In this document: one piece after another, positions 1-64,000 of the stretch
Layout of the letters: each line of letters opens with the position of its first letter
Position numbering within the stretch: position 1 is the first letter of the stretch
Assembly: GCA_002269645.1 (NCBI GenBank)
Contig: NIVC01000281.1
Location: 1 to 64,000, forward strand
Direction: 5' to 3'
Length of the DNA: 64,000 nt
Origin: Macrostomum lignano
Lineage: Eukaryota
The notes under the pieces: model-generated
Told to the model about the DNA's origin: nothing
Database searches by the model: none
Seen by the model: the letters and a program-made list of their open reading frames with translations, nothing else
Made by a program: the position numbers and the translations under genes

Positions 1-187
1 GCCAGACAGAAAATCGATTTTTTAAGCACTAAATCGACGGTTTCTTGCTCTTCTGTTTTAATGACGAACGCACAAGATGGCATGAGTAGGGCTCGAGGTG
101 GCTGGTCTCCGACTACCTTTCCAATTTCCAGTCAGTAATTTCTAATAACAGTTGTGCACCTGTGCCGAAATCTCAGAGAAATCTTAC

Positions 188-1333
188 CTGCCAAGCGCCT
201 GGTCTTTTTCATCCAGCCGGTCCTTGATGTACATGGCGATGTCCTTCTCGACGGTGTGCTTGGCCTGAGCCTCCCGGGCCAGCCGGACGATCAGGCGCAT
301 CAGATCCTCGTCGAGGGCCTCGGCGACTGCGATTACCTTGACGCCGTTCATCCAGTCATCGTCTGCTGGTGCTGCATTGGAGCGTTGGACCTGCACCTTT
401 TCCCTGCGCGGGGTGGGTATGGTTCAGGTGGTTTCGGCTCAGTCAAAGAAGATTCTTGACACTGTTCAAAGGACAGGTGGGACATGTTTCCCCCCCCCCC
501 CAGTACGAGCGTAAAAGCTATGGGGGACATGCAATGCTTTGTCCCCACACCACGTTGTGACCCGTTATGAAAATCAATAGTTGTGCTTCAGGGTGACAAA
601 ATGAGCTCTGACAAACACCGATTCTCAAATAATGTACATCTAGAATCCTTGGATTTGCCCCCTCCCACTGTGCAGCGAGAACAGCGTCCTTGTACTTAGA
701 TATCCATGCTCCTTCCATTCCAACGGTTGTGAGGCTGACCCCCCCCCCAGTCCAAGCACTCACATGTACTCAGTGTTGGGCCTGAGGCCGAGGGTATCGC
801 AGTACTCATCAATCGAGATGGTGCCTGAGTTGTCGGCATCAAACAGGTTCAGCCATTTCTGTAAATTTTGGCATTTTGCGATTTGCTTTACGCGTCAAGT
901 CATCAAGTTAAACTGGCTGCATCTCAGCAGATTTACCTGTACAACTGGCTACAGTATCTCAGCAGATTTACCTGTACAACTGGCTACAGCATCTCAGCAG
1001 ATTTACTTGTACAACTGGCTACAGTATCTCAGCAGATTTACCTGTACAACTGGCTACAGCATCTCAGCAGATTTACTTGTACAACTGGCTACAGTATCTC
1101 AGCAGATTTACCTGTACAACTGGCTACAGTATCTCAGCAGATTTACCTGTACAACTGGCTACAGTATCTCAGCAGATTTACCTGTACAACTGGCTACAGT
1201 ATCTCAGCAGATTTACCTGTACAAACTTTTCATCGAAGTTCTGCTTCCTGCAGTAGGCCTCCAGCTCCTCTCTGGTGATCTCTCCGCTAAAGTCGGTGTC
1301 GATTGACTCAAACGCGGTGAGAAAGTCTGCCAT
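188..1333 (-). CDS. Tegumental allergen-like (TAL) protein: two EF-hands plus dynein light chain-like domain; last exon not found in window
   Basis: Exon 1333-1217 encodes MADFLTAFESIDTDFSGEITREELEAYCRKQNFDEKFVQ (EF loop DTDFSGEITREE). Exon 858-764 encodes KWLNLFDADNSGTISIDEYCDTLGL (EF loop 2). Exon 403-188 encodes ...VEKDIAMYIKDRLDEK, a DLC-like helix. Introns are GT-AG with matching phases. One base appears missing in the A-run near 205-209; adding it restores DEK-R-PGAWQ, which aligns with DLC DKKYNPTWH. Confidence 0.85.
905..1222 (+). repeat. 35-bp minisatellite in TAL intron 1 (about 9 copies)
   Basis: Unit atctcagcagatttacctgtacaactggctacagt. On the minus strand it contains gtacag|gtaaat, the real exon-1 donor junction. 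Confidence 0.95.
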
Positions 1334-1964
1334 GATAAAGTTAACACGCTAACAACAATGCTCGAGACTAAAGGCTTGTAACTTTGTCGGCAGGTAAAAT
1401 CTCGAGTGCTTTGGCGTCTTTATATTCTTTTTAAAAAGGCTTTTCGGTGCTTCGGTTGCCGATGCAAATTTTGCAGCAAACTCAGCGGCTGTCTAAAAAG
1501 CAGAGACACGCCCGGAGCTGCAATGCCGCAGTTCGCTTGTGCACCGAACTCACCTCTCTGAGACTGGCTATTCATTGTGTCTCAAGAAAGATGGGATGAG
1601 AAATATTTGTATATTCCGCGTACAGGTAGCACCCACCCTCAGCCCCTCAGAAGCCAGCTCAGCGACTGTGCGATGGCCACAGATGCCAATTTTGTGCAGA
1701 AATGCAAAATAGAAAGACAAGAAGAATAGGAATGAGCAAGACAGATGAGCACGATTGTTCCAGAATTGAGAAGCCGCCTTGGCAAATAAATGCTTTCAAA
1801 GTCTTCGCTTTCATTTTGATTCTGGTCGAGACTGTGTGAGCGTGCATTGCCTTAATTTGCATATTGCTTTGCGCCACAGCCTGCTGCACCTCTCCTCTCC
1901 GGCAGAGACTCTGCTACCTACAACAGCTAGTCGCCAATAATTCCCCCAAACTCACTCATTTCCC

Positions 1965-2480
1965 CACCTCACTCATTTCCCCACCTCACTCATTTCCCCA
2001 CCTCACTCCCTCACCCACCTCACTCCCTCACCCACCTCACTCCCTCACCCGCCTCACTCCCTCACCCGCCTCACTCCCTCCCCACTTCACTCCCTCACCC
2101 GCCTCACTCCCTCACCCACCTCACTCCCTCACCCTCCTCACTCCCTCACCCACCTCACTCCCTCACCCGCCTCACTCCCTCACCCACCTCACTCCCTCAC
2201 CCACCTCACTCCCTCACCCACCTCACTCCCTCACCCACCTCACTCCCTCACCCGCCTCACTCCCTCCCCACTTCACTCCCTCACCCGCCTCACTCCCTCA
2301 CCCACCTCACTCTCTCACCCGCCTCACTCCCTCACCGCCTCACTCCCTCACCCACCTCGCTTCCTCACCCACCTCACTCTCTCACCCACCTCACTCCCTC
2401 ACCCGCCTCACTCTCTCACCACCTCACTCCCTCACCCACCTCACTCTCTCACCCACCTCACTCCCTCACCCACCTCACTC
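1965..2480 (+). repeat. C-rich ~17-bp minisatellite (cccacctcactccctca)n
   Basis: Directly visible; source of spurious ORF 1864..2712. Confidence 0.9.
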
Positions 2481-2781
2481 CATCACTCAGTCGCAGTCGT
2501 TCTTCTTCCCTTCCTTCTTTCTTTTCAAAGATCTGTCTATGGCAAGTCCATACAAGATTTCACTCTGGAAACTTTTAGAAAATGTCTTCCGTTCTTTACA
2601 ATATTTATTCCCTTTTTTAGATTTTTCAAAAAGAAAATTTTACCATAGACAAAACTGTTTTTTAAATTTGCCAAGTCGAACTTTCAATATTATATCAATA
2701 TCAACATTGTGAAGATTATTGAAAAAAATTAATCTAAATTCGAACGCTCAGGATCAAAACCAATAGAAAAGGGTTTTGCAG

Positions 2782-5700
2782 TCGATCTTGGCTTCAGAGT
2801 CAGATGGTGGTCTCGCGGCTGCAACCACAGTGCTCAACAGCTACTCAGCGCCTCAGCGGGACAACAGTGTCATGTCAGCCTACGATGTCAGCTCCATCAA
2901 TAAAAGTGTTTATTCCATTGAGCAGGACGCGAAACGAGCCAGGAACAGTGTAGCGGAGTCTAACAAAAGCGAGCCGGCTGAGGACCCGGTGAGGGTTTCT
3001 GTCATCAGCATGGGCTAGATTAGCAATCCATTGGCTATTCCTGCATCCGCATGTGGGCTAGATTAGCAATCCATTCTATTCCTGCATTCTTGTGGGCTAG
3101 ATTAGCAATCCATTCTATTCCTGCATCCTACAAATTGGCTAGATTAGCAATCCATTCTATTCCTGCATTCTACAAATTGGCTAGATTAGCAATCCATTCT
3201 ATTCCTGCATTCTACAAATTGGCTAGATTAGCAATCCATTCTATTCCTGCATTCTACAAATTGGCTAGATTAGCAATCCATTCTATTCCTACATTCTACA
3301 AATTGGCTAGATTAGCAATCCATTCTATTCCTGCATTCTACAAATTGGCTAGATTAGCAATCCATTCTATTCCTGCATCCTACAAATTGGCTAGATTAGC
3401 AATCCATTCTATTCCTGCATTCTACAAATTGGCTAGATTAGCAATCCATTCTATTCCTACATTCTACAAATTGGCTAGATTAGCAATCCATTCTATTCCT
3501 GCATTCTACAAATTGGCTAGATTAGCAATCCATTCTATTCCTGCATTCTACAAATTGGCTAGATTAGCAATCCATTCTATTCCTACATTCTACAAATTGG
3601 CTAGATTAGCAATCCATTCTATTCCTACATTCTACAAATTGGCTAGATTAGCAATCCATTCTATTCCTGCATTCTACAAATTGGCTAGATTAGCAATCCA
3701 TTCTATTCCTACATTCTACAAATTGGCTAGATTAGCAATCCATTCTATTCCTACATTCCACAAATTGGCTAGATTAGCAATCCATTCTATTCCTACATTC
3801 TACAAATTGGCTAGATTAGCAATCCATTCTATTCCTGCATCCGCATGTGGCTTGACATCAGCAGCAGATCTGCAGCTGCCACAATCCCATGCTCAGCACC
3901 AAATAAGTTGCTTATTGCTGTCACAACGCCACAGGTCGAGTGTTTCCTCAAGGAATTCGCGATGTCGCCCAGTGAGATGGAGAACTTGGTGGCCAGTTTA
4001 AAAAAGAACATTGACGACCTGGTCAAGTGAGTTCAGTCTGGAAACCATGTCAAAATTCGCGGAATCATATTGTTGATCATCATTCGTGACTTCGATCTGG
4101 TTGACACCTTCAGGCAGCGAGGCGCCGACGGGGTCCCGATCCACTGGTCCTACGTCCCCATACTGCCGGTCGGCCGCGTGGCCGGGAAATGCCTGTCGCT
4201 GGACTTTGGCTGCAACGACAATTTTTTTCAAGTGCGCGATGAGATGCGAAGAGATAGGATGGGATGAGATTTCCGGGATGAGATAGGCTGAGATGAGATT
4301 TCCGGGGTGAGATAGGGTGAGATGAGATTCTCGGGATGAGTTAGGTTGAGATAAGATTCTCGGGGTGAGATAGGATGAGATAAGATTCTCGGGATGAGAT
4401 AGGATGAGATGAGATTTCCGGAGTGAGATTGGACTGTATGGGATTCCGGGATGGAATTGGACTGGGTGGGATGAGATGGAATGGGATGGGATGGGATGGG
4501 ATGGGATGGGATGGGATGGGATGGGATGGGATGGGATGGGATGGGATGGGATGGGATGGGATGGGATGGGATGGGATGGGATGGGATGGGATGGGATGGG
4601 ATGGGATGGGATGGGATGGGATGGGATGGATGGGATGGGATGGGATGGGATGGGATGGGATGGGATGGGATGTGATGGATCTGATAGAAATGGAAATGGA
4701 TTTCTAATCTGGGAAGATGATAAGTTTCGGGAGTTGAGGAAGAGAAAATAAAAAATATAATTCAAGACTTACTGAATATATTAGTGAGGCATGGTAGACA
4801 GGACAGAGCAGCTCAGTGACTCTTGCCCCAACCCCCCCCGAGCCCCTGGTACCAGTAGCGTAGCCAGGGGGGGGGAAGCGGGGGGGGGCCGTGGCCCCCC
4901 CCCCAATCACCTGGGGGTGGGGTTGGGCGCGGCGGGTACCAAAAACCATGAGGCAAAAACCATGAGTGCCTGCGGCGCCAAAATGAGTGCATGCGGCGCC
5001 AAAATGAGTGCCTGCGGCGCCAAAATGATAGCCTGCTAAAATATCACCGAAGAGTACATACAGGTGGGATTATATGATTAGGGAGGATTGTAGGAGCTCA
5101 CTTGCCAGCAGTTCCAGCCTGACCCGCTGTTCAGGTGGCCGTTTGCAACATCCGGCAGTCGGAGACCAGTCGCGACACCACCGAATTCCGGCCAGTCGAC
5201 CGCCGCGCATTCGTGCTGACTCCCGCCCTGCGCCGCGCCCCAATGTCCGTCTATTGCGACTTCACTGCGATCTGCGTCCGCCAGGTGCTGCAGGAGAATG
5301 GGCTGCAGGCGCAGGCGGACCCCATCTACATGGGCATCGTCGCCGGCTTCGACGCTCGACTGAAGCCGCAGATTTCGCCGGCCGAGGCGCGAGTTGGGAA
5401 AACTTTCAAAGACTACAAGATGGAGAATTTCATCAACTGCGATTTTGTGGCCAGCTTTCAGGTGGGGCGAATCAGTGATTGGCTTGTGTGAACCCTTGAG
5501 GTGCCGAAATGAGTGAGCAGTCATTTAGCTGAGATCCATAGATGAGACAATTTTTAGTATATGGATAGGCTTCTTCCCCACCTCCCGAATCCATGTCTCT
5601 TCCCCACCTCCCGAATCCATGTCTCTTCCCCACCTCCCGAATCCATGTCTCTACCCCACCTCCCGAATCCATGTCTCTTCCCCACCTCCCGAATCCATGT

Positions 5701-8310
5701 CTCTTCCCCACCTCCCGAATCCCCGTCTCTACCCCACCTCCCGAATCCATGTCTCTTCCCATTCCCCAAATTCCGTTCTCTATCCCACTTACAAAATCCC
5801 TGTCTCTCCCCACTTCCCAAATCCCCGTCTTTTCCCCACTTATTAAATCCCCGTCTCTTCCCCATTTCCCGAATCCCCAACTCTCAAATCCCGTTCTCTT
5901 TCTTATCCCCACAAATCCCCCCTCGTGCAGAAATCCATGGACAAGCACGGGCTGAAGGTGAAGATTGTAACTGTGCTCAATGACGCGGTCTGCACACTGC
6001 TCTACGGGGTGCACTCGGTGTACAGCAGACGTATCTCCACCTCGGACTGCTCAATCAGCGTCGTCACAACGCGCAGCGGTGCGAACGTGTCCTTCCTGGA
6101 GACTGATCAAGACTTTCTAGACTCGTGCACCACTGACCGCAGGCTGTTGCTGCGGTCGCCAAGGAACGGCAGCTTCTGCGTGGTGGTGAACCCCGAGGCC
6201 GGCATGCGCTGCGGGGAGAAGGGCGAGCTGAGCAATTTTCTGAACAACATCGAGAAAAACGTGCTGGAGGAAGCCAAACCCGGCGATTCGATGCGCTGGG
6301 AGTGCCTGTCCTCGGGCTGCTGGTACCCGAAACTGCTCAGGAACAGCATCAAGACTATGCGCAAACTTGAAGTGGTTGGGGCAGGTTTCCCAGATCTGCT
6401 GAGCTCCGCAAACTGCTTTGAGGTCTTCTACGTGTGCGACAGGTACGCGACTGTAAAGGAGCCGAGCAAAGATCAACTGGCTAAGGATTTGCAGGTAAGG
6501 ATTGTCTAACAGCTAGTGTCCAACAGCTAGTGTCCAACAGCTAGTGTCTAACAGCTATAGTATCTAACAGCTTTAGTGTATAACAGCTACAGTGTCTAAC
6601 AGCTAGTGTCTAACAGCTAGTGTCTAACAGCTAGTGTCTAACAGCTAGTATCTAACAGCTATAGTGTCTAACAGTTATAGTGTCTAACAGCTATAGTGTC
6701 TAACAGCTATAGTGTCTAACAGCTATAGTGTCTAACAGCTATAGTGTATAACAGCTACAGTGTCCAACAGCTATAGTGTCTAACAGCTATAGTGTCTAAC
6801 AGCTATAGTGTCTAACAGCTACAGTGTCTAACAGCTAGTGTCTAACAGCTAGTGTCTAACAGCTAGTTTCTAACAGCTAGTGTCTAACAGCTATAATATG
6901 TAACAGCTAGGGTCTAAAAGCTAGTGTCTAACAGCTATAATATGTAACAGCTAGGGTCTAAAAGCTAGTGTCTAACATTAGCTAAAAGCTTCTAAACTAC
7001 CCTGTCTAACAGGTTAGCTAGTATTATCTAACAGGTACAAACTTGCCCTGTTCCCAAACCCCCCCTCCAAATCAGGCTTTCCTCGACCCGCTTGAGCGCT
7101 ATCGGATCCAGCCAAAGGAGGCGGAGAAGCTCGCCCAAGTCTGTCAGGCCATTGTGAAGCGCAGTGCCACCATGCTGGCCAGCTGCATCATGGCGGTGGC
7201 CCAGCGCGTGTACGGCAAGCTGCTGCCCGAACGAATGGTGGTGGCCTACTGCGGGGCCATGTTCCAGATCGGCCAGCTGCTGCCCAGCCTGCAGGAGACG
7301 CTGGACGAATTTGCCAGCCCCATCAACAGCATCTACCCGTTCAAGGTGAGGAGAGACGTCTGTTGGTCCCGAAAGTGATCCCAAAGCAGTCCCGAACTTG
7401 ATCCCAAAGCAGTCCCAAAACTGATCCCAAATCAGTCTCAAACTTGACCCCAAAGCAGTCCCGAAAATGATCCAAAACCAGTCCCGAAACTGATCCAAAA
7501 CCAGTCCCGAAACTGATCCCAAACCAGTCGCGAAACTGATCCCAAAGCAGTCGCGAAACTGATCCCAAAGCAGTCCCGAAACTGATCCCAAAGCAGTCCC
7601 GAAACTGATCCCAAAGCAGTCCCGAAACTGATCCCAAAGCAGTCCCGAAACTGATCCCAAAGCAGTCCCGAAACTGACTCAAAGCAGTCCCGAAACTGAT
7701 CCCAAAGCAGTCCCGAAACTGATCCCAAAGCAGTCTCAAACTTGATCCCAAAACAGTCCCAAAATCAATCCCAAAACAGTCCCAAAATCAATCCCAAAGC
7801 AGTCCCAAAATCGATCCCAAAACAGTTCCAAAATCGATCCCAAAACAGTCCCAAAATCAATTCCAAAGCAGTCCCAAATCAATCCCATAGCATTCCCAAA
7901 ATCGATCCCAAAGCGATCCCGAAACTGATCTGATCCCAAAACAGTCCCAAAATCAATTCCAAAGCAGTCCCAAAATCAATCCCATAGCAGTCCCAAAATC
8001 AATCACAAAGCGGTCCCAAAACTGATCTCAAAAAAGTCCCAAAATCGATCCCAAAGCAGTCACGAAATTGATCTCCGACAGCTCCAAAATCAATACTTGC
8101 ACTTAAATTCGAAAATAAATACTGAATTAAATCCTGAGTTCGATCCGAGAACATTTCCTGAAAATAGATCCATAAATCGGAGGAATAGGCGCAACTTTCC
8201 GAACCTCGCGCCCGCAGGTCGAGCTGATGCCGGCTGACACGGCTTTTGGCTGTGCTGTGTCGGCCATCACGATTGGGAAAACTTTGGCCATGAATGAACA
8301 CAGAGGCTGA
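2782..8310 (+). CDS. Divergent hexokinase-fold protein (probable pseudoenzyme); start exon uncertain
   Basis: Exons 2782-2988, 3935-4026, 4114-4231, 5135-5461, 5931-6494, 7076-7345 and 8218-8310 total 1671 nt in one frame with GT-AG sites. Hexokinase landmarks in order: SYVPILPVG..GKCLSLDFG (cf. TFVRSLPDG..GDFLALDLG), LNDAVCTL (VNDTVATM), VNPEAG (NTEWG), ECLSSG (EKLIGG), KRSATMLAS (TRAAHMCSA). A possible first exon 1596-1625 (MRNICIFRVQ|gt) is speculative. Confidence 0.85.
3012..3840 (+). repeat. 42-bp intronic minisatellite
   Basis: Unit ggctagattagcaatccattctattcctgcattctacaaatt, about 19 copies. Confidence 0.95.
4250..4680 (+). repeat. GAGAT-rich tract grading into (GGGAT)n microsatellite
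   Basis: Pure GGGAT run at about 4478-4670. Confidence 0.95.
5570..5860 (+). repeat. 26-bp intronic minisatellite
   Basis: Unit cctcccgaatccatgtctcttcccca, degenerating toward the 3' end. Confidence 0.9.
6502..7010 (+). repeat. 13-16-bp intronic minisatellite (gtgtctaacagcta[ta])n
   Basis: Directly visible; starts within 10 nt of the 6495 donor. Confidence 0.9.
7375..8080 (+). repeat. 23-bp intronic minisatellite
   Basis: Unit gatcccaaagcagtcccgaaact and variants. Confidence 0.9.
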
Positions 8311-8419
8311 GTCAGAGTCTGTTCTCAACGATGCTCAATTAATATGAACTACTGAGATGGTTAATATTGCCTATAGTTTGTACTTGGAAATTGTTCAAGC
8401 CGTATTCTGATTCCTCTTG

Positions 8420-8715
8420 ATTCTAAGAAATACCTGTCGATTCAAAGAAATACCTGTCGATTCAAAGAAATACCTGTCGATTCTAAGAAATACCTGTCGA
8501 TTCTAAGAAATACCTGTCGATTCTAGGAAATACCTTTCGATTCTAAGAAATACCTGTCGATTTTAAGAAATACCTTTCGATTCTAAGAAATACCTTTCGA
8601 TTCTAAGAAATACCTGTCGATTTTAAGAAATACCTGTCGATTCTAAGAAATACCTTTCGATTCTAAGAAATACCTGTCGATTCTAAGAAATACCTGTTGA
8701 TTCTAAGAAATGCCA
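8420..8715 (+). repeat. 20-bp minisatellite downstream of the hexokinase-like stop
   Basis: Unit gattctaagaaatacctgtc. Confidence 0.9.
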
Positions 8716-10136
8716 GTATTCCACTCGATTTGAAGAATACCACTTAATTCCAAGAAATACCGGTCGGTTCTAAGAAATAGCAACTCAACTTTCAAAAAAC
8801 ACCACTCGGTTCTAACTAATTGCCCTTCATTGTCTGGACCCTATTTGCATTAACTGTTTTGACTCGCAAGCTATCACGTATACAGCTATTAAAATGAGTA
8901 AATCCAGTTTCGTAAATTGAAATGCCAGTTGAATTTATATTCGGATTTTTTTGTTATAATTGCAACACCGTCTGGTGCCTTGTCGATTTGTGCATAGTTA
9001 CGAGTGCAGGTGTGGGGTGTAAAGTCTGATGGCTTTATTTCTTGACAAGATGAAGAATTTGCTCGCACAGTTACCGAGCACCAGAGCGCCGATAAACAAA
9101 ACTGGGTGCTATTTATGCTACTGTCAGTAGAGCACCGAGCGCGCAGAGTAATAAAAACCAAAAAAATTAAGAAAGTCCGGGCGGGAAATCCGCCGGGACA
9201 AAAAAGGCACAAATGAAAAAAGATAAAATTTCAGTGCGCCGCAGTGCCAGGATTAGCAAGGACTCCGTGTGGAGTCGCTTGCAGTCGGTAAAGAATTAGA
9301 GAGCCACCAATCGAGGAACAATTAAATACATTTCAACGCAAAAGCTCCAACTAAATAAACAAATACAATCGGTACAGATCGAACAGGCTTTCAAAAAGGA
9401 ACCAGTTGGAATCGATAGACGGCGCGGAATCGGGCGTGGCAGATTCGCTACTTGCCTACTTAGAGTAGTGCGACGATCGGGAGAGATAAGCATTGACGAA
9501 AATTATTAGACGACAGCTAAGCTGGAGTACTTTTTGGCCTCAGCTGCGTCAGTCGAATGTTTGTTTATAGCAGTGAATTTACAGTAAATAAATAAACGTG
9601 ACTGCTTGGTACACAGTATCCTCACTGAATAAACAGTCGCAGATGAGCTATGGAACAATGTCGAGAATGACAATTCACAGTTCGGTGCAATAAAAAAATG
9701 GTCATTACCGAATGCTGCGGGAATTTCACCAGCTTCGGAGTCAATGGGAGCAGGACAGAGTGAGAGGGTGAACCAAAATATACATTTAGTCTAGTTTTTT
9801 GCGCAGAAAATACAGTCAAATTAAAACAAATAAGAAATTAGTCAGGCAATCTGAAACACACCGGATGACTTGAAAGTTGGGCGCGAACTCAAGTTTCACA
9901 AACCACAGAGAAAAAATGCACTCCTCAATTCTGATCTTCATCGTTGAATCTTTTTTGGCCATAAAAATTCAGATGCAATTTTCTCATATTGCTACTTAAT
10001 TAAGTAGCGTACTTTGAGTTTCATTATTTTTTGTCTCTAAATCTTTCAAAATCGATTTATTAATATTTTTGTGACCAAAACAGTTCAGCGAATGAGAACA
10101 TTTGAGTAAACAGGACCCAACCGGAGGGGTGCTTTT

Positions 10137-12716
10137 CTATTCCTGCTCGGGGAACTCATCGTAGTGGAACTGGTAGGTGTGCTGCTTGCCAGTCACCTTG
10201 GTGATGAGGCGCCTGTCGTAGTAGTACCTCAGTGTGCGCGACATCTTCTCATACGTCATGTTGTCTCGTCTGCGATGCTTGCCCCAGGCCTCGGCCAGGT
10301 TGTTCGGATTGGAGATTCGAAATACGCCGTCCTGCCGGTTCAGCCAGTGCAGGTTCGGCTGGCCGGTTTCGTCCAGGCAGTCGGCCTCGGTGCCCAGGTC
10401 CAGCTGCTGGTAGAGGAACTGCCACAGTTGCAGCTGGCGGGACTTGGTCACCTCTGCGGGTAGGGTTGTTATTAGGTTAATAATTAGCCAAGTAGGTTCA
10501 GGCAGGTGCGTAGAGAAGTAGGCAGGTAGACAGGCAAAGTATACAGACAGGGTTGATGATAGATGCAGTTAGTTAGACAGGTAGGTGAGTAGGTAGGTAG
10601 GTAGGTAGACAGGTAGATAGGTAGACAGGTAGATAGGTAGACAGGTAGATAGGTAGACAGGTAGATAGGTAGACAGGTAGATAGGTAGACAGGTAGATAG
10701 GTAGACAGGTAGATAGGTAGACAGGTAGATAGGTAGACAGGTAGATAGGTAGGTAGACAGGTAGATAGGTAGACAGGTAGATAGGTAGGTAGACAGGTAG
10801 ATAGGTAGGTAGACAGGTAGGTAGACAGGTAGATAGGTAGACAGGTAGATAGGTAGACAGGTAGATAGGTAGGTAGACAGGTAGATAGGTAGGTAGACAG
10901 GTAGGTAGGTAGGTAGACAGGTAGGTAGGTAGGTAGACAGGTAGATAGGTAAGGCAAGGAAGTTAGATAGGCAGAAACGTAGGCAGAAAAGATAGAAAGA
11001 TACGTAGGAAGGTCAGATAGGTAGGTAGAGTGGGTGAGCATACGCAGGCATTTACACCACTCACTTGTTCGCTGCTTTTTCGCCCTCTTGACGACGCCTC
11101 CAGCGGCGGGTGCAGCAGCGACAGCCGAGACCAGCCGCTTGGCCGCCAGTGCAGCCAGCTGGTGGCTCCGCTGTTCCTGGCGCTCCTGAAGCTGCTGCAG
11201 CTGCTGCTGCGGAATCGGCGAGGACAGAAGCGACGGCGGAGACGGACTGTCGGCTCCATCGCTGCTGCTGGCGCAGCTCAGGCAGGTGGGGCTCTGGCAC
11301 CAGAAGCTTGCGGCTGTGGTTGCGGACGCCACAGGCGGAACGAACTGCTGCTGCTGGCAAGAGGCTGTCGAATAGCCCGAGTCGGAGCGACTCCGCAGCT
11401 CCAGAAGCTGCGAATCTTCATCAGTGAGATCGATGAGTTTCTGACTGTCGGGTCCGCAGTTGGGCCGACAGTAAAGGTCGATGAGTTCGGCGTTGTCGAT
11501 GGACTGAAGGTCGCCGAATTCGCTGCGCATCACGGCGAAGTCCCAGGTGTTGAGACCGTTCAGATCGTCAGCGGTCTGTGCGGCCTGGTGGTGGGTTGCC
11601 ATGGGGTTGTGTTTGAGTCCGAACTTGAGCACACTCGTGTGGAAAATTAATTTTTCAACAGGGTTATCGGTCTCTTCACTACCTTCACTAACACCTTTCT
11701 TCACTAGCGCCCCTTCACTAGCGCCCCTTCTTCACTAGCGCCCCTTCTTCACTAGCGCCCCTTCACTAGCGCCTCTTCACTGGCGGCCCTTCACTGGCGC
11801 CCCTTCACTGGCGCCCCTTCTTCACTAGCGCCCCTTCTTCACTAGCGCCCCTTTCACTAGCGCCCCTTCTTCACTAGCGCCCCTTCACTAGCGCCCCTTC
11901 TTCACTAGCGCCCCTTCTTCACTAGCGCCCCTTCACTAGCGCACCTTCTTCACTAGCGCCCCTTCACTAGCGCACCTTCTTCACTAGCGCCCCTTCGCTT
12001 GCGCCCCTTCTTTACTAGCGTCCCTTCCTCACTAGCGCCCCTTCACTGGCGCCCCTTCACTGGCGCCCCTTCACTGGTGCCCCTTCTTCACTAGCGCCCC
12101 TTCTTCACTAGCGCCCCTTCACTGGCGCCTCTTCACTGGTGCCCCTTCACTGGCGCCCCTTCACTGGCGCCCCTTCACTGGTGCCCCTTCTTCACTAGCG
12201 CCCCTTCTTCACTAGCGCCCCTTCTTCACTAGCGCCCCTTCTTCACTAGCGCCCCTTCTTCACTAGCGCCCCTTCTTCACTAGCGCCCCTTCTTCACTAG
12301 CGCCCCTTCTTCACTAGCGCCCCTTCTTCACTAGCGCCCCTTCTTCACTAGCGCCCCTTCTTCATTAGCGCCCTTTCACTGGCACCCTTACTAAGAGTCT
12401 GAGACATCAATAATCATCAATCAGCAGCACCAATCAAAGCAAGCTAAGCTAAGCTACTCACCATAGCAGACTCAAATGCCAGTCGAGAGGTGCTCTGCTG
12501 CTGCTTCTGCTGCTCAAATCCGGCCGAACTGCAGTAGCCTAAGCCAGTTGAGTAGTTCTCTGAGCAGTTCGCCATGAATGCGTCCGATTGCAGAGCTGAG
12601 AACACGGCTGTACCCGCAGGCACCCCGCCGCAATGTTGCAAGCGCTGCTGCTGAGGCGGATAGCTGGATAAACCGCTGCCATTCAGCAGCTCCTCGATGA
12701 TGTCGTCGCTGTCCAT
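10137..12716 (-). CDS. ETS-domain transcription factor
   Basis: Exons 12716-12462 ([11 protein letters not shown]...), about 11623-11065 (acceptor uncertain; S/Q-rich) and 10453-10137. The last encodes [20 protein letters not shown]...[38 protein letters not shown], a complete ETS domain. Phases match. Subfamily not assigned. Confidence 0.92.
10570..11030 (+). repeat. Compound TAGG/TAGA/CAGG tetranucleotide repeat in ETS intron
   Basis: Directly visible. Confidence 0.9.
11700..12385 (+). repeat. 14-17-bp minisatellite (cactagcgccccttctt)n in ETS intron
   Basis: Directly visible. Confidence 0.9.
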
Positions 12717-12828
12717 TCTCGCTGTGCACCTCCTGAAGAAAATTAACAAATTATAAAAATGATTCTTCTACAACCTGATTGAGACTGAGAGAGAGAGAGT
12801 TCTCGAAACGCCTTCGCGGCTTTGGCTG

Positions 12829-12866
12829 TTTATATAGCACCGGCTTCGGGACCCCTCTGGACCAAT
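12829..12866 (-). promoter_or_regulatory. Putative ETS core promoter: TATA box with nearby CCAAT element
   Basis: TATATAAA on the minus strand at 12836-12829, 113 nt upstream of the ATG. CCAAT at 12862-12866. Confidence 0.55.
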
Positions 12867-13454
12867 GAGAACCCGGCCCGCTTGAAGTCACATGGCCTCT
12901 CGCTCCACTCTCTCTCTCTCTACCTCTCCAATTTTAGCGGTCCAAGTGAAAGAGAGGCTAGCAGAAGAGCAGCAAAAGCATAAATGGTAATTCTCTGTTC
13001 ATTTTGGCTTGGCTTGTCTGACAGAAGACCAGAGAGAGAGAGAAAGAGAGAGATACGACCAAACACCAAGATAGGGAAACCCCAAGAACTTCTATTCGTG
13101 GACTGACGGTTGACCTCTACTGTACACCACATGCTCCTAAATAGCTGTAAATACTGTAGCTTCTCTATCTGCTTCAATAGCTGACTTGCTGACCTTCATA
13201 TTGCACCCTCTCTGTGGCATTCTAGTTACATGGGAAGCTCATTCAATATCCTTTTTAACTGGAGCTTAACTCGTATTAGACTCAGAACCAGTGACTGTAG
13301 CTAAAAATAGTACTGATGTCCATCAGTATTCAGACATTGTGCATTGACGATTTTCATATAAGCATAAAATAATGCCTGTGATTGCTGAAAGAAGAGAATC
13401 AGCTCACTGTCTTTTACTCTTCGAAAACATAAATTTTAGACATCAAAACTGCTA

Positions 13455-14460
13455 TCTGGGGCTCCGCTTTCTCTCCTCTCTGGCGCTCCGCTTTCTCTCC
13501 TCTCTGGCGCTCCGCTTTCTCTCTCCTCTCTGGCGCTCCGCTTTCTCTCCTCTCTGGCGCTCCGCTTTCTCTCCTCTCTGGCGCTCCGCTTTCTCTCCTC
13601 TCTGGCGCTCCGCTTTCTCTCCTGTCTGGCGCTCCGCTTTCTCTCTCCTCTCTGGCGCTCCGCTTTCTCTCCTCTCTGGCGCTCCGCTTTCTCTCCTCTC
13701 TGGCGCTCCGCTTTCTCTCCTCTCTGGCGCTCCGCTTTCTCTCCTCTCTGGCGCTCCGCTTTCTCTCTTCTCTGGCGCTCCGCTTTCTCTCCTCTCTGGC
13801 GCTCTGCTTTCTCTCTCCTCTCTGGCGCTCTGCTTTCTCTCTTCTCTGGCGCTCCGCTTTCTCTCCTCTCTGGCGCTCCGCTTTCTCTCCTCTCTGGCGC
13901 TCCGCTTTCTCTCCTCTCTGGCGCTCCGCTTTCTCTCTCCTCTCTGGCGCTCCGCTTTCTCTCCTCTCTGGCGCTCTGCTTTCTCTCCTCTCTGGCGCTC
14001 CGCTTTCTCTCCTCTCTGGCGCTCCGCTTTCTCTCCTCTCTGGCGCTCCGCTTTCTCTCCTCTCTGGCGCTCCGCTTTCTCTCCTCTCTGGCGCTCTGCT
14101 TTCTCTCCTCTCTGGCGCTCCGCTTTCTCTCCTCTCTGGCGCTCCGCTTTCTCTCCTCTCTGGCGCTCTGCTTTCTGTCCTCTCTGGCGCTCCGCTTTCT
14201 CTCCTCTCTGGCGCTCTGCTTTCTCTCTTCTCTGGCGCTCCGCTTTCTCTCCTCTCTGGCGCTCCGCTTTCTCTCCTCTCTGGCGCTCCGCTTTCTCTCC
14301 TCTCTGGCGCTCTGCTTTCTCTCCTCTCTGGCGCTCCGCTTTCTCTCCTCTCTGGCGCTCCGCTTTCTCTCCTCTCTGGCGCTCCGCTTTCTCTCCTCTC
14401 TGGCGCTCTGCTTTCTCTCCTCTCTGGCGCTCCGCTTTCTCTCCTCTCTGGAGCTCCGCT
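13455..14460 (+). repeat. 24-bp CT-rich minisatellite
   Basis: Unit tctctggcgctccgctttctctcc; source of spurious ORF 13372..14604. Confidence 0.95.
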
Positions 14461-15074
14461 TTCTTCTCTGACTCTCTGCTTTCTCTCTTCTCTCTGGCTA
14501 TTTCATTTTCACGCCTTCAGTCAGCCAGTTTTGGTGTCTATAAGTCCTCGGTAAAGTCTGTGAAAATAACTGATAACTCAAGTTCGTTTGCACCACCAGC
14601 GTGAGCTACTTACTTACTACAGCTGCTAATGGCGGTTTCACAACTGCTGATAAGCGATAAAAGATATTTTCCCAGATGAACTCAGTAACCTCGAACGGAG
14701 AGTTACTTGAGCATGACAAATAATGTTTCTTCTAAGAGATAATTTTTTGAAAAAAACTTTGCTCTCATCCCAAATTTGCCAGGCAATAAAATTTAAACGC
14801 CCAGGCACACAGAGTGTGTCACTGCTGGTGGCTAGATGAGGATCCAGAAGGGTTTGCTGAAGTTCGGCAACTCACATTTGTAACTCTAAGATAACTGATT
14901 ATGCTGTGCCGTGCTCATGGTTTGTAAAAGCTAAAACATTGCATGTATTCGGCTGACTATCCAGAGATAAAGCTCTTGTGAGTCGGAATGACGGCTTAAC
15001 AGCTTAAGCACTTGAAACTTGCTAAGACTACAAACTCAAAACCTGTATTTGTCTGTACTTATTGGGAGAAAAGG

Positions 15075-15410
15075 AGATGAGAGGAGAGGAGACGAGAGGA
15101 GAGGAGAGGAGACGAGAGGAGAGGAGAGGACAGGAGAGGAGAGGAGAGGAGAGGAGAGGAGAGGAGAGGAGAGGAGAGGAGAGGAGAGGAGACGAGAGGA
15201 GAGGAGAGGAGAGGAGAGGAGAGGAGAGGAGAGGAGAGGAGAGGAGAGGAGACGAGAGGAGAGGAGAGGAGAGGAGAGGAGAGGAGAGGAGAGGAGAGGA
15301 GAGGAGAGGAGAGGAGAGGAGAGGAGAGAGAGGAGAGGAGAGGAGAGGAGAGGAGAGGAGAGGAGAGGAGAGGAGAGGAGAGGAGAGGAGAGGAGAGGAG
15401 AGGAGAGGAT
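15075..15410 (+). repeat. (AGAGG)n microsatellite
   Basis: Directly visible. Confidence 0.95.
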
Positions 15411-16089
15411 ATAGACAGTGGAGATGTAATTTGTACAAATTGTCCATACCTTTACATGAAATGCTATGTACATGAAAATTGATCACGTGAATCATTTCCT
15501 TCCCCAGTAGGCTAATCTCGCATTCCAGTTCGCAGAGTTCGCTGAGTGGCTCAGTGAGATCAAGCAGGTTGCAAAGTTCAGCTCTGCAGGGGTCACTGCA
15601 GCACCCAACCCGCCCAAACTGTACAGTTTAGCCCCCCAGCGCCAATGCATGTTTTTTCTAGTTCAATATAGAAGTCAACAAAATGCAGCTAAACTAACAT
15701 GCTGGTAAACAAATACACTGAAGAGGTGGCAACCCCACACACGTTTTCCGTTACCATGGCATTTTATACAGTTGTATCTATCACTTTAACAACTTTACTT
15801 AAGTAAACAACCTGTGAATTTTGCACCCAAACACCCATGCGGTGTAGCGTTTTATCAAAGTAGTCTTGTATCTGTGCTAATATGCGTGTAGCTCAATAGT
15901 TTTATTGGCTATTAAGAACTTTGGACTGTAGTAAACATGATAATATTGGGTATGAATGAAGTCATTTCTAAATTGTTCTAGAACTTTGTATGCTGCAATG
16001 TGAAGCACTCTTGACTTGTTAAATTTGAAGTAGAAATCGAGCGTATAAAAATACTGCTAGTTGGATTTCATTGAAAATTGTCCTGTACA

Positions 16090-17090
16090 TTCAGTTGACT
16101 GCCCGCTACCCTCTCTGATCCTTCAGTTGACTGTCCGCTACCCTCTCTGATCATTCAGTTGACTGCCCGCTACCCTCTCTGATCATTCAGTTGACTGCCC
16201 GCTACCCTCTCTGATCATTCAGTGAGCCCGCTACCCCTCTCTGATCCTTCAGTTGACTTCCCGTTACCCTCTCTGATCCTTCAGTTGACTGCCCGTTACC
16301 CTCTCTGATCCTTCAGTTGACTGCCCGCTACCCTCTCTGATCATTCAGTGAGCCCGCTACCCCTCTCTGATCCTTCAGTTGACTTCCCGTTACCCTCTCT
16401 GATCCTTCAGTTGACTGCCCGCTACCCTCTCTGATCATTCAGTGAGCCCGCTACCCCTCTCTGATCCTTCAGTTGACTGCCCGCTACCCTCTCTGATCCT
16501 TCAGTTGACTGCCCGCTACCCTCTCTGATCCTTCAGTTGACTGCCCGCTACCCTCTCTGATCCTTCAGTTGACTGTCCGCTACCCTCTCTGATCCTTCAG
16601 TTGACTGTCCGCTACCCCTCTCTGATCATTCAGTGAGCCCGCTACCCTCTCTGATCCTTCAGTTGACTGTCCGCTACCCTCTCTGATAATTCAGTGAGCC
16701 CGCTACCCTCTCTGATCCTTCAGTTGACTGTCCGCTACCCTCTCTGATCATTCAGTTGACTTCCCGTTACCCTCTCTGATCCTTCAGTTGACTGTCCGCT
16801 ACCCTCTCTGATCCTTCAGGTGACTATACGCTACCCCTCTCTGATCCTTCAGTTGACTGCCCGCTACCCCTCTCTGATCCTTCAGGTGACTGCCCGCTAC
16901 CCCTCTCTGATCCTTCAGGTGACTATACACTACCCCTCTCTGATCCTTCAGGTGACTATACGCTACCCCTCTCTGATCCTTCAGGTGACTATACGCTACC
17001 CCTCTCTGATCCTTCAGGTGACTATACACTACCCCTCTCTGATCCTTCAGGTGACTGCCCGCTACCAGCTACCCTCTCTGATCCTTCAGA
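16090..17090 (+). repeat. ~32-33-bp minisatellite
   Basis: Unit cagttgactgcccgctaccctctctgatcctt and variants. Confidence 0.9.
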
Positions 17091-17989
17091 CCCTTAGACC
17101 CCACAGACACTCACACAGACACTCACCCTAGAGGACTGCTCTGGATTTCCAGGTGACAAATAATTAAACTAGTTTGAGCTTAAAACTGAGATAAGGCAGG
17201 TAAGCTTTAGGCTAGCAAATTTTATTGCCAGTATTTAACACTTGACAAGGGAGTCACTGTGAGAGAGGATTGAGTGAGTGAACCCCCACCTGTCATAAAC
17301 AAATCCAGGCTCTCCTATTATTGAATAAACACTGCACCAATGAAAAACTTTTAAATGTCAAACTCGCCAATTTATGACTGGCCAACTTGCACTTTGATTT
17401 TCAAGTGCCCTTCTCGCGGCCCGGCCACACATTGCGAGCATGATATTAATTAATGCTTTGAGAACTGCAACTTGTGCGCTCTCTGGCAATAAGAAGGACT
17501 CTTTGTCATTGAATTTTGAAATCATAATTTTGCAGCCTGATGACCTTCAAACATTCTCAGCTAATTGGTGCCAATAAATGAATTATACCCAAAGTCAGAC
17601 AAAGAGGTTATAAAACCTTCCAGCCTTAACGCTGTCTATATCTAACACATTATAAGGCCGCCATGTTAGATCAAGCGCTGTCTATATCTAACACATTATA
17701 AGAACGCAATGTTAGATCAAGCTTTGTCTAGTGTCTGTATCTAACACCACTGCGCTAATCTTAGACTCCATAATTCTGTGAACATGCCGCACGCTCGGCA
17801 CGCACTGATTCGCGAAGTGCACGGAAATGCTCTTATGCTGCTCAGATGTTTCCTGTCACTTGCAACGCATGCACAGTGCAGAGCTCGATGTGAAGCAGAC
17901 AATGCAAAGCTACATTACTTAAATAGCCTTGCAAACTGGCAGTGATGCTATTCCTGGACAGCTCTGTAGTTTAATTTTAGCAAGGGTGA

Positions 17990-19035
17990 GTGCAGCGCTA
18001 AACTTGGCGCTAAAATCTAGCCTACAGCGCTAAACTTGGCGCTAAAATCTAGCCTACAGCGCTAAACTTGGTGCTAAAATCTAGCCTACGGCGCTAGCTT
18101 GGCGCTAAAATCTAGCCTACGGCGTCGGCGCTAAATTTGGCGCTTAAATCTAGCCTACGGCGCTAAACTTGGCGCTAAAATCTAGCCTACGGCGCTAGCT
18201 TGGCGCTAAAATCTAGCCTACAGCGCTAAACTTGGTGCTAAAATCTAGCCTACAGCGCTAAACTTGGCGCTAAAATCTAGCCTACAGCGCTAAACTTGGC
18301 GCTAAAATCTAGCCTACAGCGCTAAACTTGGCGCTAAAATCTAGCCTACAGCGCTAAACTTGGTGCTAAAATCTAGCCTACGGCGCTAGCTTGGCGCTAA
18401 AATCTAGCCTACGGCGTCGGCGCTAAATTTGGCGCTTAAATCTAGCCTACGGCGCTAAACTTGGCGCTAAAATCTAGCCTACGGCGCTAGCTTGGCGCTA
18501 AAATCTAGCCTACGGCGCTAGCTTGGCGCTAAAATCTAGCCTACGGCGCTAGCTTGGCGCTAAAATCTAGCCTACGGCGCTAAACTTGGCGCTAAAATCT
18601 AGCCTACGGCGCTAGCTTGGCGCTAAAATCTAGCCTACGACGCTAGCTTGGCGCTAAAATCTAGCCTACGGCGCTAGCTTGGCGCTAAAATCTAGCCTAC
18701 AGCGCTAAACTTGGCGCTAAAATCTAGCCTACAGCGTCGGCGCTAAACTTGGCGCTAAAATCTAGCCTACAGCGTCGGCGCTAAACTTGGCGCTAAAATC
18801 TAGCCTACAGCGTCGGCGCTAAACTTGGCGCTAAAATCTAGCCTACGGCGCTAGCTTGGAGCTAAAATCTAGCCTACAGCGCTAAACTTAGCGCTAAAAT
18901 CTAGCCTACAGCGCTAAACTTGGCGCTAAAATCTAGCCTACGGCGTCGGCGCTAAACTTGGCGCTAAAATCTAGCCTACAGCGTCGGCGCTAAACTTGGC
19001 GCTAAAATCTAGCCTACAGCGCTAACTTGGCGCTA
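17990..19035 (+). repeat. ~32-bp minisatellite
   Basis: Unit gcgctaaacttggcgctaaaatctagcctaca and variants. Confidence 0.9.
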
Positions 19036-19584
19036 ACACATTACGTTCAAGGGAAAAGAAGTATGATCAGGGGCTAGAGGGACTTTCCCGAATCTCTCAC
19101 TAATTTCACGCACAATACAAACAGTTCCCAAGTGCTGCTTGTAGCCACAATTGACTCAGCATTATAACAAAGGCTCCTTTAAACCGTTCCCACGATTTCT
19201 CAACCCCCCCAAAAAAAAAATTACAAGCCCGTGCGAAAGAATTGAAAGAAAGGAACAGAATAGATAGCTCATAACTGCTGGTTGATGATTTTCTTGTTTA
19301 AATAAACCCATGCCTCGATTTACTTGTCTCCAATGTTAAAGCCCTCGCGGCATCCTTTGAGTGCATGTGTCCGCCAGAGCCTGTCTGAGGCCTGGCTTGG
19401 GGTCGAGCCTTTTGAAGTTCGGCCTGGGTGCGACCGGCAGGTTTTGTTTGCGGCTTGTCTGGCTCGGTGCGGGAGAGAGAGGGGGGAGATCAAAAGCCGG
19501 CAAGGGGCGTCTGTTGTTCCTTCCCCACTTTCTTTTTCTGTTGCTTATCTTCTTCTGCTCCCGATTTCACTTTGCTTTTCTTCT

Positions 19585-22290
19585 GTTCTAATCTCATATT
19601 CTGTCTACTCCTATCTCACAAATCCTTCATTCTTATCTCATATTCTGTCTACTCCTATCTCACAAATCCTTCATTCTAATCTCATTTTCTGTCTACTCCT
19701 ATCTCACAACTCGTTCATTCTAATCTCATATTCTGTCTACTCCTATCTCGCAAATGCTTCATTCTAATCTCATATTCTGTCTACTCCTATCTCACAAATC
19801 CTTCATACTTATCTCATATTCTGTCTACTCCTATCTCACAAATCCTTCATTCTAATCTCATATTCTGTCTACTCCTATCTCACAAATCCTTCATTCTAAT
19901 CTCATATTCTGTCTACTCCTATCTCACAAATCCTTCATTCTAATCTCATATTCTGTCTACTCCTATCTCACAACTCGTTCATTCTAATCTCATATTCTGT
20001 CCTGTCTACTCCTATCTCACAAATCCTTCATTCTAATCTCATATTCTGTCTACTCCTATCTCACAAATCCTTCATTCTAATCTCATATTCTGTCTACTCC
20101 TATCTCACAAATCCTTCATTCTAATCTCATATTCTGTCCTGTCTACTCCTATCTCACAAATCCTTCATTCTAATCTCATATTCTGTCTACTCCTATCTCA
20201 CAAATCTTTCATTCTAATCTCATATTCTGTCTACTCCTATCTCACAAATCCTTCATTCTAATCTCATATTCTGTCTACTCCTATCTCGCAAATCCTTCAT
20301 TCTAATCTCATATTCTGTCTACTCCTATCTCACAAATCCTTCATTCTAATCTCATATTCTGTCTACTCCTATCTCACAAATCCTTCATTCTAATCTCATA
20401 TTCTGTCTACTCCTATCTCACAATTCGTTCATTCTAATCTCATATTCTGTCTACTCCTATCTCACAAATCCTTCATTCTAATCTCATATTCTGTCTACTC
20501 CTATCTCGCAAATCCTTCATTCTAATCTCATATTCTGTCTACTCCTATCTCACAAATCCTTCATTCTAATCTCATATTCTGTCTACTCCTATCTCACAAA
20601 TCCTTCATTCTAATCTCATATTCTGTCTACTCCTATCTCGCAAATCCTTCATTCTAATCTCATATTCTGTCTACTCCTATCTCACAAATCCTTCATTCTA
20701 ATCTCATATTCTGTCTACTCCTATCTCACAAATCCTTCATTCTAATCTCATATTCTGTCTACTCCTATCTCACAACTCGTTCATTCTAATCTCATATTCT
20801 GTCTACTCCTATCTCGCAAATCCTTCATTCTAATCTCATATTCTGTCTACTCCTATCTCACAAATCCTTCATTCTAATCTCATATTCTGTCTACTCCTAT
20901 CTCACAAATCCTTCATTCTAATCTCATATTCTGTCTACTCCTATCTCGCAAATCCTTCATTCTAATCTCATATTCTGTCTACTCCTATCTCGCAAATCCT
21001 TCATTCTAATCTCATATTCTGTCTACTCCTATCTCACAAATCCTTCATTCTAATCTCATATTCTGTCTACTCCTATCTCACAAATCCTTCATTCTAATCT
21101 CATATTCTGTCTACTCCTATCTCACAAATCCTTCATTCTAATCTCATATTCTGTCTACTCCTATCTCGCAAATCCTTCATTCTAATCTCATATTCTGTCT
21201 ACTCCTATCTCACAACTCGTTCATTCTAATCTCATATTCTGTCTACTCCTATCTCGCAAATCCTTCATTCTAATCTCATATTCTGTCTACTCCTATCTCA
21301 CAATTCGTTCATTCTAATCTCATATTCTGTCTACTCCTATCTCACAAATCCTTCATTCTAATCTCATATTCTGTCTACTCCTATCTCGCAAATCCTTCAT
21401 TCTAATCTCATATTCTGTCTACTCCTATCTCACAAATCCTTCATTCTAATCTCATATTCTGTCTACTCCTATCTCACAAATCCTTCATTCTAATCTCATA
21501 TTCTGTCTACTCCTATCTCACAACTCGTTCATTCTAATCTCATATTCTGTCTACTCCTATCTCGCAAATCCTTCATTCTAATCTCATATTCTGTCTACTC
21601 CTATCTCACAAATCCTTCATTCTAATCTCATATTCTGTCTACTCCTATCTCACAAATCCTTCATTCTAATCTCATATTCTGTCTACTCCTATCTCGCAAA
21701 TCCTTCATTCTAATCTCATATTCTGTCTACTCCTATCTCGCAAATCCTTCATTCTAATCTCATATTCTGTCTACTCCTATCTCACAAATCCTTCATTCTA
21801 ATCTCATATTCTGTCTACTCCTATCTCACAAATCCTTCATTCTAATCTCATATTCTGTCTACTCCTATCTCACAAATCCTTCATTCTAATCTCATATTCT
21901 GTCTACTCCTATCTCGCAAATCCTTCATTCTAATCTCATATTCTGTCTACTCCTATCTCACAACTCGTTCATTCTAATCTCATATTCTGTCTACTCCTAT
22001 CTCGCAAATCCTTCATTCTAATCTCATATTCTGTCTACTCCTATCTCACAAATCCTTCATTCTAATCTCATATTCTGTCTACTCCTATCTCACAATTCGT
22101 TCATTCTAATCTCATATTCTGTCTACTCCTATCTCACAAATCCTTCATTCTAATCTCATATTCTGTCTACTCCTATCTCACAAATCCTTCATTCTAATCT
22201 CATATTCTGTCTACTCCTATCTCACAAATCCTTCATTCTAATCTCATATTCTGTCTACTCCTATCTCACAATTCTTTCATTCTAATCTTA
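19585..22290 (+). repeat. 44-bp satellite array (~2.7 kb)
   Basis: Unit tctaatctcatattctgtctactcctatctcacaaatccttcat, about 60 copies with four recurrent variants. Confidence 0.97.
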
Positions 22291-23989
22291 CACTCTCTCT
22301 TAAAGTCAATATATTTCATACTCTCTACTCTATCACATGTTCTGTCTCATATCTTATATTCTCTGAACTATTGCACAATTCGCAATAAATTCTCTAAATT
22401 CTAATTCTTAATCAGGCATCCTGCATCATATTCATAGTGTTATTGCAGCAGCCCTCGGCCGCACAGGCAACTGACACGCCAGCCCAGTGTGTGCACACTA
22501 ATAAAAGCAATAAATTATCAATTTAGCGAGCGAAAAAAAAACACTAGCGAGACTAAATCACTCATCGCTTACTGTAGAAAGTTGAGAACCCCGTACTAAC
22601 TGCTACTGCTAAATTATTACTTCTATTGTGCAGATTGCCGGCTTGGGCGCTAAGTCCGGGGGGGATTTTATTGGCCTAATGCCCGCTTGGATCCCATAGT
22701 TGTAGCCTGTGCTACTATTAGATGACCCTAAATTCCGCAATCCGTCTAGACAAGGAGTCAAGGAGTGCTAGAAAAGGAACCCGGAGCCACACAGACAACT
22801 AGAGGCTAAACTGTATAGTGTAAATGCTGTGAATCAAGCGCATTAAAATCAATTTAATCGAGTTCTGAAGAGGGCCCGTAGCCCAGGGGCCCAGGCTCGA
22901 TTCCAAGTGCAGTCGCATTGATTTGGGGCTAAATTGGAATCTCGGCTTGGCTCTGCTCGTGCAATTAACGCCATTGAGGGCCAACCCCAAGGCACAGTGA
23001 AGTGTACATGCCTAACGATAAAAAAAGTTAGGGCCGCTGTACACTCCTGTACTGTACACTACACGCCTGTGCGTATGACTGCGTACGTATCCGCGCGCTT
23101 GTGTGCTTGCTCAGGGGAGTCGGCAGAATGGCCAGCAGCAATGCCTCTCGCCGGTGGTGTGACAATGTCGCTTAAAGTGCGTCAGGGTGACTGCGATAAC
23201 TTTATAAATGATTACACAGAATATTGCCCAATCTTTTGCCCAGTCTGTAGTTGTCTGGAACTGGAGGAATTTCGGGCAGAATTGGCACTCCAAACCTCTG
23301 CTTCTAGGCTTCCTTGCAAATGTCCCCAATTGGCCTTTTGTGGAGGTCTGGCTGGGCAACCTTTACCTACCAGCAATAATTCTTCAAGTCTCCCAGAAAT
23401 GAAAGTCAACCCCTCAGGTTCAATAGGTGTTGTTCTCTTTTATTAAAGCCGGTATTTTTTGTCCCAATTTAAAGACCGCCAGAGCCCGTGCAGTCAATTC
23501 CAAACACTTAAGCCTCGGGGTTGAAGTTGCTCCAGATTTGCTCCAAAAGCCGGCGGAGGTTCCGCCAGAAGAAGAGAATAAAAAAAGAAGAACAATATGG
23601 AATCAGCGCCTTTTTAGGTGGGAATTTTTGATACAGTTTTTATTGCCCACGCCACCACCCCACGCTCCCCTCTTCTCATCTTACTCCTCCCGCCACCTCC
23701 CGGACACGCACCTGGGCAAGTGAATGGTGGATGGCGGCGAACGCGAACAGAAAAAGAAGAAAAAACACAGAAAAATTTTATTACCCCGGTCTGTCTGGGC
23801 CTTGCAGAGAGACGGCATCGGGAATTTGCAAAACTGGCATTTTAAACTGGCAAAAAGTTTAACTATCTTGGGGATCAGCCCGAGGCCCGCACACGAAGAA
23901 TACTTGGGAAAACTTTTATCTTACAACGAGTTTTTACACCTTTTCTAGATACGCTATTGCCACACTGATTGCCAATTTACTATCGCTAA

Positions 23990-24600
23990 GATAGGCATTA
24001 GGACAGATATTGGGGCACTAAGACAAACATTAGGACAGTCATTAGGATAGATATTAGGACAGACATTAGGACAGACATAAAGACAGACATTAAGACAGAC
24101 ATTAGGACAAACATTAGGACACTAAGACAGACATTAGGACAGACATTAGGACACTAAGACAGACATTAGGACACTAAGACAGACATTAGGACAGACATTA
24201 GGACAGATATTAGGACAGAAATTAGGACAGAAATTAGGACAAACATTAGGACACTAAGACAGACATTAGGACAGACATTAGGACACTAAGACAGACATTA
24301 GGACAGACATTAGGACAGATATTAGGACAGATATTAGGACAGACATTAGGACAAACATTAGGACACTAAGACAGACATTAGGACAGATATTAGGACAGAT
24401 ATTAGGACAGATATTAGGACAGACATTAGGACAAACATTAGGACACTAAGACAGACATTAGGACAATCATTAGGACACTAAGACAGACATTAGGACACTG
24501 CGACAGATATTAGGACACTAAGACAGACATTAAGACAGATATTAGGACAAACATTAGGAAACTAAGACAGATATTAGGACAGAAATTAGAACACTATGAT
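23990..24600 (+). repeat. ~12-bp (agacattaggac)-type minisatellite
   Basis: Directly visible. Confidence 0.9.
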
Positions 24601-25527
24601 GGACACTAAAACAGACACCAAGAAAGACATTAGGAAGCTGGGAAAAATATACTCAACCACTCCAGCTAGATTTGGCGCCAGTACAAAAGCGCCAAAATGA
24701 CGCCAATTCATTTCCAAGCCCAGTTCGAATCGGCGCTAAGTTGCGTGTATTTGACGCCAAAATGGCGCCTAAATATTTCAGTTGCAATTGGAGCGCGAAA
24801 GCTGGGGAAATCAGTTCACTGTACATTGGCGGCGCAGATGGAAGACCGCAACTGCACTGGGTATTGCAAGCCGCATACCGAAAATGACCGGCACACTGCC
24901 CTGCAGCGGCTGCGGCCCGGGACCTCCCAAGCTGTGTGAGAGTCAGCACAGATCTGAGAGGTAGAGACAGGCGAGAGAGACAGTGAGTGATACAAAAGCA
25001 AACAATAAAAGCACAATGAACCCGTTTGAACTCCCCACCCCAGTTACACCGGCAGGGGCCACATACCCACGATGCTTATTTGCTGCCTTCCCCATGCAGT
25101 TGCAGTTAAATTATTGAATAGAATAAGCTAAGTTGTTGAGAAGATTCTCAATCTCAACTATTTGCTTCAAGTGGCCAGTGACCGCCTGCTTGGGCCCTCG
25201 AGTTGAATTGATGGCGAAAATATTTAGCTGAATTATGAGAAGAGCTGCTAATTGTGACACGGCCCTCGGGCCCACACACAGACTACTGGGCGTCACTTGG
25301 ACTGGCTCTGGTTGGTATCTCAGGCAGATGCCACACTCTGACAGTGACAAGTGGGCAAATTGTGCTGGATAATAAAATGAAGTTAAAATGATGAAAACTT
25401 GGAGGTTACTCCGGTGCGACTTGCTTGTAACATAAAAAAGAACATTCATTTTATGAATGTACCCTAGTAATGCAATTCCTAGGGGGTCCCTAGTGTATGC
25501 TATTGTGAGTTGCATAACTTTTGCTAC

Positions 25528-26115
<588 letters not shown>

Positions 26116-27714
26116 AGACACCAATATTCAAACATGTGCCAGGATTGGTGGTTGCCAGGCATTTCCTGTACCAGGATGAGGCTGAATCGTGCAAAATTCG
26201 AAATTAGAAAGAACCCTAATATTTGTTTCAAATTTCAAATTCCAACAAAGCCGCTAAGCACCCGGTAACCCCTGGCATCGCGGGCCAATGCTTAAGCAGC
26301 GCTTACTCGGGACGGGACGGAGTGGCTTGGCTGGAAAGTTAAACTGTCGCGATTGCAAGTGCGCTGCGCGAAAAAATTACTTTGTTGTGTAGCAGTCTTT
26401 AATCTCCTGCGTTTCCAACTCCCTCTCTGGCGGGGCGCTGCGTGCAGCGGGCGGCGGCCCAGTTTCTGGGACAGCCGAACCCAGTGGCCACCGAGCCCAC
26501 ACTCCCTTCGGCTCCTCCGGTCATGGCGTGCTAAACATACCGACTGGATTGGAGTTGGAGATAGTCTTATAGATTAAGCTTTAAAACTCGATGGCCTTCA
26601 AATTCCTTGTCATAGTGATGCTTCCTAACCAGATTCTAGTATCCCAGTACTCCATGGGTGTCTACCGGTAGGCAATAAGAAACGTAAGGCGAAAAGAAAT
26701 AAAAGCCAGATTAAAGGCCCTGAGCCTCCACCGGTTTACATGCCAAATCTCAGTCAACTGCGCAATTTCCATAGCAATAATTAGAGCAAATAAATTCAAG
26801 TTTAACCGAGTGCAATCCGAGGACTTTTTCGTTGACGACGCGGTCTTAAAGAACTTGTTTGGATTTATAAACAGAATTAATAGATTGTTGACAAAGATGG
26901 TGCTTTGCCCCCCCCCCCAGTGCATTGGAGCAGGAGTCGCGCATAAGAAGCTGGTGCCAGGCAAATTACACTCGTGTCATAACAATTAGCACGAGTATCC
27001 TGTGTCGTTGACTTTGCCGTTGAAATCCAATGCCTCTGTGTAAGCTGAATCCGTCCGAAAATGTTGCTCCACTTGTTTAGTTATAAATTGCCTAAATTGA
27101 ATTCCGAAATGTAGCGAGTCTCACTGCGGGGGGGGAAGGGTCGAAAACTACCCGAAAGTAAAAGTCAAACTACGCTACTTTTAGTAAAAATGGATGCTTG
27201 TGGAGAATTTTCCTGTGCAAAACATTCTTTAAATGATTAGGTGTGTTAAACCGATCTCTCTCCCCTCCTTTGAATAAGACTCAAATCTCGGCTTCATAGA
27301 AGCAGGTTAATCAAAGTGAGTAGCTAATAGTAGGATCTCAAGAAGTCTACATTTTTATCTGCCCCAAAGTGAATATCATGGATAACAATTAAAACTCTGA
27401 TGACAACTCTCACTGCTGCATGATGTTCTTCGTACCTTTAGTACCTTCTTTAAAGTTCTTTAGAGTTCTTTAGAAGAGTTTCTTCACTAGGGAAAATCAG
27501 TCCAAAACAAAGTCGGTCTCCTTCAGCCTCATCATAGTGTCGCCCACCAGTCGAATGTCGTTCATGTCAACGACAATGGAGGCGGCGATGCGGATGAACA
27601 GCGAGTCCTCGATGTTGAGAATCATCAGGTCCATTTTGAGCTTGTAGGCCAGGAATTTCCACATGTTGCTCTCGAATCTCGTCTCCTCTGCCTGCGATTT
27701 CGGGTTGCGAAGGA

Positions 27715-28575
27715 GAGAGTAGAGTAGAGGAGAGAAGAGAAGAGGAGAGGAGAGGAAAAGAGAGGAGAGGAGAGGGAAAGAGAGGAGAGGAGAGGAGAGG
27801 AGAGGAGAGGAGAGGAGAGGAGAGGAGAGGAGAGGAGAGGAGAGGAGAGGAGAGAAGAGGAGAGGACAGGAGAGGAGAGGAGAGGAGAGGAGAGGAGAGG
27901 AGAGGAGAGGAGAGAGGAGAGGAGAGGAGAGAAGAGGAGAGGAGAGGATAGTAGAGGAGAGGAGAGGAGAGGAGAGGAGAGGAGAGGAGAGGAGAGGAGA
28001 GGAGAGGAGAGGAGAGGATAGTAGAGGAGAGGAGAGTAGAGAAGAGGAGAGGAGAGGAGAGGAGAGGAGAGGAGAGGAGAGGAGAGGAGAAGAGAGGAGA
28101 GGAGAGGAGAGGAGAGGAGAGGAGAGGATAGTAGAGGAGAGGAGAGGAGAGGAGAGGAGAGGAAAGGAGAAGAGAGGAGAGGGAAAGAGAGGAGATGAGA
28201 GGAGAGAGGAGAGGAGATGAGAGGAGAGGATAGGAGAGGGAGAATAGGAGAGGAGAGGAGAGGAGAGGAGAGGAGAGGAGAGGAGATGAGAGGAGAGAGG
28301 AGAGGAGAGGATAGGAGAGGAGAAGAGAAGAGAAGAGAGGAGAGGAGAGGAGAGGAGAGGAGAGGAGAGGAGAGGAGAGGAGAGGAGAGGAAAGGAAAGG
28401 AGAGGAGAGGAGAGGAGAGGAGAGAAGAGAAGAGAGGAGAGGAGAGGAGAGGAGAGGAGAGGAGAGGAGAGGAGAGGAGAGGAGAGGAAAGGAAAGGAGA
28501 GGAGAGGAGAGGAGAGGAGAGGAAAGGAAAGTAGAAGAGAGGACAGGAGAGGAGAGAAGAGAAGAGAGGAGGTCA
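27715..28575 (+). repeat. (AGAGG)n microsatellite in lyase copy 1 intron 5
   Basis: Mirror of 43985-44640. Confidence 0.95.
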
Positions 28576-29274
28576 CAAACTCGACCTCTCCAAAGAAGAA
28601 CTCACAAACTTCTTGATGGCGGGCCTCTGAAGATGCTGGGGTAGGCGGATGAGGCGCATGAACGGCGCCTGCATTTCAGCCGGCAGGGGCAGCAGGTCGG
28701 TGCCCCAGAATCCGGCCAGATAGCTGCTGGCCTCATCAGCAAGGCTGCGGCAGTATTCGTAAACTCTGTCCTGATGTGCATTGGTGAAGGTAACAGAGGT
28801 ATGTTTCACTCATTCAGACAGTGTTGAGCAGCCCCAATTGGCCAGCAGACACTCACCAGACCGCCGCAAATCTCGTCGACAAACTTCAAAGCTTCCGGGA
28901 TGACGTAGAAGCTGCTGGTGTCCCTGGTGCCCAGGTAGGAGTACCTGTGCGGCAGCACCTCGTCATGGAGCAGCCAGGAGACAATGTCGGGTTTCATGGT
29001 GCTCACGTGAGCCTCGCTAATCCACATCAGAGCGACTGATTTCGGCAGGAAGTGCCACTTGTTAAGGTTGCCGAGGTAGAAGTCGGCGCCGATGTCCTCG
29101 ATATCCAGATTTGGCACCTGGCCGATGGCGTGGGCCCCGTCGATGATCACCTTGATGCCCCGGCTGCGGCACAGGGCTGTGAGCTCCTTCACTGGCATCA
29201 GGCAAGCCGTGGTGCTCGTGATATGGTCTAAATAGGGGATGGCAGATGAGTAGTGTTGCTGGGAGCTGCGCAGT

Positions 29275-31770
29275 ACCTGTGTCACCCTACCTGTCCACCT
29301 GTGTCACCCCACCTGTCCACCTGTGTCACCCTGCCTGTCACCTGTGTCACCCTACCTGTCCACCTGTGTCACCCTGTGTCACCTGTGTCACCCTACCTGT
29401 CCACCTGTGTCACCCTGTGTCACCCTGTGTCACCCTATCTGTCACTTGTGTCACCCTACCTGTCCACCTGTGTCACCCTACCTGTCCACCTGTGTCACCC
29501 TACCTGTCCACCTGTGTCACCCTGCCTGTCACCTGTGTCACCCTACCTGTCACCCGTGTCACCTGTGTTACCCTAACTGTCACCTGTGTCACCCTGCCTG
29601 TCACCTGTGTCACCCTACCTGTCCACCTGTGTCACCCTGTGTCACCCTGTGTCACCCTATCTGTCACTTGTGTCACCCTACCTGTCCACCTGTGTCACCC
29701 TACCTGTCCACCTGTGTCACCCTACCTGTCCACCTGTGTCACCCTGCCTGTCACCTGTGTCACCCTACCTGTCACTTGTGTCACCCTACCTGTCACTTGT
29801 GTCACCCAACCTGTCACCTGTGTCACCCTACCTGTCACCTGTGTCACCCTACCTGTCACCTGTGTCACCCTACCTGTCACCTGTGTCACCCTACCTGTCA
29901 CCTGTGTCACCCTACCTGTCACCTGTGTCACTCTACCTGTCACCTGTCACCTGTGTTACCCTAACTGTCACCTGTGTCACCCTGCCTGTCACCTGTGTCA
30001 CCCTACCTGTCACTTGTGTCACCCTACCTGTCACCTTTGTCACCCTACCTGTCACCTGTGTCACCCTACCTGTCACCTGTGTCACCCTACCTGTCACTTG
30101 TGTCACCCAACCTGTCACCTGTCACCCTACCTGTCACCTGTGTCACCCTACCTGTCACCTGTGTCACTTTAACTGTCACCTGTCACCCTACCTGTCACCT
30201 GTGTTACCCTACCTGTCACCTGTGTCACCCTACCTGTCACCTGTCACCCTACCTGTCACCTGTGTCACCCTACCTGTCACCTGTGTCACTTTAACTGTCA
30301 CCTGTCACCCTACCTGTCACCTGTGTTACCCTACCTGTCACCTGTGTCACTCTACCTGTCACCTGTGTCACCCTACCTGTCACCTGTGTCACCCTACCTG
30401 TCACCTGGGTCACCCTACCTTGATGTGTTCCTTATTACCAGTCCTCAACTGTAATCAAGGAACAATCACTTCTAGCTCTGTAGCTAGGCAACCCAGTAAG
30501 TCAACAGAAGGTATTCAATTACAATCCGGATTGAGTTGTTCTCTTCCTTGCGTTGATCTCTCTTGTGTAGTTCTCAACTGTAGATCTCTCAATAGATCTC
30601 GTAGACTTCTAGACGTCTTCAGATGTAGATCAGGTCCGAGTTCCTTTGTTCTCTTCTGTAGAAGTAGTTCCGGCCGGAATCTGTAGTTCGGACCAATGGG
30701 AAGCTTCCAATTACAATGGGTACCCTGCGCCAAACTGCGGTCTTAATTAAGCCTCCTTCTTCTAGCAGTGCCTCTAAGCACTCTAGGAATAGCTCCGGAA
30801 ACCACTGATAGTCTTCTAAGATCTATCAGGGGCAGTCCTTCTGGAGACTGCAACCAGTGGAGTCTAACTAGACTCAAGAGTCTCAACAGACTCAAATAAA
30901 CTCAAGTCTTACTAGACTTGAGCGAGACGTCTCTAACAACAACGGGCGCAAATAAGGAAGGCTTACCGCAACAATCGACCGAGTCTTGGTCCAGGAAGTC
31001 CGACTTCGGCTTCCTCTTCGGAGCTCTTCTCCCGAGGAGAACTTGTTGGCTCCGGGTCCGTTCCGGACCACTTGTATTTATAGGCGTTCGGACCTCTCTC
31101 GAGGTCGCACATCACTGTCTTCGCAAATGTCAAAGTGTCACGATTCGGTGGCTGTCAAGCATGACAGGGTAGAAAGTTGCGCAACTAGTCTACTGTAAAA
31201 GCGCATGATTGGTTACCGTAGCTGGTAGACTTTGATTGGTTCATCCGGGTGCAAACCGGGTGCAAGCCAAATGATGAATCGCAGGTGGGGTTTAACTTGA
31301 CAATTTTAGGTCACGCGTGATTGGTCGGTTGCCAAAAATAGCATGACCGACTTTTCTCTCTTTTGATTGGTTGATTAAAATATATGTATGGTTCAGCGCA
31401 TATCTTTATACATGCAACTTAGTACTTACTACTGAATAAAAATGTATAAGTAGTATGTTAACCATTTTTACGGATTTTTGAGAAAGGCAGAATATTCTAC
31501 AACCTGTCACTTGTGTCACCCTACCTGTCACCTGGGTCACCCTACCTGTCACCTGTGTCACCCGACCTGTCACCTGTGTCCTCTACCTGTCACCTGTGTC
31601 ACCCTAACTGTCACCTGTGTTACCCTAACTGTCACCTGTGTCACCCTACCTGTCACCTGTGTCACTCTAACTGTCACCTGGGTCGCCCTACCTGTCACCT
31701 GTGTCACTCTACCTGTCACCTGTGTCACTCTACCTGTCACCTGTGTCACCCTAACTGTCACCTGGGTCAC
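29275..31770 (+). repeat. GTCACC-based minisatellite in lyase copy 1 intron 3, interrupted by a solo LTR
   Basis: Units like acctgtcacctgtgtcaccct at 29275-30420 and 31502-31770; a shorter counterpart lies at 43060-43285. Confidence 0.92.
30421..31501 (-). mobile_element. Solo LTR (1081 bp)
   Basis: TG...CA termini flanked by the 4-bp TSD ACCT (30417-30420 and 31502-31505). Absent from the equivalent intron of copy 2. The minus strand carries four CCAAT boxes (31208-31370) upstream of TATAAATA (31082-31075). Confidence 0.85.
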
Positions 31771-33335
31771 CCACCTTATCGCCTGTCCCCCAGCTACATT
31801 CCCAAAATCCCCAGTGGGGTCGCACCGAACACGGCAATTCGAACTTTCGGCCTCCTGTCCAGCTCCTGCTCGACCGCCCGCAGCACGTCCTCGCCCGACT
31901 TCAGCGGCAGTTGAAGCTTCGCTTCGGGCGCCTCCCCGGCCTCCGTGGCAGCCATCCTGACGGCGATGTAGGTCCAGGAGTTGACGAGCACCTGGGAGCC
32001 GGGCGGCTCCAGGGCCAACAGCCGGCGCAGAATGTTGGACACTCCGATGGTGACATTCTCCAGCAGGGCGCACTGCTGCGGCCGCACCCGCAGGCGGCTG
32101 GCGATGGCCTCCAGGCTGCTGTAGTTCAGATCCACCTGGCGGAGTCGAACGAACTCGTCGGCGAACGACTCGAACTCTTCGGTGAGTCTGCGGGCGGCGG
32201 TGTCTGTGGGATCCGCTAAGGGTGTCTGTGGGATCCGCTAAGGGTGTCTGTGGGATCCGCTAAAGAGTGCCTGTGGGATCCGTTTATGGTGTCTGGGGGA
32301 TCCGCTAGGGTGTCTGTGGGAGCCGCTAAGGGTGTCTGTGGGATCTGCTAAAGGTGTCTGTGGGATCCGCTAAGGGTGTCTGTGGGATCTGCTAAAGGTA
32401 TATTCTGTGGCTAAAGGTGTCTCGCCACCAAAATCTCGAAAATGTAAGAAACTTCCTTACGATTTTTTAGAATCTATGAGTCTCAACGTAGAATTTGAGC
32501 AATCATAGCATTTTATGTATTCATTACTTCAAGGGATCAAGTATCATTTGTTTACCGCAGTTTGCTATCCAGAACGCTTTTCGGTGCCACCCCGAACGAG
32601 CCATTGTTCAGCATGAGGACGCCACGGCGAGCCACGTGGGGAAAGTGCTGCTCAAGCATCGGCCTGCCGAACTCAGCGACTTAGGGCTGCCCGGATGTTT
32701 CTAAAAATAGAATTTTAAAGGGTGGATGAGGCGCCAATGAGGGGCGCTAATTAGGGGCGCTAATAAGAGGGGGCTCTAATGAGGGCCGCTATTGAGGGGT
32801 TGTAATATGAGAGGCACTAATATTTTACTACATTTCTTACTACATTCAAACTTGTTTTACTTACCAGCTTCAGTTTTATCCATCGCTGTCGGAGTTAAAA
32901 TAGAATTTGTTAATTTAAACTTGACTTTTTGAACTTTGAAGGCTAAATCGAAGCGAAAAATTGGCCTTGTGCTGCCGCCTGAAGCAGTGCCGCCTCTTTT
33001 CAAAGAAAATTCTTTAACTGCTTTGTTACTTAAAAATTGAACCGGTGTTAACTTTTGTCTGCAGAATAGATAAAACTGGCAAAAGGCGTCCCTTTTGGAC
33101 CTTATCTACGACTTCGGCACCATAACTGCATAGCAAGAGACAGCCTGAGCTATCTGTTCACCGAAATCTACTATAAACACGCGTGAAAAGCTTCGGCTTC
33201 TTGATTTCTCCAAGGTTGGCCTGCAGTTGCGGGAAAGCGCAGGTGAAACCTAAACAGCCAAGGCCATTAACTTCTGCGGTGCAAGTCAAGGACATTTTTG
33301 CTGCTAAAATGATTAAAATTGCCCACAATGTGACA

Positions 33336-33843
33336 GATCCCAGATCCCCGATCCCAGATCCCCGATCCCAGATCCCCGATCCCAGATCCCCGATCCCAGA
33401 TCCCCGATCCCAGATCCCCGATCCCAGATCCCCGATCCCAGATCCCCGATCCCAGATCCCCGATCCCAGATCCCCGATCCCAGATCCCCGATCCCAGATC
33501 CCCGATCCCAGATCCCCGATCCCAGATCCCCGATCCCAGATCCCCGATCCCAGATCCCCGATCCCAGATCCCCGATCCCAGATCCCCGATCCCAGATCCC
33601 CGATCCCAGATCCCCGATCCCAGATCCCCGATCCCAGATCCCCGATCCCAGATCCCCGATCCCAGATCCCCGATCCCAGATCCCCGATCCCAGATCCCCG
33701 ATCCCAGATCCCCGATCCCAGATCCCCGATCCCAGATCCCCGATCCCAGATCCCCGATCCCAGATCCCCGATCCCAGATCCCCGATCCCAGATCCCCGAT
33801 CCCAGATCCCCGATCCCAGATCCCCGATCCCAGATCCCCGACC
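33336..33843 (-). repeat. 14-bp G-rich satellite (GGGATCTGGGATCG)n, left junction array
   Basis: Reads gatcccagatcccc on the + strand, about 36 units; marks the inner end of the left arm. Confidence 0.97.
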
Positions 33844-34555
33844 AGGGGGCGCTGGAACAGGGTGCCAAAACCTGATACAATATAAGAGGGTGCCTAGTAG
33901 TGTTCATTTGAATTTGTGTTAAGACTGCTGTTCATTAAACAAAGGCTCGTTAATGCCCCATCGAATGAGCCATAAAACCAGGCGACTCGATGAACTGAAC
34001 AAATGACAAACCGCGCAGTGGCAAAACGTTGCCCTAATTTAAAAACGGTCTGAACGAGCCATTAAACAAGACAAACGCAAGCAGATGTCATTATAGTAGG
34101 TTACTTTTGCTGCTTATATTTTCAAAGAAATGTCGACACAAACTGCAGATGAGAGTGTGCGCTACGAGCCTTGACTACATGTACGCTCTCTCAGTAAGCT
34201 CTCCTCTCTTTCGGAAGGAAGCGGTGCTCCATGAGCTTGTACTCTTGTCTGTCCCTTCTCTCTCCCTTCCTCTCCTAAGGCAAGTATATTCTTGCCAACC
34301 CAGCGTACAGCCAGAGTGCTTTCAGCTAAAAAAAAATGAGCACTGAGAATACAAACAGTCATTCCGCCCATTTACCGGTTTGCTACATGAGCTTTGCGCC
34401 TAGACTGGAATTATTTTAGTGATTATAGCTCGCGCATATGTACTACGCTTTTTGGCTAGACGAGCCCCCCCCTCTGAGAGCTATAAATAATATTGATTAG
34501 CAATCTGTGCTGGACAAGAATTGAATTGACTCATTGAAAAGTTGACTCATTGAAA

Positions 34556-37500
34556 ATGTCTCAAGCTGCGGTTGAGTTACAAAACAGCAAAGCTGCCGGT
34601 GCCGATCAACTTCAACTGGTCGAGGTAGAGCGAATCGTCGCATCCGAGCTGCTGCTCCGCGAGTTGAACCTCTGGCGCCTGACTCGGCGACTTTGTCGGG
34701 TGTTTGTTCAAGTGGGCGACGGACCAATGCATCGGACTCGAGAGAAAGACCAGGCCGAGGCCAGGAACATCTTTGATCGCTGGCTCCTGTCCTTTCAACT
34801 GGAGAGTCGCAGCGAAGAAGCTTGTGGAGCTCGTTCGCTGTCACTACCAATTTTCCCAGGTCTATTGGGCACTGAAACGTTCGCTAGCCAAAAGTTGGTC
34901 TGTATTAGTCATGCGTATTTTTACTGCCATTTTTGTTTTGCTGTATGTTTCCTAGCAATTAGCAAAACATCTGAGCAACCCCCTTAAGCCACGGCATTTC
35001 AGCCAGTCCCCAATGACCATTGACTCCTAAAGTTGCATATTGTGCTCCATACAAACAAGACCCATGAACACAAGGTACAAAGGACGCTACGTGCACACTG
35101 GATTTTCCTAGAAATGAGCTGGGGCTGGTAAAGAATGTTGTTGTCGTATCGCTGGTTCATTTAGTAATTTAGCCGGCCTTTAGCAAATCGACGACGAAAA
35201 CGAGCGTTCTACTCCTTTTTGCATTCAATTTTGAACTAGGAGCTATCAAAACTGACAAATCGCTATTCAATTTCAACGTTGAGGGGTTCAAAAGTCGGTT
35301 TTTAGTGCTCATATTTCTTAGCCACGATGCATGTACCGTCACGGAAAAATTTCTGATCGAATGGTGCAAGTTCGAAGAAAATCGGTCAAGCCTTTTGGGA
35401 GATAATTGATTGCGCACATACAAGATTTTCATTTTTAGTATATGGAAAAAAAGATGGATGTCCAGGCAACGAGTGCACGTGTATTTAGCAGCATTAAAAT
35501 CACGATACCATATTGCTCATGCATTAAATTACTTTAGCCAATACGCGATCACAAGCCGTTTAAACACGCTTTTACACATTTAAATCGTGTTATGTCAATT
35601 GTAACACGATATAAATATGTAAAAGCGTACAATATCAATGTCAATTGTAATACGAGGTACGATATAAATGTGTAAAAGCGTGCATTAAACGCTAAAAGCA
35701 TTTAGAAATATTGAAATATCTATGGTCAAAAGTGGGTTTTGAAAGTCTTTAAAGCCAGAAGCTGAAGCTACGAGCGTAAATATGGTTTAGCTGCGTTTTA
35801 TACTCCACTCATCTGCCGCTCCATTGAAACGAACCATGATCTACGAGGCTTCTACTGGTGTGTTAATAGGTCTTCTGCAAATGCACTGAGCAGCCAATAG
35901 CCGTCGTCGGGCGCAGTTTGGAGACGCAGCAGACGCTTGCTTCTGCGATTTCTGGTACTTTCTACAACTGCCAATTTCACGTGCACATTAATAATAAGCC
36001 ATGAGGCATAAGAAATAGGTAACTGAGGCATACTGCCTTAACTGCTGTTGCTTCTAATGTTGCTTTTATTGCTTGCGTTATACGTTATGCAGTGCTAAAT
36101 ATAGCTTTGAATATCTGGCCTCTTAGCGTTTGTTTCGTCCATAGACATTTGAATTGTGCAACAATCAGGCTTGATTGGTATACCTCTAAAAACCCCTCCA
36201 AAATGATACAATACTACTTAATACTTGGTATTGAATCCTATATTCCAATCGCTGTCTGTGGAACAAGCCTGGTAGCATACGTATACGCTCGTATGTTTGT
36301 ATGCTTAGAGGTCAGCTCAAAGGGCAATCTTAATTGCCTACTCTCCGAGTTGGCTGTCTCCATTGAGCAAGAAAACTTTTTCCCGACAGATCGATGAGTG
36401 CGTGGAAAAGAAGTTCAGCGCGTCCCGAAGCAACGCGCAGCGAATCGCTCGGGTCCTGGTAGACGCGGTGTCTCAGTTTGAGCAGACAATCGACCAGCTG
36501 ATCCAATCATCAGATCGGCAGCCAGGCAATGCAGGCGGCGTCAGTGTGGTCTTCTTGGAACGGCGACGCCAACAGAATGGTGACCTCGGAGATGACAGCG
36601 AGTGCAAGGAATCGGAGGTTGAAGGACAGCTGCTTATTGGCTGTGAGTTAAAGCACACTGTGTACTTAATATTTTTTCTGAGACTGTTTTAGTTCGGCAG
36701 TTGATTTGATTTATTGATTGATTTTCAAACCTCAACCTCTCTGCAGGTCACCAAAACTCTTTAAGTCTGTCTGATGGCTACGCCAGTCCATGCTGTCCTA
36801 GAATCAGCTTTCTGGTAAGAAATTTCGGCTTAAAAGCTACGGCCCGGATGCTGTTACGGTACGAGACTCTGGGCACAGGCAGCCTGCAGTGGGGCGACCC
36901 GGTCACGGTGCACCACGCACTGTACGAACACATGGGCGTGCGCTATGAAGGATTCGCATCGCCTTTGAACTCGAAACTGCTTGGAAAACCGGACGTCGCA
37001 TTTTGCAGCCTGTTCCCGGACACGGACGCTCCGTTTGGCAGCCTTGGCGACTTCTTCGCCGTGGACTTCAGCCGCTATCCAGGAGGCTGGACTGTCAATC
37101 CACCTTTTATCGAGGAGCTAATGTTGCAAGTCGCCAACAAGGTGTTGGACTATTTGAACAGGTATTTGAACGTGTTTGAGTATATTCTATAGATATACGA
37201 CTCATAAATGTACTCATATGTGTACATCCGGAATGGATGTTGAATAAATCCGGTATGAATGTTGCATACATCCGATCTGACATTCTTAGTTCATCCGGTA
37301 TGAAGGTTGCATACATCCGATCTGACATTCTTAGTTCATCCGGTATGAATGTTGCATACATCCGATCTGACATTCTTAGTTCATCCGGTATGAATGTTGC
37401 ATACATCCGATCTGACATTCTTAGTTCATCCGGTATGAATGTTGCATACATCCGATCTGACATTCTTAGTTCATCCGGTATGAATGTTGCATACATCCGA

Positions 37501-39085
37501 TCTGACATTCTTAGTTCATCCGGTATGAATGTTGCATACATCCGATCTGACATTCTTAGTTCATCCGGTATGAATGTTGCATACATCCGATCTGACATTC
37601 TTAGTTCATCCGGTATGAATGTTGCATACATCCGATCTGACATTCTTAGTTCATCCGGTATGAATGTTGCATACATCCGATCTGACATTCTTAGTTCATC
37701 CGGTATGAATGTTGCATACATCCGATCTGACATTCTTAGTTCATCCGGTATGAATGTTGCATACATCCGATCTGACATTCTTAGTTCATCCGGTATGAAT
37801 GTTGCATACATCCGATCTGACATTCTTAGTTCATCCGGTATGAATGTTGCATACATCCGATCTGACATTCTTAGTTCATCCGGTATGAATGTTGCATACA
37901 TCCGATCTGACATTCTTAGTTCATCCGGTATGAATGTTGCATACATCCGATCTGACATTCTTAGTTCATCCGGTATGAATGTTGCATACATCCGGTATGA
38001 CGTTCTTAGTGCATCCGGTATAACATGCTGAGAACAACCGGGATTACATGCTTAGTACATCCGGGCTGACATCTTAGTACATCCGGTACGACATGCCGAG
38101 TACATCCGGGATGAAATGCTTAGTACATCTGGTACGATATGCACACCATATGCACACCAGTTAGTTACATGAACTTTGTGCTCCTGCCTAGAAGCCCGCA
38201 CGTACACTCTACAGTCAAGCACTATTATCGGTGCTCAGTGTGTTCCAACATCTCATTCCTTCACCCCTCGATTGTTCCCAGAGATGCCAGCGGCGCCTGC
38301 TGGTTCTTCGTCACCTTCCCGTGCTGGGGTGACTCCCCGGGCTGGCAGCGGCTGGCGGAATCCAAGCACAAACTGCAGCAGCTCTACCTGTCGCCGAAGA
38401 CGTTCACAGTGCAGGTGAAAATCTCATGATAGGCTGCGAAATGCCCGATATTGAAATTGAATCACTGATCAGTAATATTTTGACGATCTGATATGAGCGT
38501 ATGTACTTCGATCTTCGATATAAGTACATAAGTACATTTAAGTTCGATATCAGCTACGAAAGCTGACTCTTCCACTCTCTTCCACTCTCTTCCACTCTCT
38601 TCCACTCTCTTCCACTCTCTTCCACTCTCTTCCACTCTCTTCCACTCTCTTCCACTCTCTTCCACTCTCTTCCACTCTCTTCCACTCTCTTCCACTCTCT
38701 TCCACTCTCTTCCACTCTCTTCCACTCTCTCTCCACTCTCTTCCACTCTCTTCCACTCTCTTCCACTCTCTTCCAATTTCTTTTTCCGATTTTCCGATTT
38801 TGCTTTCTGTATCCTTCTCCAATCTTAATAACTGATGTCGTTTGGCAGTCGCTCACCCGCTGCATTTGCTGCCTAAACAAACAAACTTTTGCTCAAACTC
38901 CAAAGGACTGCTACGGTAGCGTACTCCGCCCGCGTATGGCGCTCAGCATCTTCGCCATGGGCCGGCGGCTGCCCAGCATTGCTGATTGGAACGGCATCAT
39001 CAAGCAGTGCTTCACCTGTACCGATGTGGACAGCGTCCGCGCTGCGTGGATGGAGCACTGCCTGACACTGCCTGACACTGCCTGA
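34556..39085 (+). CDS. PCIF1/CAPAM-like cap adenosine N6-methyltransferase-domain protein lacking a WW domain
   Basis: Exons 34556-34859, one or more unresolved exons, about 36390-36642, 36747-37161, 38282-38414 and 38906-39085. Motifs LLRYETL..LQWG, EGFASPLN, FCSLFPDTDAPFGSLGDFF, VNPPFIEELM and FFVTFPCW match the PCIF1 methyltransferase core (ECFASPLN..YCSAFPDTDGYFGSRG..ANPPFCEELM..FIVFIPEW). Confidence 0.85.
37240..38140 (+). repeat. 45-bp intronic minisatellite
   Basis: Unit atccggtatgaatgttgcatacatccgatctgacattcttagttc, about 17 near-perfect copies. Confidence 0.97.
38565..38775 (+). repeat. 10-bp repeat (ttccactctc)n in intron
   Basis: Directly visible. Confidence 0.95.
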
Positions 39086-39512
39086 CACTGCCTGACACTG
39101 CCTGACACTGCCTGACACTGCCTGACACTGCCTGACACTGCCTGACACTGCCTGACACTGCCTGACACTGCCTGACACTGCCTGACACTGCCTGACACTG
39201 CCTGACACTGCCTGACACTGCCTGACACTGCCTGACACTGCCTGACACTGCCTGACACTGCCTGACACTGCCTGACACTGCCTGACACTGCCTGACACTG
39301 CCTGACACTGCCTGACACTGCCTGACACTGCCTGACACTGCCTGACACTGCCTGACACTGCCTGACACTGCCTGACACTGCCTGACACTGCCTGACACTG
39401 CCTGACACTGCCTGACACTGCCTGACACTGCCTGACACTGCCTGACACTGCCTGACACTGCCTGACACTGCCTGACACTGCCTGAAACTTCCTGACACTG
39501 CCTGACACTGCC
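39056..39512 (+). repeat. 10-bp repeat (cactgcctga)n starting inside the last coding exon
   Basis: Supplies the TGA at 39083-39085. Confidence 0.95.
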
Positions 39513-39835
39513 GTTCACGGCCTGTCGTTTCTGTCCTGTCCGGGACTTCATCCAATGAGCGCCACTTGCGAACCGCGGTTTTGATCAGAATTCAATTGCA
39601 ACCTTACTATTGTGGACAAGAACGTTTCTGCCGACTTTTTCTCATTCAAATTATGCATGAAAAACTATGCTTAATACATTAAGATCTTTTCTGATCAATC
39701 AATTTTTCTTAGAGTACATCGTAAATCCTGGCTTTTGTTTAACACAATAAGTGCCTTTCTGTTTATTTTTAATAAAGTTTGCTTGTCTATTTTCAAAAAT
39801 ATTCGAGTATATTATTATGCTATTTAGGATCGAGG

Positions 39836-41257
39836 ATTTGGGATCTGGGATCTGGGATCGGGGATCTGGGATCGGGGATCTGGGATCGGGGATCTGGGAT
39901 CGGGGATCTGGGATCGGGGATCTGGGATCGGGGATCTGGGATCGGGGATCTGGGATCGGGGATCTGGGATCGGGGATCTGGGATCGGGGATCTGGGATCG
40001 GGGATCTGGGATCGGGGATCTGGGATCGGGGATCTGGGATCGGGGATCTGGGATCGGGGATCTGGGATCGGGGATCTGGGATCGGGGATCGGGGATCTGG
40101 GATCGGGGATCTGGGATCGGGGATCTGGGATCGGGGATCTGGGATCGGGGATCTGGGATCGGGGATCTGGGATCGGGGATCTGGGATCGGGGATCGGGGA
40201 TCTGGGATCGGGGATCTGGGATCGGGGATCTGGGATCGGGGATCTGGGATCGGGGATCTGGGATCGGGGATCTGGGATCGGGGATCTGGGATCGGGGATC
40301 TGGGATCGGGGATCTGGGATCGGGGATCTGGGATCGGGGATCTGGGATCGGGGATCTGGGATCGGGGATCTGGGATCGGGGATCTGGGATCGGGGATCTG
40401 GGATCGGGGATCTGGGATCGGGGATCTGGGATCGGGGATCTGGGATCGGGGATCTGGGATCGGGGATCTGGGATCGGGGATCTGGGATCGGGGATCTGGG
40501 ATCGGGGATCTGGGATCGGGGATCTGGGATCGGGGATCTGGGATCGGGGATCTGGGATCGGGGATCTGGGATCGGGGATCTGGGATCGGGGATCTGGGAT
40601 CGGGGATCTGGGATCGGGGATCTGGGATCGGGGATCTGGGATCGGGGATCTGGGATCGGGGATCTGGGATCGGGGATCTGGGATCGGGGATCTGGGATCG
40701 GGGATCTGGGATCGGGGATCTGGGATCGGGGATCTGGGATCGGGGATCTGGGATCGGGGATCTGGGATCGGGGATCTGGGATCGGGGATCTGGGATCGGG
40801 GATCTGGGATCGGGGATCTGGGATCGGGGATCTGGGATCGGGGATCTGGGATCGGGGATCTGGGATCGGGGATCTGGGATCGGGGATCTGGGATCGGGGA
40901 TCTGGGATCGGGGATCTGGGATCGGGGATCTGGGATCGGGGATCTGGGATCGGGGATCTGGGATCGGGGATCTGGGATCGGGGATCTGGGATCGGGGATC
41001 TGGGATCGGGGATCTGGGATCGGGGATCTGGGATCGGGGATCTGGGATCGGGGATCTGGGATCGGGGATCTGGGATCGGGGATCTGGGATCGGGGATCTG
41101 GGATCGGGGATCTGGGATCGGGGATCTGGGATCGGGGATCTGGGATCGGGGATCTGGGATCGGGGATCTGGGATCGGGGATCTGGGATCGGGGATCTGGG
41201 ATCGGGGATCTGGGATCGGGATCTGGGATCGGGATCTGGGATCGGGGATCTGGGATC
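39836..41257 (+). repeat. 14-bp G-rich satellite (GGGATCTGGGATCG)n, right junction array
   Basis: About 100 units; inverted partner of 33336-33843. Confidence 0.97.
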
Positions 41258-41709
41258 TGTCACATTGTGGGCAATTTTAATCATTTTAGCAGCAAAAATG
41301 TCCTTGACTTGCACCGCAGAAGTTAATGGCCTTGGCTGTTTAGGTTTCACCTGCGCTTTCCCGCAACTGCAGGCCAACCTTGGAGAAATCAAGAAGCCGA
41401 AGCTTTTCACGCGTGTTTATAGTAGATTTCGGTGAACAGATAGCTCAGGCTGTCTCTTGCTATGCAGTTATGGTGCCGAAGTCGTAGATAAGGTCCAAAA
41501 GGGACGCCTTTTGCCAGTTTTATCTATTCTGCAGACAAAAGTTAACACCGGTTCAATTTTTAAGTAACAAAGCAGTTAAAGAATTTTCTTTGAAAAGAGG
41601 CGGCACTGCTTCAGGCGGCAGCACAAGGCCAATTTTTCGCTTCGATTTAGCCTTCAAAGTTCAAAAAGTCAAGTTTAAATTAACAAATTCTATTTTAACT
41701 CCGACAGCG

Positions 41710-44700
41710 ATGGATAAAACTGAAGCTGGTAAGTAAAACAAGTTTGAATGTAGTAAGAAATGTAGTAAAATATTAGTGCCTCTCATATTACAACCCCTCA
41801 ATAGCGGCCCTCATTAGAGCCCCCTCTTATTAGCGCCCCTAATTAGCGCCCCTCATTGGCGCCTCATCCACCCTTTAAAATTCTATTTTTAGAAACATCC
41901 GGCCAGCTCCAAGCCGCTGAGTTCGGCAGGCCGATGCTTGAGCAGCACTTTCCTCACGTGGCTCGCCGTGGCGTCCTCATGCTGAACAATGGCTCGTTCG
42001 GGGTGGCACCGAAGAGCGTTCTGGATTGCAAACTGCGGTACAAATGATTCCTGATCCCTTGAAGTAATGAATACATGAAATGCTGAGATTTCTCAAATTC
42101 TCAGAGTTCTCAGAGATTCTAAAAAGTCCTAAGGACGTTTCTAATACTTTCTAATACTTAAAATTATTTGTGGCGGCCGTCTGACATCCCTTAGCGGATC
42201 CCTCAGACACCCTTAGCGGATCCCTCAGACACCCTTAGCGGATCCCACAGACACCCTTAGCGGATCCCTCAGACACCCTTAGCGGATTCCACAGACACCC
42301 TTAGCGGATCCCACAGACACCTTAGCGGATCCTGCGCAGACACTCTTAGCGGATCGCACAGACACCCTTAGCGGATCCCACAGACACCCTTAGCGGATCC
42401 CACAGACACCTTAGCGGATCCTGCGCAGACACCCTTTGCGGATCCCACAGACACCCTTAGCGGATCCCACAGAAAGCCTTAGCGGATCCCTTAGACACCC
42501 TTAGCGGATCCATCAGACAGCCTTAGCGGATCCCTCAGTCAGCCTTAGCGGATCCTTCAGACACTGCCTTCAGCCTTCCGCTTCAAATATTTTATAAGAC
42601 AGTTCTTCCTCCTACTTGAGCCTACTTGAGCATTCTCTTTGATCTGCCGCCCGCAGACTCACTGAAGAGTTCGAGTCGTTCGCCGACGAGTTCGTTCGAC
42701 TCCGCCAGGTGGATCTGAACTACAGCAGCCTGGAGGCCATCGCCAGCCGCCTGCGGGTGCGGCCGCAGCAGTGCACCCTGCTGGAGAATGTCACCATCGG
42801 AGTGTCCAACATTCTGCGCCGACTGTTGGCCCTGGAGCCGCCCGGCTCCCAGGTGCTCGTCAACTCCTGGACCTACATCGCCGTCAGGATGGCTGCCACG
42901 GAGGCCGGGGAGGCGCCCGAAGCAAAGCTTCAACTGCCGCTGAAGTCGGGCGAGGACGTGCTGCGGGCGGTCGAGCAGGAGCTGGACAGGAGGCCGAAAG
43001 TTCGAATTGCCGTGTTCGGTGCGACCCCACTGGGGATTTTGGGAATGTAGCTGGGGGACAGGTGATGAGGTGGGTGACCCAGGTGACAGTTAGAGTGACA
43101 CAGGTGACAGGTAGAGTGACACAGGTGACAGGTAGGGTGACACAGGTGACAGTTAGGGTGACACAGGTGACAGAGTGACACAGGTGACAGGTAGGATGAC
43201 ACAGGTGACAGTTAGGGTGACACAGGTGACAGTTAGAGTGACACAGGTGACAGGCAGGGTGACACAGGTGACAGGCAGGGTGACAGATGCTGCGCAGCTA
43301 GGGCTCCCAGCAACGCTTATCCGACATCCCCTATTTAGACCATATCACGAGCACCACGGCTTGCCTGATGCCAGTGAAGGAGCTCACAGCCCTGTGTCGC
43401 AGCCGGGGCATCAAGGTGATCATCGATGGGGCCCATGCCATCGGCCAGGTGCCAAACCTGGACATCGAGGACATCGGCGCCGACTTCTACCTCGGCAACC
43501 TCAACAAGTGGCACTTCCTGCCGAAATCAGTCGCTCTGATGTGGATTAGCGAGGCTCACGTGAGCACCATGAAACCCGACATTGTCTCCTGGCTGCTCCA
43601 TGACGAGGTACTGCCGCACAGGTACTCCTACCTGGGCACCAGGGACACCAGCAGCTTCTACGTCATCCCGGAAGCTTTGAAGTTTGTCGACGAGATTTGC
43701 GGCGGTCTGGTGAGTGTCTGCTGGCCAATTGGGGCTGCTCAACAACTGTGAAGCATACCTCTGTTACCTTCACCAATGCACATCAGGACAGAGTTTACGA
43801 ATACTGCCGCAGCCTTGCTGATGAGGCCAGCAGCTATCTGGCCGGATTCTGGGGCACCGACCTGCTGCCCCTGCCGGCTGAAATGCAGGCGCCGTTCATG
43901 CGCCTCATCCGCCTACCCCAGCATCTTCAGAGGCCCGCCATCAAGAAGTTTGTGAGTTCTTCTTTGGAGAGGTCGAGTTTGTGACCTCCTCTCTTCTCTT
44001 CTCTCCTCTCCTGTCCTCTCTTCTACTTTCCTTTCCTCTCCTCTCCTCTCCTCTCCTCTCCTTTCCTTTCCTCTCCTCTCCTCTCCTCTCCTCTCCTCTC
44101 CTCTCCTCTCCTCTCCTCTCCTCTCCTCTCCTCTCTTCTCTTCTCTTCTCCTCTCCTATCCTCTCCTCTCCTCTCTCCTCTCCTCTCCTCTCCTCTCCTC
44201 TCCTCTCCTCTCCTCTCCTATTCTCCCTCTCCTATCCTCTCCTCTCATCTCCTCTCCTCTCTCCTCTCATCTCCTCTCTTTCCCTCTCCTCTCTTCTCCT
44301 TTCCTCTCCTCTCCTCTCCTCTCCTCTCCTCTACTATCCTCTCCTCTCCTCTCCTCTCCTCTCCTCTCCTCTTCTCTCCTCTCCTCTCCTCTCCTCTCCT
44401 CTCCTCTCCTCTTCTCTCCTCTCCTCTCCTCTCCTCTCCTCTCCTCTCCTCTCCTCTCCTCTCCTCTCCTCTCCTCTCCTCTCCTCTCCTCTCCTCTCTT
44501 CTCCTCTCCTCTCCTCTCCTCTCCTCTACTATCCTCTCCTCTCCTCTCCTCTCCTCTCCTCTCCTCTCTTCTCTTCTCTTCTCCTCTCCTCTCCTCTCCT
44601 CTCCTCTCCTCTTCTCCTCTCTCCTCTACTCTACTCTCTCCTTCGCAACCTGAAATCGCAGGCAGAGGAGACGAGATTCGAGAGCAACATGTGGAAATTC

Positions 44701-44856
44701 GTGGCCTACAAGCTCAAAATGGACCTGCTGATTCTCAACATCGAGGACTCGCTGTTCATCCGCATCGCCGCCTCCATTGTCGTTGACATGAACGACATTC
44801 GACTGGTGGGCGACACAATGATGAGGCTGAAGGAGACCGACTTTGTTTTGGACTGA
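41710..44856 (+). CDS. PLP-dependent class-V aminotransferase-fold lyase (Egt2/CefD/L-cysteine desulfhydrase-like), copy 2, intact, 418 aa
   Basis: Exons 41710-41728, 41893-42037, 42657-43018, 43339-43709, 43787-43951 and 44662-44856 total 1257 nt. Motifs LNNGSFGVAP, ENVTIGVSNIL, AVFDHITS, IIDGAHAIGQ, DFYLGNLNKW (PLP lysine) and LGTRDTS. Confidence 0.92.
42185..42560 (+). repeat. ~21-bp minisatellite in lyase intron 2 (counterpart 32215-32400)
   Basis: Unit cttagcggatcccacagacac(c). Confidence 0.88.
43985..44640 (+). repeat. (CCTCT)n microsatellite in lyase copy 2 intron 5
   Basis: Mirror of 27715-28575 with shared variant motifs. Confidence 0.95.
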
Positions 44857-45759
44857 TTTTCCCTAGTGAAGAAACTCTTCCAGAGAACTCTTTTTTAATA
44901 AACTTCTAGAGAACTATAATACTTACTTGTGGCTTGTACGCTCGTAGCAGAATATCATACAGCAGTGAGAGGTTTTGCATAGAATGTAACTGTATTTTAC
45001 ATATATATGTGATAACTTTGGGACAAATAAAGGTGAATTACATGTACTTCTTGAGATGCTGTTACTTAAGTTGATTGACCTGCTTGTGGCGTTCTGACGG
45101 AGCGAGTTCGCGTAGACGAGCTGGGCTGCTATTGTTGGCTAGCGGAGCTCAGAGTCATATATTAGAATGATAAAACAGTGTTGCCGAATTTCTTTTTGAT
45201 GGAGGAGAAATAGAAACTTATTGTAACGAAATATCCGATGATTAGTATATTTAACGATTGCACCAGTATATTAGGAATTGGACGACACCAACTTAGCCAC
45301 ACATCACACCTACGCCTCACCAAGGTATAACTTAATAGATAACAGCATTTAAATTTGTGCCAAGAAGACTCCGATAAAACAAAATCTATGCATTTTAACT
45401 TTGATTTATAAACAGAAGAAAACAGTTAATAAATAAATTACATACATTTGGAATACTTGATAATTGAAATTACGAAACCGTTACACTCGCCTCCCTAATA
45501 ATAACAGCAAAGGAATTTATTTAAACTATTGAAAATCGAACGATGGAATAAAATACAGCTGAGCCGATTACAAAAACAAGGGAACGACACTCATCATGAA
45601 AACTACACTCAAATGCTTACATATTGGGGCTTAAAACATGTAGGATGAAACAAAAAATTCCTGTAGGCTGATAAGCAAAATATATAAAGCGAGTCAGAGC
45701 CAATGACAGGTCAGAGCAATAAGCAGTTAGAGTTAAATTTCGCCAGCGCAGCAGCGACC

Positions 45760-45980
45760 AGGATGTCGCCAGCGGTGACGCGACCAGGATGTCGCCAGCG
45801 GGGACGCGACCAGGATGTCGCCAGCGGGGACGCGACCAGGGTGTCGCCAGCGGGGACGCGACCAGGATGTCGCCAGCGGGGACGCGACCAGGATGTCGCC
45901 AGCGGGGACGCGACCAGGATGTCGCCAGCGGGGACGCGACCAGGATGTCGCCAGCGGGGACGCGACCAGGATGTCGCCAG
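45760..45980 (+). repeat. 26-bp tandem repeat in the 3' untranslated region of the Gypsy element
   Basis: Unit gacgcgaccaggatgtcgccagcggg, about 8 copies, each with the stem gcgac-N6-gtcgc. Confidence 0.9.
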
Positions 45981-46351
45981 CCACGAACGAAGCCAGCCCA
46001 CAAGACAGCACAGCAAGCACAAAACACAAAACAAGCCGAAACCGCCGAAAGAGAGACGCAAACTCCACCAGCACAGCAGCAACACAGAACAGACAAAACA
46101 GACAGCAAACTAACCCCCCCCCCCTAACAGAAAGAAGAACGAAAAAAACAAAGACCACACGCTACTCAGAACCCCGACTCCGATAGCACCGATTGATGAT
46201 GGACGACAGAAACCTGGCTGGCCTGCGCACAACCCGACCAGACCTGGTGGTGATAATCGGCGCCGCCACTTCTTCAGAGGACTGAGAATGAGAGCTCGTG
46301 GTCCCAGAGCTGCTTTCCCGCGGCTCCAGTTTGATGTCAAAACGTTCTTCG

Positions 46352-49300
46352 TTACAAGTAGGTGATTGATTTGGCTCTAGCAGCGAGGGATTGGAATCGG
46401 TACTCGATCGAGGCCGGCTGCTTGAACTCGGCTTGCTCGTTTTCTTGCACTAGCTCTTGCCGACTTGTCAAACTGATCGCTGCGACCGAACCTGACACAC
46501 TAGCCACTGCTTCAAACCCGACACCCTGATTAGGATTCTCCTCTGGTTCTGAGCGCCGTTCGTCAACAGCGGGAATCGAACTTCCCTGCTCCCACGACTC
46601 TCCACAGTCCAGATCCAGAGAGCCCCTATCTGGTAAGCCTGCTGCGGTGAAAGATCTGTCACTCGAGGATTGCTGACCTTGGATGGAAGCCCGAGGCTCT
46701 TCCGTCTCAGGTGCCAGTCCAAATCTGTCGATAAGGTCAATGTACGCTGGTCTTCTCACACACCTCTTCAGCCTGTCAATGTTGTAGACATTGTGCTTTG
46801 GGTTTGGTATTCCGGCGTCTGACACTGGGGCAAGCCGGTAATTTCTGTCCGATACCTTTTCGATGATCTTGTACGGCCCAAACCACACCGCAGTGTCCAA
46901 GCCCTTGTGGTCCGGATTTAGGACCCACACGAGCTCTCCCTCCTTAAAGACCGAATGGTGAGTGCCCCGATCGTAGTAGCGCTTCTGGCGCTGTTGGGCT
47001 TTGCCTCGAATCTGTCTGGCCAAGGTCGATACGGTCACCAGCTCGTGGTATAGTTTATGGGCGAACCTGTTGGGCTGATATTGGTCCAGCGCTGGAGGCC
47101 CGTATTTAAGGTCAAGGGGAAATACGAGCTCACGCCCCAAGAACAGGCGCGCTGGCGTGAAGCCAGTAGACTCAGCCTCCGTCGCTCTGATTGACAGGCC
47201 AACGAGGCGGGCTGCTAGCGACCAATTACACTCTCGGCCCTGACACACGGCACGAATTTGACTCTTAATTGTTTGAATAGCTCTTTCAGCCTTGCCATTG
47301 GCTTGGGGCCGGCGAGCTGCGATCCGAACCTTTTCGATTTCAAGGAGGCTGGTGAGCTCTTCCAACACGTGGTTGATGAACGCCGTGCCATTGTCGGACA
47401 CAATCGCTTCCATGGCCCCCCACCTGACAACCCACTCGGTAAGAATCGTTTGTGCAGTGGTTTCAGCAGTTATATCTGGCACAGGAATAATTTCGACCCA
47501 GCTGGTAAAGCGGTCAATGAGAACCAGCAAAAACCTGTTGCCGCTTTGTTCCAGGAATGGACCTGCGTGGTCCACGTGAACCACCTGACCCGGGTAGCCG
47601 GCAAGGGTGGGCTGCATCGGTTCCTTATTTTTACGATTAGTTCGCTTTGTTCGGGCACAGGTCTCACATTCGGCGATGATCCCCGTGACATGAGTCTTTA
47701 GTTCATTGATCTGGAAACGGTTTTTTAGCGCTTTCGTGGTTTTTGTCACCCCACAGTGATTCAATGCTTGATGGTAATTCAGAACGATTTCATCGACGTC
47801 CGCTGTCTCGGGAATGACTAAGACAGAGCGGAAAGGTTTGCCTTTCTTGGCGGGCTTCTGGATGTACAACAGACCCTCGTTAAGACTTAGTTTCTCAAAA
47901 CTTGAGCACAATACTCTGATCTCACGACTGCATGACTGGAGCTCTTCGCTACTCGGTTTCTGCCCACCCTTCACGGCTTCTATCAGCCTTAAGATGTCAA
48001 TTGAGGATTCTTGAGCTTGCCTTGCCCAGTTTTCTTCCTGCTGATCCGACAACCCATCCTCCGAATCAGAATCGCTTGCAACGACTGGTTTAGCAGGGTG
48101 CTCCACAACCCGGATTGCTGGCGCTTCAGCAAGCATTCCCATCTCTGCCTGCTGATGTCCAGCATTCTCAGAAAGCAGCTCTGGTTGATGGAAAGTTTGA
48201 GTCTCAACCTCCTTATTTTCAGATTTAAAATTTTGATTCTCATCGTTCTCTGTCTGGAGAGCGACAGAACACGTTTGAGTCATTTTTGTTGTAAGAGTCT
48301 GTACGACCGCAGTCGTGTTTTTGATCTTACCAGCAAATTTGTCCTTGAACTCTGGTATCTGGCTACATGTCGGACAGTCGTGGTGATCGGCTCGAAACTT
48401 TGGGTTTCGGCTAAGAAAATCAGCGTTTAAGTGCTCTTGACCAGCCCTGTGCCTAACTTCAAAGTCATATTCCCCGAGGCGTTCAGGAGGTGTCTGGTTA
48501 ATTTTAAAGTCATAGGCTTCAATTGTGGCCAACCATTGGGCCAGCATGCCCGTGGCATGTCTCTTTGTGTGCAACCATTTCAGCGCTGCCGCGTCGGTGC
48601 GTACGACGAAGGGGCGGTCCAGCAGATAGACTCGAAAGTTCTCGAGCATCATCACCACGCCCAGAAGTTCCCTCATCGTGGCACAATAGTTTCTCTGCGC
48701 AGCGGTAAATCTTTTTGAAGCGTAACTGATCACTTTTTCTTGATCACCAGCCCCTTGTTGGGACAAGACAGCACCAATTCCCTCGAGCGAGCTGTCGCAA
48801 TCCAAGATAAATGACCCTGCATTCGGTGAAAAGTCGGGATAAGCTAAGACTGGTGGCGAACAGAGGCATGACTTCAGCTCAGAGAACGCTTTGTCATGCT
48901 TTTCATGCCAGACAAACTTCTCAGCCCCTCTTGCCAGAGCGTAAAGTGGCGCGGCTATCACCGAGAACCTAGGGACGAATTTCCTGTAGTAGTTACAGAA
49001 GCCCAGAAACGACAGCAGCTGCTTCTGATCGATCGGTCTAGGCCAATCGCGAACGGCATCAGTTTTCTCTGGGTCAGCTTCTATTCCCTGTCCCGAAACT
49101 ATGAAACCAAGAAACCGCACCTTATCCCTGAATAGCTCACATTTGCTGGGTTTGATTTTTAAGTTTGCCTTGCGCAGCCTCCAAAGTACAAGCGCCAAAT
49201 TCACTATCATCTCGTCATTGTCCCTAGCTTTTACGATGACATCGTCGAGGTAAATCAGACTGACCTTGAGCAACAATAGCTGGAAGACTCGGTGCATCAG

Positions 49301-49523
49301 CCGAGCGAATGTTGCTGGGGCGGTTTTGATGCCAAAAGGCACAACTTTCCATCTAAAAGTACCTTGTGGGCACGAGAAGGCAGTGAAATCCCTGTCTTGC
49401 TCACGAATTCCTACTTGCCAGTAGGCGGAGGTCAGGTCAAGGCTCGAAAATACCTGAGCCCCAGCCAAGCTGTCGAAAGACTCATCAACCAGAGGCAGGG
49501 GAAAGCTGCAAGGCTTAATGGCT
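46352..49523 (-). CDS. pol: Gypsy Pol remainder (RT, RNase H, integrase), joined to the upstream ORF across a +1 frameshift
   Basis: YLDD, RNase H DCDSSLEGIGAVL, integrase HHCC zinc finger, DHAG..SDNG..NGKAER and GPY. Confidence 0.95.
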
Positions 49524-52034
49524 GGCTTTATTGGTCTGCCGATAGTCAACACACAGTCTCTGGCTACCATCCTTCTTCCGCACCAGGACGATTGGGGACG
49601 CCCACTCGGAGTCACACTCTTCTATCACACCGCATTCTAGCAATTTGGCAATATGCTGGTCTAGGAACTCTTTTTGTGCCGGTGTGGTTCTCCGAGAGGG
49701 CTGAAATACCGGTCGGCAAGTTGGGTCTTTCAGCTCAATTGACATTTCAGTTACCGATGTTCTTCCTAAATCTGTATCAGATGTTGAAATTTGGCTATTG
49801 AAAAAGTGCAGCAGCTTTATGGTCGTTGTCAGTTGCTGAGATGTCAGGTTTGATTTTCCCAGGCGGAACTGCCCTTTTAGCCACTCAGCAGTAGCCCTAT
49901 CGGGGTACGGCAGCTTTTCTAGGTGCTTTCCCAACCTCTCAGCATTGTCTATGGTAAAGTCTCGCTCGTGTAGCTGAGTGCGAGTGACAATTTCGTCAGT
50001 CCCTACATCCTGGAAAGAGGCGACTTCCTGTCCCTTCTTGATGGATATCGGGTGGTCTTCACTATTCAGCAATCGGACCAGAACATGGCGGCCTGTGCTA
50101 ACACTATCAAGTGACCTGGCTACCAGGCATTCTCCGTCTGCCCGGAAAAGACGCGGTCCAAGGACTCCTTGAGCACCTGGAACCGCTTCAGAGACCCGAC
50201 TTGGAACCACCGCTTCTGACCGAGGTGCCATCTCTAGATCACAAGCGGCTGTCACACGTCTCACGCGGTAGAGCCCGCTGTCACCCTCAATGATCGGAAT
50301 GGCCTCTCCATTAACAGTAACTTTGCCATCAGCGAGTAGCAGGTTGACCTTAAAACTCTTTAGGAAATCCAAGCCAAGCAAGACATCCGATAACTTGGTT
50401 TCCATGACCAAAAACACCTGGGTTTTAGTTAGTTTCCCTAAAGAGACCTCGCAACGCAATGTACCTATAATTTCTGTGGTAGTGCCGTTGAAAGCAGTCG
50501 CAGAGCGTCTATTTGTAGCCTCTGTAAAAACGTTGTTGATGGGGTCAGCTTCTACTAGCTGATCCTTTACGCGAACTCCCATGACGCTGGCGTTAGCACC
50601 GGAGTCAAGACATGCTATTATGCGACTCTCCCCCACTCCCAACTGAACAAAGTAGCTCGAGTCCGTCTTGAACTCACTTTCAAGTGCTGCAGATTGTTCG
50701 CAATTCGCCGGTGAGGCCAACTCACTGACACCTAGTGCACGATCACTTGGTTTCCCAGCTTCAGCCACCCGGTAAAACTTAACCCTGAGTCCCACCATCT
50801 GGTGGACTGTTTTGCACTGAAGCCCCTCATCAAGCTGCTGGAAATGTACGAATACATTGTCGCCCATAAGAGCCGAACGGATGAACCCATGACTCTGAAA
50901 CCACTGTGTGATTACCCCAGTCTCCATAGGTTCTGCTCCCTGTCTTACTTGTTCCTTGTCAGTGCGACCCCTGGGATTCAGAGGAGGCGGGTGAGGACAG
51001 TCTGCCACTAGATGATCAGTTAGGCCACATCGGTAGCATGCTCTTGGTGGGCGGCTTTTGACTGGTGCTCTGTTTGCATAGGCCAGATGGTGCGATGGGG
51101 CTGGCCGAGCATAGTAGCTGCGTCCCTGATTTTTCATGCCCTCGTCACTCAGATGTACCTTATGTGAGTTCCGTTCCAGAGAACTAAGAGCTGGCTGTTG
51201 AGCAATCAGCTTTTCTAATTCTTTTATTCGCGCCTCAAGCTCTGCTGTCTTGTCTGAGCCCACAACGCAAACCTTGGCCACGGATGATTGACCAGGATTT
51301 AAGAGCTTTCGGACACCCGCTATCTCTCTGGCCTTCTTGGCCAGGTCCTCGGAAGAGAGGCAAGGGTTTTCCCGACTAGCCAGCAGCAGCTTTTCAGCTA
51401 GACTTCGGTCAACAAGTCCATGGCAAAACCGAGCTCGGACCAGTGGCTCATACTGATTTATTGGCAATTCAGCTGCGTGTGCTAAGCTAATCAGCCGATC
51501 AAAGTACTGCTGAACATCCTCCATCTCTTGCTGCTGCGCACTGGCTAGTTCTAAGTAGCTTTTGTCTTTCTCGGAGACATCCGTGTATCGCTGACTCAAA
51601 GCTTGCAGGGCTGTGGCGGTGTCCTGCTTGTGAAGTTGGTTGTGGAAACAGTACTCTTGGCATTCAGGAGATAGAAGCGAAAGTAGAACCGCTGACCGCT
51701 GCTTTAAAGGAATATTGTGTGCTTCGACGTAAGTGAGAAACTGCGTCTGCCACAGGTCAAACCTCATCTTCGGCATATATGGCTGGGGCGGCCGAAGCCG
51801 GACATTGCTACTGCCTTCGGGTTTTTGGGTCTGCAAATCAGCTGCTGAAGAGGCGGTCGCACGACTCATGCTGGCAGTCAACACCTGAGCAAAGCTCTCT
51901 AGAAAGGTCTGCATGCTTGCAGGAAGGCCAGAATCAGCGGAGCCGCCAGCAGCGGCTGGCTCCTCATTACCAACTTCAGGACCAACTGGTGCCTGGGCAC
52001 CATTGCCAGACTCTTCAGCTTCGTGATCTGCCAT
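49515..52034 (-). CDS. gag: Gypsy Gag - CCHC knuckle - cold-shock domain - aspartic protease - RT N-terminus
   Basis: CYRCGLTDHLVADC, CSD-like TGVITQWF..HGFI..DNVFVHF, protease CLDSGA, RT start WASPIVLVRKKDGSQRLCVDYR. Confidence 0.93.
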   Translation of the reverse strand: MADHEAEESGNGAQAPVGPEVGNEEPAAAGGSADSGLPASMQTFLESFAQVLTASMSRATASSAADLQTQKPEGSSNVRLRPPQPYMPKMRFDLWQTQFLTYVEAHNIPLKQRSAVLLSLLSPECQEYCFHNQLHKQDTATALQALSQRYTDVSEKDKSYLELASAQQQEMEDVQQYFDRLISLAHAAELPINQYEPLVRARFCHGLVDRSLAEKLLLASRENPCLSSEDLAKKAREIAGVRKLLNPGQSSVAKVCVVGSDKTAELEARIKELEKLIAQQPALSSLERNSHKVHLSDEGMKNQGRSYYARPAPSHHLAYANRAPVKSRPPRACYRCGLTDHLVADCPHPPPLNPRGRTDKEQVRQGAEPMETGVITQWFQSHGFIRSALMGDNVFVHFQQLDEGLQCKTVHQMVGLRVKFYRVAEAGKPSDRALGVSELASPANCEQSAALESEFKTDSSYFVQLGVGESRIIACLDSGANASVMGVRVKDQLVEADPINNVFTEATNRRSATAFNGTTTEIIGTLRCEVSLGKLTKTQVFLVMETKLSDVLLGLDFLKSFKVNLLLADGKVTVNGEAIPIIEGDSGLYRVRRVTAACDLEMAPRSEAVVPSRVSEAVPGAQGVLGPRLFRADGECLVARSLDSVSTGRHVLVRLLNSEDHPISIKKGQEVASFQDVGTDEIVTRTQLHERDFTIDNAERLGKHLEKLPYPDRATAEWLKGQFRLGKSNLTSQQLTTTIKLLHFFNSQISTSDTDLGRTSVTEMSIELKDPTCRPVFQPSRRTTPAQKEFLDQHIAKLLECGVIEECDSEWASPIVLVRKKDGSQRLCVDYRQTNKASH

Positions 52035-54210
52035 TCAACAGCAGTCGCAGCTTTTGAACAAATGCAAGACAGAAAAGAAGAATGAGAGAGAGAAGGACCC
52101 AGTTGGCGGCAGTCTAGCCTAACCCTAGCACAGAAGCAAACACTGACTAAAACCGCCAACTTAAACTAAAGCCCTACCTCTACGGCAATCAGAAAACACT
52201 CTCACCACAAAGCAAGCGGGCTGGTCTTCGCAAATGTCCGACGCGGCTTGTTCTGTTGCTTCAGCTTGGATTGCCGTCATGCACAGGACTCTAGGACAGC
52301 CAGAAACAGTTGGCGAAGCAGTTCAGGGACAGTAGCCGATGCGCGATACAGTGGAGAATCCTTGGTCTTGACACGTTACTAGTAGTAGGCTCAGTCGCGG
52401 CGAGTAGCTGGCAAAAATTCTTGGGCTATCACGATGGGTTGGAAGCTAAAACTTGCACGCACTTGAATTGGGCAGCCGCGGCATGGAAATTGTCGACTCA
52501 ATATGCAGGGGTAGATTTATAAAGTTTCAGCCTAATGTACACCTCACAATGTACAGCGAGGGCCAGTGAAAATTCACAAGTGCAGTAATAATTTGATAGC
52601 TGCTTAATTTAGGCTGTCCAATTGGGCGCTCTCGTACAACTTGGGGTGGTTGACAGTGGTCTGACTTGCCGAGATGATTTTCCTATTACGGTTCAGAAAT
52701 AGATGATTCAGCAGTTCTCTATCGGTTCGGCTCGCTCGAACCGTTCTGACTTGATGATGACGATGATGCAGATTGATGAAGGTGCCGAACCCAATAGCAG
52801 CGCAGTGCAGCTCGTCTCGGTGGGACCTCCAAAAATTATGTGGCGTTCTGACGGAGCGAGTTCGCGTAGACGAGCTGGGCTGCTATTGTTGGCTAGCGGA
52901 GCTCAGAGTCATATATTAGAATGATAAAACAGTGTTGCCGAATTTCGATTTGATGGAGGAGAAATAGAAACTTATTGTAACGAAATATCCGATGATTAGT
53001 ATATTTAACGATTGCACCAGTATATTAGGAATTGGACGACAACAACTTAGCCACACATCACACCTACGCCTCACCAAGGTATAACTTAATAGATAACAGC
53101 ATTTAAATTTGTGCCAAGAAGACTCCGATAAAACAAAATCTATGCATTTTAACTTTGATTTATAAACAGAAGAAAACAGTTAATAAATAAATTACATACA
53201 TTTGGAATACTTGATAATTGAAATTACGAAACCGTTACATGCTCCTACATGTATGAAGCTGAGATTTGAGTCTTGTTTAATGGAGTGGAGAGAGATCTGT
53301 TGAACACCAATAATCATTAAAAGAATGTTTCGAGCAGGACAATACTTTATAAGACTTCATTTTTACTAACAGTAGTGTAGTTTGGCTAATTACTTTTGGG
53401 TAAACTTTTGATTTCACCCCTTGGCCTCCCACCAGTAAAATTCGCTACAGTTCGGAATTCAATTTAGGCTAATAATAACTTAAAACAAAGTTTTCGGGCG
53501 TATTCAGCTTACACAGAGGCATCGGAAATCAACGACACGAGATGCTCTTGGCACGAGTGTTTGCCGAAAGCAGCCTCGCGATCCTACTTACATCTATGCG
53601 CAACTCCTATGGTGCTGCATGGCACCCCTGTTACTGTAATTTTACTAGTTTCACAATATATTTATATGTTGATATAAACATATTCTGCTCTTGGCGCCAA
53701 GCTATTGGCACCCTGGACTCAGTTGAGACACATCATACGCGCCGGATTAACTGTTACACGGACAGGCAGTATCATACACGTACAATCAAAATTTTGAGCC
53801 TTAAATATGTGTGATAACACATAGAATAAAATTAGTGATATTGGTGCTGATCAAGATATGTTTATTACTGAGCTGTTTTATTCTTTTGGCCCACTATTTG
53901 TTATTTCTTGATATTTTAAAGTATAAAATGCGTTCTGAGAAACGTTTTCTTAACTCACGGATGGAATTGAATAATTGTTAAAGTAGAAATACCATTTTCG
54001 TAGACTTTAAATCGCGCTTTTTTATAGTTTAAAGATACGCTCTATTATTGGCTACTGCTGTTTAATTTGTTGCAATTTTTGGTAATAAGAGGCAATAGGC
54101 AAGAGCGTGCCCAGACCACCCTACTAAGCGAAGCCCCTCGCCTCAAGGCATACCCGCATACAATTGATATAAATTGCACTATAATTTAAGTCACCTTCAA
54201 AGACAAAGCT

Positions 54211-57200
54211 ATGTCATTAAAGTTGTTTGTTTCCTCAGTTTCTGGAAATATGAAGGTGAGTCTAATTTTTCATATGCCAATCAATATTATTGTTGTATGG
54301 AGCTACAAATGCTTGCCTGAAATTTTCACTTGTCTTAGGCCTTAGTGGCTAAACTAAAACCCCATTGTTGTGTTGAGAAAGTCAGACTGAATTTAGGGGT
54401 ACACACGAACTTAGCCCAAGTTGGCCTACCGACTGGTATATTTATACTTACATATTCATTTAGCTGCGACAGATCAATATCGGAAAACAGATGTACATAG
54501 CATATGTACATATCTGCAAACCAACTACACAACATTCACTCTCCCTTGCGAACAAGTTGCCTTGTCGATGAAATATTCGAAAATCGATTACATATTCAAG
54601 AGCAATAAAACAGACATGAATATTAGAAATAAAATATTTTTTTGATATCAGAATAAAATATTTGAAAGAGTTCTACATTAAGTTCCAATTTCAAAACCCT
54701 CAAATAGAAAACTCGAAAACCAAAGGCTTGCAACTCAAAAGTCCTTTTCAGTCATTGCAATCAATGAGTCACCACATCCCCGTACCACTGCGGTGGAGCC
54801 CGACTCCTCACACTCGCTCGAATTGACGTTGGTGCTCCTTGATATGGCAGCAGCTCTTTGGCCACCTCTGCCGCTGCTCCCGCCGCCGCCGCGGGTGTCG
54901 GAGCGGTTGTGGCGGCTGGCGCGGGCCACAGCGGCAGCGCTCCCGCCGGCCGCTCCACCCGCATGCAGTTGTCGACGTGCCACCGAGAGCCGTCACTGAG
55001 GATCACTGTGGTGGCACTCGCGATTCTCGAGATCTCTAGCAGCTCGGACAGCCGGCTGCTCAGCTTGCCACGCGCAAACGGCCGCCTCACGCGCACCCAG
55101 TCGCTGACCCTGAACGCCGGCGGAGGCCTCCTGGCCGAGTTGAGCTTGCTGAAGACTCGCTGCTGCTTCTGCTTGATGCTGCCTGCCAGGTTGTGCTGCG
55201 ATGGCGTCCTTGGCTGCAGTGCAGTCAGCGGGGTGCTGATTTTCCGGCTCGTCATCAGCTCCGCCGGTGACACCCCCATCAGTGTGTGCAGGGTGGCCTG
55301 GTATGACCACAGCAGCGCCCTCACCGCGTACTTGAAACCGTAGCCGTCCTGCAGGTGCGTCTTCAGGCCGTCTTTCAGAAACCGGTTGAAGCGCTCGACC
55401 GCAGCGTTGCCTTGCAGGTGGTAGTGCGGCGACTGGCGGTGCTGGATGCCGCAGCGCTGGAGGAAGTCTTTGAAGTCACTGGACATGAACTGCGGCCCGC
55501 CGTCCGTGTTGATGCTCTTTGGGAGTCCCCAGCGGCTGAACCACGTCGTCAGGGCGTCGATCACGTCAGCAGTGGTCACTGTGGACATGCAGGCTGCTTC
55601 TGGCCACTTCGAATGCAGGTCGTACAGCACCAGAATGAAGTGACATGAGTTCAGCGCCGAATGCAGCTCCCCGAAGATGTTGAGCTGAAGCTCCTCCCAA
55701 GGTCGAGTCGGCCACTTCATCGGAGTCAGCACCGTCTTGGATGGCTTGAAGTTTTTCTCGCTGAGCAGGCAGGCCTCGCAGTGCCGCATGAACTCCTCGA
55801 TTTGGCTGTCGATCTGCGGCCACCAGACCGAGTCCCGGCAGTGCTGCTTCATTCTGCTCACTCCGAGGTGCCAAAAGTGCGCCAGCTGCAGCGTCTTCTC
55901 TCTCAACAACCCGGGGATCACCGCGCGCAATCCATTCACCAGGCACTTGCCTTCATTCCAGACTGTGAGCTGCTCCTTGATCCGCCAGAACGGCTGCAGC
56001 TCCGGCCTCAACTGCTTGATGGAACTTGGCCAGCCCTCCAGCGTCATCTCGATCGCCTGGCTGATCACCGGGTCCTGTAGAGATTCCTCAGCCAGTTTGC
56101 TTGGGCTCACGATCTGCAGTGCGCCAGACAGCAGGACGGCATTCACTTGTAGCTCCGCCAGGTCCTCCTCGCTGCTGTTGTTGCAGGCGCCGTGTCGCGA
56201 CAAAAAGTCCAGAACGGTGTTCTTTTTCCCGGGAATGTGGCAGACCTGGAAGTCATACGCGAGCAGGCGGTCGGCCCACCGGTGCAGTCTCAATGGCCGG
56301 TGGCCGCTGCCCTGAGCCATCAGCAACGTAGTCAGCGCCTGATGGTCCGTGTGCAGCTCGAATCTCCGGCCGAACAGGAAATAGTGCCACCTCTCACAGG
56401 CGAAGATGCATGCCAATGCCTCTCTTTCAGACGCGGAGTACTTGCGCTCAGTCGCTAACAGGGTTCTGGACGCAAACGCGACTGGTCTCCGGACGCCGGC
56501 GCCGTCTTCTTGAAGCAGAACGGCGCCCAGAGCATGCGCTGAGCTGTCGCAGGCAACGATGATCTTCTCATCCGGGCTGAAGAACCTCAGACAGGTCGGT
56601 GCCAGCACCATCTTCTTGAGCGTTGTGAAGGCCTTCTGGCAGTCTGCGGACCAGTCCCAGGGCACATCTTTCCTCAGCACCCTCAGCAGCAGCTCGGCAA
56701 CATCCGACAGGTTTTGAAGAAAGTTCGCGTAAAATTTCACCATTCCAAGGAATGCCGCCACCGCCTCAGCGCTCTTCGGCTTCGGCACCTGCTCGATAGC
56801 GTCCACGTTTGACTGCATTGGTTGCAGACCGCTTGCAGAGATGATGTAGCCCAAGAACTGCACAGACTCAGCAGCCCACTGGCACTTGCCTGCGTTCAGA
56901 GTGACGCCATGGGCCAGCAGCTTGTCAAGCACCGCAGTGAGCCGCTTGTGATGCTCAGCCTCACTGGCAGCGTGCACGACTATGTTGTCGATGTAGTGCA
57001 CCATTCCTGAGCAGCCGTGCAGAATCTTGCTCAGCACCTTCTGGAAAGCTGCCGGAGCGCTGTTGAGACCGAAACAAACCCGCTTGTACCGATAGAGACC
57101 CTTCTCCGTGATGAAGGCCGTCATATCGCGTCTGTCCTCGGCGAGCTCAAGCTGCAGATACGATGAGTTCAGATCTAGTTTTGAGAAAACCGTCGAGCCC

Positions 57201-60200
57201 TTGAACTCCGTCGTCAGCTCCACGAATGTCGGCAGAGGCTGCTTGTCCGGCACAATTGCCTTGTTGGGGCACCTGAGGTCATTGCAGATTCGGATCTTAC
57301 TGTCAGGCTTTGGGACGACCACCAGATTCGAAATCCACTCGGATGCCTGAATCTCCTCGACGATCCTGTCCGCTAGAAGCTGATCGATCTCAGCTTGGAC
57401 CTTCTCCTTGAGGCTGAGCGGCGTCCGGCGGAGAGGCTGCACCACTGGAGGCACTGCAGGGTTCACTCGGGGCCGGTGCTCAAACCCTCAAATCCGGCAG
57501 AGTCCTCGCGTCAGCTGCTCGAAGCGGTCTGGCAACCAGGCCGGCAGCTGCCTGGTCTTGTCCACGGTGTGCACCAGGTCGCCGAACTGATGTTGCACCT
57601 TGTTCACCTCCGCCTCGCCTCGGCTTGCCATGGCAACTGAGTCGCCAGTCTCGATCGCACTGGCTTCTGCAATGCTGGTCTCCCACTGCTGACTCAGCGT
57701 CACCGCCGTCTTGAGCGTCAGGCCGTCCTCGATGAGCAGGCGCTCTCTGATCCGCCTGTCGCTGACCTTCTCCACGATCTGGTCGCGAATCATCTCGTCC
57801 GTCATGCCGCCAAACTCGCACGAGCCGGCCAGCGTGTACAGCGCTGCCACAAAGTCAGCGATTTTCTCACCGGGTCGCTGCCCTCGCTGCCAAAACCTGT
57901 GGCGTTCCGCCATCACGTTGGTCTTGCCACCAAACTGCTCCTTCAGCAGCTTCACGGTCTCGTCGAATCCCAGCGGTGGCTATTCACCATCCGAATTCTG
58001 AGATGGCGGTGGCTGCATCGCTGCGAAGATCCGCTGTCCTTCCGCACCCAGGCAGTGCAGAAGCAGGGCTCGCTTTCTCGCGTCTGGTAGAGTGTCGAAG
58101 CCCGCCGCCATTAAGTAGTTGTCAAACAGGCTCTTCCACTCATTCCACGGTCTTGTTGGCGGTCCCGGTTGAGGCAGGAATTGCTCTGGTGGCGAGATGT
58201 TAATCCTTGGCACCTCCGATGTGCTAGAAGCTGTCATTGACTGGGACATTCTGAGCACTGTGTACTTTTGCTGTTTGGCGCTTGTTTACTTTGCAGTGGC
58301 GGCCTTTCAAGCTGGGCTGTCACTCAACTTCTTAGTGAAAAGTCAAAACCCCAAATTGTGGGGGTTGGCCTAGCTTGCGATGCCAATGTTGTGTTGAGAA
58401 AGTCAGACTGAATTTAGGGGTACACACGAACTTAGCCCAAGTTGGCCTACCGACTGGTATATTTATACTTACATATTCATTTAGCTGCGACAGATCAATA
58501 TTGGAAAACAGATGTACATAGCATATGTACATATCTGCAAACCAACTACACAACACCCATGCCATAGGCATAGTTAGGATTTTGTATTAATATTAGTATT
58601 AGTGTATGCCAGGTCTAGTGGGGGAAAAAGTAAAGGACCACATTTGTACACTAGGACTAAAAAAGTTTTCAACTTTGTATAGAAAAATTGTATGCATTTT
58701 TCATTCTTAAATTTATTATTCATACAGGCCTAACCCACACTCCAGATCATGTAGTATATGCCTGAAAATTCAGGTGTGCATTGGCCTTGCATGCCAAAAT
58801 TAGGCATGCATAGTTTCATTGGCATATATCACTCCTAAGAAAATAGTATGCATGCACTTTATAGAATCACCCATAAGAGTTATTGTGAAGTAGAAAAAAT
58901 TAAGAAAGTTAATTTGTAAGCATAAATTTCAAGCTCATAAAGAAGCATTTAAAAAAGTATTTGTGTATATCAATTTTTTTGCTATGAATAGTATTGCCCA
59001 AAAAGCATAAAAATCAACCAAATAATCTACTTGGTTGATTTTTATATTGCAAATAAGGGTCTATTATACAATTTAGAAAAGATCATTTATTGTCACAATG
59101 TAAAAAAATCATTTATTGTTGCAACACTGGCATATTTTTGAGAAAAGTGTGCACAATTTTTTTGGCATACACTTGTAATTTTTCAATTTTTGTTTGAGCA
59201 TGTATTTAGCATGATCTGGACTAGGCCTATGAGGCCTAACAAACATAAAAATTACACACTTGCAATATGCAAAAAAGACATTTAAAAAAAAGGATTTTAA
59301 AGCCTAAATACTTTTTTGCTACAATAATTAATAGAACTTTTATACAAAATCCTAGATATATTTCATGCATACTAATAAAAACTTATATATATATATGCAT
59401 ACCTTTCAACCAACTTGCATATTTGCATATAATTTTTTGACTAAGTCAAACTTAGCAACTAATTTTTGCAATGCAGCAACTATAAAAAACTTACAAATGC
59501 ATGATTTCATTTAAAAAGGTTGCATATTCCACTTATCACATGTAAAACAACATTTATTGCAAACCAGGATCAAATTCTTGCTTGGGGGTAGGAAAACGTG
59601 CACATATATTTTTGTAGCAGCGCGCAAGCGTGCACGCCAGCTATATAATGCAGATCATGGCCCATGCACAAAAAATGAAATTTCATTTTTCTAGTAACTG
59701 TTTTTGCTAAAAACTATTATTCTTTGTTTTATTTTTGTTTTGAAATTTTCCAGCATAAAAACAACCTGGACTATGAAAAGTAGGAGAACTTGAGCATGCA
59801 TATGCTACATGGCACATAACCATGTTAAATGCATGTAAAAGTCAAATCCTATCTGTGATTCTGTAGCAAACAGCTTCTTGCGCAAGCGCATACAATGGAA
59901 CGCGCATACACTTCTTAAGAGTGCACAAGTAGGCTCCTTTTCAGCTTGCACAAATTTGACAAGTGCGCACAAATGCGTAACAACTTTTGTGCAAGAATTC
60001 CATTCTGGATTGCAAATAACAAATAAAAAATTAAATAACAAATAAACAAACCCCCTTGTGCAACTAAGGAGGGAGCAGTTGCTCCTCCTTTAAGTAGTGA
60101 CTAGAAAAAAATCAAAAGAGACCAAGTGAGTTTTTGCCACAATATAGAGTTGCACCTCATCCGCCCTCTTGGGTCCTTACCTTCTAAAATCTGCCCTTTC

Positions 60201-63200
60201 AACAAATTCATTGTTAACATTAATGACAATGTCAATGACCAAAGATGCAAAAAACAGCAAAATATATGTTCAACAAAAAGTTACAACATTACAAATATAT
60301 TTAAATTTACCTAAATGCCTAATTAAACTCTTTGTTTATGACAATGATCATGAAAATTAAACAACTTCTTAATAATGAACTTTTATAATAAATTAAAGTT
60401 GTGAGCTTTATTGCTAAGTAAGTTACATTTACTGTATGCTTACTTTTAATAATATTATACAATATGCATACAAGTTTTTAGATTATTTTTATTACCTTTT
60501 TAGCCTGTAAATTGCTTGGATGACCTCTGTGTTTTGCTAAAAAAAGATGAAAAAGCAAAGACAGTGTATTATGAAGTCTGTTTAGGAAAAAAATGCAATT
60601 TCTATATTTTATATGTTAACTTTATTAGATTATTGCATATTAATGATTATCAGTTAATTTTCAGCTAACCTAACATAATAACCTGGGTTGGTATGGGTGC
60701 CCAGTTTGGAGTAAAATATGTTATATATAATATAACAGGAGTAGTGACGCTCTGTCTATACGCTCGTACTTTTATGGATATGAGCAGGTGTGATGACACT
60801 TTGCAATAATAGTTCAATCACTCTGGTGTTGTGACACTCAGAGTTCACGCTGCAGCTCAGTCTGGTGAGGTGACACTCTCGAGTACTTCTAGCTTCGATA
60901 CTATAGGTTATACACACTATATAAAGTAACCAGTATAGTACTACAATAATACACAATATACAACACTGCTATGCTGTAGTGGTCACAGTCATAGGCATGA
61001 TAATGCTTTAGCTGTGGAATCACTGCTACAGCAAAGCCTTGGAAAAGCTAAAGAAGCAAACAAACTTGGGGGTCTTATTGGTGCCAGAAACTATGGAGCT
61101 TGTTTGACTATTGCCACCATTTGACTGCTTTATTTGCTCCTAATCAATTGAGTTCTCACAATAAGAGACCATATAGATACAGCTCACTTGAGTATTGCAT
61201 GCAAAATTTAGAGTCTTTGCTATAAGAGACCATCTTTATGGCTCATTTGAATATTGCTAGGTTAGTTTGAAAAGCTAGGCATGGGGCACAGAGCGGAGAG
61301 TAGGGAGCTGGCTGGGCTAGGCTTGAGCACTATATACCAATTAATAGGGTAGAGGGGCAGACAGCGCGAGAGAGACGCCAAACAAAAGAGATGACCCCTC
61401 AGCCAATCAGGATGCCCGCCAAGCAGATCTGATTGACTGTGGGCCAGAAAAGAAAAACACAAAAACACAAGCCTAGCCAATCATTGGCTGTCGCAGGGAA
61501 AGACTCAAGCTCGGCCAAGTGCCCCCCCCCCCAACCAGCCAGAACTGGTCTAGGGATGGCCGCCTAGGGTGCATGCAAAAACAACTCAAAAAGTGCAAGA
61601 GCACTCAACAGGCCAGACACCACATTAACAAAATTAGGAGTTAATAAGTTAAGATTTTTTTGTTTTGATGCTAATGTGTTTGCCATTAACAGAAGTTAAG
61701 ATTTTCATTAATGGTGCCCAACATTGGCTACTACTATGATAATAATGTATTATATAGTTTTGTTTTATAGAAAAAAAAGCAAGTAAGAATTTTTAGAGGC
61801 CACTTTTATCAATAAAATACATTTAAAAAGAGAGGAAGTTTTCATTTTAGCACTAAAAGCAGAAACTCTTGCTAATATTCAATAATTGGCTATAACTATA
61901 GGATACTTTATTTTCTGGCAACTATACTAAAATAGGAACCTATGAAAGTTACAGACTATAGCACAAAATCCAATTTAGTATTGTTTTGGAAAGACAAAAA
62001 ATTATAAAAATAGAATGGAACTACTTATTCATTATTGACACTTTTAACTTAATTTAGGGGGACTTACTGAGATGTCAAAGCTGAGAGGTCAGAAGCTAGA
62101 TGTAGTTTATTTAAAAAAGTATTCCATTCTACAAATATAAATTTTAATTTATATTAAAATTTAAATTTTTTTAACAGGGCTATGCAAATACACATTTTAG
62201 ATCAAAGAACGTCAAGCATATGTGAAGCGAATTCTGGACAGTTTGAATGTACAATATGAAGAGATTGACATATCAGATGACGCCAATGCAGAGCTCAAAG
62301 CTCAGATGCAGACTGCTGCTCGCAGCCATGGCAAGCCTGTGGTGCCACCGCACCTGATGCGAGATGATGCGTACCTAGGCGTGAGTATATTATCAATTCT
62401 ACCCCCCCACTTCCTCCCTCCATGTCCATGTGCTTTCTTGGTTATCTCCAATCAGTTCATTTTTTGATAAGATGTTTTATGTTTTATGTACTCGATTAAT
62501 CTCGTTTTTCTATCTACTTAATTAGTACAAGTATTTTAAGTACTCGTGCACTTATCAGAGATGTACTTTTGTTTTTCCAAGGATGGGGACGACTTCTCTG
62601 AAGCAGTCGAGGTTGACACTGTCGGCGCGTTTCTACAGCTGCCATCAGCTGCGGGCGCTGAGGTGCGTAATGCATGATGGTGCTATCACTGCTATGAGTT
62701 GATGCAATAACAATAGTGCAATGAAGTGATGCAATAGCAATGGGTGCAATGAAGTGATGCAATAGCAATGGGTGCAATGAAATGATGCAATAGCAATGGG
62801 TGCAATGAAATGATGCAATAGCAATGGGTGCAATGAAATGATGCAATAGCAATGGGTGCAATGAAATGATGCAATAGCAATGGGTGCAATGAAATGATGC
62901 AATAGCAATGGGTGCAATGAAATGATGCAATAGCAATGGGTGCAATGAAATGATGCAATAGCAATGGGTGCAATGAAATGATGCAATAGCAATGGGTGCA
63001 ATGAAATGATGCAATAGCAATGGGTGCAATGAAATGATGCAATAGCAATGGGTGCAATGAAGTGATAAAAATAAAGTTTTAGTGTTTTTGTGTGTTTATT
63101 ATGTGTTATTAGTTACTCGTATTATCATACTTCAGCATCAGTTCTGAACTTTTGATCTGCTTTCAGAACGGCAACAAAGACTTGATCAAAAGCGGCGACA

Positions 63201-63223
63201 CTGCCGAGAAAGCTGCGGAATGA
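54211..63223 (+). CDS. SH3BGR/SH3BGRL-family thioredoxin-fold protein
   Basis: Exons 54211-54255 (MSLKLFVSSVSGNMK), 62201-62380 (IKERQAYVKRILDSLNVQYEEIDIS...PVVPPHLMRDDAYLG), 62582-62662 (DGDDFSEAVEVDTVGAFLQL) and 63167-63223 (stop). All junctions are phase 0. Resembles SH3BGR (VYxxSxSG|IKKQQ...PLPPQIFNEEQYCGD). Confidence 0.88.
54366..58555 (-). mobile_element. Internally deleted, non-autonomous Gypsy element (Mag-like) in SH3BGR intron 1
   Basis: 169-bp LTRs at 54366-54534 and 58387-58555 (TGTTGTGT...ACACAACA; one difference seen). 5-bp TSD CCCAT. PPT aagggagagtgaa. PBS-like TGGCATCGCAAGCTAGG (tRNA not assigned). Mag-type Gag (W..WKSLFDNYL...KRALLLHCLG) is frameshifted; knuckle and protease are absent. 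Confidence 0.93.
54761..57466 (-). pseudogene. pol: Degenerate pol (RT, RNase H, integrase) of the Mag-like element
   Basis: RT motif reads YIDN, the first integrase catalytic Asp reads LQLNIFG, and an in-frame TGA at 57490-57488 lies just upstream. Confidence 0.88.
62700..63065 (+). repeat. 28-bp minisatellite in SH3BGR intron 3
   Basis: Unit aatgaaatgatgcaatagcaatgggtgc. Confidence 0.95.
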
Positions 63224-64000
63224 TCGGTTTTAATAATAAGCCGTTGAAGAGTGTCCATCCGAATCTGCTGACTAAGTACTAACGACACTTTATTCGCTTT
63301 TGCCAGTAATTATTATTATTATATTCTACATATTCTAGTTTAAACAGCTAATCAGGAAGGCTTGTAAACTACGGAAATGTCGAATTGTTATTAAATTCCA
63401 AAACGATTTGTTATTGTTGCCAAATTTTAATTTATTTTTTTCCGCGTCATGGTTAGCGTTTGTAATTAGAATTTGTTTAAATCAGTACAGCTCAATTAGA
63501 CAGCTGTTTCGAATGGCCACTCATTAATAATGATTATCCAACGATTTTTATTACTAAAAATCGAATTCTTTTAATTTTGATCTTTTGAAACTAAATTATT
63601 CCAAATAAAGCGAATCCATTGATTCCATTCATTAGAAGGACGATTCCAGCTACTGCTTTCCATATTCCAGCTTTTCAATATTCTATCTGCTGCTTGTACT
63701 AATCTGTTCATTTTACCGAAGCAATATGTTCATGCATATATTTATATTTATTTATACATTCTATTTGTAACCTTAAGATAATAAACTGAGTTTTGATATC
63801 GTTTCCTTAATTAAGATGTGTCTAAAAAGTGTTAATTTTATTTGTAAATTTATCCTGTCTTTAGGCGTCTGTCTGTTGAGCTTATGACGTATCTTACTTA
63901 TTTTTAGTAGCATTTCTTGATATCCGTGACAGCATTTCATAAATCTATGGTTAGTGAGGACTATGGTTAGGCCAAGGCTGGACGTAGCCCAGTGGTCCAG

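Follow-up and report, generated by a model that had tools for sequence, protein, structure and literature searches.

The methyltransferase PCIF1/CAPAM is the writer of cap-adjacent m6Am and is recruited to the CTD of RNA polymerase II (Pol II), phosphorylated at Ser5, through its N-terminal WW domain. To our knowledge, PCIF1 is the sole known writer of this modification, and only vertebrate, WW-containing PCIF1 has been studied so far. The fly copy, Pcif1, is inactive, and we know of no PCIF1 in C. elegans. The flatworm Macrostomum lignano, which carries the gene described here, is genetically tractable by RNAi and transgenesis. Its protein shares with human and zebrafish PCIF1/CAPAM (PDB 6IRV to 6IS0) the PF12237 core, the NPPF loop, the packing of a helical domain on a Rossmann domain, and the arginine, glutamate, and tryptophan that in CAPAM contact m7G (R235, E558, and W588; PMC13290413). 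It is shorter than human PCIF1 (440 versus 704 aa), with a smaller helical domain and neither a WW domain nor a long linker, and it differs from CAPAM in a 5-residue insertion after ASPLN, a short substrate-binding loop, a core identity of about 33%, and a position outside the canonical clade.

WW-less relatives of PCIF1 exist in giant viruses and protists, as the initial annotation of this DNA had stated. They come from giant-virus MAGs and GVMAG contigs, CroV (E3T4I2), Bodo saltans virus (A0A2H4UTM5), Tetraselmis virus 1, Pithovirus LCPAC, Hokovirus, and protists such as Micromonas (C1E0K4), and like the flatworm protein they are short, lack a WW domain, and have a 14-residue spacing between the SPLN and FPDTD motifs. 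After the flatworm clade, these proteins give the top scores (140-220 bits) and are structural matches over the whole length. The flatworm copy lies in an animal nuclear genome, has spliceosomal introns, and is part of a multi-paralog family, whereas introns are absent from the viral copies, some of which carry a fused FtsJ, VP39-like, or Rpb2 domain. According to metagenomic gene calls in distant relatives, FtsJ is fused in 6 of 48 long members of the subfamily (e.g., P0235), and further fusions involve a VP39-like 2'-O-methyltransferase domain, poly(A) polymerase, and Rpb2 (P0224). One member adjoins a gene for a TGS1-like cap methyltransferase. In the literature that was searched, a single giant-virus WW-less copy is mentioned in passing (PMC7909422), and nothing relevant was found linking PCIF1 to flatworms, planarians, Schistosoma, or Platyhelminthes.

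A related domain is known from retrotransposons. Iyer and coworkers placed the DIRS1 methyltransferase domain in the PCIF1 clade (PMC4738411). DIRS1 domains lie within RT/RNase H/recombinase polyproteins and have degenerate catalytic residues, whereas the flatworm gene is stand-alone and spliced, with an intact NPPF motif and neither an RT nor a recombinase domain, and a DIRS1 origin was rejected on these last two grounds.

Locus and gene structure

The DNA analyzed, referred to here as the window, comprises the initial 64 kb of contig NIVC01000281.1 of M. lignano. The GenBank gene BOX15_Mlig021227g1 (protein P0001, 100% identity), which has five exons and encodes a protein of 440 aa, runs from ATG to stop over exactly positions 34556-39085. 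The existence of the gene is already known, since it is annotated as a PCIF1_WW-domain protein; what is new is its placement and context. The spliceosomal introns proposed in the initial annotation are present: there are four, all of the GT...AG type. The GC content of the exons is 56.8%, compared to 35-43% in the introns, and an in-frame stop precedes the ATG by 7 codons. The features of the gene are as follows.

34556..34897, plus strand: exon 1, aa 1-114, the N-terminal part of the helical domain with the FDRW motif; exact mapping of P0001
34778-34780, plus strand: codon of R75 (exon 1), aligned to cap-contact R235 of human PCIF1
34898..36389, plus strand: intron 1, 1492 nt, GT...AG, phase 0; the position is intronless in the nearest paralog, Mlig000263
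36390..36642, plus strand: exon 2, aa 115-199, the remaining helical domain and the beginning of a paralog-specific insert of about 30 aa
36643..36746, plus strand: intron 2, 104 nt, GTGAGT...CAG; boundaries taken from the transcript-based annotation alone because the flanking peptide is without paralog support
36747..37161, plus strand: exon 3, aa 200-337, the methyltransferase core with RMLLRYE, LQWGDP, EGFASPLN, FCSLFPDTD, the 5-residue subfamily insertion, and the NPPF loop
37097..37108, plus strand: codons of the catalytic motif NPPF (N316-P-P-F319)
37112-37114, plus strand: codon of E321, aligned to CAPAM cap-contact E558
37162..38281, plus strand: intron 3, 1120 nt, largely a 45-bp tandem array (37248-38021, 17 copies, 99% matches)
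38282..38414, plus strand: exon 4, aa 338-381, with strand FFVTFP and W352 (38325-38327), aligned to cap-contact W588
38415..38905, plus strand: intron 4, 491 nt, which holds the 10-bp array CTCTTCCACT (38567-38775)
38906..39085, plus strand: exon 5, aa 382-440 and the stop

The interval 34860-36390, for which the initial annotation had called for RNA-seq, is resolved by the annotated gene model. Exon 1 extends to 34897 and is joined in phase 0 to 36390, and the peptide QKLIDECVEKKFS is also found in the closest paralog, where it is encoded without an intron. Another exon guess, which placed the donor at 34859 and an exon at 35870-35954, was discarded because its phases are incompatible, whereas donor 34897 is in frame and supported by the paralog. 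At the other end of the gene, the TGA (39083-39085) and the last codons of exon 5 are encoded by the first units of a 10-bp tandem array, CACTGCCTGA.

BOX15_Mlig021227g1 is a genuine, transcribed flatworm gene. RNA-seq is the basis of the BOX15 gene models in GenBank, and a matching transcript of 2216 nt is listed among germline-candidate genes (PF12237 score 105.5; human PCIF1, e = 8e-11; best match Micromonas); both bear out the transcription on which the initial annotation had made its reading depend. The germline transcript apparently belongs to this paralog or a sister copy and is not assigned with certainty to this one. Contamination by food diatoms or a virus was ruled out, as the gene is interrupted by spliceosomal introns and its 84-kb contig also carries worm-type repeats and retrotransposons; moreover, it is present in an older assembly's model (P0359), and its paralogs are found on five other large contigs beside ordinary genes.

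The locus sits among repeats, and the retrotransposon ORFs of the window are at least 7 kb from the gene on the opposite strand. A large inverted repeat around the gene was considered as a transposon terminal repeat and rejected, as its arms are copies of an aminotransferase gene in inverted orientation. A search of the 64-kb window against Rfam found no RNA families.

Domain structure and possible cap methyltransferase activity

The sole significant Pfam match in the 440-aa protein is to PF12237 (aa 229-376; 108.2 bits, E = 4.6e-31, cut-off 31.1). No match to the WW domain (PF00397) was found in the protein even at E <= 10, in a scan in which horse PCIF1, the positive control, scored 34.6 bits. 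The description of the protein as PCIF1/CAPAM-like but lacking a WW domain therefore holds. Nor was there any WW-like frame (W-x(18-25)-W-x2-P) on the plus strand in the 34 kb upstream, where a WW exon would have counted against that description. The translation contains NPPF, encoded where the initial annotation had placed it, together with the strings ARNIFDRWLL, LQWG, EGFASPLN, SKLLGKPDVA, and GGWTVNPPFIE that it had quoted. In a comparison of 76 family members, all of the family-invariant residues are kept (Y237, E266, S270, P271, N273, S286, D292, G299, and N316).

An AlphaFold2 model of the 440-aa protein (pLDDT 82, pTM 0.82) has the CAPAM fold, in which the helical domain packs against a methyltransferase domain of the Rossmann type. 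In a Foldseek search the top six PDB matches to the model are all CAPAM structures (6IRV to 6IS0; E 4e-15 to 5e-13), which match it across both domains, and the next PDB match has an E value of 1e-3. The TM-score to CAPAM is moderate (up to 0.55) because the helical domain of the flatworm protein is smaller. At the sequence level, the match to human and zebrafish CAPAM has an E value of about 1e-15. A stretch of about 30 residues (roughly 163-195) occurs in this paralog alone and is modeled with low confidence, pLDDT falling below 50 at 170-178 and 185-191.

The cap-contact residues R235, E558, and W588 of human PCIF1 align to R75, E321, and W352, and the R75/R235 column is arginine in 72 of the 76 family members. 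Human P591 and P592 are missing from the flatworm protein, as from all non-vertebrate members. The substrate-binding loop of CAPAM (P612-N638, with Y618, Y633, and H637) is shorter and not conserved in the flatworm protein; therefore, the 2'-O-methyl or cap specificity may differ.

These features suggest that the protein is probably an active cap-adjacent adenosine N6-methyltransferase of the WW-less branch that acts with no WW tether. It has two domains, first a reduced CAPAM-type helical domain and then a Rossmann N6-adenine methyltransferase domain whose NPPF loop is intact. In the mechanism proposed, the protein would bind SAM, hold the RNA 5' cap between the helical and catalytic domains via R75, E321, and W352, and methylate the first transcribed adenosine at N6, yielding m6A(m). 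It would reach its substrates with no WW domain to anchor it to the phosphorylated Pol II CTD. The paralog groups, of which there are at least five, probably arose inside the Macrostomum lineage. The fusions in the subfamily and the TGS1-like neighbor may also point to a cap function.

An active N6-adenine methyltransferase with another substrate, such as internal RNA adenines, a small RNA, TMG-capped RNA, or DNA, is unlikely. Such a role would fit a substrate-binding loop unlike that of CAPAM, the lack of a CTD tether, a multi-paralog expansion that suggests diversified targets, and the derivation of the family from bacterial DNA methyltransferases (PMC4738411). However, the R/E/W cap-contact triad and the cap-pocket helical domain are conserved, and relatives are fused or adjacent to cap-modifying enzymes. 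The initial annotation had raised spliced-leader caps as a special substrate, an idea that loses ground because C, not A, is the first nucleotide of the published 35-nt M. lignano leader (PMC8629364).

It is very improbable that the gene is a non-functional relic, whether a pseudogene, a catalytically dead RNA-binding protein comparable to Drosophila Pcif1, or a domain derived from DIRS1. The paralog Mlig015920, with GPPF and not NPPF, the inactive PCIF1-like domains carried by DIRS1 elements (PMC4738411), and the repeats in which the locus is embedded would fit such a relic. Against this, the ORF is intact over five exons with NPPF and every invariant residue kept, and the gene model derives from transcripts. 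Neither this protein nor any of 48 long relatives was found to carry an RT, RNase H, or recombinase domain, and the retrotransposon ORFs of the window are distant and on the other strand.

The WW-less proteins form a second large, uncharacterized branch of the PCIF1 family, which is present, expanded, and apparently germline-expressed in a tractable animal. Whether cap m6Am can be written by an enzyme that is not tethered to the Pol II CTD is now testable, as is the role of the giant-virus homologues, some of which are fusions with cap 2'-O-methyltransferase or RNA polymerase domains.

Placement, paralogs, and origin

On sequence comparison, the protein belongs to the short, WW-less PCIF1 branch and not to canonical metazoan PCIF1. 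In a neighbor-joining tree, the canonical clade (vertebrate and chytrid PCIF1, with no invertebrate canonical sequence identified by name) has a bootstrap value of 89.5% and leaves the flatworm-type protein outside. The flatworm-type clade itself has a bootstrap value of 84.5%, and its sister is placed with a value of at most 11%. SPLN and FPDTD are spaced 14 residues apart in all 11 flatworm-type sequences and in most WW-less sequences (range 13-18, mode 14), compared to 9 in all 24 scorable canonical sequences. The departure from metazoan PCIF1 that the initial annotation had noted is thus borne out by tree and indel alike. The SKLLGKPDVA insertion that it had listed is indeed present, but these five residues are a feature of the whole subfamily and are not peculiar to this gene.

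Search scores follow the same division. Flatworm-type proteins score 89-110 bits against PF12237, compared to 178-250 bits for canonical proteins, distant chytrids included, and in pairwise comparisons the viral-type proteins score about twice as high as human or chytrid PCIF1. In a full HMMER scan, the best 150 of 2289 clusters (E <= 1e-3) all score above 98 bits, compared to 58 bits for human PCIF1. When a profile of human, zebrafish, and chytrid PCIF1 was used, the best 120 of 961 matches were all vertebrate or chytrid. With a clade-specific profile searched against 5.8 billion proteins, scores fall from at least 461 bits to 219 bits, and no named animal besides M. lignano was found. P0006, P0007, P0008, and P0200 are non-Macrostomum members of the flatworm-type clade.

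A vertical origin, in which the gene is the flatworm orthologue of canonical PCIF1, evolving fast and having lost the WW domain, and the viral and protist affinity is a long-branch artefact, is rather improbable. Flatworm proteins are frequently fast-evolving, and both the helical-plus-methyltransferase architecture and an F-x-RW motif are common to human PCIF1. Chytrid PCIF1 likewise has no Pfam WW match; therefore, the loss or absence of a WW domain alone is no mark of a separate family. In addition, the canonical-profile matches, vertebrate or chytrid among the best 120 of 961, do not demonstrate a separate M. lignano PCIF1. However, the exclusion of the flatworm protein from the canonical clade, the 5-residue indel that unites the WW-less group and is missing from every scorable canonical sequence, the low PF12237 scores, and the roughly twofold higher viral-type pairwise scores are all difficult to reconcile with such an origin.

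WW-less PCIF1-like genes make up at least five paralog groups in M. lignano, and these groups form one clade. The others are Mlig000263, Mlig008908, Mlig015920, and Mlig030305/031925, which have the same domain layout as BOX15_Mlig021227g1, also lack a WW domain, and are 34-55% identical to it. This gene alone has its 4 introns and the insert of about 30 aa, Mlig000263 has three complete units within one reading frame, and Mlig015920 has GPPF in place of NPPF. Introns are lacking in two paralogs and occur at unrelated positions, none of them in common, in the other three groups; Mlig000263, the nearest paralog, has none of the four introns of this gene. No viral genes flank any copy, and the neighbors encode Aminotran_5, Mito_carr, Ras, and ferrochelatase.

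The initial annotation had proposed that the gene was horizontally acquired and later intronized. The second part gains support from the two intronless paralogs and the lack of a common intron position; the first is plausible. An intronless PCIF1-like gene may possibly have passed from a giant virus or protist into the Macrostomum lineage and been duplicated, with some copies gaining introns independently. Outside the clade, the protein is closest to metagenomic, giant-virus, and protist sequences and not to animal PCIF1, the insertion signature is common to the viral and protist group, the intron distribution among the paralogs agrees with such a history, and M. lignano is the only named animal found with the clade-specific profile, whose scores drop from at least 461 bits to 219 bits. 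On the other hand, the sister-group bootstrap is at most 11%, the copies are flanked by ordinary genes, and the four non-Macrostomum members of the clade could be from other animals. An ancient paralog retained in few lineages fits equally well, and retroposition also yields intronless copies. A horizontal origin is compatible with the proposed cap-methyltransferase mechanism.

A broader and doubtful scenario is that an animal acquired a WW-less gene of the viral or protist type, expanded it into at least five groups (including the three-unit fusion and the GPPF variant), gained introns in it de novo, and came to use it in the germline. Its products might be CTD-independent adenosine N6-methyltransferases of the cap or 5' end, either replacing a lost canonical PCIF1 or modifying a distinct class of RNA. 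The paralogs, with no intron position in common, also provide a small natural experiment on intron gain.

Gene model and domain architecture of Mlig021227

BOX15_Mlig021227g1 (Mlig021227) of the free-living flatworm Macrostomum lignano is a real gene, annotated before now, and is a transcribed member of the PCIF1/CAPAM family with the family's fold and its catalytic and cap-contact residues. The conceptual translation was 100% identical in a homology search to the 440-aa BOX15_Mlig021227g1 protein. The GenBank record places the gene at 34556-39085 of contig NIVC01000281.1, assembly GCA_002269645.1 (Mlig_3_7), with exactly the ATG and stop proposed in the initial annotation; the window therefore covers the contig's first 64 kb. 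Protein-to-DNA mapping of BOX15_Mlig021227g1 on the window gave the following exons.

Exons of Mlig021227
34556-34897, + strand, exon 1 (protein mapped to DNA)
36390-36642, + strand, exon 2 (protein mapped to DNA)
36747-37161, + strand, exon 3 (protein mapped to DNA)
38282-38414, + strand, exon 4 (protein mapped to DNA)
38906-39085, + strand, exon 5 (protein mapped to DNA)

All four introns are bounded by GT...AG, and GC content is 56.8% in exons versus 35-43% in introns. The exon structure between 34860 and 36390, initially left unresolved, is now settled: exon 1 ends at 34897 with a phase-0 junction to exon 2, and the peptide QKLIDECVEKKFS at this junction is uninterrupted in the closest paralog. 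Since BOX15 models in GenBank derive from genome-guided RNA-seq assembly (PMC5730564), the gene model in its own right speaks for transcription and splicing. In addition, Grudniewska et al. 2016 (supplement) list the transcript Cluster-849.0/RNA1509_7323 (2216 nt, annotated 5'UTR-CDS-3'UTR; human PCIF1 e = 8e-11) as one of their germline-candidate genes. Its PF12237 score (105.5) is nearest that of Mlig021227 or a near-identical copy (108-110 bits), with single-unit paralogs spanning 89-110, so that by Pfam score it may, without certainty, be the transcript of one of these. An in-frame stop lies 7 codons upstream of the ATG. A 16-nt direct duplication, TTGACTCATTGAAAAG (34526-34556), lies immediately 5' of the ATG and runs into it, and the AG within it could be a trans-splice acceptor.

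The catalytic NPPF is encoded at 37097-37108, and every peptide string originally quoted is found in the translation, which matches PF12237 at 108 bits (E = 4.6e-31, cut-off 31.1). A Pfam scan detected no WW domain in Mlig021227 even at E <= 10, while the WW domain of horse PCIF1, the positive control, scored 34.6 bits in the same scan. A six-frame pattern scan for an upstream WW exon found no WW-like pattern on the + strand over the preceding 34 kb. The initial observation of a WW-less PCIF1-like gene is thus confirmed; its description was accurate and its interpretation partly right.

Sequence comparison with the PDB gave human and zebrafish CAPAM as the sole real matches (E ~1e-15, core only). 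An AlphaFold2 model built with 76 homologues (mean pLDDT 82, pTM 0.82) had 6 significant PDB matches, all of them CAPAM (E 4e-15 to 5e-13, TM up to 0.55) and aligned over both domains, with the next match at E 1e-3; the modelled protein therefore keeps the CAPAM helical and Rossmann domains in reduced form. All family-invariant residues are present. R75, E321 and W352 align with R235, E558 and W588, respectively, which contact m7G in CAPAM (PMC13290413), and the arginine and tryptophan are near-universal across the family. However, the equivalent of the CAPAM substrate-binding loop (P612-N638; PMC8287941) is shorter and unconserved, and a poorly modelled insert of ~30 aa near residues 163-195 is found in Mlig021227 alone among the paralogs.

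Mlig021227 is most likely a first-position adenosine N6-methyltransferase that acts on capped RNA without WW recruitment. The protein would bind SAM, clamp the capped 5' end between the helical and Rossmann domains and methylate N6 of the first-position adenosine, with no WW-mediated recruitment to the phosphorylated CTD. CAPAM catalysis in vitro does not need the WW domain (PMC8287941), so its absence is no argument against activity. The M. lignano leader of 35 nt starts with C as published (PMC8629364), which weakens the proposal that spliced-leader caps are the substrate.

A WW-less subfamily shared with giant viruses

What is new here is the placement of Mlig021227 in a large, uncharacterised WW-less subfamily that giant viruses also carry. 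When 1.84 billion cluster representatives were scanned with HMMER without filters, 2289 clusters reached E <= 1e-3; each of the top 150 scored >98 bits, versus 58 bits for human PCIF1. Neighbour-joining of 209 catalytic cores (200 bootstraps) unites the M. lignano paralogs and the proteins P0006, P0007, P0008 and P0200 in one clade (84.5% support) outside a clade of vertebrate and chytrid PCIF1 plus a few others (89.5%); deeper nodes lack resolution. The SPLN-to-FPDTD spacing, a discrete character, agrees with the tree: it is 9 residues in 24/24 scorable canonical sequences and 14 in 11/11 flatworm-type sequences and most other WW-less members. Both results uphold the proposed departure from metazoan PCIF1. 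The noted insertion SKLLGKPDVA is present, but given the common spacing it is a signature of the subfamily rather than particular to this gene. PF12237 scores show the same division: the flatworm type reaches 89-110 bits, canonical members 178-250, distant chytrids included.

The PCIF1 clade is ancient and usually WW-fused, and includes inactive DIRS1 domains (Iyer et al., PMC4738411). In a profile search for a canonical WW-PCIF1 in M. lignano, the 120 matches listed were vertebrate or chytrid throughout. The flatworm clade may have arisen by horizontal transfer, descend from an ancient paralog or represent an orthologue that has diverged extremely.

The suggested WW-less relatives in giant viruses and protists were recovered. 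An IMG/VR scan yielded 46 loci, many of which lie on giant-virus MAGs (GVMAG contigs of up to 957 kb); a viral-protein structure search matched Bodo saltans virus, Cafeteria roenbergensis virus, Pithovirus LCPAC, Tetraselmis virus 1, Hokovirus and salmon gill poxvirus; and Micromonas was the top UniRef50 match of the M. lignano transcript in the 2016 transcriptome annotation. The contigs of two metagenomic relatives are dense, intronless and virus-like. On one of them (locus L002, 747-4260), a TGS1-like cap guanine-N2 methyltransferase gene lies ~1.5 kb upstream of the PCIF1-like gene, and two small genes separate the pair. In the searchable open literature on the subfamily, a giant-virus copy is mentioned in passing only (PMC7909422) and flatworms are absent.

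None of 48 long subfamily members carries a WW domain or reverse transcriptase. FtsJ is fused in six (e.g., P0235, metagenomic and giant-virus-like), and other partners include a VP39-like 2'-O-methyltransferase domain, poly(A) polymerase, XRN and helicases. P0224, also metagenomic and giant-virus-like, joins the PCIF1-like domain to an entire Rpb2 RNA polymerase subunit. These partners point to a link between the subfamily and mRNA 5'-end biology. If the Rpb2 fusion is a real gene and not a metagenomic gene-calling artefact, it could conjecturally provide a polymerase link without a WW-CTD tether.

Paralogs and introns in M. lignano

Also new are the expansion to several paralogs within a tractable animal and the finding that these paralogs do not share their introns. 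Cluster look-ups identified at least five paralog groups.

Paralogs of M. lignano
Mlig021227: gene under study; introns after residues 114, 199, 337, 381
Mlig008908: 392 aa; introns after residues 103, 269
Mlig000263 g2, g4, g6: 1204-1283 aa; three complete units in a single reading frame; one intron per unit, between TFPR and WDD
Mlig015920: 372 aa; GPPF replaces NPPF; intronless
Mlig030305/031925: 361 aa; intronless

With a clade-specific profile, these paralogs and three of P0006, P0007, P0008 and P0200 scored >=461 bits and the next match 219 bits; no named animal other than M. lignano was among the matches. Different paralogs have no intron position in common and some are intronless, so an intron-poor ancestor followed by independent intron gains is the simplest interpretation. 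The idea of later intronisation fits this pattern; horizontal acquisition, proposed with it, is compatible, as is retroposition, but neither is proved.

Introns 3 and 4 are for the most part made up of near-perfect tandem arrays (a 45-mer, 17 copies, 37248-38021; a 10-mer, 21 copies, 38567-38775). The closest paralog has neither intron position, raising the question of whether the insertion and expansion of repeats accompanied intron gain. Mlig000263g6 (protein P0199; locus L054, 4001-10499, NIVC01002568.1) has a 1283-aa frame of three PCIF1-like units, each with a helical domain, a methyltransferase domain with NPPF and an intron at the same place; the frame represents either a true tandem-domain protein or several tandem genes that annotation has joined. 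The intronless Mlig015920g3 (P0201; locus L055, 4001-5119) has lost the catalytic asparagine (GPPF), its LQWGDP is degenerate, and it is probably catalytically inactive.

Genomic surroundings

Mlig021227 is the lone gene in a 5985-bp unique spacer flanked by inverted duplicated arms (27462-33841 and 39827-44891) that are 88-100% identical. Each arm has one class-V aminotransferase (PF00266) gene copy transcribed outward from the centre, of which only that in the right arm is annotated; in an older gene model, P0359, it is joined to exons 4-5 of Mlig021227. The inner arm edges consist of a 14-bp satellite, GGATCGGGGATCTG (33336-33841, 36 copies; 39827-41257, 103 copies), which directly adjoins the spacer. 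A 10-bp tandem array, CACTGCCTGA (39056-39512, 46 copies, 99% matches), begins within exon 5. Its first units supply the last codons (...CLTLPDTA) and the TGA (39083-39085), and thus this microsatellite-like array seems to have overwritten the natural C-terminus or extended it.

Two long ORF sets of 839-1087 aa (46352-52034 and 54761-57955, both - strand) resemble Ty3/Gypsy-type LTR retrotransposons, with gag-protease and RT-RNase H-integrase recognised by eye. Very many short-period tandem arrays at 1-30000 and 62500-63100 give rise to long spurious multi-frame ORFs, and ORF lists of the window are dominated by such artefacts.

Follow-up and report, generated by a model that had tools for sequence, protein, structure and literature searches.

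A predicted cold-shock domain between the zinc knuckle and the protease of a Ty3/gypsy-type retrotransposon in Macrostomum lignano

In an LTR retrotransposon of the Ty3/gypsy type from the flatworm Macrostomum lignano, the only CCHC zinc knuckle of the nucleocapsid and the aspartic protease (PR) are separated by an in-frame segment (50927-50721, minus strand) that by sequence profiles and a structure model is a bona fide cold-shock domain (CSD) with a five-stranded OB-fold, a type of domain that binds single-stranded RNA or DNA. The element lies in the window, i.e., the whole stretch of 64,000 nt of contig NIVC01000281.1 analyzed here. The reading we favor, at a probability of about 0.6, is that this CSD was captured, has been retained by selection, and serves the nucleocapsid as an additional module for nucleic-acid chaperoning or packaging; RNA binding, the chaperone role and release by the protease together with the knuckle are the parts of it that we infer. 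More tentatively, and at slightly less than even odds, this may be the first described LTR retrotransposon lineage with a nucleocapsid extended by a captured cellular CSD of the UNR/CSDE1 type, in which the pair of knuckle and CSD is convergent on the Lin28/plant cold-shock protein (CSP) design and still-active elements depend functionally on the domain to package or reverse-transcribe their RNA.

The cold-shock fold is among the best understood RNA chaperone folds, and in this element it is placed exactly at the element's own chaperone, the nucleocapsid. A CSD in the nucleocapsid region would be a natural experiment on the modularity of nucleocapsid function, and it bears on the retroviral recruitment of host CSD proteins (YB-1) and on the convergent use of CSD plus CCHC. 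The added domains documented in such elements (chromodomain, AlkB, extra RNase H) have each revealed how elements deal with the host, and it is considered rare for an LTR retrotransposon to fix an additional protein domain (PMC9289625).

Layout of the element

The element spans 8,155 bp on the minus strand (45085-53239), as read directly from its LTR pair and flanks, and its pol is similar to gypsy polyproteins. The near-identical LTRs and the target-site duplication described in an earlier note on this DNA are both present. Blastn of the two flanks gave a 401-bp match with 99.25% identity (398/401), which corresponds to a 5' LTR at 52839-53239 (TG...CA, with the ends TGTGG...TTACA) and a 3' LTR at 45085-45485 (also read directly), both on the minus strand, and the 4-bp duplication TGCT is found on both sides of the element at 45081-45084 and 53240-53243. 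Seven nt downstream of the 5' LTR, a putative TGG-initiated primer-binding site, TGGAGGTCCCACCGAGAC (52814-52831, minus strand), was assigned by reading; ARAGORN detected zero tRNA genes in the whole window, which leaves the putative site without a tRNA match. A polypurine tract, AGGGAGGCGAG (45486-45496, minus strand), was read from the sequence next to the 3' LTR, and the 3' untranslated part of the element contains a 26-nt tandem repeat array (45685-46033, no strand assigned). Two other ORFs in the window are translations of tandem repeats. An Rfam scan of the whole window was empty, the heat-shock element GAAnnTTCnnGAA is absent from the window, and a bacterial-type promoter scan of the LTR was uninformative, the element being eukaryotic.

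ORF1 (839 aa, uninterrupted from 52034 to 49515 on the minus strand, as are all features that follow) encodes Gag, the CCHC knuckle, the CSD, the protease and the start of the reverse transcriptase (RT). The Gag core (aa 75-277, 51204-51812) has zero relatives detectable by sequence among the solved structures in the PDB. It is followed by the single zinc knuckle of the nucleocapsid (aa 333-346, 50997-51038), with the standard spacing C-X2-C-X4-H-X4-C, a Pro-rich and basic linker of 24 aa (50928-50996), the CSD of ~69 aa (aa 370-438, 50721-50927), a second linker (50661-50720) and the aspartic protease (50277-50660) with its DSG active site at 50598-50606; Asp_protease Pfam matches are found on P0001, a related M. 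lignano polyprotein. Minus-strand translation of 50600-51200 reads CYRCGLTDHLVADC (51038-50997), then METGVITQWFQSHGFIRSALMGDNVFVHFQQLDEGLQCKTVHQMVGLRVKFYRVAEAGKPSDRALGVSEL (50927-50718), then ...ACLDSGANASVMG (DSG 50606-50598), and reproduces exactly the polyprotein text quoted in the earlier note.

ORF2 (1087 aa, 46352-49615) encodes the rest of RT, RNase H and an integrase with a GPY/F-type C-terminus, in which no chromodomain was seen. It is 61% identical over 82% of its length to P0001, which carries the Pfam domains RVT_1, RT_RNaseH, Integrase_H2C2 and rve. The domain order of the element, Gag with a CCHC knuckle followed by PR-RT-RNaseH-IN, is that of Ty3/gypsy (Metaviridae). ORF1 stops prematurely because a 4-bp tandem duplication, GCCA GCCA (49519-49526), shifts the RT frame, where relatives read ...CIDYRAVNKLIRPCSFPLP... 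without interruption. The description of the element as young fits the insertion, but this particular copy, with its RT frame broken, is defective.

Identity of the inserted domain

Used alone as a query, the window CSD returned five matches, all of them CSDs and all marginal (best E=0.034), and the NCBIfam Csp models matched it at E 0.047, far under their cut-offs. The Pfam CSD model (PF00313) is missing from the precomputed Pfam matches of the relative P0001. The CSD of the element is thus divergent, and the practical warning is that standard Pfam/InterPro annotation misses it. Word-indexed homology searches with the knuckle-CSD-PR region (155 aa) or the Gag-CSD-PR region (586 aa) were empty, and relatives surfaced only with the pol ORF.

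A profile made of the three retrotransposon copies only gave 40 matches in the PDB, nearly all of them to cold-shock proteins; UNR/CSDE1 takes the first seven places, with its CSD1 as the best match (E=1.2e-5). In an exhaustive search of 1.84 billion proteins, about ninety multi-CSD proteins were found with E down to 1e-19, which align to profile positions ~320-395 only, in 3-8 stretches each; some of them carry the source names 'cold shock CspA family protein' or 'CSD domain-containing protein'. Gag-only matches were also found (representative search). These matches are significant, and the CSD resemblance that had been proposed goes beyond chance.

Every alignment column that is almost constant among CSDs (G, GF, H, V, F, A) is kept in the window copy, whose motifs are RNP1-like QSHGFI and RNP2 VFVHF, with a W six residues before GFI. 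The corresponding motifs are GNFGFI and LFFHR in P0001 and QNYGFI and LFVHI in P0121, a second M. lignano relative, so that W, GFI and F-x-H are invariant in 3/3 lineages. Two departures from the CSD consensus were observed: the window copy has His (SHGFI) in place of F/Y as the first RNP1 aromatic, and the last RNP2 residue is Arg in P0001 (LFFHR). In CspB the counterparts of W, GFI and F-x-H are solvent-exposed and stack on bases, as in CspB-oligonucleotide structures (e.g. 2ES2 and 3PF4, which are among the matches). The W, the RNP1-like GFI and the RNP2 VFVHF that the earlier note aligned with CspA are present, but the closest relatives are of the UNR/CSDE1 type, not bacterial CspA, Y-box or Lin28.

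The AF2 model of the CSD, built on a 67-sequence alignment, has a pLDDT of 89.3 and forms a five-stranded barrel (strands at model residues 8-16, 20-25, 31-35, 55-61 and 70-76), although the model is biased towards the CSD fold because the alignment consists mostly of cellular CSDs. With this model the best 50 Foldseek matches in the PDB are all CSDs, headed by UNR CSD1 (E=3.9e-6, TM 0.80, rmsd 2.1 A), and the best 50 matches in BFVD include phage Csp and giant-virus S1/OB proteins but no reverse-transcribing virus. A single-sequence AlphaFold model of the CSD was poor (pLDDT 52.6) and its fold search meaningless; both were discarded. Sequence profiles, structure model and fold search therefore agree that a gypsy-type polyprotein has a CSD between its CCHC knuckle and its protease, which was the central claim of the earlier note.

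Distribution, conservation and proposed role

The order Gag-CCHC-CSD-PR is also found in P0001, in its near-identical copies P0272, P0274, P0275 and P0276, and in P0121. These make up two other diverged lineages with a CSD at the same place, both in Macrostomum lignano, or three lineages in total with the window, and M. lignano is so far the only source of close CSD-bearing relatives. The LTRs at the P0001 locus are 629 bp long and 100% identical, and P0272 and P0274 each have an intact single polyprotein of 1879 aa. The database labels of the relatives are only 'Reverse transcriptase' or 'CCHC-type domain-containing protein'.

Across the three lineages, the CSD is 39-51% identical, the Gag core 44-48%, the knuckle 71-79% and the protease 55-63%, against 0-17% for the unconserved linkers flanking the CSD (15-17% on the knuckle side, 0-14% on the protease side); pN is 0.43 in the CSD vs 0.65 and 0.71 in the two linkers, in the same order. 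Between the window copy and the M. lignano locus, synonymous change is saturated (pS 0.8-0.9), which defeats dN/dS, and constraint was therefore judged from regional pN and identity values alone. By these measures conservation of the CSD roughly equals that of the Gag core, and the domain appears to have been kept under purifying selection during diversification. The segment could have been unique to this copy or neutrally evolving; instead it is common to three diverged lineages and conserved above its linkers.

The distance from knuckle to D[ST]G is 46-81 aa in 11 non-Macrostomum pol relatives with a knuckle vs 134 aa in P0001, and the knuckle-to-protease distance in the window is about 130 aa (counted by hand). 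A 67-sequence CSD HMM matched none of these non-Macrostomum relatives (0/11). Judged by these comparisons, the CSD is an insertion between knuckle and protease.

We propose that an ancestor of a small Ty3/gypsy clade, so far from Macrostomum flatworms only, took in a CSD in frame between its single CCHC knuckle and its protease, and that the clade retained it under purifying selection while splitting into at least three lineages. Translated within Gag-Pol beside the zinc knuckle, the CSD would be a second nucleic-acid-binding/chaperone module of the nucleocapsid; its exposed aromatic platform (W, GFI, F-x-H) may hold on to single-stranded parts of the genomic RNA of the element, and the domain would help RNA melt and anneal when the genome is packaged, the tRNA primer is placed and strands are transferred. 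The element would thereby have made its own a job that retroviruses hand over in part to host CSD proteins, among them YB-1, which they recruit.

An unlikely alternative, though the best placed of those weighed, is that the CSD is not a nucleocapsid module and works as an effector on translation or host factors: it could raise translation or stability of the full-length element RNA, or act as a decoy against host CSD proteins or RNA-silencing factors, and the protease might free it as a separate small protein. UNR/CSDE1 is an IRES trans-acting factor and translational regulator, and the UNR/CSDE1-type CSDs are the closest relatives; the unconserved linkers on both sides of the CSD are also the layout expected of a protease-flanked separate product. 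However, the element has a single CSD without the multi-domain arrangement through which UNR works, this CSD directly follows the knuckle, in the part that codes for nucleocapsid functions, and the sequence indicates no cleavage sites or partner-binding motifs.

We consider it quite improbable that the fold is kept for structure and not for nucleic acids, i.e., as a spacer or a dimerisation/assembly module that positions the adjacent protease or delays its activation in a single-ORF Gag-Pol. Such a role would suit a family that encodes one long polyprotein (1879 aa, as above), in which Gag:Pol ratio and protease timing therefore need some other control, and in which the CSD adjoins the protease; yet all three lineages invariantly keep the aromatic platform that is exposed to solvent (W, F of GFI, F-x-H), for which a purely structural role would have no need. 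That the CSD is functionless, as a chance resemblance or the decaying relic of a one-off chimeric host-sequence insertion, could be argued from the marginal single-sequence matches (E=0.03-0.05), the low pLDDT of the single-sequence model (52.6) and the RT frameshift in the window copy, but this very improbable reading is already contradicted by the profile, exhaustive-search and fold evidence, all significant and specific, by the CSD being in frame and identically placed in three lineages whose Gag identity is about 40-50%, with conservation well above that of the linkers, and by the M. lignano copies that have it and are intact and evidently of recent activity.

The captured nucleocapsid module that we favor is directly testable, because intact, apparently recently active copies are present in M. 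lignano, a species with established transgenesis and LTR-reporter lines (PMC5730564, PMC12801592).

Origin and relation to known systems

The nearest proteins by both sequence and fold are eukaryotic multi-CSD proteins, so the CSD was most likely captured from a cellular UNR/CSDE1-type gene, and not recently. The best sequence and structural matches are UNR/CSDE1 (Drosophila Unr CSD1, 4QQB; human UNR CSD1, 1WFQ) and similar protist and algal multi-CSD proteins, and the pattern E-x-G-x-I...(F/Y)GFI...(F/V)F(F/V)H...(E/Q)L is common to UNR-type CSDs and the element CSD. UNR-type proteins are cellular and have 5-9 tandem CSDs, whereas the element has a single CSD inside Gag-Pol and so is not a member of the UNR/CSDE1 family. 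At only about 25-35% identity to UNR-type CSDs, its CSD does not point to any one donor gene. The Trp of bacterial Csp and Y-box proteins is kept in the element CSD, while UNR CSD1 is without it. Bacterial Csp, Y-box and Lin28 were also weighed as sources and ranked below the UNR/CSDE1 type on profile and fold matches.

Lin28 and plant cold-shock proteins, to which the earlier note had compared the element, likewise combine a CSD with a CCHC knuckle of retroviral type on one polypeptide, and their logic is one of bipartite single-stranded RNA recognition and RNA chaperoning. The parallel stands for this combination but not for its arrangement: in Lin28 and plant CSPs an N-terminal CSD is followed by CCHC knuckles, whereas in the element one knuckle comes first, within a polyprotein with protease, RT and integrase. 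Nor does it extend to the matches, as Lin28 chains are found neither among the PDB sequence matches at E<=1 nor in the Foldseek best 50.

The LTR retrotransposons surveyed in M. lignano belong mostly to the Mag clade and also to CsRN1, Gmr1/Osvaldo and Mdg3 (PMC12801592, bioRxiv 10.1101/2024.12.18.629116). They share with the window family the superfamily, single-ORF polyproteins and the host genus of the only relatives found; the two surveys annotate GAG, PR, RT, RNH and INT only, and a cold-shock domain is unmentioned in them. A literature search for a CSD add-on in retrotransposon Gag yielded no published description, nor any catalogued one of the architecture for a known clade.

The chromodomain of chromoviruses is an accessory domain of Ty3/gypsy elements, too. 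Other accessory-domain captures are the AlkB m6A demethylase ORF of orchid elements (PMC9289625) and the multi-domain Burro elements of planarians (PMC6431247); neither of these two papers mentions a CSD. Like the element CSD, the chromodomain, AlkB and Burro cases are rare instances of a cellular domain being taken up and then kept through retrotransposition and diversification, and the orchid AlkB also has an RNA-directed activity. Their position differs, in that the element CSD lies in frame inside Gag-Pol between nucleocapsid and protease, whereas the other captures extend the integrase at its C-terminus or form an ORF of their own. The canonical nucleocapsid of retroviruses and Ty3/gypsy elements, with one or two CCHC knuckles and basic flanks, occupies the same place as that of the element, at the C-terminal end of Gag upstream of the protease, and a role in RNA packaging and chaperoning is presumed for both; the nucleocapsid region of the M. 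lignano element differs from it by an extra OB-fold domain of ~70 aa.

Layout of the window element and its surroundings

The element carrying the cold-shock domain (CSD) is an LTR retrotransposon of 8,155 bp on the minus strand (45085-53239). Its two LTRs, 401 bp each, start with TG, end with CA and are identical at 398 of 401 positions, and a 4-bp target-site duplication (TGCT) flanks them; the earlier note had reported both features, and the insertion is young. A polypurine tract adjoins the 3' LTR, and a 26-nt unit (TCGCCAGCGGGGACGCGACCAGGATG), tandemly repeated about 9-13 times (45685-46033), lies between the pol stop codon and that tract. A putative PBS-like stretch, initiated by TGG, is found 7 nt inward from the 5' LTR; it is unmatched to a tRNA since the whole window contains no tRNA gene.

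ORF1 (839 aa, 52034-49515, minus strand) carries in its single open frame, on the same strand, a CCHC zinc knuckle of the standard retroviral type (CYRCGLTDHLVADC, 51038-50997), a Pro-rich and basic linker of 24 residues, the CSD segment (METGVITQWFQSHGFIRSALMGDNVFVHFQQLDEGLQCKTVHQMVGLRVKFYRVAEAGKPSDRALGVSEL, 50927-50718) and, after a short linker, an aspartic protease (...IIACLDSGANASVMG). Knuckle, linker and CSD were read from the translation of 50600-51200 on the minus strand, which reproduced exactly the protein text quoted in the earlier note. ORF2 (1087 aa, 49615-46352, minus strand) encodes the remaining RT, RNase H and integrase and is 61% identical to a polyprotein of M. lignano in which RVT_1, RT_RNaseH, Integrase_H2C2 and rve domains are present. 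The closest relatives found for the window element are all from M. lignano and only 61% (pol) or about 45% (Gag) identical. A programmed gag/pol frameshift was rejected because the break between the ORFs falls inside RT and is due to a 4-bp tandem duplication (GCCA GCCA, 49519-49526) that shifts the frame; the relatives are single polyproteins of 1760-1879 aa, uninterrupted at this site. Either the duplication truly disabled a young insertion or it is an artefact of assembly; unless the latter holds, the window copy cannot be autonomous.

A second Ty3/gypsy pol fragment (54761-57466, minus strand, a 901-aa RT-RNaseH-IN ORF) lies 1.5 kb past the 5' LTR of the CSD-bearing element; it is unrelated to that element and about 29-33% identical to the same pol relatives. 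Tandem-repeat regions occupy 900-45000 and also 62700-63066. Over the first 45 kb, dozens of different arrays form a dense mosaic; their periods are 4-45 nt and the longest extend to 2.7 kb (at 19586-22288, for instance, a 44-nt unit is repeated 61 times). Most long ORFs in this mosaic (e.g., 3051-4001 and 13372-14604) were dismissed as genes, being merely repeat translations. Scanned as a whole, the window yielded neither an Rfam family at gathering threshold nor a heat-shock element (GAAnnTTCnnGAA), a motif that a few M. lignano lineages of LTR retrotransposons carry in their LTRs.

Identity of the segment between knuckle and protease

Searched alone, the CSD segment gave marginal scores: five PDB sequences were matched, all of them CSDs (best Drosophila Unr CSD1, E=0.034), and the NCBIfam models CspE/CspD scored E=0.05-0.13, far under their cut-offs. 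A retrotransposon-only profile, with no cellular CSD in it, combined the window copy with two M. lignano polyproteins, P0001 (found via a pol-based search, with a homologous stretch at the same place) and P0121 (found by exhaustive search). At E<=1 it matched 40 PDB sequences, virtually all of them cold-shock proteins: UNR/CSDE1 domains take the first seven places (best E=1.2e-5), followed by bacterial Csps (6e-3 and weaker) and Y-box proteins (0.28 and weaker), and Lin28 is absent from these matches. A two-sequence retrotransposon profile gave the same picture. A 67-sequence alignment shows the window copy departing from the consensus at none of the CSD columns that vary little or not at all (two Gly, the Phe of GF, His, Val, Phe, and Ala).

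The single-sequence AlphaFold model was poor (pLDDT 52.6), and the fold search on it returned noise. With the 67-sequence alignment, five strands in canonical order were predicted (pLDDT 89.3, pTM 0.76); that alignment is mostly of cellular CSDs, which biases the model, and the independent sequence evidence is free of that bias. Foldseek against PDB gave 41 matches at E<=1e-3, and the best 50 are all CSDs, Lin28 not among them, led by Unr CSD1 (4QQB, E=3.9e-6, TM 0.80, rmsd 2.1 A) and then human UNR CSD1, E. coli CspA, CRHSP-24, and YB-1. The best 50 fold matches in a viral structure library include no reverse-transcribing virus; the best were phage Csp and giant-virus S1/OB proteins. Profiles, model and fold search confirm the central claim of the earlier note, a CSD between knuckle and protease, and sequence and predicted fold alike point to the UNR/CSDE1 type.

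P0001, P0121 and their cluster members carry no public label beyond 'Reverse transcriptase', 'Integrase catalytic domain-containing protein' or 'CCHC-type domain-containing protein'. Routine domain annotation misses the retrotransposon CSD, since the precomputed Pfam hits for P0001 contain no CSD family.

Distribution, constraint and origin

An exhaustive HMMER search with a Gag-knuckle-CSD-protease profile against 1.84 billion representative proteins returned 331 proteins at E<=1e-3. Among the matches listed, only P0001 and P0121 match the full profile; of the 150 listed (of 331), about ninety match the CSD positions alone, in 3-8 separate stretches each and with E reaching 1e-19. The latter are multi-CSD proteins, called 'cold shock CspA family protein' or 'CSD domain-containing protein' where the source gives a name (for example in Plasmodiophora, Chlorokybus, and Tetraselmis).

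The Gag-CCHC-CSD-PR order is common to three lineages: that of the window element and two from M. lignano, the P0001 family and P0121. At least five annotated copies in the P0001 family carry the CSD; they differ by 0-2 amino acids, and two are intact 1879-aa polyproteins. The LTRs at the P0001 locus (L001, NIVC01001096.1:19755-33049; LTRs at locus positions 2634-3262 and 10921-11549) are 629 bp long and 100% identical; the architecture therefore belongs to elements that were evidently active in recent times. The earlier note's description of the window element as young stands for the insertion, but the window copy itself is defective in RT. The L001 LTRs are longer than the 401-bp window LTRs and unrelated to them, as element-versus-locus DNA matches include no LTR stretch; a large repeat array, its period roughly 176 bp, lies just downstream (11706-13295).

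The three lineages are deeply diverged, with identities of 44-48% in the Gag core, 71-79% in the knuckle, 55-63% in the protease and 39-51% in the CSD, and only 0-17% in the two linkers bracketing it. Compared with the M. lignano locus, the window element has a proportion of non-synonymous differences of 0.35 in Gag, 0.30 in protease, 0.43 in the CSD, and 0.65 and 0.71 in the linkers; synonymous sites are saturated, and constraint was judged from these proportions and regional identity rather than from dN/dS. The regional pattern fits a constrained CSD between free linkers. A segment unique to one copy or evolving neutrally, which the earlier note had allowed for, is not what these comparisons reveal, and a CSD without any function is contradicted by the data.

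Among 120 pol relatives (fishes, molluscs, a choanoflagellate, metagenomes, and P0001), the 67-sequence CSD HMM matched P0001 alone. The distance from knuckle to protease D[ST]G is 134 residues in P0001 and about 130 in the window copy, versus 46-81 in the eleven other knuckle-bearing relatives. Together these mark the CSD as an insertion of roughly 70 residues, specific to this retrotransposon clade. The nearest cellular CSDs are only about 25-35% identical to it in the 67-sequence alignment, so the capture is old and no donor can be named.

Predicted role and comparison with known systems

The CSD fold is known to bind and melt single-stranded RNA and DNA, and retroelements encode their nucleic-acid chaperone at the zinc-knuckle region. 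Here the CSD directly follows the sole zinc knuckle and keeps the ligand-contacting aromatic residues: W, G-F-I and F-x-H, the exposed base-stacking platform in bacterial Csp-oligonucleotide structures, are among the residues identical in all three lineages. Position, fold and residues make a second nucleocapsid module the best-supported reading of its role. Such a module would raise affinity for the element's genomic RNA and aid packaging, primer annealing and strand transfers. The CSD may instead be a separately released effector, translational or host-interfering, or it may be a structural or protease-timing spacer. For a second nucleocapsid module there is a parallel in YB-1, a host CSD protein that supports early as well as late HIV steps (PMC6040738); since host CSD proteins are retrovirus cofactors, a CSD encoded in cis is, by analogy, a plausible gain for the element. 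What the domain does can be tested directly, given its nature, its position and the availability of a host that is easy to work with.

Accessory domains on record in Ty3/gypsy elements include chromodomains and, in orchids, an ORF for an AlkB demethylase (PMC9289625); the planarian Burro elements are multi-domain Ty3/gypsy (PMC6431247). A CSD is mentioned in neither of these papers. In surveys of the LTR retrotransposons of M. lignano (PMC12801592; bioRxiv 10.1101/2024.12.18.629116) the only annotated domains are GAG, PR, RT, RNH, and INT. The earlier note did not regard a CSD as a standard Ty3/Gypsy module, and a search of published full texts turned up no account of one linked to a retrotransposon, gag, nucleocapsid, gypsy element or polyprotein; Repbase, Dfam or GyDB may hold an unpublished entry. 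The comparison with Lin28 and plant cold-shock proteins survives as a shared pairing of knuckle and CSD, in reversed order and with one knuckle in the window polyprotein, but the affinity is to UNR/CSDE1 and Lin28 is unmatched. That resemblance is an analogy of design without membership, and the window element belongs with the Ty3/gypsy elements that have captured an accessory domain.
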